In this document: in pieces, positions 1-64,000 of the stretch | Layout of the letters: each line of letters starts with the position of its first letter | How positions within the stretch are numbered: position 1 is the stretch's first letter | DNA from: an uncultured Eubacteriales bacterium | GTDB taxonomy: Bacteria > Bacillota > Clostridia > Peptostreptococcales > Anaerovoracaceae | Length of the DNA stretch: 64,000 nucleotides | Assembly: GCA_900315895.1 (NCBI GenBank) | Contig: ONAY01000002.1 | Coordinates: forward strand, 7,165 to 71,164 | Direction: 5' to 3' | Position numbers and translations under genes: made by a program | Notes under the pieces: model-generated | The model's database searches: none | Told to the model about the DNA's origin: nothing | What the model saw: only the letters and a program-made list of their open reading frames with translations

Positions 1-25
1 ATAAAGTTGATAAATCCATTCTCAT
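1..25 (-). CDS. Possible 5' end of a gene running off the left edge; product unknown
   Basis: ATG at 25 (second in-frame ATG at 19) preceded by GAAAGGAGAAA on the minus strand. Frame stays open (MRMDLSTL..) to the edge; only 8 codons visible. Confidence 0.25.
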
Positions 26-53
26 TTTCTCCTTTCTCAACTATTATTCAGAA

Positions 54-722
54 CTATACTGTTATGTAGTCCTTAATGGACTGAAATGTGGCCTCCCCTA
101 TTCCTGATACATTCATTATCTCCTCTATGGAATTAAACCTTCCCACGGTCTCCCTGTAGTCGATTATCCTCGAAGCCTTGGAAGGACCGATTCCCGGAAT
201 CGTCTGAAGCTGTGAAGAGTCAGCAGTATTGATGTTGACCTTCCCGTCGTCCTGTGAAATGCCCCCCTGCTGGACGGAAATGGAAGCGTCGCCTATTTTG
301 GGAACGACGATCTTCTGCCCGTCAAATACCTTCTCTGCCCTGTTCAGACCGGTATAGTCGGCGCTGTCCGTAAGGCCTCCAGCAAGTTCTATGACCTGGA
401 AGACCCTGGTCTCGGTGTCTACCTTATAAACACCGGGAAGCTTAACTTCTCCGCAGATATCCACATATGCGATCTCTGCTTTTTGATCTGATATGGTACC
501 ATCCGGGGACGATCCATCATCGGACACCTGTTCTGAAGTCTGTTCTGAATCCTGTTCCTGAGAGGGAGCATCTATCTCCACAGTCTCACCGCTTCCTCTG
601 GTCCAGAAGAACAGCACCGACAAAAATATGACCGCGATCACGGCGATCATTCTCAGTGTCTTCTCATGATCCGCTATGAATAAACGTATCTTATCGATGT
701 CAAGATCCCCCAATGGTCCCAT
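54..722 (-). CDS. comEA: ComEA-type DNA-binding competence protein (TM anchor, SLBB-like core, 2x helix-hairpin-helix)
   Basis: TM helix MIAVIAVIFLSVLFFW, core VDICGEVKLPGVYKV, and C-terminal HhH motifs LQTIPGIGPSKASRI and IMNVSGIGEATFQSI. The ORF-track start at 773 is TTG. The ATG at 722 has GGGGG 7 nt upstream and clears the upstream stop at 757. Confidence 0.85.
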   Translation of the reverse strand: MGPLGDLDIDKIRLFIADHEKTLRMIAVIAVIFLSVLFFWTRGSGETVEIDAPSQEQDSEQTSEQVSDDGSSPDGTISDQKAEIAYVDICGEVKLPGVYKVDTETRVFQVIELAGGLTDSADYTGLNRAEKVFDGQKIVVPKIGDASISVQQGGISQDDGKVNINTADSSQLQTIPGIGPSKASRIIDYRETVGRFNSIEEIMNVSGIGEATFQSIKDYITV

Positions 723-756
723 CAAAATACCCCCTGATAACTGTATTTTAGGAATA

Positions 757-1452
757 TCAGAGGGTATTGTCAATATGCTGAAATTGTATACGATCTGTGA
801 AGATCAGCCTGGTTCTCTTAACATCGACTTCCCATCTCGGTATGTCCAGAGAAGTGTATTTCATGAAGCTTTGAATCAGTGGTTCGGGGCTAAGATTTGA
901 TGCGCTGCCCTGGTCAAGGACACATCGGATCACTGCCTGATCGGGCTTGGAGATTGATATCTCGCGGATCTTTCCCTTGATATTGGTCTCCTCCAGCCTT
1001 TTGGTCTTCTTCATGCGTTTAAGGGCTATGATCTCAGGCTGCGAGATATAGTCTGCCATCATTTCAACCAGCTTATCTTCGCTCACATCAGTGGCAAATC
1101 TTATTTCGAATTCTGCGGCGATGGTCTCAGAGCCCAGAGATCTTTTGCCAAGCTCCATGGGTTCGATGAAGAGGATCTGTATCCCTTCGGGAAGAAGCGG
1201 ACTGAGAAGCTGGAAAAGTTCATCTTCAGAATGTTCAGTCTCCGTTTCGAACTCCAGATATTCAGCTACAGAAGAATAGCCAAGTGACAGAGGCTGTGCA
1301 AAAGACATCCTGGGGTGAGGATTGAAGCCGTTCGAGTAGCGTATGTCCAGCCCTGCGATCTTGAAACTCCTTGTGAATACTCTTATGAGATCCAGGTGAG
1401 ATATGTATTTGGAGTAACCTGTCTTAGTGAATTTGAGAACATATTCAGCCAT
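757..1452 (-). CDS. DUF2344 / TIGR03936-type radical-SAM-associated protein
   Basis: ISHLDLIRVF...GFNPHPRMSFAQPLSLGYSS matches the family signature as I recall it. Its ATG overlaps the stop of the upstream radical SAM gene by 8 nt. Confidence 0.8.
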   Translation of the reverse strand: MAEYVLKFTKTGYSKYISHLDLIRVFTRSFKIAGLDIRYSNGFNPHPRMSFAQPLSLGYSSVAEYLEFETETEHSEDELFQLLSPLLPEGIQILFIEPMELGKRSLGSETIAAEFEIRFATDVSEDKLVEMMADYISQPEIIALKRMKKTKRLEETNIKGKIREISISKPDQAVIRCVLDQGSASNLSPEPLIQSFMKYTSLDIPRWEVDVKRTRLIFTDRIQFQHIDNTL

Positions 1453-3301
1453 TTAAGATGCCCTCCATTTCACAATTTACTATCTTGTTGATCCCGCAGC
1501 CCCTGCAGTTGATCCGGCAATCGCCTGTGGTCTCGGCACGGTAGGCCTTCTCGGCTTCACGGCGGAGGAATTCCTTGGTCACGCCGCAGTCGATAATATC
1601 CCAGGGAAGGACTTCGTCGAAGCTTCTTTTTCTTGTGGTATAGAAATCCTTGTCTATTCCGGAGACTCTGAAGGCTTCTTCCCAGATATTCGGCCTGTAA
1701 TGTTCAGTCCAGCCGTCCAGCTTAGCTCCCAGCTTCCATGCGCTGTAGAGCAGCTTGGATGTTTTGCGGTCTCCCCTGGCAAAAACAGCCTCGAAAGCAG
1801 ATGTCTCATCGTCATGATAATTGAAGGTGACGCCTTTTATCTTAAGCTTGTCGGAGAGATAATTGTGCTTTTCCCTGAAGGACTCGGGACTGTCCTGGGC
1901 CTCCCACTGGAAGGGAGTGAACGCCTTGGGAACGAAGTTGGAAACGGACACAGTCAGCCTGAAACGGCCTATCTTGCCGTCGTTCAGTTCGTAATTGATG
2001 TGTTTGATGTTCCTTACTATATCTGCGATGCCGTCCAGATCTTCGTAGGTCTCACCCGGAAGTCCGTCCATGAAGTAGAGCTTGATGTGATTCCATCCAA
2101 GGGTGAGAGCTTCCCTCACCGATTCATAGATGTCGTTTTCCGTCACGCCTTTATTTATAATGTCTCTGAGCCTCTGGGTTCCCGCCTCAGGGGCGTAAGT
2201 CAAGCTGCTCTTCCTGTATTCCTGGATACGGTCCAGGACATCAAAGGCGAATTTATCCATTCTGAGGGACGGAAGAGACAGTGATACGTTCATGGGTTTG
2301 GTCATGTCAAGAAGCCCTAAAGCCAGCTCTTCGAACCTGGAATGATCTGAAGAGGAAAGGCTTAAGAGGGACAACTCCTCATGCCCTGTATTTCTCAGCT
2401 GTTTATATGCTATCTCGTTGATCTTCTGGACGGAACGTTCTCTCACCGGACGATATATCATTCCGGCCTGGCAGAATCTGCAGCCTCTGGTGCAGCCTCT
2501 GAAGGTCTCCACCACCGCCCTGTCGTGAACAGCCTCCACCATTGGAATGATGGGATCCACGGGAAATACTGCATCTTCTATGGACGGAAGGATATTTCGC
2601 CTGATGGTCATTGGAGCTTCTTCAACCAGCGGAACATACCTTAAGATGGTACCGTCTTCATTGTATTCCACATCATAGAATGCGGGAACGTAAACACCGG
2701 GGATCCTGCAAGCCAGACGCAAAAAATCCCCTTTTGACATTCCATTCTTCTTTGCTCTTCCAAGCTCCTCGAGGAAATCAGGAAGGGCTTCCTCGCCGTC
2801 ACCTATGATGAAGCAGTCTACGAATTCCCAAAGCGGCTCCGGGTTAGTAGCACAGGGGCCTCCTGCGATGACCAAGGGCATGTCGTCCCCTCTTTCTCTT
2901 GAGAATACAGGAATTCCTGAAAGATCCATCATGTTTAGCATGGTGGTAAATGACATCTCGTACTGAAGGGTGAAACCGATGCAGTCCAGATCCTTAAGGG
3001 GAGTCTTTGTCTCCAGCGTATAGAGGGGAACATTATCCTGCCTCATGAGCTGTTCCATGTCCTCCTGGGGGTGGAAGGCTCTCTGGCAGTAGAGACCTTT
3101 TCGGTCATTCACCGCTTTGTAGAGTATCTGAAGACCGAGATAGGACATTCCTATCTCGTAGATGTCAGGAAAACAGAAGCAGAAGTTAACATCCGTATCC
3201 TCAGGGGATTTTTTGACGGAATTAACTTCGCCTCCTATATATCTTCCGGGCTTCTCTACCCTTTTCAGCAATTTGTCTAGCTTATCAGTGAGATCACTCA
3301 T
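1445..3301 (-). CDS. TIGR03960-type B12-binding-domain radical SAM protein (function unknown)
   Basis: 618 aa with the CxxxCxxC motif in FRGCTRGCRFCQAGMIY. Translationally coupled to the DUF2344 partner and to obg (8-nt overlaps). Confidence 0.85.
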   Translation of the reverse strand: MSDLTDKLDKLLKRVEKPGRYIGGEVNSVKKSPEDTDVNFCFCFPDIYEIGMSYLGLQILYKAVNDRKGLYCQRAFHPQEDMEQLMRQDNVPLYTLETKTPLKDLDCIGFTLQYEMSFTTMLNMMDLSGIPVFSRERGDDMPLVIAGGPCATNPEPLWEFVDCFIIGDGEEALPDFLEELGRAKKNGMSKGDFLRLACRIPGVYVPAFYDVEYNEDGTILRYVPLVEEAPMTIRRNILPSIEDAVFPVDPIIPMVEAVHDRAVVETFRGCTRGCRFCQAGMIYRPVRERSVQKINEIAYKQLRNTGHEELSLLSLSSSDHSRFEELALGLLDMTKPMNVSLSLPSLRMDKFAFDVLDRIQEYRKSSLTYAPEAGTQRLRDIINKGVTENDIYESVREALTLGWNHIKLYFMDGLPGETYEDLDGIADIVRNIKHINYELNDGKIGRFRLTVSVSNFVPKAFTPFQWEAQDSPESFREKHNYLSDKLKIKGVTFNYHDDETSAFEAVFARGDRKTSKLLYSAWKLGAKLDGWTEHYRPNIWEEAFRVSGIDKDFYTTRKRSFDEVLPWDIIDCGVTKEFLRREAEKAYRAETTGDCRINCRGCGINKIVNCEMEGILNG

Positions 3302-4598
3302 CCCAGAATTCCATTTCGTAACCGTTGATGCTGATTATATCGCCTTCTTTAAGGCCAAGTTCCTTCAATTCTTCGATGGCGCCGTTCTTTTCGATGTACT
3401 TATAAAGGTATCTTAAAGAACCCATATCGAAGAAGTTGGTGGAGTTGAAGATCTTTGTTAGCTGACGGCCTTCAAGAGTATATACTCCAGCCTCTTCGTC
3501 GTAGCCACAGTTTATCTTGTTCCAGTCCGGATCGTTCTGGTCGGCTTCGAAATCGAAGTAATCTGCAGGATCCGGTTCCTGGACAGGTTCTTTCTCCACT
3601 TCCCTTAGCTTGATCAAAGCTGCGGAAAGCAGTTCCTTTACGCCTTCTCCCAGAGGAGCAGCTATGGGGTAGCAGTCAAATCCCTTAGCGTTTACATAGT
3701 CGCGGAATTCGATGTACTTGGGATCTTCTGTCATGAGCTCAAGCTCGTCGATCTTGTTTGCTGCTACTATCTGGGGCTTGTTTGCCACCTTGTCGCTGTA
3801 GGCCGCAAGCTCTCGGTTGATCTTATCGAAGTCTTCCTTGGGATCTCTTCCCTCGGAACCTGAAACGTCCACCACGTGGATCAGGACCTTTGTGCGCTCG
3901 ATGTGCTTCAGGAATTTGAAGCCCATGCCTGCGCCCTCAGAAGCGCCTTCGATGATCCCGGCGATGTCAGCCATTACGAAGCTTTCTCCGTAAAGGGATA
4001 CTACCCCAAGATTGGGATCTATGGTTGTGAAATGGTAGTTTGCTATCTTGGGTTCTGCCTTGGTAGCCTCTTTAAGAAGAGAAGACTTTCCAACGTTAGG
4101 GAAGCCAACAAGTCCCACGTCAGCCAGAAGCTTCAGTTCAAGGATAACTGCTCTCTCTCTTGCTTCTCCGCCGGCTTCGGCAAAGTTGGGAGCTTGACGG
4201 ATGGAACTCTTGAAATGTACGTTTCCTCTTCCGCCTTTACCGCCTCTTACTGCAACAAAAGATTCCCCGTCTTCCACCAGATCCTTCATGATCTTACCGG
4301 TCTCTTCATCGATGACCATGGTGCCGCAGGGTACTTTTATGACCAGATCCTTGCCATCCTTTCCGAACTTGTTGCGGCTCATGCCGTTCTGTCCGGACTC
4401 GGCTTCGTATTTTTTCCTGTACTTGAAGTCCAGAAGAGTCCTGAGGTTTCTGTCAGCAAGGAAGACTATGCTTCCGCCTTTGCCTCCGTCTCCTCCATCG
4501 GGGCCTCCGTTGGGAACGTAGGGGTCGCGCCTGAAGGTGACCGCTCCGTTTCCGCCCTTGCCTGACTTCACGTATATTCTCGCTCTGTCTACAAACAT
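3294..4598 (-). CDS. obg: GTPase Obg/CgtA
   Basis: MFVDRARIYVKSGKGGNGAVTFRR Obg fold, G1 GFPNVGKSSLL, G3 DIAGIIEGA, G4 AANKID, C-terminal Obg_CT. Start set to the ATG at 4598 (universal MFVD N-terminus) rather than 4628. Confidence 0.97.
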   Translation of the reverse strand: MFVDRARIYVKSGKGGNGAVTFRRDPYVPNGGPDGGDGGKGGSIVFLADRNLRTLLDFKYRKKYEAESGQNGMSRNKFGKDGKDLVIKVPCGTMVIDEETGKIMKDLVEDGESFVAVRGGKGGRGNVHFKSSIRQAPNFAEAGGEARERAVILELKLLADVGLVGFPNVGKSSLLKEATKAEPKIANYHFTTIDPNLGVVSLYGESFVMADIAGIIEGASEGAGMGFKFLKHIERTKVLIHVVDVSGSEGRDPKEDFDKINRELAAYSDKVANKPQIVAANKIDELELMTEDPKYIEFRDYVNAKGFDCYPIAAPLGEGVKELLSAALIKLREVEKEPVQEPDPADYFDFEADQNDPDWNKINCGYDEEAGVYTLEGRQLTKIFNSTNFFDMGSLRYLYKYIEKNGAIEELKELGLKEGDIISINGYEMEFWDE

Positions 4599-4612
4599 TG
4601 CCTTTACCTTGT

Positions 4613-4646
4613 AAAAAATAGGCCCCATACTTTAGCGTACAGGGCC
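4613..4646 (-). terminator. Intrinsic terminator/attenuator between rpmA and obg
   Basis: Minus-strand RNA GGCCCUGUAC-GCUAAA-GUAUGGGGCC (10 bp including two G.U pairs that only form on this strand), followed by UAUUUUUU. Confidence 0.55.
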
Positions 4647-4657
4647 ATAAACTCTAC

Positions 4658-4918
4658 TTAAGCTTCCTTGGAATAAACGCTGACCTGTTTTCTGGTCTTG
4701 TCTTTTCTTTCGAACTTGACATTTCCATCGATCATAGCGAAGAGTGTGTCGTCTCCGCCGATACCAACGTTATTACCGGGATGAAACTTCGTTCCTCTCT
4801 GTCTTACGATAATGCTGCCGGCAGTTACATACTGACCGTCGCCTGCCTTAAGTCCAAGACGTTTAGATTCTGAGTCACGACCGTTCTTAGAGCTTCCTAC
4901 ACCTTTTTTACTTGCCAT
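4658..4918 (-). CDS. rpmA: 50S ribosomal protein L27
   Basis: [22 protein letters not shown]...; AAGGAGG 9 nt upstream of the ATG. An in-frame TGA 7 codons upstream excludes any N-terminal extension. Confidence 0.97.
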
Positions 4919-4943
4919 TAGTGTGTGCCTCCTTTGTCAGTAA

Positions 4944-5429
4944 TTACTTTCCGGCGTTCTCGATTGCTTCGATGATAGCAGCCTTTGTAGCCTTCTCATC
5001 AACATCTATGCCGTTTTCCTTAGCGATAGCCAATAATTCGTCCTTCTTCATGGACATTGAGACCTTAACTTCCTCGGCCTTAACTTCTTCAGCCTTGGGA
5101 GCTTCCTTTACGGGAGCCTTAGCTGTTCCTACGGAAAGGATCTCAACAGTTGTATAGGGCTGTCTGTGTCCCTGCTTCTTCCTGTAGTCCTTCTTAGCCT
5201 TATACTTGAAGATGACTACCTTCTTGCCCTTACCGGATTCTACGACTTTGCCTTCTACGACGTCGCCTGTGTAAGGTGTTCCGACTTTGGCGCCTTCGCC
5301 TTCACCGAGAACAAGAACGTGATCGAAGTTAACAACTTCACCTGCTTCAGCCTTAAGCTTCTCTACGCAGATAACATCGCCTTCCTGGACTCTGTACTGC
5401 TTTCCGCCTGTTTCAATAATTGCGTACAT
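4944..5429 (-). CDS. rplU: 50S ribosomal protein L21 with about 55-aa C-terminal extension
   Basis: [18 protein letters not shown]... L21 core (about 103 aa), then a [19 protein letters not shown] linker and [30 protein letters not shown]. Start set to the ATG at 5429 with GAGGAGG upstream; the ORF-track start at 5510 is an over-extension. Confidence 0.95.
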
Positions 5430-5517
5430 TTCTTTCCTCCTCTTACCTGTCTCGCCATTAACGGTGGCAAAGTCTTTTGCACTTAAAAACAACCGTGTCT
5501 GAGCGGCCAACTGTTAA

Positions 5518-5546
5518 AATATAGCAGATGAAAACAGGTATGTCAA
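5518..5546 (-). promoter_or_regulatory. Sigma-A-type promoter of the rplU-rpmA(-obg) operon; about 80-nt leader follows
   Basis: Minus strand TTGACA-17 nt-TATATT. The leader 5430-5511 could be an L21-type ribosomal leader, but I cannot verify its fold. Confidence 0.55.
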
Positions 5547-5557
5547 GGATTTATTTA

Positions 5558-5586
5558 GAAAAAAACGGCCTTTTCACAGGCCGTTT
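5558..5586 (-). terminator. Intrinsic terminator after recA
   Basis: ACGGCCUGUGAAAAGGCCGU hairpin followed by UUUUUUU on the minus strand. Confidence 0.75.
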
Positions 5587-5622
5587 TCGTAGCGTCATAT
5601 CCTTTAAAATAAGGGGCTGAGA

Positions 5623-6723
5623 TCATTTCTCCATGATCACGCCATCTTCATCTACGAAGATGTCAAGGATCTCATCTATCTCGTCCTGGGATATATCGTC
5701 TTTCTTGTCGTCAGCTTTCTGGTCATTTCCCTTAAGCTGATCCATAAGTCTGATCTGGATCTCGTCCATGACCTCGGGATGGGACTCAAGATAATCCTTA
5801 ACGTTCTCTCTTCCCTGTCCGATGCGCTCACCCTTGTAACTGTACCAGGAACCGGCCTTCTCTATGATTCCTGACTGTGTAGCGCAGTCCAAAAGATCTC
5901 CGGCCTTGGATATTCCCTTACCGTACATGATGTCAAACTCAGCCTGCTTAAAGGGTGGAGCCACCTTGTTCTTGACCACTTTGACTTTAGCGCGGTTTCC
6001 TATGATGGAATCTCCCTGCTTGATGGACTCGGTCCTTCTGACATCCAGTCTCATGGAAGCGTAGAACTTAAGAGCTCGTCCGCCGGTGGTCACCTCGGGG
6101 TTGCCGAACATGATACCAACCTTCTCTCTCAGCTGGTTGATGAAGATAACGCAGGTGTTGGTCTTATTGACGGCACCGGTGATCTTTCTAAGTGCCTGAG
6201 ACATGAGGCGGGCGTGAAGTCCCACGTGGGAATCGCCCATGTCACCTTCAAGTTCTGCTCTGGGAACCAGTGCAGCTACTGAGTCAATGACGATAACATC
6301 CAATGCTCCTGACCTTGCCAGCATATCGCAGATCTCAAGAGCCTGTTCACCGGTATCCGGCTGAGAGACCAGAAGTTCATCCACGTCAACGCCGAGATTG
6401 GCGGCATATACGGGATCCAATGCGTGCTCCGCATCGATGAAAGCGGCCTTGCCGCCCTTCTTCTGTGATTCGGCAACAATATGGAGAGCCAGTGTGGTCT
6501 TACCTGAAGATTCAGGTCCGAATATCTCAACGATCCGTCCCTTGGGAACACCACCGATGCCTGTAGCCATGTCGAGGCTGATGGAACCTGTGGAGATCGC
6601 TTCAATATTGAGATGGGACTCATCCCCCATCTTCATGATGGCACCCTTGCCGAACTGCTTCTGGATCTGCTGAAGAGCAGCTTCCAGAGCCTTATCTTTA
6701 TCATTTTTTACTTGATTAGCCAT
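5623..6723 (-). CDS. recA: Recombinase RecA
   Basis: [19 protein letters not shown], Walker [22 protein letters not shown]; acidic C-terminal tail. Confidence 0.99.
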
Positions 6724-6739
6724 GTCATTCTCCTTGTAA

Positions 6740-6753
6740 AGAACATTTGTTCT
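6740..6753 (-). promoter_or_regulatory. LexA/DinR SOS (Cheo) box
   Basis: AGAACAAATGTTCT = GAAC-N4-GTTC, between the -10 element and the recA RBS. Confidence 0.8.
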
Positions 6754-6759
6754 TTTTAA

Positions 6760-6788
6760 AATATACTATAGAAATCGATTCCGGTCAA
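6760..6788 (-). promoter_or_regulatory. recA promoter
   Basis: Minus strand TTGACC-17 nt-TATATT, about 35 nt upstream of the recA ATG. Confidence 0.6.
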
Positions 6789-6804
6789 GGATTATTTTGA
6801 ATAT

Positions 6805-7404
6805 TTAAAGAACTTCAATAATGGCGTCATACAGTTCGTCGTATGTCTCAAGCGCCTTTAGTTCGGGATGTTCTTTTTTAAGGGTCTCGGTGGTCCTGAA
6901 AAGGAATCCGGCCTTGGAAGCCAGGATCATTCCCATGTCGTTATAGCTGTCTCCCACCGCAATGGTGTCGAAGCCTATGGACTGGAGTCCCTTTACTGTG
7001 CTCAGCTTGGACTGGCTGCACCTCATCTTAAAGCCTGTGACCATGCCGTCCTCCCCTATCACCAGTTCGTTGCAGAAGAGAGTCGGCATGTTGAGTTTTT
7101 TCATCAGGGGATGAGCGAACTGAGTAAATGTATCGCTCAGGATGACCGCCTGGGTCACGTCTCTTAACTTGTTCATGAACTCAAGAGCCCCCGGGAAGGG
7201 ATCGATCTTGGATATGGTCTCCTGGATCTCCTTAAGACCCAGTCCGTGCTCTTTCAGGATAGCTATCCTGTAGTTCATCAGCTTGTCGTAGTCAGGCTCA
7301 TCTCTGGTGGTTCTCCTGAGTTCGGGGATGCCGGTCTCTTCGGCGAATCTGATCCATATTTCCGGAACGAGGACGCCTTCCATGTCAAGGCATACGATAT
7401 TCAT
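6805..7404 (-). CDS. thrH: HAD-family phosphoserine phosphatase/homoserine phosphotransferase (ThrH-like)
   Basis: MNIVCLDMEGVLVPEIWIRFAEETGIPELRRTTRDEPDYDKLM closely parallels Pseudomonas ThrH as I recall it (ACLDLEGVLVPEIWIAFAEKTGI...). GDSYND motif present. Confidence 0.8.
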   Translation of the reverse strand: MNIVCLDMEGVLVPEIWIRFAEETGIPELRRTTRDEPDYDKLMNYRIAILKEHGLGLKEIQETISKIDPFPGALEFMNKLRDVTQAVILSDTFTQFAHPLMKKLNMPTLFCNELVIGEDGMVTGFKMRCSQSKLSTVKGLQSIGFDTIAVGDSYNDMGMILASKAGFLFRTTETLKKEHPELKALETYDELYDAIIEVL

Positions 7405-7408
7405 GTTC

Positions 7409-8272
7409 TTACTTCTCCTTCAGCAACAGATTTCTTATGGCGTAAGCCACTCCTTCGTCGTCGCAGGAGAGCGTGACGAAGTCAGCGGACTGTTTAACTA
7501 TGGGAAGAGCGTTATCCACGGCCACACCGAAGCCGGATTCCTCCAGCATTGCGCAGTCGTTGGGACTGTCTCCGAAGCTCATGGTCTCTTCCAGGGATAC
7601 ACCGGTAAGGTCCGACAGGATCTTAAGTCCCATCGCTTTAGATGTGGAACTGCCCCCGATCTCTATGTTATAGGAGGTCGAAGAAGTGACTGTGCATCTC
7701 TTCTGGAGACGCTCAAGTTCCTCCCAGACATGCTGTTTGACGATAGGGTCTTTGATAATTATATTGATGTTCTCAATGGTGTCAATATGCTGTTCCCAAA
7801 ACTCCCAAATATCGACAACGGGCTTTCTGGTAGTAAGAACATATTCGGATCCCTCGGGAGTATTTGCCTTATCTATGAAGTATTGATACCTCTCTTGGGA
7901 GATATATGCCCCGCCTTCAGAGAATACTTCAATGGGATAACCCAGTTCGAATAGATGATCTCTAAGCCACCGGGAGATCTCAGGATCGATATAATCAGAG
8001 TACAAAAAACTCCTGTCCCTGAGATCGACGATCTGAGCCCCGTTTGAGCAGATGGCATAGCGGAGACCATTTATCGTCCAAATGTCCTTAGGAAGCGCAA
8101 CCAGAGGCCTTCCCGTGGCTATTACCACCTGGATACCCCTTGAGATGGCCTCCTCCAAGGTCTCTTTGGTGTTCGGAGCAAGGCCATGACTGGTTAGAAG
8201 CGTCCTGTCCAGATCAAGGGCAATGAGTTTTATGTTTTTAAGTATTTCAATTTTGTTTTCAGGAATGATCAT
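7409..8272 (-). CDS. Cof-type HAD-IIB sugar-phosphate phosphatase
   Basis: LIALDLDRTLL motif I, ATGRP motif II, FGDSPNDCAML motif III/IV. Confidence 0.85.
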   Translation of the reverse strand: MIIPENKIEILKNIKLIALDLDRTLLTSHGLAPNTKETLEEAISRGIQVVIATGRPLVALPKDIWTINGLRYAICSNGAQIVDLRDRSFLYSDYIDPEISRWLRDHLFELGYPIEVFSEGGAYISQERYQYFIDKANTPEGSEYVLTTRKPVVDIWEFWEQHIDTIENINIIIKDPIVKQHVWEELERLQKRCTVTSSTSYNIEIGGSSTSKAMGLKILSDLTGVSLEETMSFGDSPNDCAMLEESGFGVAVDNALPIVKQSADFVTLSCDDEGVAYAIRNLLLKEK

Positions 8273-9504
8273 TTGATGGCTTGATAGACCTCGTTAAACA
8301 TTCTCAGAATGAAGTATTCTCTGTTCCATTTACGGCCCCTGCTCTTGATGCGGACTTCGGTAACAGAAGTCTTTCCCTTGTATGTAAGTCCGATGTAAGC
8401 AAGGCCTGCCGGCTTATCAGGGCTGAGATCGTCAGGGCCCGCTACACCTGTGATGGCGACGGCAACGTCTGAACCGGAGACCCTGCTGAGCCCTTCAGCC
8501 ATCTCATAGGCGACTTCCTCTGATTCAGCTGTATATTTTGCGAGAGTTTCCTGAGATACGCCCAGCTCATCCTGTTTTGCCTTGTATGAATAGGTCACCA
8601 GGCCTCTGTCGAATACTGCGGATATTCCCGGAATGTCAGTCAGGGCTTTTGCGAAGCCTCCCCCTGTGCAGCTCTCGGCGCAGGAAATGGATATATTGCC
8701 CTGGATCAGCATCCTGCCGACTACGGACTGTAAGTCCTCATCATCGTAACTGTAGATGTATTCTCCGATGAGTTCAGTCACCTTGTCCACCATTTCATTA
8801 CAGGCTTCCTGGGCTTCTTTAAGGCTGTCACGCTCTGAGGTGATCCTTAAGCTGCACTCCCCTTCCTTGGCATAGGTGGCGATGGTGGGATCTGTCTGTC
8901 CGTCGATGAGAGGAAGAAGGACCGTCTCCATTCTGGATTCACCAAGGCCTATGGTCCTAATGATCCTATAGTAAATGAAATGCTCTCTTCTCGCCTCCAG
9001 AATTGGTCTGACCTGAGTTTCAAACATTTCAGTCATCTCTCTGGGAGGACCGGGCATGGAGATTATGATCTTATCATTCTTGTCGATCATGAATCCCGGG
9101 GCCGAACCGTGAAGATTGGGGAGAACTGTACAGTGGTTCTCCGGGAACCATGCCTGCTTCCTGTTATTCTCAGTCCATGAGTATCCGGAAGATCTGAAGT
9201 GCTCTTTAAGGATCTCCAGTTGATCAGGGTATTCCACCACCTTTTCTCCGAAGAACTCAGAAATTACTTCTTTTGTGAGATCATCCTCAGTGGGTCCCAG
9301 ACCTCCTGTGGTAAGTACAAGATCACAGTCCCGGTAGACGATCCCAAGGAGCTCCTTGAGTCTTCCGGGGTTGTCCCCTACCGTGTAATGGTACATCACA
9401 TCGTATCCCAGATCCTGAAGATTCTTGGAAAGATAAGCTGCATTGGTATTCACTACCTGCCCGAACAATATCTCAGTTCCTACTGTAAGAATCGCTGTTT
9501 TCAT
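8269..9504 (-). CDS. cinA: CinA: competence/damage-inducible protein, nicotinamide-nucleotide amidohydrolase
   Basis: MoCF-binding domain TGGLGPTEDDLT and C-terminal PncC domain SCAESCTGG; conserved pgsA-cinA-recA neighbourhood. Confidence 0.93.
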   Translation of the reverse strand: MKTAILTVGTEILFGQVVNTNAAYLSKNLQDLGYDVMYHYTVGDNPGRLKELLGIVYRDCDLVLTTGGLGPTEDDLTKEVISEFFGEKVVEYPDQLEILKEHFRSSGYSWTENNRKQAWFPENHCTVLPNLHGSAPGFMIDKNDKIIISMPGPPREMTEMFETQVRPILEARREHFIYYRIIRTIGLGESRMETVLLPLIDGQTDPTIATYAKEGECSLRITSERDSLKEAQEACNEMVDKVTELIGEYIYSYDDEDLQSVVGRMLIQGNISISCAESCTGGGFAKALTDIPGISAVFDRGLVTYSYKAKQDELGVSQETLAKYTAESEEVAYEMAEGLSRVSGSDVAVAITGVAGPDDLSPDKPAGLAYIGLTYKGKTSVTEVRIKSRGRKWNREYFILRMFNEVYQAIK

Positions 9505-9514
9505 AAAAACCTCT

Positions 9515-10039
9515 TTAGTCTTTGAATACCTGTTTGTTGTCCAGAACGTACTGAACTCCGGAGACCACTGTCATCACGAGGGATGCCCAAAGCATTACTT
9601 TGGAAATCACTGTGAACCAGTTAAGGTCGATGACCGGGCAAAGCAGAAGCATAGGAACTGCGATCATCTGAAGTACGGTCTTGATCTTGCCGCTCATTGC
9701 AGCTGCGATGACGATTCCCTTGGACGCTGCCACTGTCCTGACTCCCGCCACCAGGAATTCCCTGGCAAGTATGATGATGAGCATCCAGGCAGGCACAGGA
9801 TCCGGCACCATCAGAAGGAAGGCGCTGTATACCAGCACCTTGTCCGCCAGAGGATCCATTATCTTTCCGAAATTGGTGACCAGGTCATACTTTCTCGCGA
9901 TCTTTCCATCCAGCATATCCGTAAGAGATGCCAGAATAAAGATGATAAAAGCGATCAGGTATTGTTCCGTGTAGTAAGAAATTATAAAAAACGGTACTGC
10001 AGCCACTCTTGCCACAGTCAGTTTGTTTGGCAGATTCAT
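9515..10039 (-). CDS. pgsA: CDP-diacylglycerol--glycerol-3-phosphate 3-phosphatidyltransferase
   Basis: CDP-alcohol phosphotransferase motif DMLDGKIARKYDLVTNFGKIMDPLADK; multi-TM. Confidence 0.93.
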   Translation of the reverse strand: MNLPNKLTVARVAAVPFFIISYYTEQYLIAFIIFILASLTDMLDGKIARKYDLVTNFGKIMDPLADKVLVYSAFLLMVPDPVPAWMLIIILAREFLVAGVRTVAASKGIVIAAAMSGKIKTVLQMIAVPMLLLCPVIDLNWFTVISKVMLWASLVMTVVSGVQYVLDNKQVFKD

Positions 10040-11358
10040 TTTATCTCTTCCTCCGTTTCAATTCCTGTAAGATCATAGTCAAATGCATCTTCGATCAAAA
10101 CATTCACGATGTCACCAGGTCTGAGATCCCTTCTCGATGTGAAGAGCACTGAATCATCGATCTCGGGAGCATCGTACATGGTTCTTCCCACGTAGCTTCC
10201 GTCCTCCTCGGAACTGTCCACCATGACCTTTAGTGTCCGTCCCACCAGGGCAGCATTGTGTTCATTGGAGATCTCCATCTGGGCCATCATCACCATGTCC
10301 AGCCTCTCCTGTTTTATATCCTCAGGGATCTGATCTTCACGGTCACCTGCAGGAGTTCCCTCCTCCTGTGAATAGCTGAAGACTCCCAGCCTCTGGAACT
10401 TCTGAGTCCTGACGAAGTCCATGAGATCGGCGAAATCTTCATCTGTCTCTCCCGGGAAGCCCACGATCAATGTAGTCCTGATGGTTATGTCCGGCATAGC
10501 CTTCCTGAGCTTCGCCATGGTAGTCCTTATGGATTCCCCGGTGGACCTTCTTCGCATCTCCTTAAGGACCTTATCAGAGGAGTGCTGGATGGGAACATCG
10601 ATATAGTGGCAGATCTTGGGCTCTTTTGCCATGACAGATATGAGATCGTCAGTGATTCTGTCCTCATAGCAGTACATGAGCCTGATCCATTCTATTCCGT
10701 CAATCTTGACAAGTTCCCGCAAAAGATCCGCCAGCCGGTATGAATCATAGATATCGGTACCGTAATTTGTCAGGTCTTCGGCTATGAGAATAAGTTCTTT
10801 AACGCCGGAGGATGCGAGGTACCTTGCTTCTTCCAGGACGTCTTCCTTCTTTTTGGATCTGTAGCCTCCCCTTATGTAGGGAATGGCACAGTAGGCGCAT
10901 CTGTTATCGCAGCCCTCTGCTATCTTAAGTGTAGCAGAATAGGGATGCTCTCCCAGATCCCGCTTTAAGAAGGGCAAAAAACTATCGTAAGTCTCTGAGA
11001 TATCCACCTTTGTTTCGGGCATCTCTTTCAGGAGTTCGGGAAGTCTTCCGTACTCGTTGACTCCGATGAAGAGGTCCACTTCAGGCATCTCTTCTTTAAG
11101 GTCAGATGCGAATCTTTTTGGAAGGCATCCTGATACCACCAACTTCTGTTTGTCTTCCTTGGAATCGGCGAGTTCAAGTATCCTCTGAATGGACTCTCTT
11201 TTGGCATCATCTATGAAACCGCAGGTGTTGACGATGATCACATCGGAATCCTCGGGATCATCTGTCATGGTATATCCCTCTGTCTCCAGGAGATATTTTG
11301 CGGCACCTGTGTCATAAAAGTTCTTGGGGCAACCAAGAGTATCAAAATATATTTTCAT
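10036..11358 (-). CDS. rimO: Ribosomal protein S12 methylthiotransferase RimO
   Basis: TLGCPKN / NTCGFI N-terminal Cys set, radical SAM CDNRCAYCAIP, C-terminal TRAM domain. Confidence 0.92.
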   Translation of the reverse strand: MKIYFDTLGCPKNFYDTGAAKYLLETEGYTMTDDPEDSDVIIVNTCGFIDDAKRESIQRILELADSKEDKQKLVVSGCLPKRFASDLKEEMPEVDLFIGVNEYGRLPELLKEMPETKVDISETYDSFLPFLKRDLGEHPYSATLKIAEGCDNRCAYCAIPYIRGGYRSKKKEDVLEEARYLASSGVKELILIAEDLTNYGTDIYDSYRLADLLRELVKIDGIEWIRLMYCYEDRITDDLISVMAKEPKICHYIDVPIQHSSDKVLKEMRRRSTGESIRTTMAKLRKAMPDITIRTTLIVGFPGETDEDFADLMDFVRTQKFQRLGVFSYSQEEGTPAGDREDQIPEDIKQERLDMVMMAQMEISNEHNAALVGRTLKVMVDSSEEDGSYVGRTMYDAPEIDDSVLFTSRRDLRPGDIVNVLIEDAFDYDLTGIETEEEIK

Positions 11359-11365
11359 ATCAGCT

Positions 11366-13978
11366 TCAGTTGGTCTCCATCTCTTCCTGGTGTTCCTTTA
11401 ATTCTTCGAATTCTTCTCTGGTCATGAGGACCTTTCTTGGGCTGGAACCGTCCTGAGGACCTACCACGCCCATGTCTTCCATGATGTCAACGATTCTGGC
11501 AGCCCTGTTATATCCTATTCTGAACCTTCTCTGAAGAAGGGAAACTGAGGCTTTGCCTGAATCGATAACACATTCGATGGAATCCATGAGAAGTTCGTCG
11601 GTATCAGGATCCTGTTCCTTGCCGCTCTTGGGGTCCACATTGGAGCGTTCCATTCTTTCCAGGATCTCGATCTGCTTCTCGTTATTATTGGTCTCTATGG
11701 CCTGTTTCTTGACATAGTCAATGACTGCGTTGACCTCTCTGTCAGAGACGAAGCAGCCCTGTACACGGGTAGGCTCGCTCTGGCCCATGGGGCTGAAGAG
11801 CATGTCGCCCTTTCCGATGAGCTTCTCAGCGCCCTTTTCGTCAAGGATGGTCATGGAGTCCACATGGGAGGATACCGCAAAGGCGATCCTTGAAGGAATG
11901 TTTGCTTTGATTACACCGGTGATGACATCAACTGACGGTCTCTGGGTAGCTACGATAAGGTGCATTCCGGCAGCTCTTGCCTTCTGGGCGATCCTCATAA
12001 TGGAATCCTGCACCTGTTTGGATGCGGCCATCATAAGATCTGCCAACTCATCTATGACTATTACCACCTGTGGCATCACCTTGTCCGGTTCTCCGTTCAT
12101 GGTGACAAGTTCATTGTATGAGGCCAGATCTTTTGCGCCTTCAATGGAGAACTTGTTGTATCTCTCCTCCATCTCGGCAACTCCCCAGTTAAGGGCGGCT
12201 GCAGCCTTTGTGGGATCTGTGACCACGGGGACATACAGGTGAGGTATTCCGTTATAGTTGCTGAGCTCTACGACCTTCGGGTCGATGAGGATAAGCTTGA
12301 CCTCATCCGGACTCGCCTTGTAAAGAAGGGATGTGAGGATGGAGTTGATGCATACGGACTTACCGGAACCTGTAGAGCCTGCGATCAGAAGGTGAGGCAT
12401 GGCTTTAAGGTCTGCTACAACTGCATTTCCGCCGATATCCTTACCGAGAGCGATGGATATCTTGGACTTGGCGTTTTTGAAGTTATCTGAATCTATGATC
12501 TCTCTGATGTATACCGGAGAGGATTTCTCATTCTCGATCTCGATGCCGATGGCGGCTTTTCCGGGAATGGGAGCCTCGATCCTTATGCTCTTTGCCCTGA
12601 GGTTCAGCGCTATATCGTTTGCAAGAGAAACGATCCTAGCCACCTTAACTCCGAAGGCCGGCTGTACCTCGTATCTGGTGACGGAGGGTCCCTGCGTGAC
12701 CTGGATAACTGAAGCATCTACGCCGAAGGACTTGAGAGTCTCTTCCAGCTTCTCTGCCCTGGCCTGCAGAGTCTGAACGGATTCCTTGGCGCCTGCAACA
12801 GGCTTGTCCAAAAGATTGATGGGCGGCATCTTATACTTCTTAGGAGCCTTGGCGCGATTGATCTCTTCCTGTGAGAGCATTGCCTGTGAGGCCTCTTGCT
12901 TTGAGATGGCTTTGACGTGCTCTTTGTCAGGTGTGGATGCCTGCTCCTTCACGGGCTCAGGTTCCTTTTCGGACACTCTGCTGTCAACATCGTCATATTC
13001 AGGTGAGGGTGAATCTCCTTCAAGCCCGAAGCCCTGTTTCGTTTCTGATCTGCCATCCAGACCGGTGGAATCAGATCTTTCAGTCTTACCGAAAAGATTA
13101 TCGCTGTTAAGCAGGCTCAATATCCCTGCCTGCTTCTTATCCTTCTTGCTCGTGGGATTGACTATCTCAGAAATGGGTACATAGACATCCTCTTTTCCGG
13201 ATGCGACTCCAATCTGGTCAGAAGTCTTTACAGGGATCTCTCTTCTCGGCATATCCTCTTTTGAAGGCTTCTTAACAGTAGGCCAGGGATCGTGGGGTAC
13301 GCTGTCGTATGCGTTGGCAAAGTTTTCGGCATCGTCCAGATGCGCGTTCTCCTTTACGAGCTTGTGCTCCTCGATCTTTTCTCCCATCTTTTGAAGGCCC
13401 TTGGAGATAGGTGTGTTTATGATAAGAAGAAGACAGATCAAAGTGACCACGATGCAGAATATCCAGCTTCCAATGCTTCCCAGCCACTGAAGGACAGCCT
13501 GGGCGATCAGCATTCCGAAAAGTCCGCCGGACACCAGAGTGGTGCCGTCATTATAGAACTCAGGAACGTTGAATAAACCCCAGTGAATCTTTTCAACATC
13601 GATGAACCTTATGGAATTCATGGTGCAGACCATGAAGATCATGAGGATGAGAAGCAGCAATGTCTTCACGTTAAAGTGAGATGTCTTCTTTGCGAACAGA
13701 AGGACACCGAATACAATAAGTATGATGGGAAATACCTTGGCCATCTGACCGAAGAGTCCCTGCATCACTTCTTTGAGTATTTCACCGAGAGCCCCTGCTC
13801 CTCCTGTGAAGATGCTTACTGCGAAGAAAATACCCAGGGCTATGGTGATTATCGCCCAGATCTCGTCTACGACCCGCTTGTCGGCTTTTCTCTTTTCCTG
13901 TATCTCCTTGGCTTTCTGCCTGGCCTTGGAGTGCGGATCGTTCTTGGCGTTTTTAGTCTTTGCTTGCGACTTAGCCAT
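11366..13978 (-). CDS. ftsK: DNA translocase FtsK/SpoIIIE
   Basis: N-terminal TM helices, Walker A GSTGSGKSVCIN, ATQRPSVDV, gamma winged helix LLQRRFRIGYNRAARIVD. Confidence 0.97.
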   Translation of the reverse strand: MAKSQAKTKNAKNDPHSKARQKAKEIQEKRKADKRVVDEIWAIITIALGIFFAVSIFTGGAGALGEILKEVMQGLFGQMAKVFPIILIVFGVLLFAKKTSHFNVKTLLLLILMIFMVCTMNSIRFIDVEKIHWGLFNVPEFYNDGTTLVSGGLFGMLIAQAVLQWLGSIGSWIFCIVVTLICLLLIINTPISKGLQKMGEKIEEHKLVKENAHLDDAENFANAYDSVPHDPWPTVKKPSKEDMPRREIPVKTSDQIGVASGKEDVYVPISEIVNPTSKKDKKQAGILSLLNSDNLFGKTERSDSTGLDGRSETKQGFGLEGDSPSPEYDDVDSRVSEKEPEPVKEQASTPDKEHVKAISKQEASQAMLSQEEINRAKAPKKYKMPPINLLDKPVAGAKESVQTLQARAEKLEETLKSFGVDASVIQVTQGPSVTRYEVQPAFGVKVARIVSLANDIALNLRAKSIRIEAPIPGKAAIGIEIENEKSSPVYIREIIDSDNFKNAKSKISIALGKDIGGNAVVADLKAMPHLLIAGSTGSGKSVCINSILTSLLYKASPDEVKLILIDPKVVELSNYNGIPHLYVPVVTDPTKAAAALNWGVAEMEERYNKFSIEGAKDLASYNELVTMNGEPDKVMPQVVIVIDELADLMMAASKQVQDSIMRIAQKARAAGMHLIVATQRPSVDVITGVIKANIPSRIAFAVSSHVDSMTILDEKGAEKLIGKGDMLFSPMGQSEPTRVQGCFVSDREVNAVIDYVKKQAIETNNNEKQIEILERMERSNVDPKSGKEQDPDTDELLMDSIECVIDSGKASVSLLQRRFRIGYNRAARIVDIMEDMGVVGPQDGSSPRKVLMTREEFEELKEHQEEMETN

Positions 13979-13999
13979 TTAAATACCTCTTTTTATAGT

Positions 14000-14839
14000 T
14001 TACTTTAAAATAAATATGTTAAGTATGACAACCACCGCTGCAAGTGCGAACAGATAGAATGAGAAGTACTTGAGTTTGCGGTTCTGTACTATCTTGAGCA
14101 TGATCTTGATGGCGAAGAGACCGCAGAGGAATGATACGATCACTCCTACGATCACGGGACCCAGCTCCCCTGCTCCAAGTCCTGACTTGATTCCATCGGG
14201 AAGTTCAAGGATAACTGATCCCAGGATGGTAGGTATGGAGATCAGGAACACGTATTTAACTGCAAACTTCCTGTCCAGCTGGACCAGAAGGGATGAGAAC
14301 AGTGTGGAACCGGATCTTGAAATACCGGGGATGATGGCGATACCCTGAACGACTCCTATGAAGAGAGCGTTTCTCACGTTCATGTTTTCTATGGTGCGGT
14401 TTCCTGTGCCGATGCTTTCGGCAATCAGAAGCATTATGCCTGTCACCACGAACATGCATGCGATGATGATGGGCTTAGAGTACATTCCTTCGAAAACGTC
14501 TCCGAACACAAAGCCTATTATAGCTGTGGGAATACAGGAGATGATGATCATTACACCAAGCTTCCTGACCGGGCGTTCGTTCAATCTAAGGCCCTTGCCC
14601 TTTGTAAGATCAGCCAATGTGAGGAACAGTTCCTTTACCAACTCCACTATGTCCTTCCAGAAGCAAACGAACACAGCGATAAGGGTCCCGAAGTGAAGAA
14701 GCACGGCGTAAAGCACCACTGCGTCCTCCTTGATCCCGAAGAAATTCTCCAAAAGAGCAAGATGCCCCGAAGAAGATATGGGAAGGAATTCCGCAAGTCC
14801 CTGCACAAGTCCAAGTATTATAGCATGTAAATAAGTCAT
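14000..14839 (-). CDS. uppP: Undecaprenyl-diphosphate phosphatase
   Basis: LAEFLPISSSGHLAL and IPGISRSGSTL BacA/UppP motifs; 8 TM. Confidence 0.93.
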   Translation of the reverse strand: MTYLHAIILGLVQGLAEFLPISSSGHLALLENFFGIKEDAVVLYAVLLHFGTLIAVFVCFWKDIVELVKELFLTLADLTKGKGLRLNERPVRKLGVMIIISCIPTAIIGFVFGDVFEGMYSKPIIIACMFVVTGIMLLIAESIGTGNRTIENMNVRNALFIGVVQGIAIIPGISRSGSTLFSSLLVQLDRKFAVKYVFLISIPTILGSVILELPDGIKSGLGAGELGPVIVGVIVSFLCGLFAIKIMLKIVQNRKLKYFSFYLFALAAVVVILNIFILK

Positions 14840-14843
14840 GATC

Positions 14844-15488
14844 TCAATTCTCCTTTATAGCATTATGTTTAAACCAGTTACAGTATTCGTTTATGGGACA
14901 TGTATCGCACTTCGGTCTCTGGGAACTGCAGATCCTTCTCCCGTGAAATATCAATAGATGATGGGCTTCAGTCCATCTGTCAGAAGGTATGGCCTTCATC
15001 AGAGCCTCTTCTGTAGAGAGAACATCCTTTTCATGAGCCAATCCTATCCTGTTGGATACCCTGAACACATGGGTGTCCACAGCTATCCTCTGTTCTCCGA
15101 AGCCCTCTGCCAGAACTACATTTGAGGTCTTGCGTCCCACTCCCGGAAGACTCATGAGTTCTTCCATGGTGCCGGGGACCTGACCATTGAATTCCAGGGC
15201 AAGTTTTCCCGAAAGTGCAATGATGTTTTTTGCTTTGGTTCGGTACATCCCGATGGTTCTTATGATCTCCTGGACATCAGTTTCATCTGCGGATGCAAGG
15301 CTTACCGGATCAGGGTACTTGCTGAAAAGCAACGGTGTCACCTTGTTTACTGACTTATCCGTGGTCTGGGCAGAGAGGACGACAGATATGAGAAGCTGAA
15401 ATCTGTTGCCGTAATCCAGGGCGCATCCGGCCTCAGGATAGGTCTCTTTTAATATGTCAAGTACTTTTACTACGTCTTTATTCTTCAT
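14844..15488 (-). CDS. nth: Endonuclease III
   Basis: HhH-GPD LMSLPGVGRKTSNVVL, catalytic VDTHV, Fe-S cluster C-x6-C-x2-C-x5-C (CSSQRPKCDTCPINEYC). Confidence 0.95.
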   Translation of the reverse strand: MKNKDVVKVLDILKETYPEAGCALDYGNRFQLLISVVLSAQTTDKSVNKVTPLLFSKYPDPVSLASADETDVQEIIRTIGMYRTKAKNIIALSGKLALEFNGQVPGTMEELMSLPGVGRKTSNVVLAEGFGEQRIAVDTHVFRVSNRIGLAHEKDVLSTEEALMKAIPSDRWTEAHHLLIFHGRRICSSQRPKCDTCPINEYCNWFKHNAIKEN

Positions 15489-15547
15489 TGATTTTATCCA
15501 CAGCCAGTGCTAAAATTGTATACGATTTGATCTTTATGGAGGAAATC

Positions 15548-16216
15548 ATGGCTGAAATCGATTATTTATCCAGGGTATTGCCCGAATCATTATCTCCTCA
15601 GGAGGCCGCAAAACAACAGATCACCATTGATATCCTTACCGGCACCATTCATCCGGGTCAGAGGCTGATCGAAAGCAAGCTTTGTGACCGTTTCGGTCTT
15701 TCCAGGCCTCCCTTAAGGGAGATCATCAATCAGCTTGCCTCTGAAGGGTTCGTCGACCTAATTCCCAACAGAGGTGCCTTCGCTGCAAGCTTCGATTCCA
15801 GGATCGTCGGAGACATCCTCTTTCTGAGGAATCTGCTCTATCCTCAGGCTGTACGCTGGGCCATAGAGAGGATAACCTCAGATGAATTAGAAGTTCTCAT
15901 GGAGACCTTCAGTTTTATAAGCTTCTATACACCTACAGGCAATATCGACAAGCTTCTGAGATTCACAGAAGGTTTCGACCGTCTTATGTACAGAGCATGT
16001 AAGGATCCGGAAGTCAGGCGCACTCTGGAAAAGTATGATCTGATCCTTAAATATACATACCAAGGAGCAAGTCTTCCGGGAAACTATGCCGAAAGCCTTC
16101 TCAGCGAATACAAGGCGATCTATGATGCCTTCACCTCCAAGAATCCTTCCGCCGGAGCTGAGGCTGCCAGAAAGCATCTGTTCTACAGCACCCTCCGCGC
16201 CAGCCGCAAGGTATGA
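15548..16216 (+). CDS. GntR-family (FCD-type) transcriptional regulator
   Basis: wHTH ESKLCDRFGLSRPPLREIINQLASEGFVDLIPNRGAFA, helical FCD-like C-terminus. The ORF-track start at 15488 is TTG. The ATG at 15548 follows GGAGGA; the ATG at 15536 is an alternative. Confidence 0.82.
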   Translation: MAEIDYLSRVLPESLSPQEAAKQQITIDILTGTIHPGQRLIESKLCDRFGLSRPPLREIINQLASEGFVDLIPNRGAFAASFDSRIVGDILFLRNLLYPQAVRWAIERITSDELEVLMETFSFISFYTPTGNIDKLLRFTEGFDRLMYRACKDPEVRRTLEKYDLILKYTYQGASLPGNYAESLLSEYKAIYDAFTSKNPSAGAEAARKHLFYSTLRASRKV

Positions 16217-16933
16217 TCACATCAAAATATTCATCAGTGCGGATACTATAGGCGATATTATACGTCCGGTCAGACCGAATATGATTATCACCATGAGGAT
16301 CAGGGATCCCCTTCTGTATACCGGAAGCCACCAGTCGTACTTCTTTAGATTGAACAGCTGAGTGACTATTCCCCATCCGTCCAAAGGAGGACAAGGGATA
16401 AGGTTGAATACCATGAGAAGGATATTCATATATACCACGTACACGCATATCATGTACAGATAGTAGATCGCATCCGATGCTCCGCTCTGATAGGTGGCAG
16501 CAATTCCCTTAGCTATAAAAGAGAATATGATGGCAACCACCAGATTGACGGTAACGCCGGCTATAGAGACGATGAACTCGTCTCTTCTTTTGCTTTTGTA
16601 GAAGACAGGGTTTATCTCTACAGGTCTTCCCCATCCGAACCCTGCGATCAACAGGAACAGAAAACCCATCGGATCAATATGTCTAAGAGGATTAAGGGAC
16701 AATCTGCCCTGTGCCTTTGGAGTGGGATCCCCTAACCAATATGAGGTGTAGGCATGACCTGCCTCGTGAAGAGAAATGCCGATGACTATCCCGGGAAGCA
16801 TCAGAATTCTTGAAATAATGGCTTCACCCAGGTCTTCTGTTCCGTTCAGCACCCGTTCTACTATCAGTATTCCTATGAAGACCCAAAACAGTGGGTCCAT
16901 ACTATTAAAAAATCTTTTGATCTTATCCAGCAT
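16217..16933 (-). CDS. M50 (site-2 protease family) membrane metalloprotease
   Basis: HEAGHAY zinc motif and NLIPCPPLDGW. Start set to the ATG at 16933 (MLDKIKRFF), just after the upstream stop at 16941. Confidence 0.85.
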   Translation of the reverse strand: MLDKIKRFFNSMDPLFWVFIGILIVERVLNGTEDLGEAIISRILMLPGIVIGISLHEAGHAYTSYWLGDPTPKAQGRLSLNPLRHIDPMGFLFLLIAGFGWGRPVEINPVFYKSKRRDEFIVSIAGVTVNLVVAIIFSFIAKGIAATYQSGASDAIYYLYMICVYVVYMNILLMVFNLIPCPPLDGWGIVTQLFNLKKYDWWLPVYRRGSLILMVIIIFGLTGRIISPIVSALMNILM

Positions 16934-16940
16934 AAAACTA

Positions 16941-17999
16941 TTATCCTTCGTAAAGGATGCGCATGATAGAACCATATGTTCCCGCATCCAGATCAGGTTC
17001 CTGGGCATTATCCTGCCCGGGGTAACTGTTTCCTTCTATGAGGAGGGGTCCCTTGTCAGCGCTTACTGCCACGTCCCAGCCTACATAGCCAACCTGAGGA
17101 ACAACTCTCGCAGCATCGTCCACCAGCTGAACTATCTGATCCCACAGAGGGATCTGGAAGCCCTTAAGGGTGATCCCTGACTCAGGCACAGTCTTATATA
17201 CCCCTCTTTTCTTATCGTAGCCGTCAGAGATGACAACTCCGGTGTTCAGGTCATACACGACGCCGATGCCACCTGCATTGAAGTTGTCCACGAATATACC
17301 GTTCTGTCCCATTCTGATACCGCCGGCAACGATCTTGACAACGTCACCCTTAAGTATGGTTATGACTCTGATGGTATTGACGGAGGTGGAACAGAGAAGG
17401 TCCATGGTCTCGTGCTGCCTTACAACCTCCTCTACCAGGGGTTTTGAATCCATTACGAGATGGTCGTAAAGCTTTTCAGGATCCCAGTCGGATACTTTTA
17501 TCTTTTCTATCCCTGTGCCGCAGCTGAGTCCAAGGGGTTTGGCGATGATATATTCTTTATCACTTATAAAGGCTTTAAAATCATCTAAGCCTTTTCCCTC
17601 CACTCTGGCCTCAGGAGGAAGAGCCGTGCCCTGTGTCTCGCCATACATTACACCCTCGCCCACCAGCATCCAGTCTCTCTTTATGAAGTCCGAAAACTTC
17701 TTGTTGAACATGGCCTTGCTTTCGAAGTAATTGATGTACCTCGGGTCGTTGAACTGCTTATAAAGCTTGTTATTCTTTCCGACCGTAAGGATCTCCGCCC
17801 TCTGTTTGCTGTTCTTTTCATACATTCTGAAAGCTTCGTAGTCCACATGACCTGAGCCATATTTCAGAGTGCAGAAATAGATGTCAAGGAGAACGGCTCT
17901 CCAGGGCTTCCCTGTGATGGCCGAGACTCTCTTGGCGGTCTGGGTGAAGCGGGAAAGGTCAAGTCCCTTTAATTTTTTGAGGTAGAACGAAAGGTTCAT
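16941..17999 (-). CDS. ATP-grasp ligase, sugar-transfer-associated type (ATPgrasp_ST-like)
   Basis: N-terminus LLDIYFCTLKYGSGHVDYEAFRMYEKN...FNKKFSDFIKRDW and the C-terminal GWDVAVSADKGPLLIEGN pattern are typical of this family as I recall it. 4-nt overlap with the upstream gene. Confidence 0.68.
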   Translation of the reverse strand: MNLSFYLKKLKGLDLSRFTQTAKRVSAITGKPWRAVLLDIYFCTLKYGSGHVDYEAFRMYEKNSKQRAEILTVGKNNKLYKQFNDPRYINYFESKAMFNKKFSDFIKRDWMLVGEGVMYGETQGTALPPEARVEGKGLDDFKAFISDKEYIIAKPLGLSCGTGIEKIKVSDWDPEKLYDHLVMDSKPLVEEVVRQHETMDLLCSTSVNTIRVITILKGDVVKIVAGGIRMGQNGIFVDNFNAGGIGVVYDLNTGVVISDGYDKKRGVYKTVPESGITLKGFQIPLWDQIVQLVDDAARVVPQVGYVGWDVAVSADKGPLLIEGNSYPGQDNAQEPDLDAGTYGSIMRILYEG

Positions 18000-18709
18000 A
18001 GGGTCCTCCTAAGCTCTCTGAGCCTGTATTCATAGGCTTCCATGGCTTCTTTCTCGAAGGGTATCTTATCCTTCAGACCGAGAAGTCTCAAGATGTATTT
18101 AAGGAAATGAGGGTTCATGATGAAGCATGGTCCAAGGGAATAGGTTGCAAAGAAATTCTTTACATGCACCCCTTCTCTCTTGGTGTCCGGATTCATGCCG
18201 ATGCCCTTATATATCTCGATGAAATAGTTGTCAAAATCACCGTAGCTGAAGCTGTACTGGCTCCTGTGTCCGAGAAGGATCATTCCATCAAAATATCCGA
18301 TATACTGGGAATTGTGGCGCATCTCCTTCATGTGTCTCACTGACTTATAGTCGAAGATGGAAAGGCCTCTGATGAAGATCTTTTCGTCGCTCATCACCTC
18401 GTCCCCTTCAATGGCGGTACCGAAGATCTCAAGAGCGTTTCCCGTTACAAGGAAGATCACGCCCTTCTGGATCGCATCGATGAGCTGGTCCCTGTAAGGC
18501 ATAAGAAGTTCCATGGTCTTCTCCTGCTTTTCCTCGGTCATGCAGCCCATGTAGACCATGTCCGCCTCCCCCTTGGCAAAGAGAGGCACGTCTCCGGGAT
18601 GAGTCTCAACTATGTTGATCTCATCGCTGCATCTTTTCAGATACTCCATATTGTAGCTTTCACCATAGATATTGGTGTATTCAGGAAAGATAAATTCTAC
18701 GTTCTTCAT
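17996..18709 (-). CDS. GatD/CobQ-type glutamine-amidotransferase-like protein, apparently lacking the catalytic Cys and His
   Basis: Collinear with GatD (DMVYMGCMTEE, LIDAIQKG, REGVHVKNFFATY). The nucleophile elbow reads VTGNALEIFG (Gly90) and the His position reads YSLGP (Leu192). Confidence 0.7.
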   Translation of the reverse strand: MKNVEFIFPEYTNIYGESYNMEYLKRCSDEINIVETHPGDVPLFAKGEADMVYMGCMTEEKQEKTMELLMPYRDQLIDAIQKGVIFLVTGNALEIFGTAIEGDEVMSDEKIFIRGLSIFDYKSVRHMKEMRHNSQYIGYFDGMILLGHRSQYSFSYGDFDNYFIEIYKGIGMNPDTKREGVHVKNFFATYSLGPCFIMNPHFLKYILRLLGLKDKIPFEKEAMEAYEYRLRELRRTL

Positions 18710-20065
18710 TTATCTGCCCTCCTTAGCATATCTTACGATGGCGTCTCTCATGTTCTTGGCTTTGGTGACGCAGTCAGTCTCAAAGAGCACGTATACCTTG
18801 CTGATACCCTCCCGGTCAACATTCTGAGGAATATCAGCCTCGTCCTCAACTGCTGCGATCTTTTCCTGTGGGATCCCGGCAAGAAGCATCCTGAGCTTGT
18901 GGTTAAGATACATGTGGCCGCCTACTATGATCTTCTTGATGTTGGGACTATTCAGGAATTCATAGTCTGTTTCATAGAGCCAGGTGAGAGTTTCTGTTGG
19001 GTGATTCTTGTCCTGGACCTCATCCATGAGGAGGACCACATCCTTGTCTGAAGGCTCCTTTGCCATGTATTCAAATACCACCGATGCTGCAGAGACGTTC
19101 TGGGATTTGGCGGCAAATGCGATGTAATCGATGCCGTTATACTCAACTCCGTCCTCTCTGATCTTGGTCACCGTCTGTCCCTTGAGGAAATCGGCGATGG
19201 TCTCCTCCTTGTAGCCCAGTTCGCTTAACATGGCCACCACGGACAGAACATTGAATGCGTTGAAAACTGTGTCGGAGATCAGCGGATACTCGTGTCCGTT
19301 CACCTGCATCTTACGATTGACAAGATCTACAGAATCCGCAAAGTAATCCGCCTCAGGATTCTTGAAGTCACAGTTTGCACAGTGGAACTTGCCGATGTGT
19401 CTGTAATGTCTGTAATCATATAATATCTTGCCTCCGCATCTTGGGCAGATGGCGATATCTTTAGATATATTGGAGAAGGGATCGGTCTTGGTGTCTCCCA
19501 TGGCGAAATACACGTTTCTGCCATCTCTGTTGAGCTCGCAGGAGATTGGGTCGCTTGCGTTCAAAACACCCTTCGTATGGTCTCCAAGAAGCCTGAAGGT
19601 ATGCTCGATATGGTTGAAAATGTTTTCAGGATGACCGTTTCTCCTCAGGCTGTCTTTACAGATGTTTGTAACGAATATGTAATGAGGCTTGATCCTCGGC
19701 ATATAGGTATCCAACGACAGTTCATCAGCCTCAAGTATGGAGCAATCAATCCTGGAATGGTTGAAGATGTTCACTCCTCTCATGAGGTTCACAGCGTAGC
19801 CCGCCATCATATTGGCTCCCCAGTCATTAAAGGAAGTTTTGAGTCCCTGGGACCTGAGGAAGTTGTTTAGAAGCGTGGAAGATGTGGTCTTTCCATCGGT
19901 TCCGGTCACAGTGATGACAAGCTTAGGCTTCGCGATCCTTTCGAGAAAATCCGGGCATATCTTGCAGGCCAGAAGACCCGGCATGTCCGTCTTGGGAAAT
20001 CTCTTTAAATTGTAAAAGATCTGCATGAGCTTCGCAGCCCAAAGCGCAATATAGAATCTTAACAT
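18710..20065 (-). CDS. MurT-like Mur-ligase-family protein (central Mur ligase domain + Cys4 ribbon + DUF1727-like C-terminus)
   Basis: P-loop VTGTDGKTTSS, NDWGANMMAG, LNASDP, zinc ribbon CPRCGGKILYDYRHYRHIGKFHCANC, C-terminal TLTWLYETDYEFL. Its stop TAA abuts the ATG of the GatD-like gene. Confidence 0.8.
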   Translation of the reverse strand: MLRFYIALWAAKLMQIFYNLKRFPKTDMPGLLACKICPDFLERIAKPKLVITVTGTDGKTTSSTLLNNFLRSQGLKTSFNDWGANMMAGYAVNLMRGVNIFNHSRIDCSILEADELSLDTYMPRIKPHYIFVTNICKDSLRRNGHPENIFNHIEHTFRLLGDHTKGVLNASDPISCELNRDGRNVYFAMGDTKTDPFSNISKDIAICPRCGGKILYDYRHYRHIGKFHCANCDFKNPEADYFADSVDLVNRKMQVNGHEYPLISDTVFNAFNVLSVVAMLSELGYKEETIADFLKGQTVTKIREDGVEYNGIDYIAFAAKSQNVSAASVVFEYMAKEPSDKDVVLLMDEVQDKNHPTETLTWLYETDYEFLNSPNIKKIIVGGHMYLNHKLRMLLAGIPQEKIAAVEDEADIPQNVDREGISKVYVLFETDCVTKAKNMRDAIVRYAKEGR

Positions 20066-20075
20066 TTGATCTCCT

Positions 20076-21548
20076 TTACAAAATATCCGTTAAAAGCATT
20101 GATATGCTCTCTTTGAACTTGATCCAAATGGATCTGTTCTCATACTCAGCTTCAGTGAGTTCGTGACCCTCTGCCATGTCATTTAAGAATGCGGCTTTCA
20201 TGGTCTTGGCAAAGCCCTTATCGTACACAAAGGCGTTGGTCTCGAAGTTCAATTTGAAGGACCTGATATCGAAATTGCATGATCCTACAGAAGAGACCTC
20301 ATCGTCGCATACCACGGTCTTCGCGTGCAAAAAACCTCCGTCATATATGAACACCCTGCAACCGGCCTTGATAAGTTCCCCTGCAAATGAGTATGTGGCC
20401 CAGTATACGAAGATATGATCAGGTTTACATGGTATCATGACCCTTACGTCCACACCGGACTGAGCGGCCATCTTACAGGATTCTATGATGGACCTGTCCG
20501 GTACGAAATAGGGAGACTGGATGTACACATACTTCTTGGCGGATGTGATCATCTTCATGTAGGCCCTCTTGATCTCCTGGTGAGGGGCTTCCGGCCCGCA
20601 GGAGACGATCTGAACGCCCTTGGTGCCCGGTTTGTTGGACCTGTCGATCTCAGTGGGGATCACCATTTTTTCTTTAGTGGTGAATCTCCAATCCAGGATG
20701 AACCTGCCCTGAAGTTCCTTGACTGCTTCCCCTCTCACTCTTATGTGAGAGTCTCTCCAGTGCCCGAACCTGGGCACAAGATTGCAGTATTCCTTGCCTA
20801 TGTTGTAGCCACCGGTGTAAGCGATCTCGTCATCGATCACTACGATCTTCCTGTGGTTACGATAGTTAAGGTTAAGCCCTACCTTAAGGCCGAACTTGTA
20901 AAGTCTTGGGGGGAAGAAATATCCTACCTTCCCTCCTGCTTCACGGAACTCTCTGGTGGCCCTGTTGCCTATCATTCTGGAACCCTGAGTATCTATAAGG
21001 AGTTTGACCTTCACACCCTGAGATGCTTTGTCCGTAAGAGCCTTTATGAGCTTCTTGCCGATCACATCGTTCTTTATGATGAAGTACTCCACATTGATAC
21101 TGCGCTTAGCCCTGGAAATATCTTCCAGCATCCGATCGAAGAGGACGCTTCCGTCGGTAATGAGTTCAACTTCATTTCCGTCTGTATAGACAGATCCTCC
21201 GTAGACCTGATTGAGCTTCAGAAGATCTTTTTTTGCTTCTGCGGCAGGATTTTCAAGTACAGCCGTTCCCCCGTCCAGATCGTCGATCTGATCGTTCAGA
21301 AGCCTCTCAAAAGCGTCATACTCATCGTCGTAGAGCCTGTTGATCTTCATCCTGGAAAGGTTCTGATTCAGCAAAAGATAGAAGACGAACCCTACGATAG
21401 GTATGAACGCCAGCACCATGATCCATGCCAGTGCTGCAGATGATGATTTCCGCTCAAAAAATATGACCGCAAAAATGAATATGAAATTTATGACATAGAG
21501 TCCGACAGGGATCGCAGCGTAGTGTTTAAGGAATTCATCGAATACCAT
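20076..21548 (-). CDS. cls: Cardiolipin synthase
   Basis: Two N-terminal TM helices and two HKD motifs (HRKIVVIDDEIAYTGGYNIG; HAKTVVCDDEVSSVGSCNFD). Confidence 0.95.
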   Translation of the reverse strand: MVFDEFLKHYAAIPVGLYVINFIFIFAVIFFERKSSSAALAWIMVLAFIPIVGFVFYLLLNQNLSRMKINRLYDDEYDAFERLLNDQIDDLDGGTAVLENPAAEAKKDLLKLNQVYGGSVYTDGNEVELITDGSVLFDRMLEDISRAKRSINVEYFIIKNDVIGKKLIKALTDKASQGVKVKLLIDTQGSRMIGNRATREFREAGGKVGYFFPPRLYKFGLKVGLNLNYRNHRKIVVIDDEIAYTGGYNIGKEYCNLVPRFGHWRDSHIRVRGEAVKELQGRFILDWRFTTKEKMVIPTEIDRSNKPGTKGVQIVSCGPEAPHQEIKRAYMKMITSAKKYVYIQSPYFVPDRSIIESCKMAAQSGVDVRVMIPCKPDHIFVYWATYSFAGELIKAGCRVFIYDGGFLHAKTVVCDDEVSSVGSCNFDIRSFKLNFETNAFVYDKGFAKTMKAAFLNDMAEGHELTEAEYENRSIWIKFKESISMLLTDIL

Positions 21549-21549
21549 G

Positions 21550-22875
21550 TCAGATCAGTTCTCCTTCCAGACTGAATGTGTTTGATGATGTGATCCTGAC
21601 CTTGACCATTTTTCCGGTAAGATCGGGGCTTCCTTTGAAATTAACCAGCTTGAAGGTACCGGTCCTTCCTGACATCTTGCCCCGTACCCTCTTTGCAGGG
21701 CCGTCGCAGAGGACTTCCACAGTCCTTCCTACATAAAGAGCGTTCTTGCGGGCGGAAGTCTCATTGATCTCGTCACAGAGTCTGTTGAATCTCTCGTGCT
21801 TGACTGTTTCAGGGATCTGATCCTCATATTCTGCAGCAGGTGTTCCCTTCCTGATGGAGTAAAGGAATGTGAAGGCTGAATCATAATCCGCCTCTCTGCA
21901 AAGTTTCAGAGTATCCTGGAAATCTTCTTCTGTCTCACCCGGGAATCCCACTATTATGTCGGTGGATATGGAGATATCCGGGCAAGCCTCTCTGAGTTTT
22001 CTAACAAGCTCCAGATATCTTTCGCCGGTATACCTTCTGTTCATCCTTTTAAGGATCCTGTCAGAACCCGACTGGACGGGAAGATGGAAGTTATGACAGA
22101 GCTTGTCACAGGTCCTGAAGCAATCTATAAGCTTATCCGATAGATCCTTTGGATGGGAAGTCATGAAACGGATCCTCTCAAGGCCTTCAACATCGTTGAG
22201 CCTTCTGACAAGATCCGGGAAGTCCTTGATATCAGAATCCGGATCCCCTTTATAGCTGTTGACGTTCTGTCCAAGAAGCATGATCTCCTTGACGCCGTCA
22301 GCCACAAGGTCTTCCACCTCCCGTACTATATCTTCAGGCTTTCTGGAACGTTCTCTGCCTCTTGTATAGGGCACGATGCAGTATGTGCAGAAGTTATTGC
22401 AGCCGAAGGTGATATTGACATAAGACTTGTGTTCAAAGAGGCGCTTCGCCGGAAGTCCTTCAATGATCTCTCCTCCGTCCTGCCAGACCCTAAGCTGCTT
22501 CTGCCTCTCGGTATAAAGATTATCAAGAAGCGTAGGAAGCTCATGGATATTGTGAGTTCCAAGTACAACGTCGACCCAAGGGTACTTCTGTTTTATGGAA
22601 TCGATGACCCTCTGCTGCTGCATCATGCATCCGGTGCAGCAGACGATAAGGTCTTCGCCCTTCTCTAGTTTTTTGTTCTTTAACTGTCCCAGAGTGCCGA
22701 AGAATCTTTTGTCAGCGTTGTCTCTAATGCTGCAGGTATTCAGAAGGATCAGGTCAGCTTCAGCCTTGGAGGGAGCGGGCTCAAAGCCCTTTTCTTCAAG
22801 GAGGCCTGCCATGACTTCTGAGTCATGTTCATTCATCTGGCACCCAAAGGTTTGTATAAAATATGTTTTACTCAT
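21550..22875 (-). CDS. miaB: tRNA-i6A37 methylthiotransferase MiaB
   Basis: TFGCQMNEHDSE, radical SAM CNNFCTYCIVPY, TRAM domain. Confidence 0.93.
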   Translation of the reverse strand: MSKTYFIQTFGCQMNEHDSEVMAGLLEEKGFEPAPSKAEADLILLNTCSIRDNADKRFFGTLGQLKNKKLEKGEDLIVCCTGCMMQQQRVIDSIKQKYPWVDVVLGTHNIHELPTLLDNLYTERQKQLRVWQDGGEIIEGLPAKRLFEHKSYVNITFGCNNFCTYCIVPYTRGRERSRKPEDIVREVEDLVADGVKEIMLLGQNVNSYKGDPDSDIKDFPDLVRRLNDVEGLERIRFMTSHPKDLSDKLIDCFRTCDKLCHNFHLPVQSGSDRILKRMNRRYTGERYLELVRKLREACPDISISTDIIVGFPGETEEDFQDTLKLCREADYDSAFTFLYSIRKGTPAAEYEDQIPETVKHERFNRLCDEINETSARKNALYVGRTVEVLCDGPAKRVRGKMSGRTGTFKLVNFKGSPDLTGKMVKVRITSSNTFSLEGELI

Positions 22876-23851
22876 GTTTTCTCTGTCTTCCCATGAGACT
22901 TCTCACGCTTTCTTCAGGCGTAAGTTCTCCGAGAATAAGCTTGTGCATGGTTTTGGATATGGGCATCTCCACATCATATTTGTCAGCCAACAGACATACT
23001 GCTTCCTGAGTGGTGTAGCCTTCAACTATCATTCCTACTTTTTTGAGGGCTTCTTGGGTATTCATGCCCTGCCCCAGCATAATGCCGAATCTTCTGTTTC
23101 TGGAATGCATGGATGTACAGGTCACCACCAGGTCGCCGATGCCGCTCAATCCTGAGAAGGTCTCAGCCTCGCCGCCCATGGCCATTCCCAGACGTTTCAT
23201 CTCTGCGATGCCTCTGGTGATGAGCGCCGCCTTGGCATTGTCACCAAGCTCCAGTCCGTCGGATATTCCGCATGCCAGTGCTATAACGTTCTTGACTGCG
23301 CCTCCCAGTTCAACTCCTATGAGATCGTGGTTGGTGTAGACTCTGAACAATTCGTTCATAAAAAGCTGCTGGACCTGGCCCATGAATTCGCTGTCTTTGG
23401 ATGAAACGCAGACTGTGGATGGCAGCATCCTGGCAACTTCCTCAGCGTGGGATGGTCCTGACAGACAGGCAAAGGAAGAACCTTCATATGAATCCTCCCA
23501 TACCTGTGACATCCTCATGAGAGTCCCCTGCTCGATACCTTTTGCTACGTTTACGATAGGGATACCCTTTCTTATACCGTTGATATCGGACAGGACCTGT
23601 CTCAGCTGCTGTGCAGGGACAGCCATTACCAGGATATCGCAGGACTCTACAGCTTCCTTAAGGTCCGATGTGACCTTAAGCTCCTTAGGAAGCATGAGCC
23701 CCGGGAGATATCTATGGTTTCCGCCGGTGTTCTCTATCATTTTGATCTGTACAGGATTCCTTCCGTACAGAGTGACCTGATGTCCGTTTGAAAGAAGCAC
23801 TATGGCTAATGCAGTTCCGAAACTGCCGGCACCTATAACTGATATCTTCAC
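22868..23851 (-). CDS. gpsA: NAD(P)H-dependent glycerol-3-phosphate dehydrogenase
   Basis: KISVIGAGSFGTALA Rossmann motif, GAVKNVIA. GTG start at 23851 with a GGAGA RBS; overlaps the plsY stop. Confidence 0.95.
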   Translation of the reverse strand: MKISVIGAGSFGTALAIVLLSNGHQVTLYGRNPVQIKMIENTGGNHRYLPGLMLPKELKVTSDLKEAVESCDILVMAVPAQQLRQVLSDINGIRKGIPIVNVAKGIEQGTLMRMSQVWEDSYEGSSFACLSGPSHAEEVARMLPSTVCVSSKDSEFMGQVQQLFMNELFRVYTNHDLIGVELGGAVKNVIALACGISDGLELGDNAKAALITRGIAEMKRLGMAMGGEAETFSGLSGIGDLVVTCTSMHSRNRRFGIMLGQGMNTQEALKKVGMIVEGYTTQEAVCLLADKYDVEMPISKTMHKLILGELTPEESVRSLMGRQRKHE

Positions 23852-24450
23852 TTGGTCTTCTCCTTTCCCGCAAGAAATCCAAGGGGCGGCTCTTCGCCAT
23901 TGATCAGTCTCTTGATATTTCCTCTGTGCATGAATATGATCAGCGCCGCCATAATGATTATGAAGGGCAGGAATCCCTTTTCAAGGAAAATAGCATAAAC
24001 CACCGCAAGGGCTGCTCCGGAAATGGAACCTGCAGACATCCTCTTTGTTAGGAGAGTCACTATGACAACTGTGAGGAGGCACAGAAGCGCCAGCTTCCAG
24101 TTGACACCGAGAAGTCCGCCGAAGGCTACTGCCACACCCTTGCCGCCTTTGAAACCATAGTACACCGGGAACAGGTGACCTATAAAGGCTGCTAAGGACG
24201 ACCAGTAGCAAAGTTCAGGCATTTCAAAGATCAAAGGAAACAGGATGGCAGGAAGCAGTCCTTTTAAAATGTCCACCACCAGGGTGATGACGGCCGCCTT
24301 GGCTCCCAGCACTCTTAGAGCGTTGGTGGTCCCTGCGTTTCCACTGCCTTCTTTTTTGATATCTATGCCTCTGGCCCTTCCGATCAATATGGAAGGAGAG
24401 ATGCTGCCGATGAGATATGAAATTATAATCGTTAAAACTATCTTAACCAA
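23848..24450 (-). CDS. plsY: Glycerol-3-phosphate acyltransferase PlsY
   Basis: YLIGSISPS, GSGNAGTTN, FKGGKGVA motifs. TTG start at 24450 preceded by AAAGGAGAAAGGGAAG. Confidence 0.92.
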   Translation of the reverse strand: MVKIVLTIIISYLIGSISPSILIGRARGIDIKKEGSGNAGTTNALRVLGAKAAVITLVVDILKGLLPAILFPLIFEMPELCYWSSLAAFIGHLFPVYYGFKGGKGVAVAFGGLLGVNWKLALLCLLTVVIVTLLTKRMSAGSISGAALAVVYAIFLEKGFLPFIIIMAALIIFMHRGNIKRLINGEEPPLGFLAGKEKTK

Positions 24451-25777
24451 TCAGATCTTCCCTTTCTCCTTTTTCCCTGAAAATAAACTTGATGGATGTT
24501 CCTTCAAAGTTGAAGCTTTGTCTGATCCTGTTCTCCAGATATCTGGAATAAGAGAAATGCATCAGATCTCTCCTGTTGATCTGGAAGCTGAAAAGAGGCG
24601 GCTTCACGCCGATCTGAGCGGCGTAGTAAATCTTTAGCCTCTTGCCCTTGTCTGAGGGCGGCTGCTTCATGAGGACCGCATCCTGAATAAGTGAATTCAG
24701 CTGGCTGGTGGGCACTCTCATGGATCTGTTCTCTGAAATGGTCTTGCACATGGGGATGACCTTGTTCATCCTCTGATTGTTGAGAACGGATATGAATAGG
24801 ATGGGAGCATAGCTCATGAATGCCAGATCCGTCTTGAGCTCCTTCTCGAAGTCCCTCATGGTATTGGTCTCTTTTGTGACCAGGTCCCACTTGTTTACAA
24901 GTACCAGTATGCCCTTTCCTGCCTCGTGAGCGATGCCTGCGATCTTCTTGTCCTGCTCCGTCAGTCCTTCCGCTCCGTCGATCATGAGTGCGCATACGTC
25001 GCAGCGCTCTATGGCTGCAACAGCACGGACTACAGAATATTTTTCGATATCATCGTAGATCTTGGCCTGGCGCCTGATGCCTGCAGTGTCGATCAAAAGA
25101 TACTTCTCGCCGTCCTTTTCAAAGGGCGTGTCTATGGAGTCTCTGGTGGTTCCTGCAATGGGAGATACGATGACTCTGTTTTCACCGAGGATAGAGTTTA
25201 CAAGGGATGACTTACCCACATTGGGTTTACCGATGACTGCGATCTTGATCTGATCTTCTTCGTCAGTCTCCTCATCTCTTGGGAATCCTGCCACAACGTC
25301 GTCAAGGACGTCTCCGAAATTCAGCACGTTTGCGGATGATAGCGGAATGGGCTCACCGAGACCAAGCTCATAGAAATCGTAGAAGAAATCAGGAAGAGCC
25401 GAGGGCTTATCCACCTTGTTCACCACGAGGACGATGGGCTTTCCTGTACGTCTCAGCATATCAGCCACTTCTCTGTCCGCATGGGTCAGGCCCTCCTTAC
25501 CATCCACCATGAAGATGATGACATCCGCAAGGTCCATAGCTACCTGAGCCTGTTCACGCATCTGTGAAAGGATGATATCGTCTGATGATGGCTCGATTCC
25601 GCCGGTATCTATAAGTCCGAAGCTTCTGGAATTCCACTCTGCATCCGCATATATCCTGTCTCTTGTGACTCCCGGGGTATCTTCAACGATGGCAACGCGC
25701 TTTCCAACGACTCTGTTAAAGAATGTGCTTTTGCCTACATTAGGTCTTCCAACTATTGCAACGATAGGTTTACTCAT
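24443..25777 (-). CDS. der: Ribosome-associated GTPase Der/EngA
   Basis: Two G domains (GRPNVGKST...DTGG...NKVD; GKPNVGKSS...DTAG...NKWD) plus a KH-like C-terminus. Start set to MSKPIVAIVG at 25777; the ORF-track start at 25873 over-extends. Confidence 0.97.
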   Translation of the reverse strand: MSKPIVAIVGRPNVGKSTFFNRVVGKRVAIVEDTPGVTRDRIYADAEWNSRSFGLIDTGGIEPSSDDIILSQMREQAQVAMDLADVIIFMVDGKEGLTHADREVADMLRRTGKPIVLVVNKVDKPSALPDFFYDFYELGLGEPIPLSSANVLNFGDVLDDVVAGFPRDEETDEEDQIKIAVIGKPNVGKSSLVNSILGENRVIVSPIAGTTRDSIDTPFEKDGEKYLLIDTAGIRRQAKIYDDIEKYSVVRAVAAIERCDVCALMIDGAEGLTEQDKKIAGIAHEAGKGILVLVNKWDLVTKETNTMRDFEKELKTDLAFMSYAPILFISVLNNQRMNKVIPMCKTISENRSMRVPTSQLNSLIQDAVLMKQPPSDKGKRLKIYYAAQIGVKPPLFSFQINRRDLMHFSYSRYLENRIRQSFNFEGTSIKFIFREKGEREDLIG

Positions 25778-26669
25778 CGAACAATCCTCCGATAAACTCA
25801 GCTGCATCAAAGGGTTCCAGATCCTCAATTTTCTCGCCTGTTCCGATGAACTTGATGGGTATGTCGAACTCATCAGCGATGGTTATTGCTATCCCGCCCT
25901 TGGCAGTTCCGTCAAGCTTGGTAAGGACCACTCCCGTAATAGCTGCTGCATTTCCAAATTCTTCAGCCTGTGAGACTGCATTCTTTCCTGTTGTGGCATC
26001 CAGCACAAGGAGGGTCTCACGGTCGGCCTCCGGCCACTCTCTGGAGATGACTCTGTCCATCTTGGCCAGCTCGTTCATAAGGTTCTTCTTTGTCTGGAGA
26101 CGGCCTGCGGTATCGCAGATCAAAACATCCGCGTGCCTGGCCTTGGCAGATTGAATGGCATCGAAGATGACCGCAGAGGGATCAGCTCCCTCTCCCTGCT
26201 TGATCACAGGAATGTCATTTCTCTCGCCCCATATGCTAAGCTGCTCAGAAGCTGCGGCTCTGAAGGTGTCGGCAGCGGCAAGTACAACTGTCTTGCCCTG
26301 TTTTTTTAGCCTGTAGGCCAGCTTTCCGATGGTAGTGGTCTTGCCTCCGCCGTTTATTCCGATCATGAGGATCAGAAGCGGAGACTTGTCTGAAAGCTTC
26401 TGTCTCTCACCCTTGTCCACGTGTCTTATAAGGATCTCCGTCAGAGCCTTGCGCACGTTTTTGGGGAGGGTCAGATAATCCTCGGATATCCTGGTTCTGA
26501 TCTCATCCATGATGGTCATGGTGGTCTCCATGCCGATGTCAGAAGATACCAGAAGTTCCTCCAGGTTATCGATCACTTCCTCGTCCACTTCCATCTTCGC
26601 AAAAAGTGTATTGCTGATCTTTTCACCAAGGCTTCCGAAAAATCCTTTTTTCTCTTTAAAAATACTCAT
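25770..26669 (-). CDS. ftsY: Signal recognition particle receptor FtsY
   Basis: NG domain GINGGGKTTTIGKLA, DTAGRL, TKLDGTAKGG. Confidence 0.96.
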   Translation of the reverse strand: MSIFKEKKGFFGSLGEKISNTLFAKMEVDEEVIDNLEELLVSSDIGMETTMTIMDEIRTRISEDYLTLPKNVRKALTEILIRHVDKGERQKLSDKSPLLILMIGINGGGKTTTIGKLAYRLKKQGKTVVLAAADTFRAAASEQLSIWGERNDIPVIKQGEGADPSAVIFDAIQSAKARHADVLICDTAGRLQTKKNLMNELAKMDRVISREWPEADRETLLVLDATTGKNAVSQAEEFGNAAAITGVVLTKLDGTAKGGIAITIADEFDIPIKFIGTGEKIEDLEPFDAAEFIGGLFDE

Positions 26670-26686
26670 TAAGTATGTTTTCCTCT

Positions 26687-29600
26687 CTATAGTTCAAAAT
26701 CGCTTCCCAGTCTCAGGGATATCACTCTGGATACGCCCTGCTCCGGCATGGTCACGCCGTAGAGCACGTCTGCATGCTCCATGGTGGCCTTCTGGTGGGT
26801 CACTACCACGAACTGGATGTCGTGGAAGTTCTTGAGATAATCTGCGAATCTGTCGATGTTCATATCGTCCAGAGCAGCTTCCACCTCATCAAGTATGCAG
26901 AACGGCGTGGGCTTGGTCTTAAGAACGGCAAACATCAAAGCGATAGCAGTCATGGACTTCTCGCCGCCGGACAGAAGATTGATGTTCTGAAGCTTCTTTC
27001 CGGGGGGCTGAGCGATTATCTCAATGCCTGAATTAAGAGGATCGTCCTCATTATCCATGGTGATGGTGGCAGTTCCTCCTCCGAACATTTCGGTGAATAT
27101 CTCTTCGAAGTTCTTTTCCACCTGATCGAAGTTGTTTCTGAACCTTTCTTTGATGATCTTATCCATGTCACGGATGATGGAGTTCAGCTCGTCCATGGCG
27201 GCTGTAATATCCTTACGCTGATCCAGCATGAACTCATAACGCTCAGATACCTTCTGATACTCTTCGATGGATGCTGGGTCGAAATCCCCGATCTCATCCA
27301 GTCTCACCTTCATTTCTCTGGTCTCTTTCACGGCCTGAGAATAATGGAAGTCTTCGATCTTAAAGTTCAGGGCCTGAGCATAGGTGATCTCATGATCATC
27401 CAGAAGTTTCTGTTTGAGAGCTTCCAGCTGGGCGTCATTTCTCGCCATGCGGATCTCCTGCTGCTGCTTCTGGGCGATGAGCTGATTGAGTTCCTCCACC
27501 TTGAGATTCAGTTCCTGAGTCATCTCTTTTACAGAAGCGAGAGCTTCAGCCTTGTCTTTATCGATCTCAGCGATGTATGATTCAAGGCCGGTCTTCTTAT
27601 CGGACAGGACATTGAACTTGTCTTCGGAGTCATCGGAACCGTAAAGAAGGCGGTCACGTTTCTCCATAATAGCGTCGAGTTCGTCCTGTTTCCTGTCGAT
27701 CTGCTCTGTGAGATCGTCAATATTATCCTGAGATATTTCAAGAAGGCCGTTCAATGCATCGATCTTGTTCTCTATCTCAGTTCTTCTGATGCGGGCGTTG
27801 GTGATCGCAGTATTTGCATCAGTGACCTTTGATGAAGTCTCTTCGATCTCCTTAAGAAGATCATCTGATGAGGACTCCATGTCCCGTATCTTTTGCTCGA
27901 TCTCTTCAGCAGATCTGGCTGAATTCGTCTCCATCTCGGCAGTATTCTTGAGCTCTTCCTCGATGGAAGCCAGCTCCATAAGCCTTTTTTCCTTGGCTTC
28001 AGAAGCGTTTTTCAAGCTCTCCCTTAAGGCTGCCAGCCTGGCCTGTAGTTCCACGTCCTTGGCCTTGAGCACCTCAAGTTCCTGCTCAAAAGATCTCCTG
28101 CCGCTCTGGATGTCTTGTATCTCCTGGCGGGTGGAGATTCTCTTGCTCTCCTTGATCTCCAGGTCTCTGTCTATGGCAGTTATCTCATCACCAAGGCCTG
28201 CTATCTCCGTCCTTCTGGAAAGGATGTTCATGGTCTTGGTCCTGTATTTACCGCCTGTGATGGCACCGGAAGCGTTTACCACATCACCTTCCAGGGTGAC
28301 GAACCTGAAGCCGCGTCCTGCTATCTTGGAAAGCCTTACAGCAGTATCGAGATCCTTCACGACTGCTGTCCTTCCGAGAAGATAATCCATCACTCCTCTG
28401 TATTCGGGATTGAATGTGACGATCTCAGATGCCAGACCTTCAAAGCCGTTGGCCTTCTCTACTGCGTTTTCCAGGTGGGCTCTGGTGCCCTTGACTGATT
28501 CCATGGGAAGGAAGGTTATCCTGCCCGCAGAGGCTTCCTTGAGCCTTCTGATGGCATTCTTGGCGTCCTGATCCTTCTCACAGACGATATTGGAGATTCC
28601 TGAGCCAAGAGCTGTCTCTATGGCAGTCTCGAATCCCTTGGGAACGTCTATAAGTTCAGCCACCGTGCCTCTCAGACCGTGTCCGGATCCGTTCATGATG
28701 AATTTGACGGCTCCGCCATAGCCTTCATAAGAAGCTTCCATCTCTTCCAGGGCCTTCTTTCTGGCGGTCAGCTGAGACCTTTTGATCTTCAGGTCTCCAA
28801 TGCTTCCTTCAAGGTTTTCAAGATCCGAATCCAGTTCTCTGACCTTGCTGTCAGCCTGGGACAGCTTCTCCAGCAAAAGATTTCCGTCCCGGTCATTGGC
28901 TTCCTTAAGGGCTTCAGCTTCTTTGATCTCATCTTCAGTATCAGAAGAACTGGTGCTTACCTCCTGTGAATCAGAAAGAAGCAGCTCCTGCCTCTTGAGA
29001 AGGGTCTCCTTCATGCTTCCGAAGGATCTGGATTCTGATCTTAATCCCGATGCCTTACGGGACAGCTCCAGGATCTCGTTCTTGATGTCTTCAAGGCTCT
29101 GCTGCTTGGAAATGGATACGGACATGATCTTATTGTATCCGTCGATCTCGGCTTCCAAGGCTTTGGTAGCCTTTGTAAGATCCTCCTCCATGCCGAAGAG
29201 GGTATTTTCCTTCTCTTCGTTGGAGGTCATCTCCTTCTCAAGACGCGTGTTCAATGCTTCGATCTCAGCGGTGAGCCTTTCGACGTCGCTGTCCATGGCG
29301 GAAAGGCGGGTCTCGTCCATCTGAGTCTTGTTCTTTATGTCATTAAGCTTGTTTACGATGGAGAGCAGTTCCTCCCTGGCCTTGTCGCCCAAGGCCTGGA
29401 GCTTTTCGTTCTTTAATCTCTCTTCTTCGATCTTTTCGTCAAGACCTGCTTTGTCAGCCTTGTGCTTCTCAATATCCTCTTTGAGAGCCTCAGCATCCTC
29501 TTCTGATGTTGAGCCCTGAGCATTCAGCCTGTCTATGTTATGGAGAGCTATGTTGATGTCCAGATCCTTTTTCTTGGCTCTGATCTCAAGGGCCTCCTTG

Positions 29601-30235
29601 GCCTTCTCGCTGTCCTCCTTAAGTCCTCCGATGCGGCTCTCGATCTCATAGATAATGTCATTTAATCTGTCCAGATTAACATTGGCCTTGTCCAGCTTGT
29701 TCTCAGCCTCACGCTTTCTGGATTTGTACATGACAACGCCTGCAGACTCTTCCAGGATCTCTCTTCTCTCCTCAGGCTTGCCTTCGATGATGTTCTGGAC
29801 CTTGCCCTGGCCGATGATGGAATAACCGTCAACGCCGATACCTGTGTCCATGATGAGCTCACGAACGTCTCTAAGTCTGCACTGATTGTTGTTTATGAGA
29901 TATTCAGACTCCCCTGAACGGTACATTCTTCTGGTGATGGCCACTTCATTGTAGTCTGTGGGAAGTATTCCCTGAGAGTTATCTATGACGAGAGTGACCT
30001 CCGCCATTCCTCTGGACTTTCTGGAAGCGGTCCCGTTGAAGATGACCTCCTCCATCTTGCCGCCTCTCAGCATTCTGGGGCTCTGCTCTCCAAGGACCCA
30101 TCTTATGGCGTCACTTATGTTGGATTTACCTGAACCGTTGGGTCCGACGATACAGGTAACTCCCGGATGGAAGTCTACCACCACCGGTTCCGCAAAAGAT
30201 TTAAATCCCTGTATCTCTATTCGTTTAAAATACAT
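26687..30235 (-). CDS. smc: Chromosome segregation protein SMC
   Basis: MYFKRIEIQGFKSF, Walker A GPNGSGKSNISDA, long coiled coils, hinge, signature LSGGEKSMTAIAL, Walker B FCILDEVEAALD. Start set to the ATG at 30235. Confidence 0.98.
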   Translation of the reverse strand: MYFKRIEIQGFKSFAEPVVVDFHPGVTCIVGPNGSGKSNISDAIRWVLGEQSPRMLRGGKMEEVIFNGTASRKSRGMAEVTLVIDNSQGILPTDYNEVAITRRMYRSGESEYLINNNQCRLRDVRELIMDTGIGVDGYSIIGQGKVQNIIEGKPEERREILEESAGVVMYKSRKREAENKLDKANVNLDRLNDIIYEIESRIGGLKEDSEKAKEALEIRAKKKDLDINIALHNIDRLNAQGSTSEEDAEALKEDIEKHKADKAGLDEKIEEERLKNEKLQALGDKAREELLSIVNKLNDIKNKTQMDETRLSAMDSDVERLTAEIEALNTRLEKEMTSNEEKENTLFGMEEDLTKATKALEAEIDGYNKIMSVSISKQQSLEDIKNEILELSRKASGLRSESRSFGSMKETLLKRQELLLSDSQEVSTSSSDTEDEIKEAEALKEANDRDGNLLLEKLSQADSKVRELDSDLENLEGSIGDLKIKRSQLTARKKALEEMEASYEGYGGAVKFIMNGSGHGLRGTVAELIDVPKGFETAIETALGSGISNIVCEKDQDAKNAIRRLKEASAGRITFLPMESVKGTRAHLENAVEKANGFEGLASEIVTFNPEYRGVMDYLLGRTAVVKDLDTAVRLSKIAGRGFRFVTLEGDVVNASGAITGGKYRTKTMNILSRRTEIAGLGDEITAIDRDLEIKESKRISTRQEIQDIQSGRRSFEQELEVLKAKDVELQARLAALRESLKNASEAKEKRLMELASIEEELKNTAEMETNSARSAEEIEQKIRDMESSSDDLLKEIEETSSKVTDANTAITNARIRRTEIENKIDALNGLLEISQDNIDDLTEQIDRKQDELDAIMEKRDRLLYGSDDSEDKFNVLSDKKTGLESYIAEIDKDKAEALASVKEMTQELNLKVEELNQLIAQKQQQEIRMARNDAQLEALKQKLLDDHEITYAQALNFKIEDFHYSQAVKETREMKVRLDEIGDFDPASIEEYQKVSERYEFMLDQRKDITAAMDELNSIIRDMDKIIKERFRNNFDQVEKNFEEIFTEMFGGGTATITMDNEDDPLNSGIEIIAQPPGKKLQNINLLSGGEKSMTAIALMFAVLKTKPTPFCILDEVEAALDDMNIDRFADYLKNFHDIQFVVVTHQKATMEHADVLYGVTMPEQGVSRVISLRLGSDFEL

Positions 30236-30932
30236 CTTTTCCCTCTTTAAGCCTTTCAAGTGCGTCCTTTGCCGCATCCTGGCCGGCGGATTTTTTGCTC
30301 TTGCCGGAGCCTTTGCCAACAGGCTTTCCGTCAAGTTCTATGTGCACATGGAAGGTCCTGTCGTGTGCAGGGCCTTCAAAACTGTCCACCACGTACTTGA
30401 TATCAGTTACGCAGCCTTTTCTCTGAACAGTTTCCTGAAATTCTGACTTATAGTCAGTGAAAAGTTCCCCTTTAACTGCCTGTTTCAGGATCTCATCCAG
30501 TACATCCAGAATGACCCTTCTGGCATTATCGTAGCCACCGTCCATGAATACCGCACCGAACACTGCCTCCATTGCATCTGCAATGATCGAAGGCTTCTCA
30601 GAGCCTCCGGACTGGGACTCTCCGACTCCAAGCCTTATGGCCCCGTTCAGTCCGAGACGCTTTCCGCAGACGTCCAACGATCTCTCGCAGACCGCAAGAG
30701 CCCTTGTCTTCGTGAGCTTCCCTTCAGGCTGGCCCTCCAGTATCCTGTAAAGTTCCTCTCCTACCACGCAGTCCAGAACTGCGTCTCCTACAAACTCGAG
30801 CCTCTCATTGTCATCACATATTCCTTCGTTCTCTTTTCTGTAGGAACTGTGGGTAAGAGCTGTGATGAGAAGCGATCTGTTATGGAATCGATAGTCTATC
30901 TTTTTTTCGATATCTTCCGGTGTCGTAATCAT
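30225..30932 (-). CDS. rnc: Ribonuclease III
   Basis: NERLEFVGDAVLD signature and C-terminal dsRBD (GPAHDRTFHVHIELDGKPVGKGSGKSKKSAGQDAAKDAL). Confidence 0.96.
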   Translation of the reverse strand: MITTPEDIEKKIDYRFHNRSLLITALTHSSYRKENEGICDDNERLEFVGDAVLDCVVGEELYRILEGQPEGKLTKTRALAVCERSLDVCGKRLGLNGAIRLGVGESQSGGSEKPSIIADAMEAVFGAVFMDGGYDNARRVILDVLDEILKQAVKGELFTDYKSEFQETVQRKGCVTDIKYVVDSFEGPAHDRTFHVHIELDGKPVGKGSGKSKKSAGQDAAKDALERLKEGKDVF

Positions 30933-31930
30933 TTAATATCCTGAATTGATTGCTGGATTATGCTTATAACGTCCTCGTCCACGAAGTCGATGGCCTTCAG
31001 TATGGTGGACCTGACTCCCTTGGCGCTGGATGAACCATGCATCTTGACGATGGGTTTCTTTACTCCGAGGATCGGGGCTCCGCCGTACTCAGCATAGTCG
31101 AATTCCTTCTTAAGTTCCATGAGCTTGTCCACGAGAAGAAGTGAACCCATTCTTGCGTGAAGGCCCTTGGTGAATTTCTTTTTGATGGTCTTAAAGGTGT
31201 TCCAGGCCATGCCCTCAGTAAGTTTAAGTATGATGTTTCCCGTAAAGCCGTCGGTCACGATAACATCCACTTTTCCCTTGGGAACATCTCTGGCCTCGAT
31301 ATTGCCTTTAAAGTTAAGGTCAGAGTTCACGAGAAGATCGTAGGCTTCCTTGGTGAGAAGGTTTCCTTTTTCCTTTTCCTCTCCGATGTTCACAAGAGCC
31401 ACTGTGGGGTTCTCTCTCTCCAAAACGTTTTCCATATAGATGGATGACATCATGGCGAATTCCACAAGGTTTCTCGGCTTGCATTCGGCATTGGCACCTG
31501 CATCGCAGAGCAAGGAAGGTCTGCTGCCAAGCACCGGATAGATGGTGCAGATGGCGGGACGGTCAATACCGTGGATCCTTCCAACGATCAGAAGTCCTCC
31601 TACAAGAAGTGCCCCTGTGGAACCGGCAGAGATGAATACGTCCCCCTCACCGTCCTTAAGCATATTCATGCCGATTACGATGCTGGATTCCTTCTTCCTT
31701 CTGACGGCCAGTGCCGGAGCCTCATTGTTGGTGATGCTCTCTCCTGCGTTAACAAAAGAAATGTTCTCCACCGGGTGCCTGCCCTGATATTTTGCCACAC
31801 AATTTCTGAGAGTCTCTTCATCTCCCACAAGAATTATCTCGTGTTCGATCTCTCTTGCGGCCAGCACTGCTCCTTCGCAAATAGCCTCAGGTGCATTGTC
31901 TCCGCCCATTCCGTCTATTATGATCTTCAT
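30929..31930 (-). CDS. plsX: Phosphate acyltransferase PlsX
   Basis: MKIIIDGMGGDNAP, GSTGALL, TDGFTGNI. Start set to the ATG at 31930; ATGA overlap with rnc. Confidence 0.95.
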   Translation of the reverse strand: MKIIIDGMGGDNAPEAICEGAVLAAREIEHEIILVGDEETLRNCVAKYQGRHPVENISFVNAGESITNNEAPALAVRRKKESSIVIGMNMLKDGEGDVFISAGSTGALLVGGLLIVGRIHGIDRPAICTIYPVLGSRPSLLCDAGANAECKPRNLVEFAMMSSIYMENVLERENPTVALVNIGEEKEKGNLLTKEAYDLLVNSDLNFKGNIEARDVPKGKVDVIVTDGFTGNIILKLTEGMAWNTFKTIKKKFTKGLHARMGSLLLVDKLMELKKEFDYAEYGGAPILGVKKPIVKMHGSSSAKGVRSTILKAIDFVDEDVISIIQQSIQDIK

Positions 31931-31984
31931 GAGTTTTCCTTTCATGTTCAAAACATATTTATACAGAATATATTCTACCACAAA

Positions 31985-32014
31985 AAGCACAAAAAAGCCA
32001 CTATGAAATGGCTT
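31985..32014 (-). terminator. Intrinsic terminator after the Na/Pi transporter gene
   Basis: AAGCCAUUUCAUAGUGGCUU hairpin followed by UUUUUGUGCUUUUUG. Confidence 0.5.
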
Positions 32015-32042
32015 TTCGGTACAAAATATTGTGGTTACGGCT

Positions 32043-33896
32043 TTAGGTGAAGCTTAGCTGTTCAGGGCTGTCTTTAGGTGAACCGTCTTTTGTAAAAGGA
32101 AGATCGTTCAACGCTCCGAAATACTTGGAATAGTGTACCTTGTATGCGTCCTGATACTCCTGATTTCCCGAATGATGCAGCTCGTGGATATAGTCGTGTT
32201 CGTTGCCTATGACTTCCGGATCTGAAAGCTGCAGGATATAGATGGCCAGATCTGAACACATATCCGAAATATGCTCCAGATTCTGAAGTATAGCCTGATA
32301 CTGAATGCCCGTAACAGGATCGCAAATGTTATTCATCATCCTGTATACGTGTCTGGAGTTAAGGGTCTCCACAAGGTCGTCTATGACCTCTTCGAAGGGC
32401 TCCACCTGTCTCGCAAGATCAGCGTCATTTTCCTTGTATGCCTTCTGGGTCAGGTCAAGGATCTCATAAATGGCGTCCACAGCCAGTCTGAGCTCAGTCT
32501 TGGCATAATCTGTGAGCTGCTCGTTGTTGTCCCTCATTATGTCCACAGCCTCAGTGATGTTCACAGCCAAGTCCCCTATCCTCTCGAAACATCTGAGAGC
32601 CTTTATCTGGAAGTTCTGGTTACGGTTATCACGGTCACGCACCACGTATGGAGAAATTGAGACAACATACTCGTTGGCCCGGTCGATGACCCTGTCAAGC
32701 AGGATCTCTCTCTGATTGATCCTGTCATCTCTGGAAGCATCGTATTCATAGATCTGTTTAACACAGGCGTCATAGTTGTGAAGCGCGATATCACTCATGT
32801 GCCCTATGAGGTGAGCCACCTGAGAAAGGGCGAGAACGGGAGATGTGATAAGCAATGGATCCAGCTCGTTTAAGGCCTGCTCGATCTCAATATCCTCCTG
32901 CTCCTTCGGAACATCGGGAATGAGCTTCTCGGCAACTGATGCAAACACTCCGGAGAACGGCAGGAATATCACAGCGGGGATCAGTCTGAAGATACCGTGG
33001 ATGTTAGCTACGCCACCTGAATTAAGGGGCATGGTCCAAAGTTCATCAGAGATCACACCTGTCGCCCTTAAGATCGCAAGCACCACGATTATAAGGGCCG
33101 CAGCAAAGATGTTGTACAGTACGTGAACCGTGGCTGTTCTTTTTTGCTCCGGGTTGGCTCCTATGTGGCACACGATGTATGTGGTGAGACAGTCTCCTAT
33201 GTTAACACCGATGATAACTGCAAATATCCCGCAGAATTCAACTCCAAGGGATGAGGCAATGGTCTGAATGATACCTACTACTGCAGATGATGACTGGATG
33301 ACGGCGGTAACGCCTACGCCTGCGAGGAATTGCAGGAAGTAATTATTCTCAAAAGAAACGAGCAGCCCCGACATCTTATCAGAAAATGCCGCAACGGCGC
33401 CCGACATGTAGATCAGTCCCATGAAGAGGACTCCAAAACCACAGGCGATATTTCCCATGTTTTTGTGAGATCCTCTCCTTGAGAACATTATGAGTACTAT
33501 TCCGATGATGAGGGCAAGGGGCGCCAGATTGTCAGCCTTGAAGAAGTAGAATATGCTGTCTTCGGCAGACTTTAAGTCCATCAATCTGATGATCTGAGCC
33601 GTAATGGCAGTTCCGACGTTGGCGCCCAGAACTATACCGATGGATTGTCTGAATGTAAGAAAACCTGCGCCTACCAGACCCACCGTAAGAACTATGGTGG
33701 CGGTTGAACTCTGTATAACACAGGTGACAAGCACTCCCAGCAAAAAACTCATTGCCGGCTTATTAGTCACCTTCGATAAGGCTTCCTTCATTGCTCCTCC
33801 GGAGCTGGCCTTAAGACCATCCCCCATGACTTTCATGCCATAGAGGAACATGGACAGGCCGCCCAGAAGGGCTACAATTCTGTAAAAAATCACCAT
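32043..33896 (-). CDS. Na+/phosphate cotransporter family protein with PhoU-like C-terminal domain
   Basis: Duplicated Na_Pi_cotrans repeats (IQSSTATIV / IQSSSAVVGI), soluble helical PhoU-like C-terminal half. Confidence 0.88.
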   Translation of the reverse strand: MVIFYRIVALLGGLSMFLYGMKVMGDGLKASSGGAMKEALSKVTNKPAMSFLLGVLVTCVIQSSTATIVLTVGLVGAGFLTFRQSIGIVLGANVGTAITAQIIRLMDLKSAEDSIFYFFKADNLAPLALIIGIVLIMFSRRGSHKNMGNIACGFGVLFMGLIYMSGAVAAFSDKMSGLLVSFENNYFLQFLAGVGVTAVIQSSSAVVGIIQTIASSLGVEFCGIFAVIIGVNIGDCLTTYIVCHIGANPEQKRTATVHVLYNIFAAALIIVVLAILRATGVISDELWTMPLNSGGVANIHGIFRLIPAVIFLPFSGVFASVAEKLIPDVPKEQEDIEIEQALNELDPLLITSPVLALSQVAHLIGHMSDIALHNYDACVKQIYEYDASRDDRINQREILLDRVIDRANEYVVSISPYVVRDRDNRNQNFQIKALRCFERIGDLAVNITEAVDIMRDNNEQLTDYAKTELRLAVDAIYEILDLTQKAYKENDADLARQVEPFEEVIDDLVETLNSRHVYRMMNNICDPVTGIQYQAILQNLEHISDMCSDLAIYILQLSDPEVIGNEHDYIHELHHSGNQEYQDAYKVHYSKYFGALNDLPFTKDGSPKDSPEQLSFT

Positions 33897-33923
33897 CGGT
33901 AAGATCTCCCTGAATCCCTAAAC

Positions 33924-35174
33924 CTATTTGTCTTTATATTCTTCTCTGAGTTCCTTGATGATCTCGTCGATCCTTCTGACTGCCTTTCTGAAGTCCTCTG
34001 CTTCATATCCTCTGGTAGTCATAGCAGCTGTTCCGATCCTGACGCCGGAGGTCTGCATGGGCGAACGCTTCTCGTTGGGAACGCAGTTCTTGTTGAGAGT
34101 GATTCCTCTCTCGTCACATCTCTCCTGAAGGACTTTGCCGCTGAAGGGCTCGTCTGACAGGTCGAGAAGGATCAGATGGTTGTCTGTTCCGCCGGTAACT
34201 ACCTTGTAACCAAGCTTCAGGAATTCATCGCAGAGAGCTGCGCAGTTCTCAACTACCTTCTTCGCATAGTCCTTGAATTCGGGACGAAGTGCTTCCTCAG
34301 CGCAGACTGCCTTGGCAGCGATGATGTGCTCCAGGGGACCGCCCTGTGCATAGGGGAATACTGCGGAGTCAACTCTCTTGTGGAGCGGCTTGCCGTCTAC
34401 TTCGATGGGCTTAGCAAAAATAAGTCCTCCTCTGGGTCCTCTGAGAGTCTTGTGAGTGGTGGTGGTCACGATATCAGCATATCCGAAGGGAGAAGGATGA
34501 ACTCCGCCTGCAACCAGACCTGCGATGTGAGCCATGTCTACCATGAAGTATGCACCGACTTCCTTTGCGATCTCGCTGAAAGCCTTGAAGTCGATGATCC
34601 TGGAATATGCAGAAGCACCTGTAAGGATGAGCTTGGGGTGGCACTCCAGAGCCTTCTGTCTTACGCTCTCCATGTCGATATATCCGTCATCGTTTACATC
34701 GTAGAACTCCATGTGATAGAGATTTCCGCTGAAGTTGACGCTGGAACCATGAGTAAGGTGTCCGCCGTGGTCAAGGTCAAAGCTTAAGATCGTATCGCCA
34801 ACGTTGAGCAGAGCCTTGTAAGCAGCGAAGTTTGCCTGTGAACCGGAGTGGGGCTGTACGTTTACATGATAATCGGTATTGAATACCTTCTGCCAAACTT
34901 CACAGCAATACTGTTCAATCTGGTCTACTATCTCGCATCCGCCATAATATCTGCCATTGTTTCCTGTAGGTCTTCCCGAAGGATATCCTTCAGCATATTT
35001 CCATGAAAGGCAGCTTCCGCAAGCGGCCAGAACGGCTTCAGAGCAGTAGTTCTCGGAGGCGATGAGCTCGATGTTATTGCTCTGTCTTTCGAACTCCTTC
35101 TGAATAAGTCCGCCGACTATTGGAGAAGTCTTCTGAATAAGTTCATAATTTGCGCGATTGTATTCGTCGTACAT
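33924..35174 (-). CDS. glyA: Serine hydroxymethyltransferase
   Basis: ELIASENY, PLP-Lys motif VTTTTHKTLRGPRGG. Confidence 0.98.
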   Translation of the reverse strand: MYDEYNRANYELIQKTSPIVGGLIQKEFERQSNNIELIASENYCSEAVLAACGSCLSWKYAEGYPSGRPTGNNGRYYGGCEIVDQIEQYCCEVWQKVFNTDYHVNVQPHSGSQANFAAYKALLNVGDTILSFDLDHGGHLTHGSSVNFSGNLYHMEFYDVNDDGYIDMESVRQKALECHPKLILTGASAYSRIIDFKAFSEIAKEVGAYFMVDMAHIAGLVAGGVHPSPFGYADIVTTTTHKTLRGPRGGLIFAKPIEVDGKPLHKRVDSAVFPYAQGGPLEHIIAAKAVCAEEALRPEFKDYAKKVVENCAALCDEFLKLGYKVVTGGTDNHLILLDLSDEPFSGKVLQERCDERGITLNKNCVPNEKRSPMQTSGVRIGTAAMTTRGYEAEDFRKAVRRIDEIIKELREEYKDK

Positions 35175-35256
35175 GATTCGATCCTTTCCTTTCTGAATCT
35201 TAGATCAATATATTCATGATTTTTTGCACAGCAAAAAACCACATCTAGACACTTTA

Positions 35257-35284
35257 ATTATATTACTCTGGATTAAAAAATCAA
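35257..35284 (-). promoter_or_regulatory. Candidate glyA promoter
   Basis: Minus strand TTGATT-16 nt-TATAAT, about 80 nt upstream of the glyA ATG. Confidence 0.4.
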
Positions 35285-35292
35285 GGGAAACA

Positions 35293-35733
35293 CTAAAGAT
35301 CGATCTTCATGATCTTGGGGAAACACTTATCCCCTTTCTGGCTGCAGAGCCCACAGTTAAAGAGATGATCAGCCTCGTTTCCTGTCACCTCTTCGAACCC
35401 GACCTTCAGGAAAAATTCAGGTGCCTTGGCTGCAAGGTAGATCCTTTTGCCGTCCATCTTTCTGACTTCGGTGATCAGTTTATTTACCATGATCCTTCCA
35501 ATGCCGGACTTTCTTAAAGGTGCATCTACTGCGATCCCGTTAAGAATATATTCTCCCTGCCTCTTGGAAAGGATGATCCCGCCTGTGAGGTAGTCCGGTT
35601 CCTGGACCACCTTCCAGCATTTGATCACCTGGTTGCCCAAAAGTTCATCATCTCCGAACTCCAGACCGAAACGAGTCATGAATTCAGTAAGTCTCTGGTA
35701 TTCGTCTGTTTCTTTAAGTACGAATCTAAGCAT
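35293..35733 (-). CDS. GNAT-family N-acetyltransferase
   Basis: Acetyl-CoA motif A LRKSGIGRIMVNKL; C-terminal Cys cluster CGLCSQKGDKC. ATG at 35733 (ATGCTTAG overlap with the upstream stop) preferred over GTG at 35745. Confidence 0.75.
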   Translation of the reverse strand: MLRFVLKETDEYQRLTEFMTRFGLEFGDDELLGNQVIKCWKVVQEPDYLTGGIILSKRQGEYILNGIAVDAPLRKSGIGRIMVNKLITEVRKMDGKRIYLAAKAPEFFLKVGFEEVTGNEADHLFNCGLCSQKGDKCFPKIMKIDL

Positions 35734-36994
35734 TTTTTGCACCACCCGATCTGATCTTCAAGTAATACCTGTAGATTATGGCCGTAAATACCAAGCCTAT
35801 GGAAATAGCGACAGCTATGCCTAAAGCAAGTCTTCCGTATCCGAAAGCTTCAGAATAGTCTGCATCCAAGAGCCTCTCCACGAAATAGTACAGAGCGGAG
35901 CCCGGTACCATTACGATGGATGCCGAAGTGATGAAAATAGTGGCGGGAGCCTTGTTCTTCTTGGCCATTATCTCCGAATAGAATCCAATGAACATGGCAG
36001 CGATAACAGTTGGGAAGAAGTACTCCCCTGTCATTTCATGGAGCAAAAGATATATGGTCCAGGTTATGGCTCCTCCGATACCGCCCATTATAGACTGTCT
36101 TCTGGAGGTGTTTATCATAAGAGCATATCCAAGAGTACCCATAAAAGCCATGAGCACCTGCACTATATAAAGATACATGCCGGTCCTCTCACCGAAGGAA
36201 AGTATGGGTATGGATACCTCTAACGAAAACAATCTGGCGAAGAATCTGGTTAGAGCCAGCGGCGGCGCCATACCAAGACCGATGGCACCGGCTGTCACCA
36301 GCGCATTGAGAAGTCTCACGCTTCCGGTGGCTATATCCCCCAGAAGCATGTCTCGCACTGAATTGGTCAGTGCCAGTCCCGGGATCAACAGCATTATCTG
36401 ACCTATTAAGATATAGTTCATATTGGCAAGACCACCGGAAAACAGTATGATTGTGATCATGCCTGAAATGAATGCCGTAGTAAAGGTCAGAGCCAACTGA
36501 TTCTCGTTGAACTTTCTGAGATAGCGCTGAAGGAATACGATTATAGCCCCTATGACGAAGGCACAGAATCCATCGAAGAATGAGCCTCCGAAGAAGACTG
36601 TGAAGGTGCCGGACACAAGGGCGGCGCTTAAATATTTCACAACAAGAGAATGCTGAGGTCTGTTCATAACCTCTAAATACCTGGAACGCATCTCCTCCAG
36701 GCCGGGCTTATGTTCGCAGATGTATCTGGAAAGATCGTTCAGATAGTCCAGCCTGTCAAAGTTCGTATCGCTTCTCTTGATGCGCCTTATCTGAGTGATG
36801 ATATTGCCGTCAGGATCCTCAAAGGTGGTCTGAATATTGGTGGTTATGATGAAAACGTTGACTCTCTCAAAGGGACAGTCATAGGCAGAGATCATCCTTT
36901 CGATGCTGTCCTCCACCCTGTTGACCTCAGCTCCGGCCACCAGCATCTCTTCAGCTATATCTAGAACTGTTTGTAGAAGTTTACTGTAATCCAT
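35726..36994 (-). CDS. Threonine/serine exporter family (ThrE; fused DUF1212 + DUF3815) membrane protein
   Basis: Soluble N-terminal region followed by about 10 TM helices; architecture and length fit fused ThrE family proteins. Confidence 0.75.
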   Translation of the reverse strand: MDYSKLLQTVLDIAEEMLVAGAEVNRVEDSIERMISAYDCPFERVNVFIITTNIQTTFEDPDGNIITQIRRIKRSDTNFDRLDYLNDLSRYICEHKPGLEEMRSRYLEVMNRPQHSLVVKYLSAALVSGTFTVFFGGSFFDGFCAFVIGAIIVFLQRYLRKFNENQLALTFTTAFISGMITIILFSGGLANMNYILIGQIMLLIPGLALTNSVRDMLLGDIATGSVRLLNALVTAGAIGLGMAPPLALTRFFARLFSLEVSIPILSFGERTGMYLYIVQVLMAFMGTLGYALMINTSRRQSIMGGIGGAITWTIYLLLHEMTGEYFFPTVIAAMFIGFYSEIMAKKNKAPATIFITSASIVMVPGSALYYFVERLLDADYSEAFGYGRLALGIAVAISIGLVFTAIIYRYYLKIRSGGAKNA

Positions 36995-38272
36995 TTATAT
37001 CAACCTGGCTCTCAGATGTCCGATAAGGTAAAGCGAGCCGGCGCAAACTAAACAATCATAGTCTTTTAAAACCTTTAAGGCTTCTTCAAGGGCTGTATCC
37101 GGGTCGGCGAATGCCATAGCTTTGCCCCCAAGTCCCTCTATTTCAGCTTTCAGTTCATCTGAACTGAGCTTTCTGGGATTATCGGGCTCAGTTACCACGA
37201 AATCAGAAGTTACTGCCAGAAACTGTTTAAGTATACCCTCTCTGTCCTTATCCTTGAGCATCCCTGTGAGCATCAGTATCCGCTTGCCATTTATAAGTTT
37301 ATGGCAGGTCTCCTTAAGAGTCCTGGCTCCGTCAGGATTATGGGCCCCGTCAATGATCACCAGAGGTTCTCTTCTCATGATCTCGAACCTTCCGATCTGT
37401 ATTGCTTTCTTAAGCCCTGCATATATGGCATCAGGACCTATCTCGATGTCGTGATGGTCCTGTAGTACTTCTATGGCCTTAAGGGCGCATACGGCGTTCT
37501 CCACCTGGTGTTCACCCTTCATGGATATCTCCAGCCCATAATAGGTGTTTCCTGGTGTAGCATCGAATTTTGTGCCTTCCAGGGTCTCTTCAATGATCCT
37601 GACTTCTGTATCTTTTGTCTCAAAATACTCAGACCCGGTGTCCTCTGCTTTCTTGCGGAACACTTGAAGGGCCTCTTCCGCTCTGGAAGATGTGACCACG
37701 GGGCAGTTATCCTTGATGATCCCTGCCTTATTGTAGGCGATCTCCGCCAGGGTATTACCCAGTCTGTCAGTGTGATCGAAGGATATGGAAGTGATCACCG
37801 AACAAAGGGGATCCTTGATTATATTTGTGGAATCTCCTATACCGCCCAGTCCCACTTCAAGGACAACGAAGTCCGCGTTCTTCTCCTTGAAATACAAAAA
37901 TGCAACTGCGGTGATGACCTCGAATTCTGTTGGAGAATCCTCTCCCCTGTCGGTAAGGATCTTCACCTTGTCCAGGACCATATCTGTATATTTTGCGAGA
38001 TCTTCGTCGGATATATAGCTGTGATCGAACTCTATCCTCTCATTGAAGACCGTAAGATAAGGTGAAGTATAGAGTCCCACCTTATATCCCTGGGCCTCAA
38101 GGACCTCATAGATGTATTTGCACACTGAGCCTTTGCCGTTGGTACCTGCAACGTGGATGTACTTCAGTCCGTCCTGGGGATCTCCCAGTTCCTTCATGAG
38201 AGAAGTCATCCTCTCCAGGCCCAGTATGCTGCCGAATCTTTCAAATTCATGAATCTTGGAAACTGCGTCCAT
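36995..38272 (-). CDS. folC: Folylpolyglutamate synthase/dihydrofolate synthase
   Basis: Mur-ligase-type P-loop HVAGTNGKGSV, DGAHNPDG; conserved valS-folC order (TAATG overlap). Confidence 0.93.
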   Translation of the reverse strand: MDAVSKIHEFERFGSILGLERMTSLMKELGDPQDGLKYIHVAGTNGKGSVCKYIYEVLEAQGYKVGLYTSPYLTVFNERIEFDHSYISDEDLAKYTDMVLDKVKILTDRGEDSPTEFEVITAVAFLYFKEKNADFVVLEVGLGGIGDSTNIIKDPLCSVITSISFDHTDRLGNTLAEIAYNKAGIIKDNCPVVTSSRAEEALQVFRKKAEDTGSEYFETKDTEVRIIEETLEGTKFDATPGNTYYGLEISMKGEHQVENAVCALKAIEVLQDHHDIEIGPDAIYAGLKKAIQIGRFEIMRREPLVIIDGAHNPDGARTLKETCHKLINGKRILMLTGMLKDKDREGILKQFLAVTSDFVVTEPDNPRKLSSDELKAEIEGLGGKAMAFADPDTALEEALKVLKDYDCLVCAGSLYLIGHLRARLI

Positions 38273-40995
38273 TATTTGACCTTCTGAGAGACGATCTCAA
38301 GCTGTTTAATTACCTTGTCCAGCATCTCTTCGTACACCACAAGTTTGTCCTTCTCTGACTGGACCTTGGCTTCAGGAGCCTTGTTTACAAAGTTGGGATT
38401 GCTCAGCATTCCGTTGGATCTCTTGACCTCCCCTTCAAGGCGGGCCTTTTCCTTTGTGAGCCTATCGAATTCCTCTTTGTAGTCCACAAGCTCATCAAGA
38501 GGAACGTAGATCTCAGCTCCATCTATGACTGCAGATACAGAATCCTCGGGGATATCCTCCTTGGATGCTGCAAAGGTAAGTTCTGTGATATTTCCGAGGT
38601 TTCTCAGATAGCTTTCACCCTTCCTCAAAAGATCCGCCTTCTCACCCTCAGCCAGGACCGTAGCTTTGATCTTGACCGATGGAGCAACAGCCTTCTCAGC
38701 CTTGATATTTCTGATGGCTCTCACTGCATCCATAGTGATTTGAAGGACCTTTGTGGCCTCCGGATACACGTATGAGAGAGAGGCTTTCGGCCAGGATTCA
38801 GAGATGAGATACTTCTTCTCTCCCTCTCCGTGAGGCAGGTAGCTCCAGATCTCTTCTGTGATGAAAGGCATGAAGGGATGGAGAAGCTTGAGCATGTTCT
38901 TAAGGCACATGACGAGGGCGAATCTTACCACCTTCTTATCCTCCTCATCGTCGCCCCAGAGTCTGGGCTTCACCAGTTCTATGTACCAGTCGCAGTATTC
39001 GTTCCAGATGAGATCATAGATCCTCTGCCCTGCCATGGCCATGTCATATCTGTCCATTGCAGGATCAACATATTCTATGCAGTCATTGATGCGGTTAAGC
39101 ATCCACTTGTCCTCATCCTTGAGAGCGATCTGGGAGAAATCCGTTGAGTCGGCGCAGGCCTTGCCGCAGCAATCATTGCAGCATCTGGCCATCTCCTTGA
39201 AGTTGCCGTCCTCATCCTCGATATTCATAATAACGAATCTGGAAGCGTTCCAAAGCTTGTTTGCGAAGTTTCTTGCAGATTCTATCTTCTCAGTCTGGAA
39301 TCTCATGTCGTTTCCCGGGGAGATACCTGTGGAAAGCATGAACCTGAGGGCATCTGCACCGTACTGATCGATGACTTCAAGAGGATCGATACCGTTACCC
39401 AGAGACTTGCTCATCTTCCTGCCCTGAGCATCTCTTACCAGACCGTGGATGTAGATGTCATAGAAAGGCACTTTGCCCATGTATTCAAGTCCGGAGAACA
39501 TCATCCTGACTACCCAGAAGAAGATGATGTCATATCCAGTGATCATTGAGGTAGTGGGATAGAAATAGTCAAGGTCCGGAGTCTTTTCGGGCCATCCGAG
39601 TGTGGAGAACGGCCAAAGAGCGCTGGAGAACCAGGTGTCAAGGACGTCGGGATCCTGAGTCAGGTGGGTGCAGCCGCAGTGCGGGCACTTCTCAGGCATG
39701 GAGCGAGCAACGGTGATCTCGCCGCATTCATCGCAGTAATATGCAGGGATCCTGTGGCCCCACCAGAGCTGTCTTGAGATACACCAGTCCTTGATCTCCT
39801 CAAGCCAGTGCAGATAGGTCTTCTTGAATCTGTCAGGAATGAATCTGGAAGTGCCGTCTTCCACTGCCTTAATGGCAGGCTTTGCCAGCTCTTCCATGGC
39901 GACGAACCACTGATCGGAAAGCATGGGCTCGATGGCAGAGTGACATCTGTAGCACTCACCTTCTGGGATTACCATGCGCTCTACCTTCACCAGATATCCG
40001 GCTTCCTCCAGATCCTTTACCCAGGCCTTGCGGCATTCGTAGCGGTCCATTCCCTCATACTTGCCTGCAAGGCTGTTCATTGTAGCATCCTTATTGATGC
40101 AGCTCACGCAGGGAAGTCCGTGCCTCTGCCCTACCTCGAAGTCGTTGAAATCGTGGGCGGGAGTGATCTTAACTGCGCCTGTTCCCTTTTCCGGATCAGG
40201 ATAAGGGTCAGCTACGATGGGGATCTCTTTATTTACGATGGGGAGCAGCACTTTTTTGCCTATAAGGGAGGCATATCTTTCATCGCCGTCTCTTACTGCT
40301 ATGGCTTCGTCGCTGAACATGGTCTCAGGACGGGATGTGGCAACTATGATCCCATCAAAAGATCCGTCTGCAGCAGGATATCTGAAATACCAGTAGTTTC
40401 CGTCCTTATCATTGTGCTCAACCTCTGCGTCGCTAAGGGACGTTCCGCATGTGGGGCACCAGTTGATGAGACGGTTTCCTCTGTAGATAAGGCCCTTGTT
40501 ATAGAGTCTGATGAAAGCTTCCTTTACGGCATTGGAGCATCCCTCGTCCATTGTGAATCTCTCTCTGGACCAGTCGCAGGAATCACCAAGTTTACGGCAC
40601 TGTCTGGTTATACGTCCGCCGTATTCTTCCTTCCATGCCCAGGCTCTTTTAAGGAATTCTTCACGTCCAAGGTCTTCCTTTTCCAGACCCTCTTCCTTTC
40701 TGATCTTCTCTACGACCTTCACCTCGGTGGCGATGGATGCGTGGTCAGAACCGGGGAGCCAGAGAGCTGAATAACCCTTCATCCTCTTATATCTGGTAAG
40801 AGAATCCTGAAGGGTGTGATCCAGCGCGTGTCCCATGTGAAGCTGCCCTGTGATGTTCGGAGGCGGCATTACGATGGTAAAAGGTTTTTTGTCCGGGTCG
40901 ATCTCCGCTCTGAAAAGTCCTTCTTTTTCCCATGTTTCATAGATCCTGGTCTCGAATTCCTTAGGATCATATGTCTTAGCTAAATTCTTTTGCAT
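38272..40995 (-). CDS. valS: Valine--tRNA ligase
   Basis: HIGH motif PNITGQLHMGHAL, KMSKS, C-terminal coiled coil. Confidence 0.98.
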   Translation of the reverse strand: MQKNLAKTYDPKEFETRIYETWEKEGLFRAEIDPDKKPFTIVMPPPNITGQLHMGHALDHTLQDSLTRYKRMKGYSALWLPGSDHASIATEVKVVEKIRKEEGLEKEDLGREEFLKRAWAWKEEYGGRITRQCRKLGDSCDWSRERFTMDEGCSNAVKEAFIRLYNKGLIYRGNRLINWCPTCGTSLSDAEVEHNDKDGNYWYFRYPAADGSFDGIIVATSRPETMFSDEAIAVRDGDERYASLIGKKVLLPIVNKEIPIVADPYPDPEKGTGAVKITPAHDFNDFEVGQRHGLPCVSCINKDATMNSLAGKYEGMDRYECRKAWVKDLEEAGYLVKVERMVIPEGECYRCHSAIEPMLSDQWFVAMEELAKPAIKAVEDGTSRFIPDRFKKTYLHWLEEIKDWCISRQLWWGHRIPAYYCDECGEITVARSMPEKCPHCGCTHLTQDPDVLDTWFSSALWPFSTLGWPEKTPDLDYFYPTTSMITGYDIIFFWVVRMMFSGLEYMGKVPFYDIYIHGLVRDAQGRKMSKSLGNGIDPLEVIDQYGADALRFMLSTGISPGNDMRFQTEKIESARNFANKLWNASRFVIMNIEDEDGNFKEMARCCNDCCGKACADSTDFSQIALKDEDKWMLNRINDCIEYVDPAMDRYDMAMAGQRIYDLIWNEYCDWYIELVKPRLWGDDEEDKKVVRFALVMCLKNMLKLLHPFMPFITEEIWSYLPHGEGEKKYLISESWPKASLSYVYPEATKVLQITMDAVRAIRNIKAEKAVAPSVKIKATVLAEGEKADLLRKGESYLRNLGNITELTFAASKEDIPEDSVSAVIDGAEIYVPLDELVDYKEEFDRLTKEKARLEGEVKRSNGMLSNPNFVNKAPEAKVQSEKDKLVVYEEMLDKVIKQLEIVSQKVK

Positions 40996-41007
40996 TATGC
41001 CGCTCCT

Positions 41008-41586
41008 TTAAAATACTCCGTCTATAAAAATTTTAATTCCTATCAAGATCAATATCACACCGCCCAGTACGGTCTCCCTCACCGGCAATCTGCCCTTCAA
41101 AAGTGTCCCTGCGTAGAGGGCTGCCAGGCAAAGGCCCATGGTCACAACGCCGATAACTGCAGAAGCTGTCAGCGCCATGGACAAAGTGTAGCTTGCAATG
41201 GCGAAGCCGACAGACAATGCATCTATGGATGTGGCCACACCCTGGATCAGTATCTCTCCCCATCCAATGCCTTTATCGGTCATCTCTTCGTCTGAGTGAT
41301 CATCCTCTCTGATCATCCTGATCCCAAGGATCAGAAGAAGGATCAATGATATCCAGGGAGTGAGCTTCATGAGCCATCCCATCATCTTCACAGCCTCGCT
41401 TACCAGGACCCATCCTATGAGAGGCATGGCAAACTGAAAGACTCCGAAGGCGAGGGCTATTGATGCTTTCTTGCCCTTTGTCATCCCCGGTTCTCTGACT
41501 ATATCGGCCAAAGATACACTAACGGCATCCATGGCCAGCCCGAATCCCAGACCTATGGCGGTAACAAAAAACGTGATAATGTTCAT
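41008..41586 (-). CDS. mntP: Manganese efflux pump MntP
   Basis: Duplicated DUF204 halves with AMDAVSVS and SIDALSVG motifs; 6 TM. Confidence 0.88.
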   Translation of the reverse strand: MNIITFFVTAIGLGFGLAMDAVSVSLADIVREPGMTKGKKASIALAFGVFQFAMPLIGWVLVSEAVKMMGWLMKLTPWISLILLLILGIRMIREDDHSDEEMTDKGIGWGEILIQGVATSIDALSVGFAIASYTLSMALTASAVIGVVTMGLCLAALYAGTLLKGRLPVRETVLGGVILILIGIKIFIDGVF

Positions 41587-41595
41587 AACTGATTT

Positions 41596-41604
41596 ATTAT
41601 ATCA
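41596..41604 (-). promoter_or_regulatory. Extended -10 element (TGATATAAT) 9 nt upstream of the mntP ATG
   Basis: TGaTATAAT on the minus strand. No Shine-Dalgarno between it and the ATG, implying a (near-)leaderless transcript. Confidence 0.35.
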
Positions 41605-41629
41605 AAAAATATAACGCCATAAAACCCCT

Positions 41630-41669
41630 AAATTAAAATGTCCGGACCGGCCTTAATGACCCGTCCGGA
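41630..41669 (-). terminator. Candidate terminator after rnhB
   Basis: GC-rich hairpin UCCGGAC...GUCCGGA (7 bp plus 2 after a bulge) followed by a weak U-tract CAUUUUAAUUU. Confidence 0.4.
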
Positions 41670-41683
41670 TGAAGTTATTTATA

Positions 41684-42349
41684 CTATTTATCCATGAAAC
41701 TCTTGAGGAAAGAGAGCCTGTGAATAGGTGTAATCCCATACTGTCTGAGACCTTCATAATGCTTGGCAGTGCCGTAGCCCATGTTGGACTCAAGACCGTA
41801 TCCGGGATACTGCTCGGCATATGCCTCCATCATCCTGTCTCTCGTCACCTTTGCAACTATGGAAGCCGCAGCTATGCTTAAACTCTTGGTATCTCCCTTG
41901 ACTATCCCGGTCTGGCTCTGACTGATACCGCTCAGAGTAACTGCATCGATCAGCACATGATCCAGAGAGCCAAGATCTCGCTTCTCAAGCATTTTCTCGG
42001 CCTTTTCGATAGATTCCTTCATTGCAAGCTTTGTGGCCTCCAAAATGTTTATCTCATCGATGACTTTATTATCCTTCTGGCCGATGCCTACCGCCAAAGC
42101 TTTATCAAGGATCAGATCGTAAAGCTCTTCCCTGTGTTTTTTGCTGAGCTTCTTGGAATCATCGATCCCCAGTATGTCCACAGAGTTGTCGAAAACCACG
42201 CAGCAGGCCACCACCGGTCCGCAAAGCGGGCCTCTTCCCACTTCGTCTATTCCGCCCACCATACCATAGGCTCTTCGGTATTCATCGTCAAAGGCCCTCA
42301 TGGTCAAAAGCTTCTGTTTCTGTTTTTCCAGACGTTCTTCCTTCGTCAT
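41684..42349 (-). CDS. rnhB: Ribonuclease HII
   Basis: GIDEVGRGPLCGPVVA catalytic motif, DDSKKL, IAAASIVAKVTRD. Confidence 0.95.
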   Translation of the reverse strand: MTKEERLEKQKQKLLTMRAFDDEYRRAYGMVGGIDEVGRGPLCGPVVACCVVFDNSVDILGIDDSKKLSKKHREELYDLILDKALAVGIGQKDNKVIDEINILEATKLAMKESIEKAEKMLEKRDLGSLDHVLIDAVTLSGISQSQTGIVKGDTKSLSIAAASIVAKVTRDRMMEAYAEQYPGYGLESNMGYGTAKHYEGLRQYGITPIHRLSFLKSFMDK

Positions 42350-43248
42350 CTGTCAACCTTTTCCAAAGTGATCCTTCCGATGGTCCCGGCTCTGAATTCA
42401 TCCAGGACGGTCTCTGCAGTTCTGGTATAGTTTATCCTCTTTCCGGGAAGAATGAACCCACGCTTCAAGGCGATGGATTCCATATTAACTATGGCCGCTT
42501 CCTTTTCGTCTTCGGTCTCCCTTCCAAGAGACTCACTGTAGTCTCCGGGGCGGCATAACTCATCCAGTTTATATCTTGAAGTTAAGAGCCCGGGATACTC
42601 TTCCGTGAGAACTCTTATGAGTTCCATTCCAAGGCTGTCAGTATCCAGGATCTCATCCTTGATGGATCCGCAGAATGCAAGATAGAGTCCTGTCCTGGGA
42701 TCCTCGAACTTAGGCCAAAGTATGCCGGGGGTATCCAGAAGCTGCATGCCGTTTTCGATGGAAAGCCATTGTTTCCCTCTCGTGACTCCGGGCTTGTCCC
42801 CTGTCTTTGCAGACCTGCGGCCCGTAAGGCGATTGATGAATGATGACTTACCCACATTTGGCACGCCAACTACCATCATCCTAAGCGGCTTCTTAAGTGT
42901 TCTGGATACGTTGACTTCATCCTGGATCTTTTCCAGCAAGGCGTATAATTCCTTGAAGCCCATGCCCTTATTGCAGTTGAGCCTTAGAGCCTCGTGTCCC
43001 TCTTCCCTGAAATTCTTTATCCAGTCTCTGGTGGAATCATCATCGGCAAGGTCACTCTTGTTCAGCACAATTATCCTTCTCTTGCCCTCGGTGATCTCAT
43101 TTATAACGGGGTTTCTGGATGATACAGGTATCCTGGCGTCCAGTATCTCAATGACCAGGTCCACCAATTTCAGATTCTGTTGTATCAGTTCCCTGGTCTT
43201 TTTCATGTGACCGGGATACCAGTTGATGTTATTGATATTCTCTGCCAT
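42346..43248 (-). CDS. rbgA: Ribosome biogenesis GTPase A (YlqF/RbgA), circularly permuted
   Basis: INWYPGHMKKT, G4 NKSDL preceding G1 GVPNVGKSSFINRL, DTPGILWP. Start set to the ATG at 43248. Confidence 0.93.
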   Translation of the reverse strand: MAENINNINWYPGHMKKTRELIQQNLKLVDLVIEILDARIPVSSRNPVINEITEGKRRIIVLNKSDLADDDSTRDWIKNFREEGHEALRLNCNKGMGFKELYALLEKIQDEVNVSRTLKKPLRMMVVGVPNVGKSSFINRLTGRRSAKTGDKPGVTRGKQWLSIENGMQLLDTPGILWPKFEDPRTGLYLAFCGSIKDEILDTDSLGMELIRVLTEEYPGLLTSRYKLDELCRPGDYSESLGRETEDEKEAAIVNMESIALKRGFILPGKRINYTRTAETVLDEFRAGTIGRITLEKVDR

Positions 43249-43252
43249 CTTA

Positions 43253-44143
43253 TCAGTTATCGTAATCGAATCCGCTGTGAGTTCCCATCTCAAGTTCAAG
43301 GAGCTCAGGGTTTTCGAAGACATGTTTCAAAAGTCTCAGGCTCTTTGCAAAGTAGAAACCGTCACCGATCCTCTCATCAAGAACGGCTCCGAAATCCACC
43401 ACATCCCTTATCTGCTTTGTACCATCCTCCATGAGGATCTCCTCCTTGTGAAGGGTTCCCACGGTGATCATTATGCTGTTGGTCCCGTAATTGTTGAGAT
43501 GGTGATACACATGGGGGCACTTGATGCTTCCCAAATTGCTGAGAAGAACGGTAGTGTAATTGGGATCGCCCTCAGTTAACGCTTTAGGGTTCTTGCCCCA
43601 GAAGTCCAGGATCCTGATTATCCTGATGACTACCATAAGAATCGGTCTTGGAATTGCAGCGAACTTGTCAAGTAGTTCATCTATTCCACCGGTGGCCTTC
43701 TCGCTCTTTCTCATCTCCTTGACGTCCCCTACCACCTTCCGGCTTATGGAGTCAAGATTGTCATCATCCTTTGGTACAAGGACCATCAGCGATTCCTCGG
43801 CTCCGTCCGCGAATCTTCTCTTTGCCACGAAGCTAAGGCTGATCTCATCCCTCTCATAGGTTCGGTAACCCTGGACGAATCTGTTTAGAAGAGGTCTTTC
43901 CTTAATGATTCTGGCTACGCAGGTCAGGACACAGTGAAATATCGTAGTCTTGTATTCGGGATGTTCCGCATTTACTTTTTCTAAATACTTTATGAGTTCG
44001 GTAGCATCCAGCTTGTCGCTGAGATAAACTTCGGAATCCGTTCTCTTGGGATACAAATACCCCATGATAGTCTGCAATCCCGGGACCCTTATGTATCTGC
44101 CGTCCCTTCTGTCTCCCCATTTTCTGGCAACTGTTTCACTCAT
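43253..44143 (-). CDS. Stand-alone CAT/2-oxoacid-dehydrogenase-E2-fold acyltransferase (catalytic domain only)
   Basis: 296 aa with no lipoyl or PSBD domains. LSNLGSIKCPHVYHHLNNYGTNS resembles the CAT HHAVCDG / E2 DHRxxDG active-site segment. 8-nt overlap with the upstream ligase. Confidence 0.62.
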   Translation of the reverse strand: MSETVARKWGDRRDGRYIRVPGLQTIMGYLYPKRTDSEVYLSDKLDATELIKYLEKVNAEHPEYKTTIFHCVLTCVARIIKERPLLNRFVQGYRTYERDEISLSFVAKRRFADGAEESLMVLVPKDDDNLDSISRKVVGDVKEMRKSEKATGGIDELLDKFAAIPRPILMVVIRIIRILDFWGKNPKALTEGDPNYTTVLLSNLGSIKCPHVYHHLNNYGTNSIMITVGTLHKEEILMEDGTKQIRDVVDFGAVLDERIGDGFYFAKSLRLLKHVFENPELLELEMGTHSGFDYDN

Positions 44144-45815
44144 TTGATTCCTCCATTGCTTCTTCTTCCAATAATCTGTATGCCACTTTGCCTACCAATG
44201 TCCTGGGAAGTTCATCCCTGAAGATGATCTCCCTTGGAAGTGCATAGGCAGAGACCTTGAGCTTCAGCTGCTCTATTATGGACGATCTGGTCTTCTCCGT
44301 AGGCTCAAAGCCCTTATTAAGCACCACATAAGCTCTGACTCTTTGGCCTCTTCTCTGATCCTTAACTCCTATGATACAGCTGTAATCCACCTCCGGACAC
44401 TGATCCAGAGCATTCTCCAGGTTTCCGGGATAGACGTTATAGCCATTTGTTATGATCATTCGTTTGATCCTCTGACGGAAATACACATATCCATCCGGAT
44501 CCATCATTCCGAGATCTCCCGTGTAAAGCCAGGTGTTGCCGTCCTTTAATCTTTTAAGAGTATGGGCAGTCTCCTCAGGGTCGTTTAGGTAGCCCTTCAT
44601 TACAGATGGGCCTCTCAAGATGATCTCCCCTTCTTCACCATAGGGCAAAACATCATCTGTCCCCGGCTTAACTATGGCATATGTCATATCCGGGAAAGGA
44701 AGCCCTATGCTTCCCTCTTTATATGTATCCTTCGGCGTCAGGCAGCTGGCGGTGACACACTCCGTGAGGCCATAACCCTCGCGCACCATGATGTGAGCGT
44801 TGTGATCCAGAAGGAATCTGTCGATCTTCTTTTTTTGCTCCACAGTCAGGGAGTCTCCACCGCAAAACATCCCTTCCAGGAAGCTCAGATCCACGTTATC
44901 CATATTGGGGATCTTGAGGAAAGCGTCGAATATAGCCGGAACTCCTACGATAAAGCTGGGATGCTTCTTGAGCACCATATCTGAATACGACTTGATATTA
45001 AAGTTTGGCATCAGAAGGCAGCAGGCGCCGTGGATCAGCACTATGTGGATATTGAGAGCCAGCCCGAATCCATGGAAAATGGGCATGCAGCTAAGCATCT
45101 TAAGGCCTCTTTTGAATTCCACTTCTATGGCCTCCCTGGCTTCCAGTGCACAGGAATTGATATTAAAGTCTGTAAGGCAGATCCCCTTGGGTTTTCCGGT
45201 GGTACCGCCCGAAAAAAGTATTACAGAGGTCCTGTTCTCATCATAGGGCACCACAGGTATGTCATAACCCTCACCTTCAGCCAAAAAACTCCTCCAGGAA
45301 AGTTCATTATTTCCTCTGGGAAACTTTAGATACTTGTGCCCCACCTTCAGAAGATAGAGTACCTTCAGATGAACGGGGAGCACCTCCTGGATCCTGGTTA
45401 CAAGGATCTCACAGCTGTGGTCCACGCTTTCCAGGGCTTTCTCCACCTTCTCGCAAAACATATCAGGCACCAGTATCATTTTGCTCTTAGTCTTGCTCAG
45501 GTAGATGGATATCTCCTCCTGAGATGACTGGGGATGGATCATAGCCGCTGTGACCCCTATATGATCCAGGCCATAGAAGCACTCCAGAGCCTGTGGGCAG
45601 TTGGGCATGCAGATCGTAATGCAATCCCCTTCCCTGATACCATGCCTGGTAAAAGCGCGGGATACTTTTAGGATACGCTCTACGAACTGACTATAGGTGG
45701 TACCGTTTCCAAAAAAATCCAGACATACGTCGTCAGGATATATGCCTGCGATCCTTTCCACCAGGTCAAACATTGTAGCCTGTGGATAATCAATATGTTT
45801 TACTACGTCGGACAT
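44136..45815 (-). CDS. AMP-forming acyl-adenylate/acyl-CoA ligase (ANL superfamily)
   Basis: ILFSGGTTGKPKGICLT, EGYGLTE, YTGDLG, PRTLVGKV. Start set to the ATG at 45815 (GGAG 12 nt upstream); the ATG at 45869 lies inside the terminator/promoter region. Confidence 0.88.
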   Translation of the reverse strand: MSDVVKHIDYPQATMFDLVERIAGIYPDDVCLDFFGNGTTYSQFVERILKVSRAFTRHGIREGDCITICMPNCPQALECFYGLDHIGVTAAMIHPQSSQEEISIYLSKTKSKMILVPDMFCEKVEKALESVDHSCEILVTRIQEVLPVHLKVLYLLKVGHKYLKFPRGNNELSWRSFLAEGEGYDIPVVPYDENRTSVILFSGGTTGKPKGICLTDFNINSCALEAREAIEVEFKRGLKMLSCMPIFHGFGLALNIHIVLIHGACCLLMPNFNIKSYSDMVLKKHPSFIVGVPAIFDAFLKIPNMDNVDLSFLEGMFCGGDSLTVEQKKKIDRFLLDHNAHIMVREGYGLTECVTASCLTPKDTYKEGSIGLPFPDMTYAIVKPGTDDVLPYGEEGEIILRGPSVMKGYLNDPEETAHTLKRLKDGNTWLYTGDLGMMDPDGYVYFRQRIKRMIITNGYNVYPGNLENALDQCPEVDYSCIIGVKDQRRGQRVRAYVVLNKGFEPTEKTRSSIIEQLKLKVSAYALPREIIFRDELPRTLVGKVAYRLLEEEAMEESNE

Positions 45816-45829
45816 TGAACTAAATAACT

Positions 45830-45866
45830 CCAAAAAAATTAAAAGCACCGTATGAATACGATGCTT
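45830..45866 (-). terminator. Intrinsic terminator after gtrA
   Basis: AAGCAUCGUA-UUCA-UACGGUGCUU (10 bp, 4-nt loop) followed by UUAAUUUUUUU. Confidence 0.7.
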
Positions 45867-45867
45867 C

Positions 45868-45896
45868 ATTATAACATCTAAAAGTTATATTTTCAA
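45868..45896 (-). promoter_or_regulatory. Candidate promoter for the ligase-acyltransferase-rbgA-rnhB unit
   Basis: TTGAAA-17 nt-TATAAT on the minus strand. The -35 overlaps the gtrA stop, and the -10 ends 1 nt before the terminator stem. Confidence 0.4.
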
Positions 45897-46327
45897 TTTT
45901 TCTTCTTTTGCGCCCTCTCGTTTGTATCGATGCTGTCTCTGAAGACAAAGAAACGGTCGTAGAGAAACTCCAGGATGAGGTTACAGGCCATGTTCAGACC
46001 TGTGGCCAGAACACCCGGCCAGCCCAGATTCTCTGTCAGGAACTTTACAAAATACGTGGATGTAGGCGTGAACACCGCGTAGAACAGAAGTACCTTCGCC
46101 ATGGCGATCGGAACGTTGTTGGCAGACTGGAATGTGAACTGCCTGTTCAGAGTGAAGTTCCAAATAACGGAGCAGATCAGAGCTATGAGATAGCACGGCC
46201 AGTATTTCCAATCCGTCAGCCAGTCGAGCAAGGAAGCGACTGAAAGTTCAATTATTCCTGCCGATGCTGAAAACAAGGCGAATTTTATTGCCCTTACGGC
46301 TTCTTTTTTCTTGTTTAAATCACTCAT
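45893..46327 (-). CDS. GtrA-family small membrane protein
   Basis: 144 aa, 4 TM, FALFSASAGIIELS...WNFTLNRQFTF typical of GtrA. ATG at 46327 (ATGA overlap with the ADH stop). Confidence 0.75.
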   Translation of the reverse strand: MSDLNKKKEAVRAIKFALFSASAGIIELSVASLLDWLTDWKYWPCYLIALICSVIWNFTLNRQFTFQSANNVPIAMAKVLLFYAVFTPTSTYFVKFLTENLGWPGVLATGLNMACNLILEFLYDRFFVFRDSIDTNERAQKKKN

Positions 46328-46329
46328 GA

Positions 46330-47547
46330 TCAATCTCCCATTGCAAGTGCGAGCACTCTTTTTACGTCTTCTTCAGTGTATGTGACCGGTGTGGGATACA
46401 GCGGGACCGCTTCCTTTACGGCTCTCCTTGCGATCTCATCCATGTCTTCCGGTCTTAGATCTTTAAACTTGGGATCTATTCCAAGGCTTCTGTTCAAAGC
46501 TCTTATTTTATCGATGAACTTAAGGGCGATCTTCCTGTCGTCGGATCCATCATCCTCTACCACTCCTGTACGTGTTGCCAGCTTTGCCAACGGTCTGTAT
46601 GCGGCCTTTCCGTAATCCAGAAGGACCAGAGGAAGAAGCGCAGCCATGCACTGACCGTGGGGCAGATGATAGATGCCTCCGATGCCGTGGCCGATGGCGT
46701 GGACATATCCTACGCAGGCCACCGTAAAGGCCTCTCCTGCCTCAAAAGATGCCTTCAGCATGATTTGCCTCACCGCAATATCCTCCGGCTCCTGACAAGC
46801 TCTCTCAAGATACTTGAATATCTTTGATACCGCAGATTCGCAGAGCTCCTTGGTGTCAGCCTTATGATATGGAGCGTTAAGATAAGCTTCTACCGCGTGA
46901 GTCAAGGCATCCATTCCGGTCATAGCTGTCACGCTCTTTGGAAGGCTGACTGTAAGCTTCCCGTCCAGTATAGCATATTTTGGGCAAAGTGAGAGATCAC
47001 TTACTGTAAACTTATAGTTTTTTGTCTCGTCGGTAATGACTGCCGCAATGGTGCATTCTGATCCCGTGCCGGCAGTGGTGGGCACGGCGATCATGAGAGG
47101 CGTCTTCCTTCCGACCTTCATTAAGCCCTTCAGCTTTCTGAGGTCTGAGCGGGGTCTTGCGATAAGACAGGCCGCGCCCTTCATGGCATCCATGGGAGAG
47201 CCACCTCCTATGGCGATCATTGAGTCACACTCTTCGTCCCTGTACATCCGGGCGATCTCTTTGACATGGGCGATATCAGGATCATTATTTATGATCCCGC
47301 ATACCACCGGTTCAAACTTGTTTTCAAAAAGAGAGTCCATTATCCCTTTAAAATAGTCTCTCTGAACGGTGCCCGGACTCGTGACAATTAGCGGTCTCAC
47401 CTTGCCTTCGGCTTCAAGTATGTCCTTGAGCTTTCCCGATGACCCCGGACCCTCGTACAATACCGGTCTTGGGATGTTAATGGCCTTCATTCCAAGTCCC
47501 ATGCCGGCATGCACTATCTTCATTGTGGTTTTCTTCGCGCTAGTCAT
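46330..47547 (-). CDS. Iron-containing (group III) alcohol dehydrogenase
   Basis: IAIGGGSPMDAMKGAA and the metal His cluster VHAIGHGIGGIYHLPHG. ATG at 47547 follows GAGGTGA. Confidence 0.9.
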   Translation of the reverse strand: MTSAKKTTMKIVHAGMGLGMKAINIPRPVLYEGPGSSGKLKDILEAEGKVRPLIVTSPGTVQRDYFKGIMDSLFENKFEPVVCGIINNDPDIAHVKEIARMYRDEECDSMIAIGGGSPMDAMKGAACLIARPRSDLRKLKGLMKVGRKTPLMIAVPTTAGTGSECTIAAVITDETKNYKFTVSDLSLCPKYAILDGKLTVSLPKSVTAMTGMDALTHAVEAYLNAPYHKADTKELCESAVSKIFKYLERACQEPEDIAVRQIMLKASFEAGEAFTVACVGYVHAIGHGIGGIYHLPHGQCMAALLPLVLLDYGKAAYRPLAKLATRTGVVEDDGSDDRKIALKFIDKIRALNRSLGIDPKFKDLRPEDMDEIARRAVKEAVPLYPTPVTYTEEDVKRVLALAMGD

Positions 47548-47549
47548 GA

Positions 47550-49148
47550 TCACCTCATCATAGCAAAATTCTTTTTGTTGGCCTTGTAAAGGTTCTTAAA
47601 CACTTCAAAGTTTCTGTCATATATCTCCTTTGAAGAGCTATCCGGTTCGAAGGTCTTAACTGCAGGTATCATATCATCCGCATCTTCCACTGAGCCTATA
47701 AGCCCCAGGCCCACCGCACAGAGCACTGCAGCTCCCATGGACCCTACGTTCTGAGGCTCATCGCAGACTTCAACCCTTCTTCCGGTTATATCCGCCAGGA
47801 TCCTGCAGGTGGCATCGGACAGAGCCCCTCCCCCGCAGAACCTTATGACAGGTGATGTCTCGATCTTTTTGTCCTCGCACTCCAGCATCCATCTGAGATG
47901 ATAACATATTCCCTCTGTTACCGCTCTAAGCATTTCAGTCTTACCTGTATCCAGGGTTATGCCGAAGAATATCCCCTTTGAATCAGGATCCTCAAAGGGA
48001 CAGCGATTGCCGTGAAGCCAGGGGGTGAATATGACCCCGCCTGCTCCCGGAGGTGCGCTGAGGATGACTTCAGACATGTAGTCATAGAGGCTGGAATAAA
48101 CTTTCTCACGATTCTCAGGGCCTTCAGAGCAGACGTCCTTCTTATCCAGATAGATACCTATCTCATCCAGAGCCAGATGATCCTTGACCCATTCCAGACA
48201 CTTGCCGGCCGTCTCCATCTCCGCAAAATACAAGTAATTGTGCTTCGATGCTCCAACTATGGCCGCTATCATGGAAGTGGCGTCCACTGTCTGCTTCTCG
48301 CAGACCGTGCCCACCCAGCCGGATGTGCCGGCATACATGTGAGTCTTGCCAAGACCGGCTGCTCCCGTACCTATTCCTATGAGGGAAGCGTCGCCCCCTC
48401 CTCCGAATACAGGAGTACCCGGTTCAAGTCCAAGTTCCAAAGCCTGCTTTTTTCTGAGCGGCCCTACTATATCCGTGCTCTCGATTATTTCAGGAAGGTG
48501 GGCCTCATCGATGCCAAAGGTCTCGCAAAGTTCAGTGCTCCATCCCTCCTTGCCGTCTCTTGTGCAGTAGAGCATAGTTGAAAAGGCGCTGTCGCGAGTC
48601 ATGACAGCTCTTCCTGTCATTCTCATTATAAGGTATTCCTTGACATCAAGCCACTTATATATTTTGCTGTAGACCTCAGGTTCGTTGTCCTTCACCCAGA
48701 GGTATTTCCACTGGGGATCCTTGACGCTTCCTGAGACCGCCCCTGTAAGGGACAGTGACCTGAGAAGCTTAAGAGCATTCATTCCTTCCACCTTAAGGCC
48801 GGTCCTGATCCCCTTGTTTATCTGTTCCGTAGCCCTCTGATCCATGTAGCTCATGGCCGGTCTCAGAGCATTGCCTTCCCTGTCCACAAGGACCAGTCCC
48901 TGCATCTGCGAACAGAAGGATATTCCCGAGATCTCCTTTGTATCTATTCCGGTGTGGGCCAGAAGATCGCCGGTGCTTTTGACCATGGCATCCCACCATT
49001 CATCGGGATCCTGCTCGGCGCCGCCGTTTGGCAATGTGCGAAGCCCGTAACCGTAAGAGCTTCCATATATCATCTTTATACCATCGCGCCACTGATAAAG
49101 GCATGTCTTGATGCCTGTGGTCCCCACGTCATAAGATAAAAAATACAT
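47550..49148 (-). CDS. FGGY-family carbohydrate kinase
   Basis: LSYDVGTTGIKTCLY N-terminal phosphate-1 motif, GGGDASLIGIG, CGGGALSD. Confidence 0.88.
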   Translation of the reverse strand: MYFLSYDVGTTGIKTCLYQWRDGIKMIYGSSYGYGLRTLPNGGAEQDPDEWWDAMVKSTGDLLAHTGIDTKEISGISFCSQMQGLVLVDREGNALRPAMSYMDQRATEQINKGIRTGLKVEGMNALKLLRSLSLTGAVSGSVKDPQWKYLWVKDNEPEVYSKIYKWLDVKEYLIMRMTGRAVMTRDSAFSTMLYCTRDGKEGWSTELCETFGIDEAHLPEIIESTDIVGPLRKKQALELGLEPGTPVFGGGGDASLIGIGTGAAGLGKTHMYAGTSGWVGTVCEKQTVDATSMIAAIVGASKHNYLYFAEMETAGKCLEWVKDHLALDEIGIYLDKKDVCSEGPENREKVYSSLYDYMSEVILSAPPGAGGVIFTPWLHGNRCPFEDPDSKGIFFGITLDTGKTEMLRAVTEGICYHLRWMLECEDKKIETSPVIRFCGGGALSDATCRILADITGRRVEVCDEPQNVGSMGAAVLCAVGLGLIGSVEDADDMIPAVKTFEPDSSSKEIYDRNFEVFKNLYKANKKNFAMMR

Positions 49149-49151
49149 AAA

Positions 49152-49778
49152 TCACTCCCCCATTCCGAAGGCACCCCGGACGAACTTAAGGATCTGTTCC
49201 TTGAGCTCAGCGTCTGACGGATCATGCCCCAGATAAAGTCTCATCCTCTCCTCATAGTATTTCGAGCTGAGGCTGAAATTTATCATCATAAGTATGTCAT
49301 CGAAGAGCAGCGCAAAAAACTTAGGGTCCATATCCTCCCTTACGAGCCCTGCTCTGACCCCATCCTCCAGAAAGCTCACATAAAGCTTCGAAGAGCTGCC
49401 TTCTATCCTGGAAGACAGTTTAACAGCTTCTTCGCTGTTCTGAGTAAGGGTTATCTGATGGTACAGTCTGAAGTATTCGGGATGCTCTCTGGATGCGATC
49501 ACCGCCAGTTCAACCAGCCGTTCAAGACCGTCTTCCAGACCAATTGTGGTGGAACCCAGCCTGGTGTAAACATCCTCAAGATAGTCCATACAGTGCTCCA
49601 GGCAGGCATTGAACAAGGCTTCCTTGTCTTCGTAATACTTGTATATCACTCCCGCTGAAAGCCCTGCAGAACGGGCTATGGAAGTTATCTTAGCCCTTCC
49701 ATAGCCCTGTTCGCCGAATTCCTCTATGGCACAGGTAAGGATCATGTTCCTCTGTTCTTCAGTGAGTTTCTTTAACAT
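49152..49778 (-). CDS. TetR/AcrR-family transcriptional regulator
   Basis: HTH region ILTCAIEEFGEQGYGRAKITSIARSAGLSAGVIYKYYEDKEALF. Overlaps the upstream aldolase gene by 20 nt. Confidence 0.88.
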   Translation of the reverse strand: MLKKLTEEQRNMILTCAIEEFGEQGYGRAKITSIARSAGLSAGVIYKYYEDKEALFNACLEHCMDYLEDVYTRLGSTTIGLEDGLERLVELAVIASREHPEYFRLYHQITLTQNSEEAVKLSSRIEGSSSKLYVSFLEDGVRAGLVREDMDPKFFALLFDDILMMINFSLSSKYYEERMRLYLGHDPSDAELKEQILKFVRGAFGMGE

Positions 49779-50805
49779 TTCCCTTATCCTTCTGCTTGGA
49801 ATACTTATTTACATAGATATAGTGTTCAAGGGAGGCCTGAGCCGGGCTCAGCGCTCTGATACCCTTTTTAAGGCCCAGATCCGCCGCCTGACACTGTTTT
49901 TCCAGAAGTATGGCTATTGCCTCGGCCTCTTCTCTGTCAGGGGCTGTAACGAAGGCTCCTTCGCCCTTCACAAGAGTGGCAGAACGCTTTCCTCTGAAGC
50001 TCCTGGGGATTATGAATTTTTTGCGCCCCATAACATCCTTGCATCTTATGACGGATCCCACCATCTGGGCCATGTCTTCGATGTATATGGGAAGGTCCTT
50101 ACCTCTCAAACTCATTTCCATTACGAAGGGGGTCTTGACCTGGATAACGTGAGTCGCGCTGTCTTTTCCGCCGAAACATCCCTTGTACAGTGTATTGTTT
50201 TTGAGGTTGTAGGGACGGATCTTGTCCCCGGTGCGCCTCTCGAATAACTTTCCTGCAGTCTTTTCCAGTTCCCTTGTGACCGCCATGGCTTCCTCAAAAG
50301 ATCCGCCGAAGCAAAGTGTTCCGTGGTAAGGAAGGAGCATCGCCTTGACCTTGGGATATTTCTTAAGAGAAGCGCTCACATTCTTTACCAGCTTATCTGT
50401 GGAGGTCATGGCGTATCTTGACGTAGGGATCACTCCACCGGGAAGATCGCTTTCAAGACGTGTGATCTTGATGTCCTCCTGAAGGATGCTGATGGAAGAT
50501 GCGTTTACGGAGTGGGCATGGATGACGAATTCAGCCTCCGGCCTAAGACCATATACTGCCGCATGAACGCCCTTCTCGCTGGAAGGTTTTATGTCTCCCT
50601 CGTAGGAACAATCCTTGATCCTGACCTCCACCAGATCTTCCGGTGTCAGGCTGTCGTAGGCTCTTCCCGAGGGTGTGATAAGAAAGCTGTCCTCTGAGAT
50701 CCTGGCGGAGATGTTCCCCCAGGTCCTGGCGATGAGGCCTTCCTCTATAAGCTTAAGTCCTGCATCGATGACCAGTCTCGATGCCTCTTCTTTTGTATAT
50801 GCCAT
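49759..50805 (-). CDS. Class II aldolase/adducin-family protein, two-domain
   Basis: N-terminal domain has GNISARI, SSEKGVHAAVY, HAHS and PYHG (Glu plus 3 His metal set). The C-terminal half (about 150 aa) is aldolase-like but lacks these residues. ATG at 50805 follows AGGAGGA. Confidence 0.8.
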   Translation of the reverse strand: MAYTKEEASRLVIDAGLKLIEEGLIARTWGNISARISEDSFLITPSGRAYDSLTPEDLVEVRIKDCSYEGDIKPSSEKGVHAAVYGLRPEAEFVIHAHSVNASSISILQEDIKITRLESDLPGGVIPTSRYAMTSTDKLVKNVSASLKKYPKVKAMLLPYHGTLCFGGSFEEAMAVTRELEKTAGKLFERRTGDKIRPYNLKNNTLYKGCFGGKDSATHVIQVKTPFVMEMSLRGKDLPIYIEDMAQMVGSVIRCKDVMGRKKFIIPRSFRGKRSATLVKGEGAFVTAPDREEAEAIAILLEKQCQAADLGLKKGIRALSPAQASLEHYIYVNKYSKQKDKGNVKETH

Positions 50806-50822
50806 CTCGTCCTCCTTATGGA

Positions 50823-52304
50823 TCAGTCCAGTCTGCCGCACTTCGAGAATACTCTGTCGAATCTGGCAATGACATCATCGATCATTTCCTCATTGTAGGC
50901 TGCCGATGTATAAAGTCTGGAGCCTGCCAGGGTCACGATACCCTCTGCCATGTATGCGGCTCCGATGTGTTCCATCTCGATCTGACGTCTGCCTGTCTGC
51001 TTCAGAACTTCAGGAAGCTTCCAGGGCTTGGACCAGTCGATGGAATAGTGCATGGTGCCCACCGTATCCACGTGGCAGATGGATCCCTGATTGAATACTA
51101 CGAATGGCAGTTCGTATTTTTCAACGGACTGTTTGATGCCGGCCACCAGTCTGTCTGCCATTCTGCCGGCCTTCTCGCAGGCATTGGTCTTCTCGATCTC
51201 GCAGATGGTGTAGTATCCTGCGCAGCTGGAGATAGGTGTGGCTGCCATGGTGCCTCCGCAGAGAGCTTTTTTGATCTTCTTGCCGGATGAATCAAGGCCG
51301 GCGCCCAGATGCTGCATGCAGTCTCTGTGTCCGCCCAGGCCGCCTGCTCCCGGGTATCCTCCTGCAATGACCTTTCCGAAAACTGTGAGGTCCGGATCCA
51401 CTCCGAAATAACCCTGGGCTCCTGCTGTACCAATACGGAATCCTGTAACCACTTCATCGAAGATGAGAAGTGCCCCGTACTTGTGAGCCAGCTCCTCGCA
51501 GCCTCTTATGAACTCTCTGGAAACCGGCCAGGTGCCGCTCTCAGGTCCCACAGGCTCAACGTAGACTGCAGCTGTGCCGCCTCTTAACTTATTCCTTTTT
51601 AACTTCCTCTCCAGATCATCCAGATCATTGGGGAAGAATTCGTCTGTATGACCGAATACGTAGGACGGTATTCCTCTTGACTGGAGTCCCTTGGTTCCCG
51701 GGATCCTGATGCCGTAGGCCAGCTGATCGGACCAACCGTGATAGGCTCCGCCCATCTTGAGAACATTGAGGTGACCGGTCTTGAGCCTTGCCACCCTCAG
51801 GGCGCACATGCAGGCTTCTGTGCCGGAGCCCAGCATCCTGAACATCTCCACTGAAGGAACCAGTTCGGATATCTTAGCGGCCAACTTGTATTCATACTCA
51901 TGGAAAAGTCCAGTGGATGGTCCGCATGTGTTGAGCAGGTCTATTACCTGTTCCCTTACAACATCCGGATTGCTCCCCAGCACCGTCGGTCCTCCTGCCT
52001 GAAGGAGATCGTAATACTCGTTTCCGTCGATATCGTAAAGCTTGGCATCCTTTGCCTTAGTAATAACTATGGGGAACGGATAATTGAAGGCCAGATTGTG
52101 CTGGACTCCTCCGGGTATTATCTCCCTAGCCTCTGTTATTCTCTCCTTGGAACCTGCGCATTTCTTCTCAAAATACTCAGAAACGTACTCTTCAAGTGCC
52201 TCCGGCTTGATACCGTAGACCGGAAGCTGGATGAGAGCATCCAGTTTTCTGTTTATGATATCTGCATCGGGATACTTATCGATCGCAAATCCGTTATAAG
52301 CCAT
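50823..52304 (-). CDS. Class-III PLP-dependent aminotransferase/aminomutase (GSA-aminomutase-like, long form)
   Basis: GSGTEACMCALRVAR, FDEVVTGFRIG, PLP-Lys in TVFGKVIAGGYP. ATG at 52304 follows GGAGGA. Confidence 0.85.
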   Translation of the reverse strand: MAYNGFAIDKYPDADIINRKLDALIQLPVYGIKPEALEEYVSEYFEKKCAGSKERITEAREIIPGGVQHNLAFNYPFPIVITKAKDAKLYDIDGNEYYDLLQAGGPTVLGSNPDVVREQVIDLLNTCGPSTGLFHEYEYKLAAKISELVPSVEMFRMLGSGTEACMCALRVARLKTGHLNVLKMGGAYHGWSDQLAYGIRIPGTKGLQSRGIPSYVFGHTDEFFPNDLDDLERKLKRNKLRGGTAAVYVEPVGPESGTWPVSREFIRGCEELAHKYGALLIFDEVVTGFRIGTAGAQGYFGVDPDLTVFGKVIAGGYPGAGGLGGHRDCMQHLGAGLDSSGKKIKKALCGGTMAATPISSCAGYYTICEIEKTNACEKAGRMADRLVAGIKQSVEKYELPFVVFNQGSICHVDTVGTMHYSIDWSKPWKLPEVLKQTGRRQIEMEHIGAAYMAEGIVTLAGSRLYTSAAYNEEMIDDVIARFDRVFSKCGRLD

Positions 52305-52348
52305 AAATGTCCTCCTGTAACTTATGGAAAATATTTGATATTCATCTC

Positions 52349-52364
52349 GTGAATTTAGATTCAC
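52349..52364 (-). promoter_or_regulatory. Perfect palindrome GTGAAT-N4-ATTCAC, candidate TetR operator
   Basis: 16-bp inverted repeat about 12-27 nt downstream of the -10 element, that is, over the expected transcription start. Confidence 0.5.
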
Positions 52365-52375
52365 ATCTTGCCTTA

Positions 52376-52404
52376 ATTCTATCGCTTTATCTTAATAAAG
52401 TCAA
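52376..52404 (-). promoter_or_regulatory. Promoter of the aminotransferase-aldolase-tetR-kinase-ADH-gtrA operon
   Basis: Minus strand TTGACT-17 nt-TAGAAT. Confidence 0.6.
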
Positions 52405-52417
52405 TATGCTCCCCTCA

Positions 52418-52456
52418 AAAAATGCAAAAAAGAGGCCTTCCTTTCGGAAAGCCTCC
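52418..52456 (-). terminator. Intrinsic terminator after the S9 peptidase gene
   Basis: GAGGCUUUCC-GAAA-GGAAGGCCUC (10 bp) followed by UUUUUUGCAUUUUUUG. Confidence 0.85.
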
Positions 52457-52471
52457 GGCAGATTTTTTGCG

Positions 52472-54451
52472 CTATTTCGTGTATTTATCGAACCAGCCTG
52501 TGATCTCGTTCAATCTTCTCAGCTTGTGGTGTGGTTTACCTGTTCTTGACAGTTCGTGGTTCTCACCATGGAAGACAACCATCTTGGCTGGAACTCCCTT
52601 GTATACCAGAGCCGTGAACAGCTGGTATCCCTCCTCTATGGGACATCTGTGGTCCTCGTCAGAATGGATGAACAGAGTGGGTGTCTTGGCATTGTTCACG
52701 TACTTTAAGGGTGAAACGTCCCACATCTGCTTGATGCCCTTTTCACTGTAAGGATCAGTATTGCAGGTCTCGCCGCAGGCGATGGGCGGAATATCACTTA
52801 CTCCATACATGGTCACCCAGTTAGAGATGCTCCTCTGAGTGGCAATGGCGCAGAAACGGTCGGTGTGTCCCATGATCCAGTTGGACATGTACCCGCCGTA
52901 GGATCCGCCTGTGCAGCAGACGCGCTTGGTATCTATCGCAGGATACTTATCGAGGACATTGTCCACGAATGCCATGATGTGCTCATAGTCAATGCCGCCC
53001 CATCTCATATCCAGGCTGGCGTAGGCGTTACCCTTGCCGTTGGAGCCGTGAGGATTGCAATACATGACCACATAGCCCTTATTTACCCAATACTGCATCT
53101 CGTGGAAATAGATGGTTCCGTAGGCGCACTTGGGTCCGCCGTGAATATCAAGGATGGCAGGATATTTTCCGTTTTCATCGAAATCCTCCGGAAGAAGCAC
53201 CCATCCGTCCACGGTCTCTTCGCCCACCTGGGTCTTGAGAGCCTTGGGCTTTGCCACATAGCAGTCCTTGAAAACTTCCCTGTTCCAGGATGTCACCCTG
53301 CGGGTCCTTGCCCCATCCTTGATGAATACTTCCGGAAGGTCCTGACCGAACATTCCCATGAATACCACATTGTCCCCGAAGACGTCATAATCATTTACGG
53401 AGCCTTCCTTGGAGATGACGGTCTCGATCTTGCCGTCAAGGCCTACTCTCTTAAGGACGCAGCGGTCTCTTACGAGGGACGGGAAGTACATATACTTTCC
53501 TTCAGTCTTTATGAAACGGGTCCCGCCGTATTCAATGTCACCGATGATGCCGGCCTCAATATTGTCATCGGCCTCGCATATGACCTTAAGTTCACCGGTC
53601 TTGAGGTCAAGGGTATAGAACCAGGGATCCTGATTATCTCCCCACTTCTTCCCGTCGGTACCGCAGATCATCAGCTTTCCATCAACAAGGCCAATGTCAT
53701 AGACCATGAGCATGGGCTTTAAGATTCTCTCGACCTTGAGGGTCTCAAGATCCAGATGATAGATCCCTTCAAACTTCGGCATTTTGGCCCTGAAGGAAAC
53801 TCCTGAGAAGTAGACATCTTTTCCATTAACCACAAGGTTCCCTATGTCCATATACTTTTCGGTGAGCCTTTTAAGCTTGCCGTTAGCCTTGCTGTAGAGG
53901 TAAAGTGAAGTTCTTCTTCCTGATATGAAACCCACCCCGTTGGCGAAGAACGGGGACTGAGTCAGGACCTCGTAATCTTTCTCATCTTTGAGAGTCTCCA
54001 GTACAGCCTTCCTCTTTTCTCCTTCCATGAGGTAGAGGTCAGGATAGTCCACGAGAGTCTCAGCCTTTAACAGCATGTCACCGTTTCCAAGGAACTTTAT
54101 ATCCTCGACGTTCAAGGGAAGCTCGTAAGCCTTCTCAGCCTCTCCGCCATTGAGAGGAAGCCTGTAGAGGACCGTCTTGATGTCCTTCGGTTCCTCGTCA
54201 TCTTTGTCCTTTCCCCTCTCAGACGCAAAAAGAATGTGATCGTTATCCTCAAAATAGAACTGGCCCACTTTGCCATCGTTGATCATGGCCTTGTCATCCT
54301 TGCCCTGGATCAGCCTCAGGTTGGATTCATAGCCCTTTTTGTCCTCCGATACGTTGCTTATTACGTAGGCTATCTTGCTGCCGTCCGGTGAATATGTCAG
54401 TGAAGACAGATACTTGACCTTCATAAAATCGTCGACTTGGATCTTTTGCAT
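52472..54451 (-). CDS. S9-family serine peptidase (beta-propeller + alpha/beta hydrolase; acylaminoacyl or dipeptidyl peptidase-like)
   Basis: Nucleophile elbow GGSYGGYM, FIHSDEDHRCP (Asp), FHGENHEL (His). Confidence 0.9.
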   Translation of the reverse strand: MQKIQVDDFMKVKYLSSLTYSPDGSKIAYVISNVSEDKKGYESNLRLIQGKDDKAMINDGKVGQFYFEDNDHILFASERGKDKDDEEPKDIKTVLYRLPLNGGEAEKAYELPLNVEDIKFLGNGDMLLKAETLVDYPDLYLMEGEKRKAVLETLKDEKDYEVLTQSPFFANGVGFISGRRTSLYLYSKANGKLKRLTEKYMDIGNLVVNGKDVYFSGVSFRAKMPKFEGIYHLDLETLKVERILKPMLMVYDIGLVDGKLMICGTDGKKWGDNQDPWFYTLDLKTGELKVICEADDNIEAGIIGDIEYGGTRFIKTEGKYMYFPSLVRDRCVLKRVGLDGKIETVISKEGSVNDYDVFGDNVVFMGMFGQDLPEVFIKDGARTRRVTSWNREVFKDCYVAKPKALKTQVGEETVDGWVLLPEDFDENGKYPAILDIHGGPKCAYGTIYFHEMQYWVNKGYVVMYCNPHGSNGKGNAYASLDMRWGGIDYEHIMAFVDNVLDKYPAIDTKRVCCTGGSYGGYMSNWIMGHTDRFCAIATQRSISNWVTMYGVSDIPPIACGETCNTDPYSEKGIKQMWDVSPLKYVNNAKTPTLFIHSDEDHRCPIEEGYQLFTALVYKGVPAKMVVFHGENHELSRTGKPHHKLRRLNEITGWFDKYTK

Positions 54452-54525
54452 GACTTCTCCCTTCTGTATACGAAATATCAGTTGCCTCGATTATATATCT
54501 TTTGCGCAAAAAACGCGACTCCTTT

Positions 54526-54558
54526 ATAAAAAACAGGCCGTCCCTTAAGGAACGGCCC
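54526..54558 (-). terminator. Intrinsic terminator after the glycyl radical enzyme gene
   Basis: GGCCGUUCC-UUAA-GGGACGGCC (9 bp) followed by UGUUUUUUAU. Confidence 0.88.
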
Positions 54559-54569
54559 TTAGATCTGAT

Positions 54570-56954
54570 TTATTTGTTGCTTTCAGGCTCAAAGTGAGCT
54601 GTACGGTAGATGATGGTGTCCTGTGCGCTCTTGTCAAGTTCTGTGAAGTAGGCCATGTAACCTGCCACACGTACCATAAGACCTTTGTGCCTTTCCGGAT
54701 TGATCTGAGCATCCTTAAGAGTATCTGTGTCAACAACGTTGATCTGGATGTGCTCGCCACCCTCCTTGAAGAAGGTCTTGATGACTCCCTCGATGTTGGC
54801 AAGTCCTCTTTCTCCCTGAACTCCTCTGGGGTCGAAGCGGAGGTTGAATAAAGCTCCGTCATGGAAGGCGCTCTGATCCATGGCTGCTACGGACTTAACT
54901 GTAGCTGTAGGACCGCTAACGTCTCTTCCCATCATGGGTGAAGCGTTGTCGCAGAAGGGTTCGCCCTTCTTACGTCCGTCGGGAGTTGCACCTGTCACCA
55001 GACCGTGGGATACGTTTACTGTCTGAGAGTGAACGTTGAAGGAATACCATCCTCCTCTGGCATCAGGCCACTTCTGAACGTTATCGGCGATGAAGTGCAT
55101 CATCTCACGGTAGATGCCGTCAACGTACTCGTTGTCGTTACCGAACTTAGGCGGCTTGTTCAGAAGAAGCTGACGTATACGCTCCTGACCTTCGAAGTTG
55201 TTATCGCAGGCCCGGATAAGCTCGTCCATGGTGATGTCCTTATCCTTGAAGACGCAGGTGTCGATGGCTGCGATGGAGTCAGCAAGGTTAGCAGCACCTG
55301 TGATGTAAAGTCCGGCTGTGGTGTACTTGGCTCCTCCGTGCTGAACTGAACGTCCGCTTTCAACGCAGCCCTTGGTAAGCATACCTGCGAAAATCACCGG
55401 ATACCTGGTCTGGTGCATGCTCTGCATGACGTTGTATCCGTCACATACCATTCTGTAGTGATGAAGGATCTGCTTCTTAAGAGCAGTCTTAAGGTCCTCA
55501 ACATCCTTGAATTCTCTGGGATCTCCTGTCTTAAGGCCCATGAGTTTGCCTGTATCCGGGTCCACGCCGTTATGAAGTACGAACTCGACCATCTTGCCCA
55601 TGTTGACATAGCCTGCGTCAGGAGAACCATCGGTGGATCCGCCGCCGGGACCAGGCTGGATGCAGCCTACTATGGTCCAGTCGCGAGCTTCTTCAATGGT
55701 GCAGCCCTTTCCAAGAGCCATCTTTATAGCTGTGTTGTCGTTGAAGAATCCCGGGTTGGCCTGTCCATCCTGGATCATCTCGCAACCTTTCCTGATAAGG
55801 TCTTCAGGTGTGCCGTCCCATACTCTGACAGCCATAACGGGCTGAGTGGTCTTGAGCTGATTTGCAGCTTCAAGGCAGAGGTAGGAAAGCTCGTTGGTAG
55901 CATCCTTACCATCCGGAGTCTGGCCGCCTACAACAAGGATCTCCCACATGGGGTATCCTGCAAAGGAAGTAGCATACCAGCGGTCACGGACTTCGAATAC
56001 TTCACAAGCTTTAAGGTAGAAGCACTGAAGCATTTCAAGAGCTTCTTCCTGGGTGATGTTCTTTTCGTCGATGACATCCTTCTTATAGTACGGCCACATG
56101 TACTGGTCGAATCTGCCGAATCCATTGGCTGTCGTGCACACTTCGATGTGGAAGTAAACGTGGGCGAACCAGATCATCTGAAGAGCCTGCCAGAATGTCT
56201 TAGGAGGATTCTCAGGAACCACTCTGCAGTTCTCTGCGATCATGAGCAGTTCTTTCTTTCTCTTCTCGTCGGTGCATTCCGCAGCCTGACGTTCAGCCTC
56301 ATCAGCCATTCTGTGGGCATATGTGATCAGGCCCTGGCACTGAATAATGCAGGCCTGCCAGAAGTTCTTCTTCTCTTCGTCAAGCTGACACTTGGGATAC
56401 AACGCATCGATGTTTCTCTGGCACTCTTCCATATATCCTTTGAGTCCTACGGTGAGAAGTTTCTCATGGTCGCAGGTGGTCTCACCGGATACTCCGTTGG
56501 TGAGGCCAACTGTGATTATGTCATCCTCCATGCACTCAACAGTGTGCTTGGGAAGTGCGGACTTGGCGATATCCTGCATGGCCTTTCCTTCCCAATAAGG
56601 CAGGCACTCAAGGATCTTCTCTCTGTCCTCAGGTGAGACATCGTAGGGGTCCTTAGTTCTTACCGGGAACTCGTCAAGTTCTTCAAGATAGAATTTGGTG
56701 CTGGACTGAAATTCCGGATGAAGATTGGCTCCTAAAAATTTATTGGTAGGTGTGCCTACCACGAGTTCGTCTTCCATGATGAGTGTTGTCATGTGCTCCA
56801 TGATGTAGTTGACGACCTTGGCACGGAAGATGGGCACAGCCTCTCCTGCGAATTTTTTATATGCTTCAGTCTGAAGCACTAACCTTTCAGAAGTGATGCA
56901 GGGTCTTGAATCCCAAAGTTTGTTGCGCATTTTCTGAAGACGTTCATTAAGCAT
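54570..56954 (-). CDS. Glycyl radical enzyme, PFL2/glycerol-dehydratase-like family, substrate unknown
   Basis: Glycyl radical motif LMVRVAGYMAYFTEL near the C-terminus. Cys loop WTIVGCIQPGPGG (Cys codon 55662-55664, Gln codon 55656-55658). ATG at 56954 follows GGGAGGA. Confidence 0.95.
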   Translation of the reverse strand: MLNERLQKMRNKLWDSRPCITSERLVLQTEAYKKFAGEAVPIFRAKVVNYIMEHMTTLIMEDELVVGTPTNKFLGANLHPEFQSSTKFYLEELDEFPVRTKDPYDVSPEDREKILECLPYWEGKAMQDIAKSALPKHTVECMEDDIITVGLTNGVSGETTCDHEKLLTVGLKGYMEECQRNIDALYPKCQLDEEKKNFWQACIIQCQGLITYAHRMADEAERQAAECTDEKRKKELLMIAENCRVVPENPPKTFWQALQMIWFAHVYFHIEVCTTANGFGRFDQYMWPYYKKDVIDEKNITQEEALEMLQCFYLKACEVFEVRDRWYATSFAGYPMWEILVVGGQTPDGKDATNELSYLCLEAANQLKTTQPVMAVRVWDGTPEDLIRKGCEMIQDGQANPGFFNDNTAIKMALGKGCTIEEARDWTIVGCIQPGPGGGSTDGSPDAGYVNMGKMVEFVLHNGVDPDTGKLMGLKTGDPREFKDVEDLKTALKKQILHHYRMVCDGYNVMQSMHQTRYPVIFAGMLTKGCVESGRSVQHGGAKYTTAGLYITGAANLADSIAAIDTCVFKDKDITMDELIRACDNNFEGQERIRQLLLNKPPKFGNDNEYVDGIYREMMHFIADNVQKWPDARGGWYSFNVHSQTVNVSHGLVTGATPDGRKKGEPFCDNASPMMGRDVSGPTATVKSVAAMDQSAFHDGALFNLRFDPRGVQGERGLANIEGVIKTFFKEGGEHIQINVVDTDTLKDAQINPERHKGLMVRVAGYMAYFTELDKSAQDTIIYRTAHFEPESNK

Positions 56955-57028
56955 TTTAGTTCCTCCCATTATTCGATCTGTGACCGACATAAATATATAG
57001 AGTGTTAAAATCTCATTATTGCAGCTTT

Positions 57029-57058
57029 ATTATACTAAATCGGCAAAACTGTCGGCAA
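57029..57058 (-). promoter_or_regulatory. Candidate promoter of the glycyl radical enzyme gene
   Basis: Minus strand TTGCCG-18 nt-TATAAT, about 70 nt upstream of the ATG. Confidence 0.45.
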
Positions 57059-57118
57059 GGTTATTGTTGCGACAAAACGGTATTGAATTGCGAACTGTCC
57101 GCAAATAATCGCAAAAGA

Positions 57119-57150
57119 ATAAAAAAAGACCTGCTCACTTGGAACAGGTC
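57119..57150 (-). terminator. Intrinsic terminator of the tRNA operon
   Basis: GACCUG-UUCCAAGUGAG-CAGGUC followed by UUUUUUUAUU, 8 nt after tRNA-Cys. Confidence 0.7.
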
Positions 57151-57158
57151 TTCTCTCG

Positions 57159-57233
<75 letters not shown>

Positions 57234-57265
57234 ATGGTGCCGGGCTATGCTGTCCGGCTGAATAT

Positions 57266-57340
57266 TGGCTAGGGTAGCAGGATTCGAACCTGCGAATGAC
57301 GGAATCAGAATCCGTTGCCTTACCGCTTGGCGATACCCCA
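57266..57340 (-). tRNA. tRNA-Gln (CUG)
   Basis: TGGGGTATCGCCAAGCGGTAAGGCA..ACGGATTCTGATTCCGT..GCAGGTTCGAATCCTGC..TACCCTA-G-CCA; U1-A72 pair as in bacterial tRNA-Gln. Confidence 0.9.
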
Positions 57341-57353
57341 ATAAACAAAAAAA

Positions 57354-57430
57354 TGGGGTGGGTAGTGGGATTCGAACCCACGAATACAGGAGCCACAACC
57401 CTGGGTCTTAGCCGCTTGACGATACCCACC
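57354..57430 (-). tRNA. tRNA-His (GUG)
   Basis: Extra G-1 (GGTGGGTA..), anticodon loop TTGTGGC, T-arm GTGGGTTCGAATCCCAC, C73, CCA encoded. Confidence 0.9.
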
Positions 57431-57450
57431 ATATTATTAAGTTCGAAAAA

Positions 57451-57527
57451 TGGCGACCAAGATCGGGCTCGAACCGACGACCTCCAGCGTGACAGGCTGG
57501 CATTCTAACCAACTGAACTACTTGGCC
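57451..57527 (-). tRNA. tRNA-Asp (GUC)
   Basis: GGCCAAGTAGTTCAGTTGGTTAGAAT..CCAGCCTGTCACGCTGG..GTCGGTTCGAGCCCGAT..CTTGGTC-G-CCA. Confidence 0.9.
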
Positions 57528-57530
57528 ATG

Positions 57531-57606
57531 TGGTGGGAGTTACAGGGCTCGAACCTGTGACCCCCTGCTTGTAAGGCAGATGCTCTCCCAGCTGAGCTAA
57601 ACTCCC
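57531..57606 (-). tRNA. tRNA-Val (UAC)
   Basis: GGGAGTTTAGCTCAGCTGGGAGAGC..TCTGCCTTACAAGCAGG..ACAGGTTCGAGCCCTGT..AACTCCC-A-CCA. Confidence 0.9.
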
Positions 57607-57625
57607 ACACTATGATTGAAAAAAA

Positions 57626-57702
57626 TGGTAGCGGCGACTGGATTCGAACCAGTGACACCCCGGGTATGAACCGAGTGCTCTAGCCAACTGAGCCACGCCG
57701 CC
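57626..57702 (-). tRNA. tRNA with CAU anticodon (elongator Met, or Ile2 if lysidine-modified; not an initiator)
   Basis: GGCGGCGTGGCTCAGTTGGCTAGAGC..CTCGGTTCATACCCGGG..ACTGGTTCGAATCCAGT..CGCCGCT-A-CCA. It has a paired 1-72 position and no GGG/CCC anticodon stem, so it is not tRNA-fMet. Confidence 0.85.
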
Positions 57703-57733
57703 TCACCTATCAGCCTCACGGACTGCAAGGATT

Positions 57734-57762
57734 ATATTACTAAATTCCAAGTGCCTTGTCAA
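57734..57762 (-). promoter_or_regulatory. Promoter of the six-tRNA operon
   Basis: Minus strand TTGACA-17 nt-TAATAT (overlapping TATAAT), about 30 nt upstream of the first tRNA. Confidence 0.6.
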
Positions 57763-57813
57763 TCATTTTTTATCTAAAATTTTGATATTAATTATACTAA
57801 AATAAAAAAACCC

Positions 57814-57841
57814 GGGCGGCAGCAGCCGCCCGTAATAGGTC
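57814..57841 (-). terminator. Intrinsic terminator of the pilus operon
   Basis: GGGCGGC-UGCU-GCCGCCC followed by GGGUUUUUUUAUUUU, directly after the adhesin stop codon. Confidence 0.85.
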
Positions 57842-59935
57842 CTATGCCCTTCTGGTCAGCATGGTGACAGTCGATAGCATACTGAGAAGTACTCCCAAGG
57901 TGACAATATGAAATACCATACCATTTGAGCCGGTATCAGGAAGGCCGTGCATCTTCACATCAACCATGACAACCTTATCAGTCGGTACTCCGCCCACTAT
58001 TGTGTTACCTTCCCTGTCCACTTCGAATTCTACATCTTCAGATGCAAGATATCCTGGAGGCGCAGACTTTTCGATCAAGTAATACGTTCCTTCTGCTAAG
58101 GAAAAGACTGAATGATCATCTTCCGTGGTGGTCCATTCATCCAGTACAGTCCCTTCGCTGTCACATAGCTGAAGTTCTGCTCCGGAAAGGAGGTCACCAT
58201 ATTCATCCACCTTTGAAAGTACAGTTTGGTTTGACACGTACACCACCTCTATGCTGTGGTCACTATGGATATCGTTGAACTGATATGAGTCGGTATAAAG
58301 AGATATATCCTGAGATTCACCATCCACCGTGACTGTGCTTAGGTGATGTCCGGGATCAGGTGAATATTCTACCAGTCCGTCCTCTCCTTCCCATAGTGAC
58401 AGATCATCTGTGATGGTTCCATTGGTCACGGCAGTTGATACAGTATACCTTTTACCATAAGTTACCGTTACATGGTGGTCGGCCTGCACATTCTCAAAAG
58501 TGTAGCCTTCTTCGTGGCCGGATGTGTCTATCTGCGTCCCGTCCACATCCATGCTCTTAAGTACGTATCCTTCGTTTCCATGGTACGTTAGGTCCACCCT
58601 TCCTCCCGGGGCCACCCAGTATGATGCTTCACTTTCTGTATCCGAATCCCCTGCTCGGCCATTTATTACCGTAAGATCGATCCTGTACTTTCTGTCAAAT
58701 TCCACCTCATACCGATAGTCCTGCTGAATATTGGTAATAGGCATAATATAAGGATCTGAATTCATCACCTCATTTGCACTATAGCTTCGGACCAGGGTCT
58801 CCCTGGAATGAGGGCCCACTGAATATAGTCTTACGGCAGAGATATAGTATTCGTCCGCAGGATCTATAACGCAATTTACGTTCATCCCGCAGGATACCGT
58901 AACATCCACAGGGTCGATACTGCCTTCTCCTCTTATGATCTTTCCCTTCACATTATAGTACTTGGCGAATTCATAGGCCTCCTGACCGATGATGGTGGTT
59001 CCAAGAGACCTGAAGCCAAACCATCTGAGGGTGCTTCCGGTAGAGTCGAACAGCGCAGCAAAACCCGATCTCCAGGTGTTTTCATCCGCAACAGTTCCGC
59101 ATATCCGGTAGCAGTTTTTTGCTCTATCAAAAGAAACATCCGTGATGGTATTCGGCTCCATATAGATCGTCGGTTCCTCCCTGTTGGTTCCGCTTAACAC
59201 TCCGGATATTATGTTGTAACCCTCTAAATATGAATCGAAATCTCTTGATCCGTAAAGAAGGGATCCCTTTGGAGCATTATCATCAGTTCCCGGCATAACG
59301 ACTCTGAATTCATACTCGTACTCCACCTTATATCTTCCGTATGAAGTGGGAGCATGGGTCGTAGAACCGTAATTGTCATAGGCCGTAGGATTAGTCGATA
59401 TAATAGGGTCATTTTTCTCCTGATAATAGAACAGATTGACTCCTACCAAGGGGTCCCTTGTGCAGTATGCCGGGTCAGGCGTAATGATCAGATTCTTGAT
59501 CAAAAGGATCAGGTCAAATCTGTCGCCGGCTCCGTTCTTAACAGAATCAGCGATCCTGACCATCGCTATATCTCCCGGTATCTCCTTGGACTCGGTATTG
59601 TCTCCGAAGCCTCCTCCCGTATAGATAAGTGAGGTCATATAGCAATCGTGAAGACCACCCTTGTAATAGTACCTTTTCAGCTGAAATAGCTCTGTGTTTA
59701 GAAGATCGATTGAAATCTTGTCTGAAGAAGCGGGGTTGCCGTAGATATAATCATAGCCGGTCACATTTTCCACACCCGTTGTCCTGTCAAGAACAAGATC
59801 ACCTTCGGAATAGATCCCGGGAGTAAAGGCAGGCACACTTTTTCCTGCCAAAGGATCGTCTTCTCCAAAAACCGAAGTGATAGGCAATAGGGTCAGCACT
59901 AAGGCAAACATTATCACAATTATCTTTTTCATCAT
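57842..59935 (-). CDS. LPXTG-anchored surface protein, candidate pilus tip adhesin
   Basis: Signal peptide MMKKIIVIMFALVLTLLPITSVFGE, about 300-aa N-terminal region with no motif I recognise, tandem Ig-like repeats. CnaB-type domain with E-box-like YYLIEKSAPPGY; sorting signal LPDTG + hydrophobic helix + RRA. Confidence 0.8.
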   Translation of the reverse strand: MMKKIIVIMFALVLTLLPITSVFGEDDPLAGKSVPAFTPGIYSEGDLVLDRTTGVENVTGYDYIYGNPASSDKISIDLLNTELFQLKRYYYKGGLHDCYMTSLIYTGGGFGDNTESKEIPGDIAMVRIADSVKNGAGDRFDLILLIKNLIITPDPAYCTRDPLVGVNLFYYQEKNDPIISTNPTAYDNYGSTTHAPTSYGRYKVEYEYEFRVVMPGTDDNAPKGSLLYGSRDFDSYLEGYNIISGVLSGTNREEPTIYMEPNTITDVSFDRAKNCYRICGTVADENTWRSGFAALFDSTGSTLRWFGFRSLGTTIIGQEAYEFAKYYNVKGKIIRGEGSIDPVDVTVSCGMNVNCVIDPADEYYISAVRLYSVGPHSRETLVRSYSANEVMNSDPYIMPITNIQQDYRYEVEFDRKYRIDLTVINGRAGDSDTESEASYWVAPGGRVDLTYHGNEGYVLKSMDVDGTQIDTSGHEEGYTFENVQADHHVTVTYGKRYTVSTAVTNGTITDDLSLWEGEDGLVEYSPDPGHHLSTVTVDGESQDISLYTDSYQFNDIHSDHSIEVVYVSNQTVLSKVDEYGDLLSGAELQLCDSEGTVLDEWTTTEDDHSVFSLAEGTYYLIEKSAPPGYLASEDVEFEVDREGNTIVGGVPTDKVVMVDVKMHGLPDTGSNGMVFHIVTLGVLLSMLSTVTMLTRRA
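58235..58687 (-). repeat. Two clear tandem ~75-aa protein repeats inside the adhesin (a third, degenerate copy extends to about 58960)
   Basis: aa 417-496 and 497-567 share Y.(I/V)...V.NG......G......Y....G..L....VDG.........Y.F..(V/I)..DH.(V/I).V.Y. Confidence 0.55.
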
Positions 59936-60564
59936 ACCTTGCTACCTCCTTCCTCACTTCTTGAGATCAACAGGCCTACAAGAAGCATCACCGATGAAAT
60001 TAATAATACGGTCTCACCTCTTAATCCCATTTCATCTCCTGTCTTGGGATTGACCTTATCCTTTAAAATAGTTGTCTTGGGGTAGCAGACTACGTCATAG
60101 CCTTCTTCGCTTGGAACCGATATCAAAAAGGGCTTCGCGGTTTCACACTTCTGAGACATTCCCTTTCCTCCTGTTTGAGTCACAAGATATATGCCCGTCT
60201 CAAGGTCCGGAAATCTTATGATTCCATCCTTGTCCGTGGTTCCTTGGATGTCCCAGTCATCCCTTCCTTTTGAGAGTTCTTCGGCCAACAGAGCCGTTTC
60301 TTCAGCTGACAATTTAAAAAGGTTCACCTGTTCCTTATTACCTTCTGAAGGCAGCTTCCCTTCGTAGTCCGTTACTCTCTTAATACCAAACACTGCCCCA
60401 TCTATATTTGTGACTTTACCTCCATCACTTACCCTGTAGCAAATCTCCAGGCTACCGGTCTTCCCTTCCGCCAATACATAGCAGGGAAAGAGGGCTATAA
60501 AAAAGATCGCCAAAGCTATGGCGATCCTGATATGTTTCTTGTTATTGATTCCTCCATACATCAT
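59932..60564 (-). CDS. Small single-domain pilin with canonical pilin motif and NPKTG sorting signal
   Basis: Signal peptide, CnaB-like DKDGIIRFPDLETGIYLVTQT, PFLISVPSEEGYDVVCYPKT (pilin motif VxVYPK). NPKTG + TM (VLLISSVMLLVGLLI) + charged tail. Confidence 0.75.
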   Translation of the reverse strand: MMYGGINNKKHIRIAIALAIFFIALFPCYVLAEGKTGSLEICYRVSDGGKVTNIDGAVFGIKRVTDYEGKLPSEGNKEQVNLFKLSAEETALLAEELSKGRDDWDIQGTTDKDGIIRFPDLETGIYLVTQTGGKGMSQKCETAKPFLISVPSEEGYDVVCYPKTTILKDKVNPKTGDEMGLRGETVLLISSVMLLVGLLISRSEEGGSKV

Positions 60565-61424
60565 TCACTCTCCTGTCTATTTTTTGATGTTATAGATATT
60601 GTTATTAAAACCACTGCAGATAAACTTATGATGAGCATGGTAAGGTACAGCGGAAGCCCATGTTTTGCGTCATCCACCGGATCTGTCCTTTGCACTTCAT
60701 TTGGAACTCTCTTTCCCCTGACCAGAAGCCTTTTGGTATTGATGCCGTAGGGTGTACAAGTCAGAAGGGTCACATAGTCTTTGTCGGGTTCTATCTTTAG
60801 AGCCTCGATCTCATCAGGCTCCACTACCGTTATCTGATCCACCTCATATGTCAGGATGCGATCCACAACGTGGATGTAGAATCTGTCACCCTCCTCCAGT
60901 TGATCCAAGTCCGTAAACAATCTTGCTGAAGGCAGCCCTCTATGAGCGCATAGTACGGAGTGGCTTCCCAAACCTCCTACGGGAAGAGAGGTGCCTTCTA
61001 TGTATCCAACACCCTTCTCCAGCACCTCTTCCCCCGTTCCATGATAAATGGCCAAAGTCTCGTTTATCTTCGGTACATCCAGATATCCCATTACCCCTGT
61101 ACCCTGCGGGTCCAGAAGACTTGAGTAGGAATCTGAAAGCCCATCATGGCAGTCATCTGAAAATGCATCCTTCACATAGTTTCTTTTATGGGTACTGTTG
61201 TATGCCAGTGCTTCAAGGTACATTGAATCATTTTCATCTTTTCCAGCGTCAGATATGGCATCTTCATATGCCACCGCCACCTTGAGATTCCTTTCGCGGT
61301 TGATCAGGTTGCTTACCGTAGGATAAAAAACGAAAGCTGCTCCGGCAACATAAAGGGCCAGGATCATGATCATCATTGGTCTATTTGCCTTCCCATGGCT
61401 GAGATCTGTCCTTCTCCTTCTCAT
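60561..61424 (-). CDS. Class C (pilin-polymerising) sortase
   Basis: N-terminal TM, VLCAHRGL (His), TLLTCTPYGINT (Cys), LLVRGKR (Arg), C-terminal TM LYLTMLIISLSAVVLITISI typical of class C. Confidence 0.92.
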   Translation of the reverse strand: MRRRRTDLSHGKANRPMMIMILALYVAGAAFVFYPTVSNLINRERNLKVAVAYEDAISDAGKDENDSMYLEALAYNSTHKRNYVKDAFSDDCHDGLSDSYSSLLDPQGTGVMGYLDVPKINETLAIYHGTGEEVLEKGVGYIEGTSLPVGGLGSHSVLCAHRGLPSARLFTDLDQLEEGDRFYIHVVDRILTYEVDQITVVEPDEIEALKIEPDKDYVTLLTCTPYGINTKRLLVRGKRVPNEVQRTDPVDDAKHGLPLYLTMLIISLSAVVLITISITSKNRQESE

Positions 61425-62968
61425 CCTTTCTCAGGTCTTGAAGCTCTTCTCCCAGTCACAAGGATGGTTCCTGCAAGGATGGCAGTAATACCTATGATCG
61501 AGTAGATCACCGTGCCTGTTCCACCTGTTGCGGGCAGATTTTTAAATGCAGTGTTTGGGATGTTCCCGTCCTTACCATCAGCCAAAGGAGTGGAAGTATA
61601 CGTTTTATTCATAAAATCATTTCCATCCTGATCAGTAATGGTGACTGTATAGCTGGAAAGTGTTTTGTCTGAGCCGTATACAGGACTTATTGTGACCGTG
61701 TAGGTATTCTGGTTAACTGCATATCCTTCCGGGGCCTTTGTCTCTCTCATGGTGTATGTGCCCTCTGACAAACCGGAGAAGTGAACGATACCATCATCAT
61801 TTGAAGACTCCAAGTATGAAACATCGTCTCCTGTTGTATTGGTGCCTGTAAGACTGAATCCTGCCCCCGGGAGGGCCAGTTCACTATCCTTTGAGTCCAC
61901 CTTGGTAAAGCTCAGATCGAATGAGTACACTACAGATTCTGCCTTGGGGCTTCCCGGATCAGAGGGATCATCATATGCCGTTGCTCCTCCCTGAGATGAT
62001 GGATCGTTTGAATAGACTATCTTCACCCTGTTATAGTTTCCCTGGAAGTCCAGTCCCGCATCTTCATTGAGGATTCCTTCGTACTTAATGGTCACCGATG
62101 TGCCCCCATGGGAAAGTACCCAGGCCGATTTAAAGTCTACCGTCAGGGTCTGGCCGGTAAGGCTTACCTCATAATTTGTCTTATCCACTACAGTTCCTGC
62201 TGCGTCCTCAACGGACACAGAGCTCTCATTGAATGTAAGTCCGGGATCTGCCGTATCCACCATTCTGAATGTCACGTTTTTGTAGACGGACTCATCATAG
62301 CTGGGTATGGCTGTGGTGACCACGTAATCAATGGTGTCATTGTATGAAAAAGATCTGATACCATCTTCTGTTTCCTTGGTCACCGTAACTTTAGAATGCT
62401 TGACCTCCGTGACTCCCCCTGTAACTGTCCAGCTTCCTGTGCTCATATCAAGTGAGCCTGCGCATATCTTGGATTCATTGTCATATCCAATGGATACGAT
62501 GGCAGGATTATAGATGTTTCCGCTAACACCCTTGACCAGCACTAGATACATTCCGGCTCCCAGGTCACCGGATCTGTAGGTGCATGCACTGGACCCGTCG
62601 CCCAATTGATGAGAGTCCGCAGGTGTCACATCGCTGAGCTCCAGTGCAGGCAGAACAAGGCTCCCATCCTGGATATCGCAGGTAATGGCCTGCACTTCTT
62701 CCAGTGTGGGCTCTTCAAGATCTGCGATGGAAACTCCTGCAACCGTTTCATATCCTGTAAGTCCAGCAGATGAATAGCCGGCATCTGCGATCTTGTAGGC
62801 CTTGACCGTGGCACCATGTTCGATGTTGGTCACCGCAATAGTCTGTGTGTCCTCAGCTGAAGGCATAGACGAAGCTTGGATCGATGCCGATACTGATGCA
62901 GGACATAATGCCATCGCCATTACCGCTGCGGACACCGCAGTCTTTGCTAATAGTTTTTTGAATTTCAT
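61421..62968 (-). CDS. LPXTG-anchored isopeptide-domain fimbrial protein (major-pilin-like)
   Basis: Signal peptide MKFKKLLAKTAVSAAVMAMALCPASVSA, VTVTKETEDGIRSFSYNDTIDYVVTTAIPSY, CnaB domain with E-box YTMRETKAPEGY. LPATG + TM + RRASR. ATG at 62968 follows GGAGAG. Confidence 0.85.
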   Translation of the reverse strand: MKFKKLLAKTAVSAAVMAMALCPASVSASIQASSMPSAEDTQTIAVTNIEHGATVKAYKIADAGYSSAGLTGYETVAGVSIADLEEPTLEEVQAITCDIQDGSLVLPALELSDVTPADSHQLGDGSSACTYRSGDLGAGMYLVLVKGVSGNIYNPAIVSIGYDNESKICAGSLDMSTGSWTVTGGVTEVKHSKVTVTKETEDGIRSFSYNDTIDYVVTTAIPSYDESVYKNVTFRMVDTADPGLTFNESSVSVEDAAGTVVDKTNYEVSLTGQTLTVDFKSAWVLSHGGTSVTIKYEGILNEDAGLDFQGNYNRVKIVYSNDPSSQGGATAYDDPSDPGSPKAESVVYSFDLSFTKVDSKDSELALPGAGFSLTGTNTTGDDVSYLESSNDDGIVHFSGLSEGTYTMRETKAPEGYAVNQNTYTVTISPVYGSDKTLSSYTVTITDQDGNDFMNKTYTSTPLADGKDGNIPNTAFKNLPATGGTGTVIYSIIGITAILAGTILVTGRRASRPEKG

Positions 62969-63010
62969 TTCTCTCTCCTTTTCCCTTTTGAAATATTGTG
63001 TATTTTGTGT

Positions 63011-63039
63011 ATAAAAAAACGGCATATGAAATGCCGTTT
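63011..63039 (-). terminator. Intrinsic terminator after the DHHW gene
   Basis: AAACGGCAU-UUCAU-AUGCCGUUU (9 bp) followed by UUUUAUAC. Confidence 0.8.
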
Positions 63040-63065
63040 GATTATCGTATTAAACTGAATCTATA

Positions 63066-64000
63066 CTATCCCCTTATCACTGTGTCCAGTTTTCCAACAA
63101 GATATGATGACCTGGTCATCCCGATGTTGTTCACGAAGATCACATCTTTGATACCATGCTCTTTTGCATAGTTTATGGCGTTTACAGATGTGTATCTGTA
63201 GTCCATAACGATCACCATGTGATAGTGGTCCACAAGGTAAGGAACGAAGCAGTTTCCGAAGGATTCCTTGATCACAAGGCATGCTGAATCATCCTGACGG
63301 TCCTCATTTACCAGTACTCTGAAGTCTCCGTCACCGCCAATGAAGGAATTGTACTTGAAAGAAATATCATAGTTGCTGTAATCAGGTATGATCTCTTTCT
63401 TCGCATCGTTTCCATCTCCGTCCTTTCCGACCATGTAAGAATTGGAGATCGGATAATATGCAACCAGATCATCGGGATTTGCCTGAAGCGCAGCACTCTT
63501 GGTGTCATAGTAGAAGGTTCCAAGGTAGCTTCCCATATCCTTCGCAGGTCTTCTGTCCAAAGAGATGGGAAGTAAGCCCTTTGCGTCGCAAAATACCTCG
63601 TAGGCATAGTATGCTCCCATGCTGGTCCAGTGATGGTCCGTTCTGAAATAGATATACTTATCTCTGTTCTCCATGAGATGATCATAGATGTCCAGATTGA
63701 TAACGTTATCATTGAACTTGGAATAAAGGTTGTCCAGTGCGGTGCGCTGATTTGATCCCTTCATCTGATCCTTGTATGCATCGGGGACGGTGATACCCGC
63801 AGATGTGGGCACAATCATAGCATAAACATTGGCGCTTCCCTTAAGCTGGTCTGCTGCATAGTTTACGATATCGCAGTAGCGTGCGGCAGTTCCTTCCACA
63901 TAATCATATATCTCAAATGCTGCGTCACCGATTATAGCGATGAATCCGCTATAGCTCAGATCTCCTGTGGCGTTTATGACGGGATAAGTCTTTTCGTCCA
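63066..64000 (-). CDS. DHHW-family (AlgX/AlgJ-like SGNH) protein, 5'-truncated by the window edge
   Basis: FRTDHHWTSMGAYYAYEVF motif. The ORF-track start at 63899 is GTG, but the frame stays open through 64000 (..DEKTYPVINATGDLSYSGFIAIIGDAAFEIYDYV-EGTAARY..), so the true start lies off-window. Confidence 0.75.
   Translation of the reverse strand, partial: DEKTYPVINATGDLSYSGFIAIIGDAAFEIYDYVEGTAARYCDIVNYAADQLKGSANVYAMIVPTSAGITVPDAYKDQMKGSNQRTALDNLYSKFNDNVINLDIYDHLMENRDKYIYFRTDHHWTSMGAYYAYEVFCDAKGLLPISLDRRPAKDMGSYLGTFYYDTKSAALQANPDDLVAYYPISNSYMVGKDGDGNDAKKEIIPDYSNYDISFKYNSFIGGDGDFRVLVNEDRQDDSACLVIKESFGNCFVPYLVDHYHMVIVMDYRYTSVNAINYAKEHGIKDVIFVNNIGMTRSSYLVGKLDTVIRG

Follow-up and report, generated by a model that had tools for sequence, protein, structure and literature searches.

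A conserved gene module of gut Clostridia, tentatively read as an ammonium-using cell-envelope amidoligase derived from MurT/GatD

The window, a stretch of 64,000 nucleotides from an uncultured Eubacteriales bacterium, carries a block of four minus-strand genes that encode a MurT-like Mur ligase, a GatD-like protein, an ATP-grasp ligase and a small metalloprotease (Table 1). The translational coupling proposed for these genes in a preliminary description was confirmed together with the reading frames and all three junctions: TAA of the MurT-like gene abuts ATG of the GatD-like gene at 18710/18709, the GatD-like stop and the ATP-grasp start overlap by 4 nt (ATGA, 17996-17999), and a 7-nt gap (16934-16940) separates the ATP-grasp stop from the protease ATG at 16933, which is the better-placed start in an open reading frame spanning 16217-17008. 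An AGGAG-type ribosome-binding site precedes every start in the block. The placement of the block after cls in a run of envelope genes also held, since 10 nt separate the end of cls from the MurT-like start that follows it, and the block is part of a cls-plsY-gpsA-uppP region whose genes are housekeeping envelope genes, not a capsule locus. Across the related loci, cls precedes the module in some lineages only.

Table 1. Genes of the block and the adjoining cls gene, with coordinates in the window
Feature	Coordinates	Strand	Length	Profile	Remark
MurT-like Mur ligase (clade T1)	18710..20065	-	451 aa	Mur_ligase_M + MurT_C	
Pseudo-GatD (clade D1)	17996..18709	-	237 aa	GATase_3	GatD fold without glutaminase residues
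ATPgrasp_ST carboxylate-amine ligase	16941..17999	-	352 aa	PF14397	
Small M50 family metalloprotease	16217..16933	-	238 aa	Peptidase_M50	from ATG 16933
Cardiolipin synthase (cls)	20076..21548	-		TIGR04265, 532 bits	context only, outside the module

All four family assignments made earlier matched profiles: Mur_ligase_M (34.7 bits) and MurT_C (63.1 bits) for the MurT-like protein, GATase_3 (29.9 bits) for the GatD-like protein, ATPgrasp_ST (160 bits), and Peptidase_M50 (41.9 bits) for the protease, whose translation carries HEAGH and NLIPCPPLDG motifs. The MurT-like protein matches Staphylococcus aureus MurT (7Q8E/6GS2) at E 3e-41. Nevertheless, both proteins score far under the NCBIfam equivalog cutoffs (148 bits versus 800 for MurT, 47 versus 450 for GatD), which supports the earlier view of the pair as something other than the canonical lipid II isoglutaminyl synthase.

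The MurT-like protein retains the P-loop GTDGKTT, the G-A-N and D-E motifs, the Cys4 zinc ribbon and the interface Trp, all of which are kept across 96 MurT-like proteins, and its N-terminal amphipathic segment can be aligned with the S. aureus counterpart. At the level of sequence, it is thus shown to keep the predicted machinery for binding ATP and activating a carboxylate, as well as the surface through which MurT binds GatD. In alignments to the PDB MurT chains, a Thr stands opposite Asp349, behind a 4-residue insertion, and the DNAAD motif is replaced. The proposed loss of the triad Asp from the ligase therefore stands for Asp349 itself, but the Glu of E-x-x-x-W, a T1 clade signature, occupies the position just before the Asp349 column in 93 of the 96 proteins, so that the acidic residue is displaced rather than simply absent. 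A further T1 signature, D-S-x-x-R-N-G-H-P-E, forms the interface loop where canonical MurT has RDQMDRFGE, and the loop equivalent to DNAAD differs by sub-clade.

The GatD-like protein has kept the fold of GatD, with an AF2 model (pLDDT 89) that superposes on 6GS2_A/5N9M at TM 0.81-0.82. However, the suspected loss of its Cys and His was borne out by phmmer alignment to the PDB MurT/GatD chains, which places Gly90 opposite Cys94 and Leu192 opposite His189; the model agrees for Gly90, which sits at the strand-to-helix elbow usually occupied by the nucleophile. The elbow and oxyanion glycines are also replaced, as is the conserved Gln of the GATase elbow (Glu94). These changes are not peculiar to the window: T-G-N-A-x-E-x-F-G and T-Y-S-L-G-P are essentially invariant across 121 homologues, the replacement motifs hold in all 107 GatD-like reading frames from the examined loci and in 150 diverse representatives, Cys and His occur together in none of these 107 and none of these 150, and no conserved Cys, Ser or His was found at or near the site across the clade. 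Because Cys, His and elbow glycines are all replaced, glutamine hydrolysis by this subunit is not credible, as had been suggested; in S. aureus GatD, the published substitutions C94G, C94S, C94A and H189A each abolish activity (PMC6113224, PMC5871853).

To call this partner dead, as was done at first, is nevertheless misleading. No gene of the block is under tighter constraint than pseudo-GatD (pN 0.044 and pS 0.68 against L007, dN/dS about 0.03), its pocket motif is nearly identical in all sub-clades, and at least 90% of the clade share Asn91, Arg131, Gly16 and Glu59; Arg131 is the equivalent of the glutamine-binding R128. By these measures the protein is not decaying but under strong purifying selection, as expected of a functional pseudoenzyme with a conserved, remodelled pocket. 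Moreover, fusions of MurT and pseudo-GatD occur in some organisms. An intact ligase together with a strongly conserved, sometimes fused, non-catalytic GatD fold therefore makes the two proteins a predicted obligate complex, with the GatD-like subunit as its non-catalytic member. The window pair shares its two-gene order with the MurT/GatD pairs of S. aureus (6GS2/7Q8E), Streptococcus pneumoniae (6FQB) and Streptococcus pyogenes (9SQ9), and it has kept the Gly16 contact and the glutamine-sequestering Arg of GatD; it differs from them in the residues and loop described above, in its coupled ATP-grasp gene and, among relatives, in a second paralogous pair.

When grouped at 50% identity, the clade falls into at least 222 clusters; it ranges over Anaerovoracaceae, Oscillospiraceae, Acutalibacteraceae, Lachnospiraceae and Erysipelotrichaceae, and every member is annotated only as hypothetical or CobQ-like. 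Wherever the isolation source was informative, the loci came from gut, rumen or faecal samples. The trio of MurT-like, GatD-like and ATP-grasp genes proved to be a conserved neighbourhood, recurring in several unrelated flanking contexts, and within the window's sub-clade the ATP-grasp gene almost always adjoins T1/D1 at informative loci. A second pair, T2/D2, often lies beside the first in this sub-clade, giving the order T1-D1-G-T2-D2 (G, ATP-grasp), although it is absent from the window. Two sister clades have a single pair without ATP-grasp, and MurJ-type flippase genes adjoin the pair. At 9 of 11 Oscillospiraceae-type loci, the gene immediately upstream of the pair encodes a MurJ/Polysacc_synt flippase. 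Flippase genes adjoin distant ATP-grasp homologues too. The protease had been counted tentatively with the module; however, its gene is present at only about 17 of about 50 related loci, all in lineages with the cls...M50 synteny in common, and its link with the module is one of lineage synteny only.

The ATP-grasp protein gave an AF2 model at pLDDT 92.8, and its residues K154, E190/E191, D309, E322 and N324 are invariant. No sequence match was found in the PDB and no close structural relative, the folds that it resembles (RimK, Ddl, ArgX and GshB) reaching TM 0.36-0.44. A possible precedent for its role is the D-iso-asparagine cross-bridge of Enterococcus faecium and Lactococcus lactis, which is built by a D-aspartate ligase of the ATP-grasp type (Aslfm/AslA) and the amidotransferase AsnH, the latter acting on the alpha-carboxylate of a side-chain-linked D-acidic residue that is chemically like D-iso-Glu. 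There too, an ATP-grasp ligase is followed by an amidating enzyme on one peptidoglycan precursor. This is an analogy only: ATPgrasp_ST is another family with no detectable match to Asl, and the amidating enzyme is MurT-like in the window, whereas AsnH is asparagine-synthetase-like.

The best reading of these sequences is a putative glutamine-independent MurT-type amidoligase complex that acts on lipid-linked peptidoglycan precursors, with a nucleophile that may be free ammonium, an amino acid or an amine. More specifically, we propose, with a probability of about 0.4, that the module is a conserved cell-envelope amidoligase derived from lipid II isoglutaminyl synthase that uses ammonium. The complex would phosphorylate a free carboxylate of a lipid-linked precursor at the inner membrane face, an acceptor suggested by homology and gene context, and convert it to an amide with nitrogen that cannot come from glutamine hydrolysis. 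The most likely source would be free ammonium, which is plentiful in gut and rumen habitats. It may be captured at the remodelled acidic interface of pseudo-GatD and MurT (T-G-N-A-x-E, Arg131, the MurT H-P-E loop and E-x-x-x-W) and travel through the inherited tunnel to the ligase. By analogy with the Asl/AsnH pathway, the coupled ATP-grasp protein would work on the same precursor, possibly attaching a side-chain-linked acidic residue whose free alpha-carboxylate then becomes the T1 substrate, and T2/D2 of relatives would amidate another carboxylate. The canonical S. aureus enzyme can use NH3 as donor while still requiring GatD, as a passage of PMC6085368 relates of Munch 2012. A uniform pocket combined with a sub-clade-specific MurT loop fits one small nucleophile that would be delivered to differing acceptor carboxylates. 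Because the catalytic residues have been lost and yet conservation is strict, gut and rumen Clostridia that carry this widespread, unstudied relative of MurT/GatD probably modify their peptidoglycan in a previously undescribed way.

However, free NH3 does not readily explain so elaborate a conserved pocket, and two paralogous pairs with an ATP-grasp ligase are no less suited to a pathway that builds a peptide in several steps. Somewhat less likely than the simpler direct use of ammonium is the attachment of an amino acid or amine, as raised in the preliminary description. The MurT-like enzyme would in this case join an amino acid or diamine, not ammonia, to a lipid II carboxylate that it has activated, either the alpha-carboxylate of D-Glu or another one of the stem peptide, and T1, ATP-grasp and T2 would act one after another to build a side branch or a type-B-like cross-bridge (position 2). 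With as many as three ATP-dependent carboxylate-amine ligases in one cluster, the arrangement recalls the step-by-step action of MurC-F, the ATP-grasp fold is similar to those of amino-acid and peptide ligases, and the MurT loop remodelled in each sub-clade is homologous to the amino-acid-recognition motif of MurE (DNAAD/DNPR region). A pocket enlarged by the Cys-to-Gly change, with Glu94 for the elbow Gln and Arg131 kept, could also suit a charged amine. Yet more than 20 Å separate the GatD site of the solved complexes from the gamma-phosphate on MurT, even when a closed state is modelled (PMC6113224), so a ligand held by pseudo-GatD would be too distant for direct attack, and a near-identical pocket would be surprising if the pairs differed in the amino acid that they bind with it. 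Moreover, no further ligase lies near the single-pair loci, and the wall chemistry of these taxa was not found in the literature. Pseudo-GatD might instead be a regulatory or sensor subunit that still holds glutamine or glutamate by means of Arg131 and adjusts the ligase to nitrogen status, as conservation of this Arg and of the polar pocket in all sub-clades despite lost catalysis could suggest; such a sensor names no nucleophile and overlaps the other models instead of replacing them, and as an explanation in its own right it is improbable.

Only slightly more probable than a sensor is synthesis or decoration of a non-peptidoglycan polymer, for which the Mur-type ligase and ATP-grasp would supply the two activities that form amides. 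A branched polyamide like cyanophycin, a capsule of the poly-glutamate type and a secondary wall polymer substituted with peptides are candidates. The preliminary description had pointed to cyanophycin synthetase, and CphA1 does combine ATP-grasp with a Mur-type ligase, both making amide bonds via acyl-phosphates. This analogy proved formal, since CphA1 is a single polypeptide (ATP-grasp G domain, Mur-ligase-like M domain and a specific N domain), whereas the window ligase is a separate protein with MurT-specific features and a GatD-fold partner, and reaches only 14-17 bits against NCBIfam cyanophycin cutoffs of 850-877, at E 1e-3 over the P-loop. Pfam ties ATPgrasp_ST to surface-polysaccharide synthesis, and MOP-family flippases export other lipid-linked glycans as well; nevertheless, glycosyltransferase or polymerase genes are not recurrent in the neighbourhoods, two clades lack ATP-grasp, and the setting is one of housekeeping genes. 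Least probable by far is a glutamine-dependent lipid II isoglutaminyl synthase with an unconventional nucleophile. Thr89 precedes Gly90 in most members and many D1 proteins carry Cys56 on the former oxyanion strand, but position 56 may be C, S, T or A, and the clade-wide lack of a candidate residue, the loss of the elbow glycines and the inactivity of C94S and C94G all argue against it.

Divergent relatives of MurT with no dependence on an active GatD occur also among archaea, where the 'MurT-like' genes of pseudomurein producers are accompanied by no GatD homologue at all (PMC11915815); the window clade, in contrast, always keeps its GatD-fold partner.

The GatD-like subunit encoded in the window, referred to here as pseudo-GatD, retains the fold of the glutaminase subunit of MurT/GatD and has lost its catalytic residues. 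Its AF2 model (pLDDT 89) superposes on S. aureus GatD (5N9M/6GS2_A) with TM 0.81-0.82, includes the additional C-terminal helix that is specific to GatD (residues 219-236), and places Gly90 exactly at the nucleophile elbow, where strand 85-89 meets helix 90-96. This superposition agrees with phmmer alignments to the solved GatD chains of S. aureus, S. pneumoniae and S. pyogenes, in which V-T-G90-N-A lies opposite T-I-C94-G-G and S-L192-G-P opposite L-H189-G-P, so that the loss of both Cys and His proposed in the preliminary description is borne out. The nucleophile column carries Gly or Ser in all 107 GatD-like ORFs drawn from 80 genome loci (GTDB species representatives), a further set of loci and the window. 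The His is likewise missing from all 107, and in the clade as a whole its column is occupied by L, I, V or T. Among the best 150 representatives from the profile search, one has Cys at the nucleophile column and lacks the His, one has the His and lacks the Cys, and none has both. Mutants of S. aureus GatD at these positions (C94G, C94S, C94A, H189A), as well as R128A, are all inactive (PMC6113224, PMC5871853). Arg131, found opposite the glutamine-sequestering R128 in the alignment, is kept in 91% of representatives. A search of the clade alignments for an alternative conserved nucleophile in pseudo-GatD found none, and the predicted pocket is acidic and polar in all sub-clades.

The replacement residues are themselves strongly conserved. 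T89, G90, N91, E94, G97, T189, S191 and G193 are invariant in 121 close homologues, and the positions conserved at 90% or more in the clade include Gly16, which contacts the MurT Trp, Glu59, Asn91, which stands in place of the oxyanion Gly95, and Arg131. An exhaustive profile search against 1.84 billion representatives recovered 222 clusters (50% identity) at E <= 1e-30, a number that rises to 741 at E <= 1e-10, and four representatives (P0252, P0288, P0292 and P0370) are fusions of MurT to pseudo-GatD; the domains of P0252 (728 aa) were verified by Pfam. In comparison with the closest relative, locus L007, pN is lower for pseudo-GatD (pN 0.044, pS 0.68) than for any other gene of the five in the block, with a dN/dS of about 0.03 that is approximate because synonymous sites are saturated. 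Recent decay of gatD is ruled out by the invariant replacement motifs, the low dN/dS and the fusions. Conservation, selection and fusion together argue that pseudo-GatD is a functional pseudoenzyme residing in a physical complex with the ligase, and the MurT-like protein has an obligate GatD-fold partner that is devoid of glutaminase residues.

The ligase subunit itself is intact and MurT-specific, as judged from its motifs. The Mur ligase central domain of the window protein carries VTGTDGKTT (a P-loop of the GTNGKT type), WGANMMAG (G-A-N) and EADE (D-E), and its Cys4 zinc ribbon reads CPRCG...HCANC. The P-loop, G-A/S-N, D-E and Cys4 ribbon are conserved across the 96 MurT-like proteins examined, and the GatD-interface Trp is kept in 93 of them; these elements have been tied structurally to binding of ATP, Mg2+, the acceptor carboxylate and GatD. 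It had also been claimed that the triad Asp donated by MurT is lost, and this is upheld with one correction. The column of S. aureus MurT Asp349 holds T, N or F and never Asp (0/96), with Thr in the window protein past an insertion of 4 residues. DNAAD is likewise replaced, the window reading DEVQDKNHPTE. However, a Glu one residue before this column (E-x-x-x-W) is conserved in 93 of the 96 proteins. In the canonical enzyme, MurT D349N severely reduces activity (PMC6113224, PMC5871853). The loop equivalent to DNAAD varies by sub-clade, whereas the pseudo-GatD pocket motif hardly varies. At the subunit interface, the clade has D-S-x-x-R-N-[GA]-H-P-E (His in 84/96) where the canonical sequence is RDQMDRFGE; the S. 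pneumoniae structure paper proposes that this loop forms one wall of the ammonia channel. The H-P-E triplet on the ligase subunit is reminiscent of the His-Pro-Glu motif found in classical triad amidotransferases. Aberrant ligase genes were seen in three loci of the P0012 lineage: the MurT-like gene of L004 (from one MAG) is broken into two ORFs, and those of L005 and L015 are intact and divergent, lacking E-x-x-x-W and having GKSMT as the P-loop. These may reflect decay or assembly error.

The physical arrangement of the four minus-strand genes was reproduced in full, with ORF coordinates matching those first reported. Reading the junctions directly, the MurT-like stop abuts the GatD-like start (TAA|ATG at 18710/18709), the GatD-like stop and ATP-grasp start share an ATGA overlap (17996-17999), and 7 nt separate the ATP-grasp stop from the M50 start, for which ATG 16933 is a better choice than ATG 17008, the first in frame. 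AGGAG-type ribosome-binding sites are present at all starts of the block, and the MurT-like start lies 10 nt from the end of an upstream cardiolipin synthase gene, cls (532 bits by HMM search). The family assignments likewise stood in HMM searches, which returned Mur_ligase_M with MurT_C (DUF1727, 63.1 bits), GATase_3, ATPgrasp_ST (PF14397, 160.1 bits versus a gathering score of 31.4) and Peptidase_M50 (PF02163, 41.9 versus 27.2 bits). A promoter and terminator scan for the operon limits gave site counts not above those of shuffled controls. No second intact murT-gatD pair occurs within the 64-kb window, the remainder of which is ordinary chromosome (recA, obg, ftsK, uppP, plsY, gpsA, der, ftsY, smc, plsX, folC and valS).

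The MurT-like and pseudo-GatD genes are genetically coupled to the ATP-grasp ligase well beyond this genome. In a neighbour-joining tree of MurT-like proteins annotated by gene context, four groups are evident. In the clade of the window (T1), the cognate pseudo-GatD (D1) and then ATP-grasp lie downstream in every informative locus except L045, and this trio recurs in four or more flanking contexts unrelated to one another, which substantiates the idea of a conserved neighbourhood. Many relatives have a paralogous pair, T2/D2, flanking the ATP-grasp gene, and this pair too lacks the Cys and His; it is missing from the window's own lineage and present in L013 and L016, both of which have the cls-to-M50 synteny. 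Two further clades consist of single pairs without ATP-grasp, and in one of these, the Oscillospiraceae-type clade, a MurJ/Polysacc_synt (MOP) flippase gene lies directly upstream of the pair in 9 of 11 loci. Some arrangements are more elaborate. In L047, two T1-type pairs surround ATP-grasp, and the first MurT copy has a degenerate P-loop (LGTDDAADT) in an ORF truncated at the contig start. In L014 and L028, a third, highly divergent MurT-like/pseudo-GatD pair adjoins T1/D1/ATP-grasp. The M50 protease, in contrast, is not supported as the module component that had been suggested: M50 and cls accompany the module in only about 17 of some 50 loci, which reflects lineage synteny only. The protease has the HEAGH (HExxH) and NLIPCPPLDG (LDG) motifs expected of a polytopic membrane protein of this family.

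The relatives of the window are Anaerovoracaceae, including the cultured Lentihominibacter, Brotomerdimonas, Baileyella and Mobilibacterium, and a module protein of the window is 92% identical to its counterpart in a reindeer-rumen Peptostreptococcaceae MAG. More distant members are found in Oscillospiraceae, Acutalibacteraceae, Ruminococcus, Lachnospiraceae and Erysipelotrichaceae. All loci with an informative isolation source come from gut, rumen or faeces, and all members carry the source name "hypothetical protein" or "CobQ-like".

MurT/GatD is the closest known system, but the module departs from it in the catalytic features that define each subunit. The top NCBIfam matches of the two proteins are the MurT and GatD equivalogs, yet the scores are far below cutoff for MurT (147.8 and 126.4 bits versus 800) and for GatD (47 and 26.3 bits versus 450 and 400), and therefore NCBI rules would name neither protein MurT nor GatD. 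The pairing of a Mur-type ligase with an ATP-grasp ligase had been likened to cyanophycin synthetase. This comparison is only formal, since the scores against the cyanophycin models are negligible (NF010623, 17.1 bits versus 877; TIGR02068, 14.4 bits versus 850) and that enzyme is one polypeptide with N, ATP-grasp (G) and Mur-ligase-like (M) domains, whereas the module proteins are separate. In the searchable literature we found no description of a GatD clade lacking Cys and His, no paper on Anaerovoracaceae wall chemistry and none on the function of ATPgrasp_ST, a family for which Iyer et al. 2009 is reportedly the source.

The AF2 model of the ATP-grasp protein (pLDDT 92.8) resembles RimK, Ddl, ArgX/LysX and GshB with TM 0.36-0.44, so that structure points only to generic amino-acid or peptide ligase folds (TM about 0.4) and does not assign a function. 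Its N-terminal helical domain of about 100 residues gave no structural match, and a sequence search of the PDB returned no solved structure. Across 30 homologues there is no variation at K154, E190/E191, D309, E322 or N324, a pattern that, by general knowledge of ATP-grasp enzymes, would fit an active ATP/Mg2+ site with its Lys, E-E hinge and D/E-x-N.

We tentatively favor free ammonium as the nucleophile of a T1/D1 amidoligase that acts on a lipid-linked peptidoglycan precursor (probability roughly 0.4), where homology and context suggest that a carboxylate of the precursor would be the substrate. One reason is that canonical MurT/GatD can use NH3 and yet still requires GatD, according to Munch 2012 as cited in PMC6085368. 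Moreover, the pocket is acidic, polar and uniform while the acceptor-side loop of MurT is sub-clade specific, and the clade is, by the informative isolation sources, confined to ammonia-rich gut and rumen anaerobes. Finally, the distance between the GatD site and the MurT active site in solved complexes is too great for a bound amino acid to attack directly (PMC6113224). The same distance weighs against the main rival, in which the pairs and ATP-grasp are successive peptide ligases adding amino acids or diamines. The clustering of up to three ligases favors that rival, which we consider the less likely of the two. No racemase or decarboxylase that could point to a nucleophile recurs in the loci examined, where the only recurrent neighbors are MurJ-type flippases, VanY, MscL and lineage-specific housekeeping genes. 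ATP-grasp may provide the carboxylate to be amidated by T1, such as that of a side-chain-linked D-Asp or D-Glu bridge residue. Asl together with AsnH provides an analogue for such a division of labor.

Alternatively, the pairs could form a lipid-II peptide ligase family that diversified as MurC-F did, each paralogue adding a specific amino acid or diamine, in place of ammonia, to a stem-peptide carboxylate and ATP-grasp another residue. We regard this as doubtful. If true, the peptidoglycan of many gut Clostridia would have branches or position-2 (type-B-like) cross-links of an undescribed kind, and the enzymes that build it would be ones never identified genetically. Action on a polymer other than peptidoglycan is improbable, and a purely regulatory pseudo-GatD, for all the conservation of its pocket, is slightly more so. 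Cryptic glutaminase activity, in a subunit with neither Cys nor His, is scarcely credible.

In staphylococci, streptococci and mycobacteria, MurT/GatD is essential and a drug target. Whether D-iso-Glu and the diamino acid are amidated governs transpeptidation, sensitivity to lysozyme and antimicrobial peptides, and NOD1/NOD2 sensing. Much of what passes for MurT/GatD in Clostridia is a distinct clade with an amidotransferase subunit predicted to be unable to hydrolyse glutamine. Abundant gut and rumen commensals would then either amidate their walls directly from ammonium or attach something else. The use of ammonium would clearly exemplify both the retention of a pseudoenzyme subunit and adaptation to an ammonia-rich habitat, while attachment of something else would give the first gene identification for a type of peptidoglycan branch or cross-bridge. 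Both outcomes are directly testable because there are cultured members (Lentihominibacter hominis, Brotomerdimonas butyrica, Baileyella intestinalis and Mobilibacterium timonense), and the module is large, conserved and experimentally tractable.

Coordinates of the module, of related loci (L-numbered, each in a relative) and of other features in the window
Feature	Location	Strand	Remarks
MurT-like ligase (T1)	window 18710-20065	minus	451 aa
pseudo-GatD (D1)	window 17996-18709	minus	237 aa
ATP-grasp ligase	window 16941-17999	minus	
M50 protease	window 16217-16933	minus	
GntR/FCD regulator	window 15488-16216	+	converges on M50 gene; ends at base adjoining M50 stop (16216/16217)
Other Mur-ligase-family gene	window 36995-38272		425 aa, Mur_ligase_M + Mur_ligase_C; beside valS
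Glycyl-radical enzyme	window 54570-56990		806 aa, pyruvate formate-lyase type
Sortase-dependent pilus cluster and the SGNH protein gene after it	window 57842-63025 and 63066-63899	minus	two SpaA-type pilins, pilin D1 protein, sortase
T2/D2 pair	L001 10143-12283; L006 9736-11846		
T2/D2 pair, further loci	L013, L016, L017, L019, L022, L023, L027, L035, L037, L040, L041, L045, L046		
MurJ/Polysacc_synt flippase beside single pair	L050-L062, e.g. L054 3284-5002		Oscillospiraceae-type genomes
MurJ-type flippase beside stand-alone distant ATPgrasp_ST homologue	L087 8037-9692; L092 5431-6939		
Two T1-type pairs around ATP-grasp	L047 2-5058		second pair ordered gatD-murT
Third, divergent MurT-like/pseudo-GatD pair	L014 4822-6975; L028 6464-8564		TGSA/TGNS elbow
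MurT-like gene in two ORFs	L004 6625-7981		

Several other features of the window were noted. The convergent arrangement of the GntR/FCD regulator and M50 genes is also found in L004, L005 and L007. The additional Mur-ligase-family gene has no relation to the module, its position being the usual one for folC. The surroundings of the glycyl-radical enzyme gene, where an Fe-ADH, FGGY kinase, class II aldolase and class III aminotransferase are encoded, suggest a catabolic island, and a DHHW/AlgX-like SGNH protein is encoded after the pilus cluster genes.

Follow-up and report, generated by a model that had tools for sequence, protein, structure and literature searches.

Which substrate is processed by an operon that combines an FGGY kinase, a class II aldolase and a PLP enzyme but has no sugar isomerase? 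The question is raised by six genes on the minus strand of a 64-kb window, the whole stretch of DNA analysed here. Our tentative answer, to which we give a probability of roughly 0.4, is that these genes belong to a TetR-repressed, horizontally spread cassette for degrading or detoxifying an amine, in which a 2-amino-polyol would be converted to a ketose analogue, then to its phosphate, and finally to DHAP and an aldehyde. No published function or description of the cassette was found in the literature.

The operon and its promoter palindrome

Read from 52404 to 45842, the minus strand presents a single promoter, a perfect palindrome of 16 bp, six coupled genes and a terminator (Table 1). The promoter lies directly 3' of the terminator (52456-52431) of the upstream peptidase gene, and the operon is closed by a hairpin of 11 pairs (45867-45842; fold energy -13.1 kcal/mol) followed by a U-tract. 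The Fe-ADH gene carries TGATCATGA at both borders. An earlier note on this DNA had proposed a six-gene unit with its own promoter and terminator in the order AT-ALD-TetR-FGGY kinase-Fe-ADH-GtrA; the Pfam families confirm this order, and the starts, spacings and fold energy bear out a co-directional, translationally coupled unit. The six genes are one real, tightly packed operon, and because the arrangement recurs across many genomes it is far beyond chance. Further along the window come an acyl-CoA ligase and a CAT/E2-fold acyltransferase, which the terminator and a separate promoter divide from the operon and which are linked to the cassette in one of 80 loci.

Table 1. Features of the operon, with start codons and spacings (nt)
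Feature	Position	Strand	Start; spacing	Basis
AT, 493-aa class III PLP aminotransferase	50823..52304	-	ATG 52304	Pfam PF00202 (Aminotran_3)
ALD, 348-aa class II aldolase	49759..50805	-	ATG 50805; AAGGAGG; +17	Pfam PF00596 (Aldolase_II)
TetR-family repressor (putative)	49152..49778	-	ATG 49778; overlaps ALD stop by 20	Pfam TetR_N PF00440, E 1.9e-12
KIN, 532-aa FGGY carbohydrate kinase	47550..49148	-	ATG 49148; +3	Pfam FGGY_N+C
Fe-dependent (group III) alcohol dehydrogenase (Fe-ADH)	46330..47547	-	ATG 47547; +2	Pfam Fe-ADH
GtrA-family four-helix membrane protein	45893..46327	-	ATG 46327; +2	Pfam PF04138, 53 bits vs cut-off 26.1
Sigma-70-type promoter TTGACT-17-TAGAAT	52376..52404	-		10/12 consensus matches
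16-bp perfect palindrome GTGAAT-N4-ATTCAC, probable TetR operator	52349..52364	.		Comparative evidence
Intrinsic terminator, 11-bp stem + U-tract	45832..45867	-		Closes operon

On the minus strand the palindrome reads GTGAAT-CTAA-ATTCAC, and it is the sole match to GTGAA-N6-TTCAC in the window even when one mismatch is allowed. It begins 12 nt past the -10 element and therefore covers about +6 to +21; the palindrome described earlier is perfect, but it does not cover the expected transcription start itself. With the spacer left free, AT is preceded within 200 nt by a perfect GTGA(A/G)-N6-(T/C)TCAC motif at 49 of the 78 related loci used for operator counts, versus three matches in the remaining 1.1 Mb, the background to these loci. 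The arms co-vary with the TetR clade: the A-type arm accompanies the co-directional clade in 18 of 26 cases and the G-type arm the divergent clade in 17 of 18, and the recognition helix differs by clade (SVGV.YKYY versus SIGLMYKYF). The motif is also found at AT-ALD promoters whose TetR sits at another locus; TetR is present in 46 of the 80 loci, or is encoded with the kinase elsewhere. On this comparative evidence the palindrome is probably the TetR operator, which lends strong support to the autoregulated switch suggested in the earlier note. In addition, acidic (Glu/Asp) and aromatic residues are conserved in the ligand domain of TetR, as expected for a cationic ligand.

The recurrent core and its enzymes

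Locus counts refer to 80 loci from other species. ALD adjoins AT in 73 of them and KIN lies beside AT in 60, while GtrA is found beside the cassette in 25; no solute transporter or further gene recurs in these loci. In all five genomes with an AT-ALD-only locus the kinase is encoded elsewhere, and among 400 genomes sampled evenly from the phylum six carry the cassette, every one with AT, ALD and KIN. The core is AT, the zinc class II aldolase ALD and KIN with TetR. The kinase-aldolase-ADH logic suggested earlier stands as far as a kinase and a class II aldolase occur with a PLP enzyme and without an isomerase, but not for the ADH: Fe-ADH is beside the cassette in only 4/80 loci and is an accessory gene of this lineage. 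The core set recurs in hundreds of anaerobes of gut and rumen, with Eubacterium coprostanoligenes ATCC 51222 and Lachnoclostridium sp. An131 as culturable carriers, and the cassette is clearly mobile and horizontally spread. A sister cassette comprises TetR and KIN-MFS-AT (51% identity), then an MtnW-like RuBisCO-like protein and an MtnX-like phosphatase that replace the aldolase; a methionine gamma-lyase gene adjoins. Since this cassette is without an aldolase, it offers AT no aldehyde product, suggesting that AT acts upstream of a phospho-ketone enzyme.

AT shows the strongest conservation in the cassette (70-85% identity in five or more bacterial families), and every variant is built around it. 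Its PLP lysine, placed by the earlier note in FGKVIAGG, is indeed there and is invariant in eight orthologues; the best NCBIfam neighbours of AT include GSAM and GntE. The possibility that AT is a bona fide HemL, named in the earlier note as fatal to its reading, was checked and ruled out: AT scores 253-254 bits against HemL TIGR00713 (cut-off 527.3), the GSAM motif PGGVNSPVRAF reads PGGVQHNL-AF in AT with the GSA-binding Arg aligned to a gap, and HemB/ALAD (PF00490) has no match in the genome, an absence weakened by the genome being 87% complete. The form QHNLA[FN]N is family-wide.

ALD is built of a FucA-like N-terminal domain and a degenerate two-thirds repeat ('1.5-domain'), the C-terminal part being homologous to residues ~80-190 of the N-terminal domain (hhalign probability 98.5%, E 3e-15). 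As the earlier note had read it, the complete Glu, HxH and His set is found in the N-terminal domain only, on alignment to E. coli FucA and across 58 orthologues. The 58 sequences show little or no variation in the phosphate pocket (TWGN.SAR, ITPSG), the Glu and the three His, and with its three His ligands, catalytic acid and phosphate pocket ALD belongs to the class II (FucA-type) superfamily. The degenerate half retains LDD.AQI.G and a Tyr-rich C-terminal tail, at positions that in FucA are served by residues of the adjacent subunit. The top fold matches of the AF2 model (pLDDT 89.7) are FucA, AraD and DrdA.

Among the FGGY models, KIN matches XylB (TIGR01312) best, at 296 bits and under the cut-off of 380. 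Fe-ADH is nearest to enzymes of short polar aldehydes (FucO, 1,3-propanediol dehydrogenase), so that a long-chain aldehyde is not favoured. GtrA, the single one found in the genome, has the four-helix GtrA domain; no other accessory gene accompanies the cassette as often (copies beside it at 49-71% identity), and it is the sole recurrent membrane protein in the 80 loci. A GtrB-type polyprenyl-phosphate glycosyltransferase was found neither in the operon nor among the recurrent neighbours in these loci.

Proposed pathway and alternatives

Conversion of an amino-polyol to a ketose is, we infer, the best reading of the cassette, and its three enzymatic steps would run in the order AT, KIN, ALD. 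The free amine would bind TetR and lift repression. The GSAM-like AT would then convert a secondary amine flanked by hydroxyls, as in a 2-amino-1,3,4-triol head group, to a 2-ketone; as an analogue of a ketose, this product would make an isomerase unnecessary. The XylB-like KIN would phosphorylate the adjacent primary hydroxyl, and the FucA-like ALD, with its degenerate half-domain replacing the partner subunit, would split the ketose-1-phosphate analogue into DHAP and an aldehyde. In this genome, a recruited accessory Fe-ADH might reduce that aldehyde, and the accessory GtrA might move an amphiphilic or cationic substrate across the membrane, a transport role supported by its membership of the lipid-linked-sugar flippase family. 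FumI provides a precedent for the first step: this class III aminotransferase takes the amino group off C2 of an aminopentol that resembles a sphingoid base (PMC3136697, PMC9858248). The GSAM-like enzymes GSAM and GntE handle aldehyde/primary-amine pairs, and a terminal amine is an equally possible substrate.

A phytosphingosine-type base appears to be the most attractive substrate candidate. Phytosphingosine, which comes from plant, yeast and gut-epithelial sphingolipids, is the most abundant natural compound with a 2-amino-1,3,4-triol head, and by textbook stereochemistry its D-ribo configuration would lead to a D-erythro ketose-1-phosphate, as in the reactions of FucA and DrdA. It might be imagined that gut Firmicutes degrade such bases in the manner of sugars, by C2 transamination, C1 phosphorylation and retro-aldol cleavage to DHAP and a fatty aldehyde, with GtrA as a lipid flippase and TetR as a base-sensing switch; we hold this specific scheme to be doubtful. 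No hydrophobic or membrane-binding feature was found in AT or KIN, and FGGY kinases are not known to accept lipids.

The same three enzymes could be arranged with AT at the other end of the pathway, acting on a primary amine/aldehyde pair. For example, ethanolamine or a small amino-alcohol would yield a glycolaldehyde-like aldehyde that ALD joins with DHAP to a pentulose-1-phosphate, the kinase adding a second phosphate or supplying DHAP; alternatively, the aldehyde released by ALD would be aminated. GSAM and GntE, the nearest named relatives of AT, use just such aldehydes and primary amines, Fe-ADH resembles glycolaldehyde/lactaldehyde reductases, and XylB, which KIN resembles, phosphorylates the distal C5 hydroxyl. 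However, the sister cassette keeps AT and KIN without an aldolase and hence without an aldehyde partner, a pentulose-1-phosphate or bisphosphate would have no obvious exit in these small genomes, and neither an ethanolamine transporter nor eut genes are linked in the examined loci; we consider this arrangement unlikely, if worth keeping in view. A second doubt concerns ALD itself, whose fold also hosts epimerases, dehydratases and decarboxylases, which counts against an assured aldolase role. MtnB (APIP), AraD, OtnC/YgbL and DrdA are all among its neighbours by sequence and fold, and like MtnB, AraD or OtnC it might dehydrate, epimerise or decarboxylate the phospho-ketose made by AT and KIN, in a route related to methionine or deoxy-sugar salvage. 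The sister cassette, with its MtnW-like and MtnX-like enzymes in place of ALD and its adjoining methionine gamma-lyase gene, agrees with such a route, since MtnW and MtnX follow MtnB in Bacillus methionine salvage. Against this, FucA is the best match of ALD by sequence and fold (31% identity, TM 0.85), the MtnB models cover only the first 110 residues, and the PSSE motif supplies a Glu as the catalytic acid, in agreement with FucA, whereas AraD has Asp at this position. This motif favours an enzyme of FucA type, which would cleave a C-C bond to give DHAP and an aldehyde, and a non-aldolase role seems rather improbable.

A biosynthetic direction, in which DHAP and an aldehyde are condensed and aminated to an amino-polyol phosphate that GtrA exports for the envelope or for an unusual lipid head group, corresponds to the GtrA-linked alternative of the earlier note. 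The sole GtrA of the genome, linked in 25/80 loci, and the ligase/acyltransferase pair following in the window would suit it. However, no locus contains a glycosyl- or phospho-transferase to a lipid carrier or polymer, GtrA is absent from, and so dispensable in, most loci, and the pair, linked in a single locus, lies beyond a terminator and behind its own promoter. The kinase would be left without a role, and an operator-controlled repressor with patchy spread (6/400 genomes) fits an inducible accessory pathway; this alternative is rated less likely and is in our view distinctly improbable. It is scarcely credible that the locus is an ordinary fucose/rhamnose-type deoxy-sugar operon headed by chance by an unrelated HemL gene, even though its FGGY kinase, class II aldolase and Fe-ADH resemble FucK, FucA and FucO and had earned it the label Fuc/Rha-like. 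KIN falls below every equivalog cut-off (fuculokinase 85 versus 471 bits, RhaB 26 versus 528), as do ALD for fucA (94 versus 400) and Fe-ADH for lactaldehyde reductase (FucO; 233 versus 523). Neither an isomerase (FucI/RhaA) nor a permease is among the six genes between promoter and terminator, and AT is the conserved hub of every variant, with HemL excluded. These results contradict membership of a Fuc/Rha operon, and the label does not hold.

Under the preferred amino-polyol reading, the cassette points to an unrecognised feed of amines into glycolysis, in which a transaminase takes the place of the customary sugar isomerase. The predicted repressor/operator pair comes ready for use, and its ligand would identify the substrate. 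Should that be a sphingoid base from diet or host, the cassette would matter for lipid signalling between host and microbe and for the tolerance of bacteria towards antimicrobial lipids. Phytosphingosine degradation, if true, would be a way of catabolising sphingolipids that has no relation to the kinase/S1P-lyase pathway, and also a resistance mechanism against antimicrobial sphingoid bases.

Comparison with known systems

The catabolism of L-fucose, D-arabinose and L-rhamnose (FucK/RhaB, FucA/RhaD, FucO) resembles the cassette in using an FGGY kinase and then a metal-dependent class II aldolase with the FucA-type phosphate pocket, Glu and three His, and the Fe-ADH of this window could likewise reduce the aldehyde. 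In contrast, the cassette is without isomerase and permease, all its enzymes lie under the equivalog cut-offs, a PLP transaminase leads the operon as its most conserved member, the aldolase includes a degenerate half-subunit of its own, regulation falls to a TetR and not to a DeoR/AraC type, and an ADH occurs in only four of the 80 loci. HemL shares with AT the class III fold and subgroup (~38-40% identity), the PLP-lysine context and a similar active-site loop; however, AT is extended by ~45 residues at the N-terminus and is also longer at the C-terminus, and it always adjoins an aldolase or kinase. In the amino-alcohol kinase plus class III phospho-lyase pairs for ethanolamine-phosphate and 1-amino-2-propanol-phosphate, a kinase and a class III PLP enzyme also dispose of an amino-alcohol, but the kinases are APH-type, not FGGY. 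Moreover, a phospho-lyase removes the phosphate, and ALD would thus be left without the phosphate that its fully conserved pocket requires.

FumI of Sphingopyxis (PDB 6HBS), also a class III aminotransferase, passes the C2 amino group of its sphingoid-like aminopolyol to pyruvate and so makes a 2-ketone (PMC3136697, PMC9858248). The relationship is only a distant one (E 6e-7 over 54 residues), and the substrate of FumI lacks a C1 hydroxyl, so that the kinase and aldolase steps cannot follow. The DHAP shunt for 5-deoxyribose salvage (DrdK-DrdI-DrdA; MtnK-MtnA-Ald2) and the Bacillus MtnB-MtnW-MtnX route use an enzyme of class II aldolase fold whose substrate is a D-erythro ketose-1-phosphate bearing a non-polar tail. 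The shunt yields DHAP and an aldehyde, followed by ADH reduction, DrdA and MtnB (APIP) are fold neighbours of ALD, and the enzymes of the sister cassette include MtnW-like and MtnX-like ones, as in Bacillus methionine salvage. The cassette differs from the shunt in its FGGY kinase in place of MtnK, in doing without an isomerase, and in its entry step, which is a transamination.

One predicted operon with a conserved putative operator

Six genes on the minus strand of the window (52404-45842) encode a class III PLP aminotransferase (AT), a class II aldolase (ALD), a TetR regulator, an FGGY kinase (KIN), an Fe-dependent alcohol dehydrogenase (ADH) and the four-helix membrane protein GtrA. They lie close together between one promoter and one terminator, and on these grounds are predicted to be one operon. 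The Pfam families, junction spacings, promoter and terminator read in the window all agree with the six-gene description of the earlier note. That note had also placed a palindrome over the transcription start; the perfect 16 bp are present at the promoter, but they span about +6 to +21, not the start point itself.

Features of the cassette in the window, and location of a sister cassette in genome G019, which belongs to the same family but a different genus
Feature	Position	Strand	Remarks
Terminator of prolyl-oligopeptidase-family gene	52456-52431	minus	directly before the cassette promoter
Promoter TTGACT-17-TAGAAT	52404-52376	minus	
Perfect palindrome, 16 bp	52364-52349		between promoter and AGGAGG ribosome site
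AGGAGG ribosome site		minus	after the palindrome, ahead of the six genes
AT, class III aminotransferase, 493 aa		minus	first gene; Pfam
ALD, class II aldolase	ATG 50805	minus	Pfam; 17 nt past the AT stop, behind AAGGAGG
TetR	ATG 49778	minus	Pfam; start within the last 20 nt of ALD
KIN, FGGY kinase, 532 aa	ATG 49148	minus	Pfam; 3 nt past the TetR stop
ADH, Fe-dependent alcohol dehydrogenase	ATG 47547	minus	Pfam; 2 nt past the preceding stop
GtrA	ATG 46327	minus	Pfam; 2 nt past the preceding stop
Operon terminator, hairpin and U-tract after gtrA			11-bp, -13.1 kcal/mol
Sister cassette	L015:7617-13000 with L105:913-3256		G019

Within the 64 kb of the window, the motif GTGAA-N6-TTCAC is found at one place only, the cassette promoter. 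Among relatives, 49 of 78 loci have a perfect GTGA(A/G)-N6-(T/C)TCAC in the 200 nt ahead of AT, compared with three occurrences in the remaining 1.1 Mb of those loci, and the operator arms are fixed while the spacer varies freely. The GTGAA type pairs with a clade of co-directional TetR genes (18/26) and the GTGAG type with a divergent clade (17/18); the recognition helices of the two clades read SVGV.YKYY and SIGLMYKYF, respectively. In split genomes the palindrome is kept at the AT-ALD promoter, 10-16 nt past the -10 box, though TetR is encoded elsewhere. TetR and the palindrome are predicted to be a repressor-operator pair, a prediction as strong as comparative evidence gets. The best profile match of TetR among solved relatives is Thermotoga TM1030; FadR, KstR2 and Mce3R also match, but with E-values that any TetR would give. 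In loci L073-L097 another palindrome, TTTTGTA-N6-TGCACAAAA, is conserved besides the GTGAG-type operator and is distinct from it; it sits some 250 nt ahead of AT, on the TetR/kinase side of the divergent intergenic region.

Distribution and core of the cassette

To collect relatives, two family-specific AT motifs were used as patterns to scan prokaryote genomes, one for each species, and at least 594 AT relatives were confirmed among the 600 stretches listed. The best 80 of these are 69-85% identical to the window AT and come from MAGs and isolates labelled Mogibacterium, Lachnospiraceae, Oscillospiraceae, Acutalibacteraceae, Erysipelotrichaceae/Solobacterium and others, including Eubacterium coprostanoligenes ATCC 51222 and Lachnoclostridium sp. 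An131. Around AT in these best 80 loci (of at least 594), ALD is found in 73/80, KIN in 60/80, TetR in 46/80, GtrA in 25/80, Fe-ADH in 4/80 and a relative of the window's downstream acyl-CoA ligase in 1/80. All-against-all clustering of the 960 flanking ORFs of the 80 loci gave no gene family beyond AT, ALD, KIN, TetR and GtrA in more than eight loci. The other recurrent families (ABC ATPase, MatE, flavodoxin; at most 8/80) are unrelated, and no substrate-naming transporter, phosphatase or dehydrogenase is found in more than eight of the 80 loci. Two main architectures were seen, AT-ALD-TetR-KIN-GtrA and a divergent form with TetR-KIN on one side and AT-ALD on the other.

Of 400 genomes sampled evenly across the phylum, only six, from six different families, carry an orthologue, and all six have AT, ALD and KIN. 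Five genomes with an AT-ALD locus but no kinase beside it all encode one, 57-61% identical, on a separate contig; it adjoins a TetR in three of the four loci examined. Within the window's own genus, seven of nine genomes have the orthologue. No composition anomaly marking recent transfer was seen in the cassette. The picture is that of a mobile accessory module with a core of AT, ALD and KIN under TetR, in which GtrA is a frequent accessory and Fe-ADH a rare, lineage-specific addition. Locus L011:11766-12580 of a genome from the same genus (G006) is apparently a decayed cassette copy: AT, ALD and TetR are intact, and beside them only residues 1-56 and 403-529 of the kinase and the final 70 of GtrA can be detected.

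On their rarity beside the cassette, both Fe-ADH and the downstream acyl-CoA ligase/acyltransferase were rejected as pathway core. ADH resembles FucO and 1,3-propanediol dehydrogenases. Its borders (47545-47555 and 46325-46335) both read TGATCATGA, i.e. stop, TC, ATG, and GtrA directly follows KIN in relatives; therefore, ADH looks like an insertion that kept translational coupling. GtrA is the sole GtrA found in the window's genome, and no GtrB-type partner was found in the operon or among the recurrent neighbours of the 80 loci. The acyl-adenylate ligase and stand-alone CAT/E2-fold acyltransferase at 43253-45815, linked to the cassette in 1/80 loci, seem to belong with rbgA and rnhB in a unit of their own. 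The true start of the ligase gene is the ATG at about 45815. A near-consensus promoter with TG, TTGAAA-17-TATAAT (45830-45896), overlaps the gtrA stop immediately before the operon terminator, and its transcripts would start within the 5' arm of the hairpin and lead into the ligase gene.

The enzymes and a proposed route

AT scores on HemL models at half their cut-offs and is about 38-40% identical to solved glutamate-1-semialdehyde aminomutases (GSAMs). The GSAM segment PGGVNSPVRAF reads PGGVQHNL-AF in AT, with a gap opposite the Arg that binds the GSA carboxylate. AT is the only gene matching HemL models in the window's genome. The earlier note had named a bona fide HemL as one of the findings that would overturn its reading; we reject this identity on the score, the lost Arg and the failure to find HemB in the 87%-complete genome. 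The N-terminus of AT has about 45 extra residues with an invariant Cys-x2-Ser-Lys. In two Mogibacterium MAGs (L023 and L026), AT-KIN is immediately preceded by a further AT paralogue (about 7016-8360; 41% identical); MatE and MFS genes are close by, and the locus has neither an aldolase nor TetR. KIN is XylB-like and falls below every equivalog cut-off.

ALD aligns to E. coli FucA across the whole catalytic domain. The Glu of PSSE, the HxH, the third His and the phosphate pocket are all retained, and in 58 orthologues they are invariant or nearly so. The C-terminal 150 residues of ALD repeat the final two-thirds of this fold in degenerate form (hhalign 98.5%); the copy has lost the metal ligands and kept an LDD.AQI.G motif and a Tyr-rich tail. 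FucA uses Tyr113' and Tyr209' from the neighbouring subunit, and the motif and tail probably sit where these residues act. The AlphaFold model is confident (pLDDT 89.7), with FucA, AraD, DrdA, YgbL and MtnB/APIP as best fold matches. A more distant clade (L012, L013, L014 and L103; AT 54-59% identical) has the order GtrA-(TetR)-AT-KIN-ALD, and its aldolase is the reverse of the window ALD, with the degenerate half N-terminal and the catalytic domain C-terminal.

The sister cassette consists of TetR next to KIN-MFS-AT, followed by an MtnW-like RuBisCO-like protein and an MtnX-like HAD phosphatase. Its AT is 51% identical, and a methionine gamma-lyase gene comes next. AT and KIN are the constant pair across both cassette kinds, and in every case the third activity comes from a metal enzyme working on a phospho-ketone enediolate, which argues that AT makes the keto group and KIN phosphorylates the adjacent hydroxyl. 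That AT instead acts on the aldehyde released by the aldolase is argued against by the sister cassette, which keeps AT and KIN and has no class II aldolase. A phospho-lyase reading, a kinase step followed by PLP-dependent phosphate elimination, was put aside, given that the phosphate pocket of ALD is complete.

To the single operon, the co-occurring enzyme trio and the conserved operator we add, tentatively, a general route of AT, KIN and ALD acting in turn on a 2-amino-polyol (probability 0.42). AT would convert the 2-amino-polyol to a 2-ketose analogue, KIN would make the 1-phosphate, and ALD would yield DHAP and an aldehyde, which the window's ADH may reduce. The missing isomerase would be explained, since AT would give the 2-ketose analogue directly. 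The inducer may be the amine substrate, whose membrane passage could be handled by GtrA or, in the sister cassette, by its MFS protein.

A substrate for this chemistry would need a 2-amino-1,3,4-triol head group. Phytosphingosine is an abundant natural compound with this head, and its D-ribo configuration would give a D-erythro ketose-1-phosphate, preferred by FucA/DrdA-type enzymes. We consider a sphingoid-base version of the route unlikely. It would fit the lack of a conserved solute transporter and the place of GtrA in a lipid-flippase family; however, ADH resembles short-chain enzymes, neither AT nor KIN showed a membrane-binding feature, and lipids are not known as substrates of FGGY kinases. 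FumI, which converts the C2 amine of a sphingoid-like aminopentol to a 2-ketone (PMC3136697, PMC9858248), is a precedent, but only a distant relative. The links found in the literature between E. coprostanoligenes and sphingosine are correlational omics only, and the argument makes no use of them.

Comparison with known kinase-aldolase systems

A full-text literature search found no paper on this gene set. The cassette would follow a kinase-aldolase logic like that of FucK/FucA(/FucO) and DrdK/DrdA. Every membership test placed it outside these operons and outside HemL. It is best filed under the kinase-aldolase catabolic scheme as a new variant, which adds to that scheme a proposed entry step by a PLP enzyme, an aldolase that probably complements itself, and a putative switch by TetR.

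Follow-up and report, generated by a model that had tools for sequence, protein, structure and literature searches.

The locus studied here raises two connected questions: which reaction might be catalysed by a glycyl radical enzyme (GRE) with glutamine at the position of the Cys-loop glutamate, and how could such an enzyme become active when no gene for an activating enzyme (activase) is found close to its own? Reactions catalysed by GREs in the gut have an impact on health and agriculture, as exemplified by choline conversion to trimethylamine, the use of hydroxyproline, the release of sulfite from isethionate that leads to H2S, and p-cresol and skatole formation; for many GRE clades, no function has been assigned so far. 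We analysed the GRE gene encoded in a stretch of 64 kb, which is referred to as the window, together with its orthologues and their genomic surroundings.

An intact glycyl radical enzyme outside the named families

The GRE gene of the window lies, like all its features described below, on the reverse strand. It spans positions 54570 to 56954, including the stop codon, and encodes a protein of 794 amino acids that begins with MLNERLQ and is identical to a database protein (P0001); on reading the open reading frame, an alternative in-frame ATG located upstream at position 56990 would result in a protein of 806 amino acids. Pfam assigned residues 3-651 to the PFL-like domain (PF02901, E-value of 1.9e-195) and residues 669-771 to the Gly_radical domain (PF01228, E-value of 2.1e-29). 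The Gly loop RVAGYMAYF (R762-F770) matches the superfamily pattern RVxG[FWY] and contains Gly765 (codon at 54660-54662), which is assigned as the glycyl radical site on the basis of the motif and its conservation in homologues. The Cys loop IVGCIQPGPGG contains the thiyl-radical cysteine Cys431 (codon at 55662-55664), which is aligned with Cys433 of glycerol dehydratase (GDH) and with the catalytic cysteines of HplG, propanediol dehydratase (PD) and HypD, and which is invariant in 78 of 78 orthologues. Both domains, the Gly loop and the catalytic cysteine are present, and the window thus encodes an intact GRE, a radical enzyme sensitive to oxygen, with a full PFL-like fold. In this respect the open reading frame, the Pfam matches and the alignments confirmed what had been proposed in a sequence-only reading of this DNA. 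An AlphaFold2 model built from a 32-sequence alignment (79-96% identity) had a mean pLDDT of 71.7; the overall fold was confirmed by superposition on GDH (TM 0.89) and HplG (TM 0.90), with pLDDT values below 50 in every active-site loop.

No curated model claims this protein. The PFL2-3 subfamily model TIGR01774 was missed marginally (673.7 bits versus a cut-off of 678.2), and the score against every named equivalog was below the respective cut-off (HypD 597/1100, HpfG/HpsG 540/1000, PflD 535/1109, CutC 516/1050, IAD 455/1100, HPAD 324/1150 and PFL 138/994). A search for characterised members of the GCIQP clade found none in the curated models or in the searchable literature (subscription journals were mostly beyond reach), including that on Hornefia, Emergencia, Oscillibacter and Flavonifractor. 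Among characterised relatives, eliminases and isomerases rather than decarboxylases come closest, with 601 bits for GDH and 580 bits for HplG versus 455 bits for IAD and at most 324 bits for HPAD. GDH of Clostridium butyricum (1R8W/1R9D) was the best match among solved structures, with about 35% identity, and was followed by HplG (7VUA); the GRE 1,2-propanediol dehydratases 5I2A and 9RCO scored 553 and 546 bits, also at about 35% identity. HypD (6VXC/6VXE), which is the top equivalog match albeit far below its cut-off, acts like HplG on amino-acid substrates, and its Tyr450 corresponds to Tyr449 of the window GRE. However, HypD requires His160, Glu436 and Asp278, at the positions of which the window GRE has Glu158, Gln433 and Ala276.

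Conservation and rarity of Glu158 and Gln433

In HMMER alignments the GCIQP motif of the window GRE was placed on the GCVEP motif of 1r8w, 9rco and 5i2a, the GCIEP motif of HplG (7vua) and the GCVET motif of HypD (6vxc). Gln433 (codon CAG at 55656-55658) therefore occupies the position of the CXE glutamate, as the sequence-only reading had stated. Since CAG differs from GAG by one base, this glutamine could have been a sequencing error, but such an explanation is refuted by the finding that Gln433 is kept in 120 of 120 database homologues and in 78 of 78 genome orthologues, where it is encoded by CAG in 74 cases and by CAA in 4. Glu158 (codon at 56481-56483) was assigned to the beta1 site by the alignments and by the structural equivalence of this site across GREs (PMC8473560); the corresponding residues are His164 in GDH, His160 in HypD, Asp216 in CutC and Gln193 in IslA. 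Across homologues with 72-100% identity, Glu158 is kept, together with Gln433 and the Gly loop, in all 120 database homologues and in 77 or 78 of the 78 genome orthologues (77 for the Gly loop), and this conservation persists through synonymous codon changes (for Glu158, GAG in 39 and GAA in 36 orthologues).

To judge by a set of 150 aligned sequences, composed of the 149 nearest 50%-identity cluster representatives and the window GRE, this combination is rare. The beta1 residue is histidine in 102 of them and the residue at Cys+2 is glutamate in 114. Glutamate at beta1 occurs in 3, two of which, namely the window GRE and its 54%-identical sister P0121, also have the glutamine. At the level of aligned sequences, the usual pair of a beta1 histidine and a Cys-loop glutamate is replaced in this clade by Glu158 and Gln433. 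The paired residues His160 and Glu436 of HypD stand 2.5 Å apart, and a contact between Glu158 and Gln433 in the window GRE is putative. The sister clade represented by P0121 has Glu at beta1, a C-T-Q motif, RVAGYMAYF and an AraC-GRE-activase-SDR-transporter context in common with the clade of the window GRE, but its pocket differs in having Thr/Met instead of Asn640/His642. In a second sister clade (P0122, 43% identity, from Emergencia) C-V-Q is found, yet the beta1 histidine is retained, and the gene is surrounded by other GREs, P5C reductases and a B12-binding/MutL pair.

According to a review of June 2026, the CXE motif is kept by all characterised eliminases and isomerases. PFL and BssA have serine at the Cys+2 position. 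The window GRE reads C-I-Q instead of the CXE that marks the 1,2-eliminases and isomerases, and the clade-invariant Glu158 departs from the combination of beta1 His and CXE Glu that marks the GRE dehydratases. Replacement of the CXE glutamate by glutamine abolishes the activity of both CutC and HypD, and a Gln-bearing GRE must therefore work differently. The earlier proposal was that the glutamine argues for different chemistry or a different substrate; the precedent of PhdB, which has C-x-Q, had been overlooked. The view of Gln433 as a real replacement of the CXE glutamate was correct, but it missed the coupled change from beta1 His to Glu158, which is as important for the mechanism.

Gene context of the orthologues

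We examined the best 80 of 319 matching stretches, which derive from about 77 species-representative genomes. The hosts are Clostridia of the gut and rumen (Anaerovoracaceae and Oscillospiraceae), among them Emergencia timonensis, Hornefia butyriciproducens and Oscillibacter. The clade is large, closely conserved and common, and some of its 90%-identity clusters comprise hundreds of sequences that come from the guts of humans, chickens and ruminants. The activase gene adjoins the GRE gene in 71 of these best 80 loci. In most genomes the gene is part of a canonical unit in which an AraC-type regulator is divergent and an SDR or aldo-keto reductase (AKR) lies directly upstream of the GRE; the GRE's own radical-SAM activase and a transporter of an amino-acid type complete the unit. 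The best model for the activase was that of the HypD-activase, but its score of 313 bits is far below the cut-off of 425. The transporters belong to four unrelated amino-acid types (APC permease, NhaC/ArcD-like, YfcC and AGCS), and the best match of the APC permease was NCBIfam NF008094/PRK10836 ('amino acid permease'). Unlike HypD systems, the orthologous loci have no P5C reductase. Together these neighbours, which were found by following up the earlier suggestion to compare orthologues, suggest a substrate class. In the subclade with G640/D642 no reductase is found nearby, so that the reasoning from a carbonyl product may apply to only part of the clade. A search for riboswitches as a clue to the substrate, which covered the window region and six canonical loci, detected no Rfam family except tRNA.

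Genes for a CoA-disulfide reductase-rhodanese, C_GCAxxG and DUF2284 proteins neighbour the GRE gene in only part of the loci. They prompted the idea that a sulfur compound may be the substrate. A 5-hydroxylysine dehydratase had come into view because of the amino-acid permease and the transporters resembling ArcD and YfcC. The searchable literature gave no support for this idea, and an alanine/glycine-type symporter is likewise part of the regulon; 5-hydroxylysine is retained as no more than one candidate substrate.

The window itself presents a different picture. No activase is encoded within the 64 kb, where the only proteins with a CX3CX2C motif are RimO, MiaB and the TIGR03960 protein, exactly as had been noted before, and a tblastn search with the activase of an orthologue gave no match. 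Remnants of an activase, regulator or reductase near the GRE gene were also not detected at E-values of 0.01 or less. The earlier description of an orphan GRE therefore holds for the window copy but does not extend to the family: judging from the high frequency of adjacent activase genes in the orthologous loci, the absence of the activase is lineage-specific.

Transcription signals of the window gene

The ATG at 56954 is preceded at a distance of 7 nt by the sequence GGGAGG (56962-56967), which reads as a Shine-Dalgarno sequence. A sigma-70-like promoter, TTGCCG-18-TATAAT, is predicted at 57029-57058 from its match to the consensus and its homologous position in the orthologous loci, and an intrinsic terminator hairpin with a 10-bp stem (7 GC pairs) and a T-run is located 12 nt past the stop codon (54535-54558); it should be noted that consensus matches to promoters and terminators are not more frequent in the region than expected by chance, but the positions of these two fit the GRE gene. 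The gene is flanked upstream by six tRNA genes (57159-57702), which have a terminator of their own (57157-57121), and downstream by an S9 peptidase gene. Promoter, terminator and neighbours are as the sequence-only reading had described them.

At a distance of 8 nt upstream of the -35 element we found the direct repeat GCAA-N17-GCAA (GCAATTCAATACCGTTTTGTCGCAA, 57067-57091), a presumed site for an AraC-type regulator. It is the one match in the 64 kb, versus 0.01 expected, and the same repeat precedes the operon in 44 of 74 orthologous loci compared to a background of 2.3%. Strict matches stand ahead of GRE, reductase and transporter genes, and the repeat is also present ahead of further copies without an activase (L006, L043, L045 and L069). 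We infer from this distribution that the AraC-type regulator of the clade (cluster c2, about 620 aa) would bind GCAA-N17-GCAA. The GRE gene of the window is monocistronic but probably not autonomous.

The stand-alone copy as a probable satellite gene

In the lineage of the window, the GRE gene stands alone between the tRNA array and the S9 peptidase gene. A stand-alone copy of this kind might be regarded as a decaying or silent remnant that cannot be activated for want of an activase, and the lack of an activase, regulator or reductase within 64 kb would fit this view. However, comparison with the 96%-identical orphan orthologue L006 gave a dN/dS of 0.018 at a dS of 1.2, showing that the window GRE is under strong purifying selection. 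Moreover, it matches the canonical copies at all catalytic and pocket positions, its promoter, operator-like repeat, Shine-Dalgarno sequence and terminator are all intact, and the same orphan arrangement is stable over at least 22 metagenome contigs from different samples. We therefore regard a remnant as very improbable.

Most likely, the window GRE has been relocated and serves as a satellite whose activation and regulation take place in trans. Both types of copy coexist on one contig of Oscillibacter sp. 1-3, where an activase-less copy (L069) lies about 40 kb from a canonical copy with its activase (L071). Activase cross-reactivity has been found to track Gly-loop identity (PMC13450708), and with a Gly loop that is invariant across the clade trans-activation of the window GRE would be possible. 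Under this scheme, the glycyl radical would be installed in trans by an activase that a canonical paralogous locus encodes in another part of the genome, and the AraC-type regulator of the canonical unit would also drive transcription of the satellite.

Proposed chemistry and its alternatives

Two known reactions offer themselves as alternative explanations for the window GRE. A B12-independent dehydratase of the ordinary kind, acting on a diol or glycerol and with the glutamine as a tolerated substitution, is suggested by the top rank of GDH among the solved structures, with the propanediol dehydratases following, and by the common full-length fold, Gly and Cys loops, Asp446 (Asp447 of GDH) and Phe331 (Phe333 of GDH). 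However, both acid-base residues of GDH are altered (Glu435 to Gln433 and His164 to Glu158), as are His281/Ser282 (Thr275/Ala276), Tyr640 (His642) and Tyr339 (Trp337), and every curated cut-off is missed. In contrast to the diol-pathway genes of GDH and PD systems, the orthologous loci contain amino-acid transporters and a reductase; no microcompartment shell, aldehyde dehydrogenase or 1,3-propanediol dehydrogenase genes were found in them. This makes an ordinary dehydratase improbable, and an arylacetate decarboxylase similar to PhdB has no better prospects. PhdB, which converts phenylacetate to toluene, is the only characterised C-x-Q GRE (Cys482-x-Gln484), and its glutamine is essential, the Q484E, Q484A and Q484L variants being inactive (PMC7079210). 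The hosts of the clade, as amino-acid fermenters, could make arylacetates. Nevertheless, similarity to decarboxylases is much lower (IAD 455, HPAD 324 and the AAD structure 342 bits, versus 601 for GDH and 580 for HplG), and no protein with the PhdB numbering (C482/Q484/G815) was present among the 150 nearest cluster representatives. Among the further residues on which PhdB depends (His327, Trp495 and Tyr691), Trp495 (Cys+13) and Tyr691 (Cys+209) correspond, when matched by offset only, to Ser444 and Asn640, and the predicted pocket of the window GRE is polar and acidic, not hydrophobic like that of PhdB (Trp495, Tyr691 and Val693). Lastly, decarboxylation to a hydrocarbon would leave the co-regulated carbonyl reductase and amino-acid transporters without a function.

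The best explanation as a whole, to which we assign a probability of roughly 0.55, combines a satellite GRE that is activated in trans with a Glu158-based elimination or isomerisation of an amine-bearing, amino-acid-like substrate. The beta1 site faces a cationic leaving group in CutC, where Asp216 is opposed to the trimethylammonium group (PMC8473560), and in the dehydratases its histidine is opposed to the leaving hydroxyl. By virtue of this position, Glu158 may bind or protonate a cationic nitrogen group and supply the acid-base function lost from the Cys loop, while Gln433 would only hydrogen-bond. The likeness to CutC extends to the acidic nature of the beta1 residue and an identical offset of 273 residues to the catalytic Cys, but CutC keeps the CXE glutamate (Glu491), which is essential (E491Q is inactive), the score against its model is less than half the cut-off, and the loci of the clade lack a microcompartment context. 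Such chemistry would amount to a 1,2-elimination or an isomerisation with ring opening, and its carbonyl or imine product would then be reduced by the co-regulated SDR or AKR. For the clade we thus infer a radical elimination or isomerisation by which an amine-bearing, amino-acid-like compound gives rise to a carbonyl product.

More tentatively, and with a confidence that falls somewhat short of even, the clade may catalyse a GRE reaction type that has not been described, for example that of a B12-independent radical lyase that releases ammonia or an amine, or of an isomerase that opens a ring, with an amino-acid-like compound as the substrate. The acid-base carboxylate would then be located on strand beta1 instead of the Cys loop, and the enzymes would belong to an AraC-controlled regulon that includes trans-activated satellites.

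Implications

The present findings indicate that the catalytic gene of a GRE can be kept far from that of its activase. The clade with Glu158 and Gln433 breaks the CXE rule that now defines eliminases and isomerases, and the paired change from His/Glu to Glu/Gln represents a specific mechanistic hypothesis that is open to mutagenesis. The operator-like repeat, which links the GRE to a carbonyl reductase and to amino-acid transporters in a single regulon, would narrow the screen for substrates, and cultured carriers of the clade exist in the form of Emergencia timonensis, Hornefia butyriciproducens, Oscillibacter sp. 1-3 and Aminicella lysinilytica.

Sequence and setting of the GRE gene

The coding sequence of the glycyl radical enzyme (GRE) specifies 794 aa on the minus strand (54570-56954), starting with an ATG that is preceded by GGGAGG. 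According to Pfam, the product combines a full-length PFL-like domain (E 1.9e-195) with a glycine-radical domain (E 2.1e-29). The glycyl radical motif RVAGYMAYF (Gly765), the Cys loop IVGCIQPGPGG (Cys431, Gln433) and the Gln433 codon CAG (55656-55658, minus strand) described in the sequence-only reading were all recovered, the codon at the same position. This reading had also given the gene its own promoter and a strong terminator, placed it between tRNA genes and an S9 peptidase gene, and found no activase within 64 kb, all of which was borne out. The promoter-like site TTGCCG-18-TATAAT lies at 57058-57029 and the strong hairpin terminator at 54558-54535 (both minus strand), and the S9 peptidase gene is located downstream. 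Upstream of the promoter is an array of six tRNA genes (Met, Val, Asp, His, Gln, Cys; 57159-57702, minus strand), with the terminator of the array (57121-57157) in between. The only CX3CX2C proteins in the window are RimO, MiaB and the TIGR03960 protein, and a tblastn search of the 64 kb with the activase of an orthologue as the query gave no match. An open frame of 407 aa (55413-56636, plus strand) runs antisense to the GRE gene and is most likely a by-product of codon usage in that gene; several orthologous loci carry a similar antisense frame over the activase gene (cluster c21), which is misleading for simple ORF calling.

Two other gene groups were observed in the window. In a minus-strand run at 46330-52364, genes for an aminotransferase-like protein of class III (513 aa), a class II aldolase of 360 aa, a TetR regulator, an FGGY sugar kinase and an Fe-alcohol dehydrogenase are followed by one for an AMP-binding enzyme. 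This run resembles a pathway of the fuculose/rhamnulose type to which an aminotransferase has been added, and only in the lineage of the window is it conserved beside the GRE. Of the SpaA-fold pilins encoded in a sortase-dependent pilus locus at 57842-63899 (minus strand), one has 697 aa and LPDTG, and the other has 534 aa and carries T6 Ig-like and Cna-B domains; a pilin-like protein of 210 aa and a sortase are encoded there as well.

Family placement and distribution

When profile scores were compared with their cut-offs, no curated model claimed the window GRE. It reached 673.7 bits against the cut-off of 678.2 of the PFL2-3 subfamily model, and at most about half of the cut-off of the equivalog models for HypD, HpfG/HpsG, PflD, CutC, IAD, HPAD and PFL. 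The closest solved structures were glycerol dehydratase (GDH; 601 bits), HplG (580 bits) and two propanediol dehydratases (553 and 546 bits), the scores of decarboxylases and X-succinate synthases being far below those of GDH and HplG. An AlphaFold model matched GDH and HplG with TM values of 0.89-0.90, but it backs the fold only, because its active-site loops have pLDDT values below 50.

Among 1.84 billion cluster representatives, the nearest to the window GRE showed 54%, 43% and 43% identity, followed by values of 40% or less, and its clade is well separated from neighbouring clades. A scan of one genome per species yielded 319 matching stretches. The best 80 of these 319, which were analysed as loci, encode proteins with 72-96% identity, the nearest being from a reindeer rumen MAG (96%). 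They belong mainly to Anaerovoracaceae and Oscillospiraceae from the guts of humans, chicken, mice and ruminants, and their carriers include Emergencia timonensis, Hornefia butyriciproducens, Ihubacter, Aminicella lysinilytica, Oscillibacter sp. 1-3 and Flavonifractor. A search for a characterised member of the GCIQP clade, as the sequence-only reading had proposed, found no such paper in the searchable literature, which included few subscription-journal articles.

The Glu/Gln active-site pair

[quoted passage not shown] Against solved structures, HMMER aligned its GCIQP with GCVEP of GDH and two propanediol dehydratases, GCIEP of HplG and GCVET of HypD. A sequencing error, which had been considered, is excluded because GC[IV]QP is present in 120/120 best database homologues (79-100% identity) and Gln occurs at Cys+2 in 78/78 genome-derived orthologues, with CAG (74) and CAA (4) codons.

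The earlier statement that characterised PFL2-type enzymes carry GCVE holds for eliminases and isomerases, none of which is listed without CXE in a review of June 2026. As a general feature it overlooks the phenylacetate decarboxylase PhdB, which has Cys482-x-Gln484 and shows no activity as a Q484E variant (PMC7079210). PFL and BssA have Ser at the position of the CXE Glu. The C-x-Q Cys loop is common to PhdB and the window GRE. However, decarboxylases score much lower against the window GRE, no PhdB-numbered sequence was found among the 150 nearest representatives, and the residues at the Trp495/Tyr691 offsets differ, although this last comparison is approximate and by offset only. On these comparisons, the window GRE is probably no close relative of PhdB.

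A second change had gone unseen. In the HMMER alignment to the solved structure, Glu158 of the window GRE falls on GDH His164, at the beta1 active-site strand position, a recognised substrate-contacting site in GREs. In HypD, the corresponding His160 is 2.5 Å from the CXE Glu436 (PMC7077986). Glu158 is invariant in the clade (orthologue codons GAG 39, GAA 36), and a long-form CutC representative has Asp on this column with the same 273-residue spacing to the catalytic Cys. We aligned the window GRE with the 149 nearest 50%-identity cluster representatives that have an aligned catalytic Cys. Beta1 His was present in 102/150 sequences, Glu at Cys+2 in 114/150, and both together in 89/150. Beta1 Glu occurred in only 3/150 sequences, two of which have Gln at Cys+2, namely the window GRE and its 54%-identical sister P0121. 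These counts indicate that the His/Glu pair is swapped for a Glu/Gln pair in this clade.

C-x-Q was found in 8/150 sequences, including a few other uncharacterised clades. The 43%-identical sister P0122 from Emergencia combines C-x-Q with a retained beta1 His and has other GREs and P5C reductases as neighbours. On the Emergencia-like contigs L086-L088, a dense GRE island (38-19928) comprises genes for an activase, for two 785-aa GREs in tandem, for a C26 peptidase and LysR, for P0122 (the C-V-Q GRE, 788 aa) along with a second activase, for a MutL-like protein and a B12-binding protein, for GntR, and for two P5C reductases together with a 2-hydroxyacid dehydrogenase. This island suggests that several pathways for proline derivatives run in parallel, of which one would employ the C-x-Q enzyme.

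Orthologous loci and the missing activase

For the locus comparison, ORFs were called, their products clustered, and the clusters identified by Pfam and NCBIfam and then located by tblastn. The window copy indeed has no adjoining activase, but among the 80 loci, the best of the 319 stretches, an activase is adjacent in 71. In 70 of these, a 310-aa activase gene starts 4-382 bp after the GRE stop codon, and in the Hornefia locus it is upstream and divergent. Nine loci have no activase, four of them on truncated contigs. The activase is absent despite ample flanks from the orthologous loci L006, L011, L043, L069 and L073, and likewise from the window and L001. The missing activase is a peculiarity of the window's lineage, not of the whole clade. 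In a neighbour-joining tree, the window GRE and L006 are nested among canonical rumen loci with identical pocket residues, and the stand-alone state is thus derived.

The window arrangement (pilus genes, tRNAs, GRE, S9 peptidase and others) occurs on at least 22 metagenome contigs. In Oscillibacter sp. 1-3, a copy lacking the activase and a canonical one that has it share a contig, at a distance of about 40 kb. At L043, two GRE copies of the clade (10001-12373 and 14617-16977), 80% and 72% identical to the window protein and with different pocket variants, lie 2.2 kb apart, with no activase within the available 17.7 kb. The canonical locus L022 also has a six-tRNA array (4815-5376), about 3.4 kb upstream of its GRE, and tRNA arrays may have served as the junction for relocation of the GRE.

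In the orthologous loci, a 620-aa AraC/cupin regulator is usually encoded upstream and divergently, and the gene for an SDR or, alternatively, an aldo-keto reductase (AKR) either precedes the GRE gene by 20-60 bp or has another place in the locus. When neighbourhoods were compared for transporters, as proposed, four amino-acid types unrelated to each other came up. These are an APC permease, for which NCBIfam NF008094/PRK10836 'amino acid permease' was the best match, an NhaC/ArcD-like protein, YfcC and a symporter of the alanine/glycine type. In some of the loci there are also genes for a fusion of CoA-disulfide reductase and rhodanese, for C_GCAxxG and DUF2284 proteins, for M20 amidohydrolases, or for a DDAH-like or glyoxalase-fold protein. 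A DDAH/arginine-deiminase-fold protein of about 256 aa was seen at or near the GRE in L001-L003, L050 and L059, of which L001 is activase-less. In several Anaerovoracaceae loci (L051, L056, L058, L060, L063 and L074), genes for a corrinoid-binding protein, an MttB-superfamily methyltransferase-like protein and additional methyltransferase-like proteins (clusters c13, c19, c29; identified by eye only) are located downstream of GRE-activase, at a distance of a few kb from the GRE. These neighbours could reflect shared ancestry of the genomes or a link to methylated amines.

An operator-like repeat and possible activation in trans

A direct repeat, GCAATTCAATACCGTTTTGTCGCAA (57067-57091, minus strand), with GCAA twice at 21-bp spacing, is located 8 nt upstream of the -35 element of the window GRE gene. 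The pattern GCAANNNARTNNNNTTTTNNNGCAA has this single match in the window, with 0.01 expected. A loose GCAA-N16-18-GCAA precedes the first operon gene in 44/74 orthologous loci as compared to 2.3% of background windows. The strict repeat has 48 matches in 1.36 Mb of loci. In 38 cases, a gene for an SDR, GRE, AKR or NhaC-like transporter follows within 300 bp; the other matches are mostly at genes missed by the ORF caller. The repeat also precedes a glyoxalase-fold/symporter/SDR operon and the activase-less copies L006, L043, L045 and L069. By position and geometry it fits a putative binding site for an AraC-type activator, and it links the reductase and transporters to the GRE more firmly than mere adjacency. 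Since the clade's repeat precedes the window gene as well, this implies that the gene answers to a regulator encoded elsewhere.

The window GRE and its orphan orthologue L006 show a dN/dS of 0.018 at a dS of 1.2; we regard the stand-alone window copy as functional and probably still in the regulon. Because the Gly loop is invariant across the clade and activase cross-reactivity tracks Gly-loop identity (PMC13450708), activation in trans by the activase of a paralogue seems plausible.

Predicted pocket and proposed chemistry

The pocket was predicted by alignment to GDH and comprises Glu158 (GDH His164), Thr275/Ala276 (His281/Ser282), Phe331 (Phe333), Trp337 (Tyr339), Gln433 (Glu435), Asp446 (Asp447), Tyr449 (Phe450) and His642 (Tyr640), together with Asn640 and Gln644. 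Three variants occur in the clade: Asn640/His642 accompanies an SDR or AKR, Gly640/Asp642 occurs together with a different NhaC-like transporter but no reductase, and Ser640/Leu642 is the third. These variants suggest related but distinct substrates.

In GDH, the base is proposed to be Glu435, with His164 as the acid for the leaving hydroxyl, and in CutC the beta1 Asp is directed towards the cationic trimethylammonium group (PMC8473560). As the E-to-Q mutants of CutC and HypD are inactive, the chemistry of the window GRE cannot be a simple copy of theirs. The acidic beta1 residue, the neutral Cys-loop amide, the amino-acid transporters and the interchangeable SDR/AKR lead us to hypothesise that the reaction is probably a 1,2-elimination or ring-opening isomerisation of a substrate that resembles an amino acid and bears an amine. 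Binding or protonation of its nitrogen group, and the acid-base function, would fall to Glu158, and the co-regulated SDR/AKR would subsequently reduce the resulting carbonyl or imine. The window GRE is distinctive in its Glu/Gln active-site pair; it also has a definable regulon and, in the window's genome, a satellite gene arrangement.
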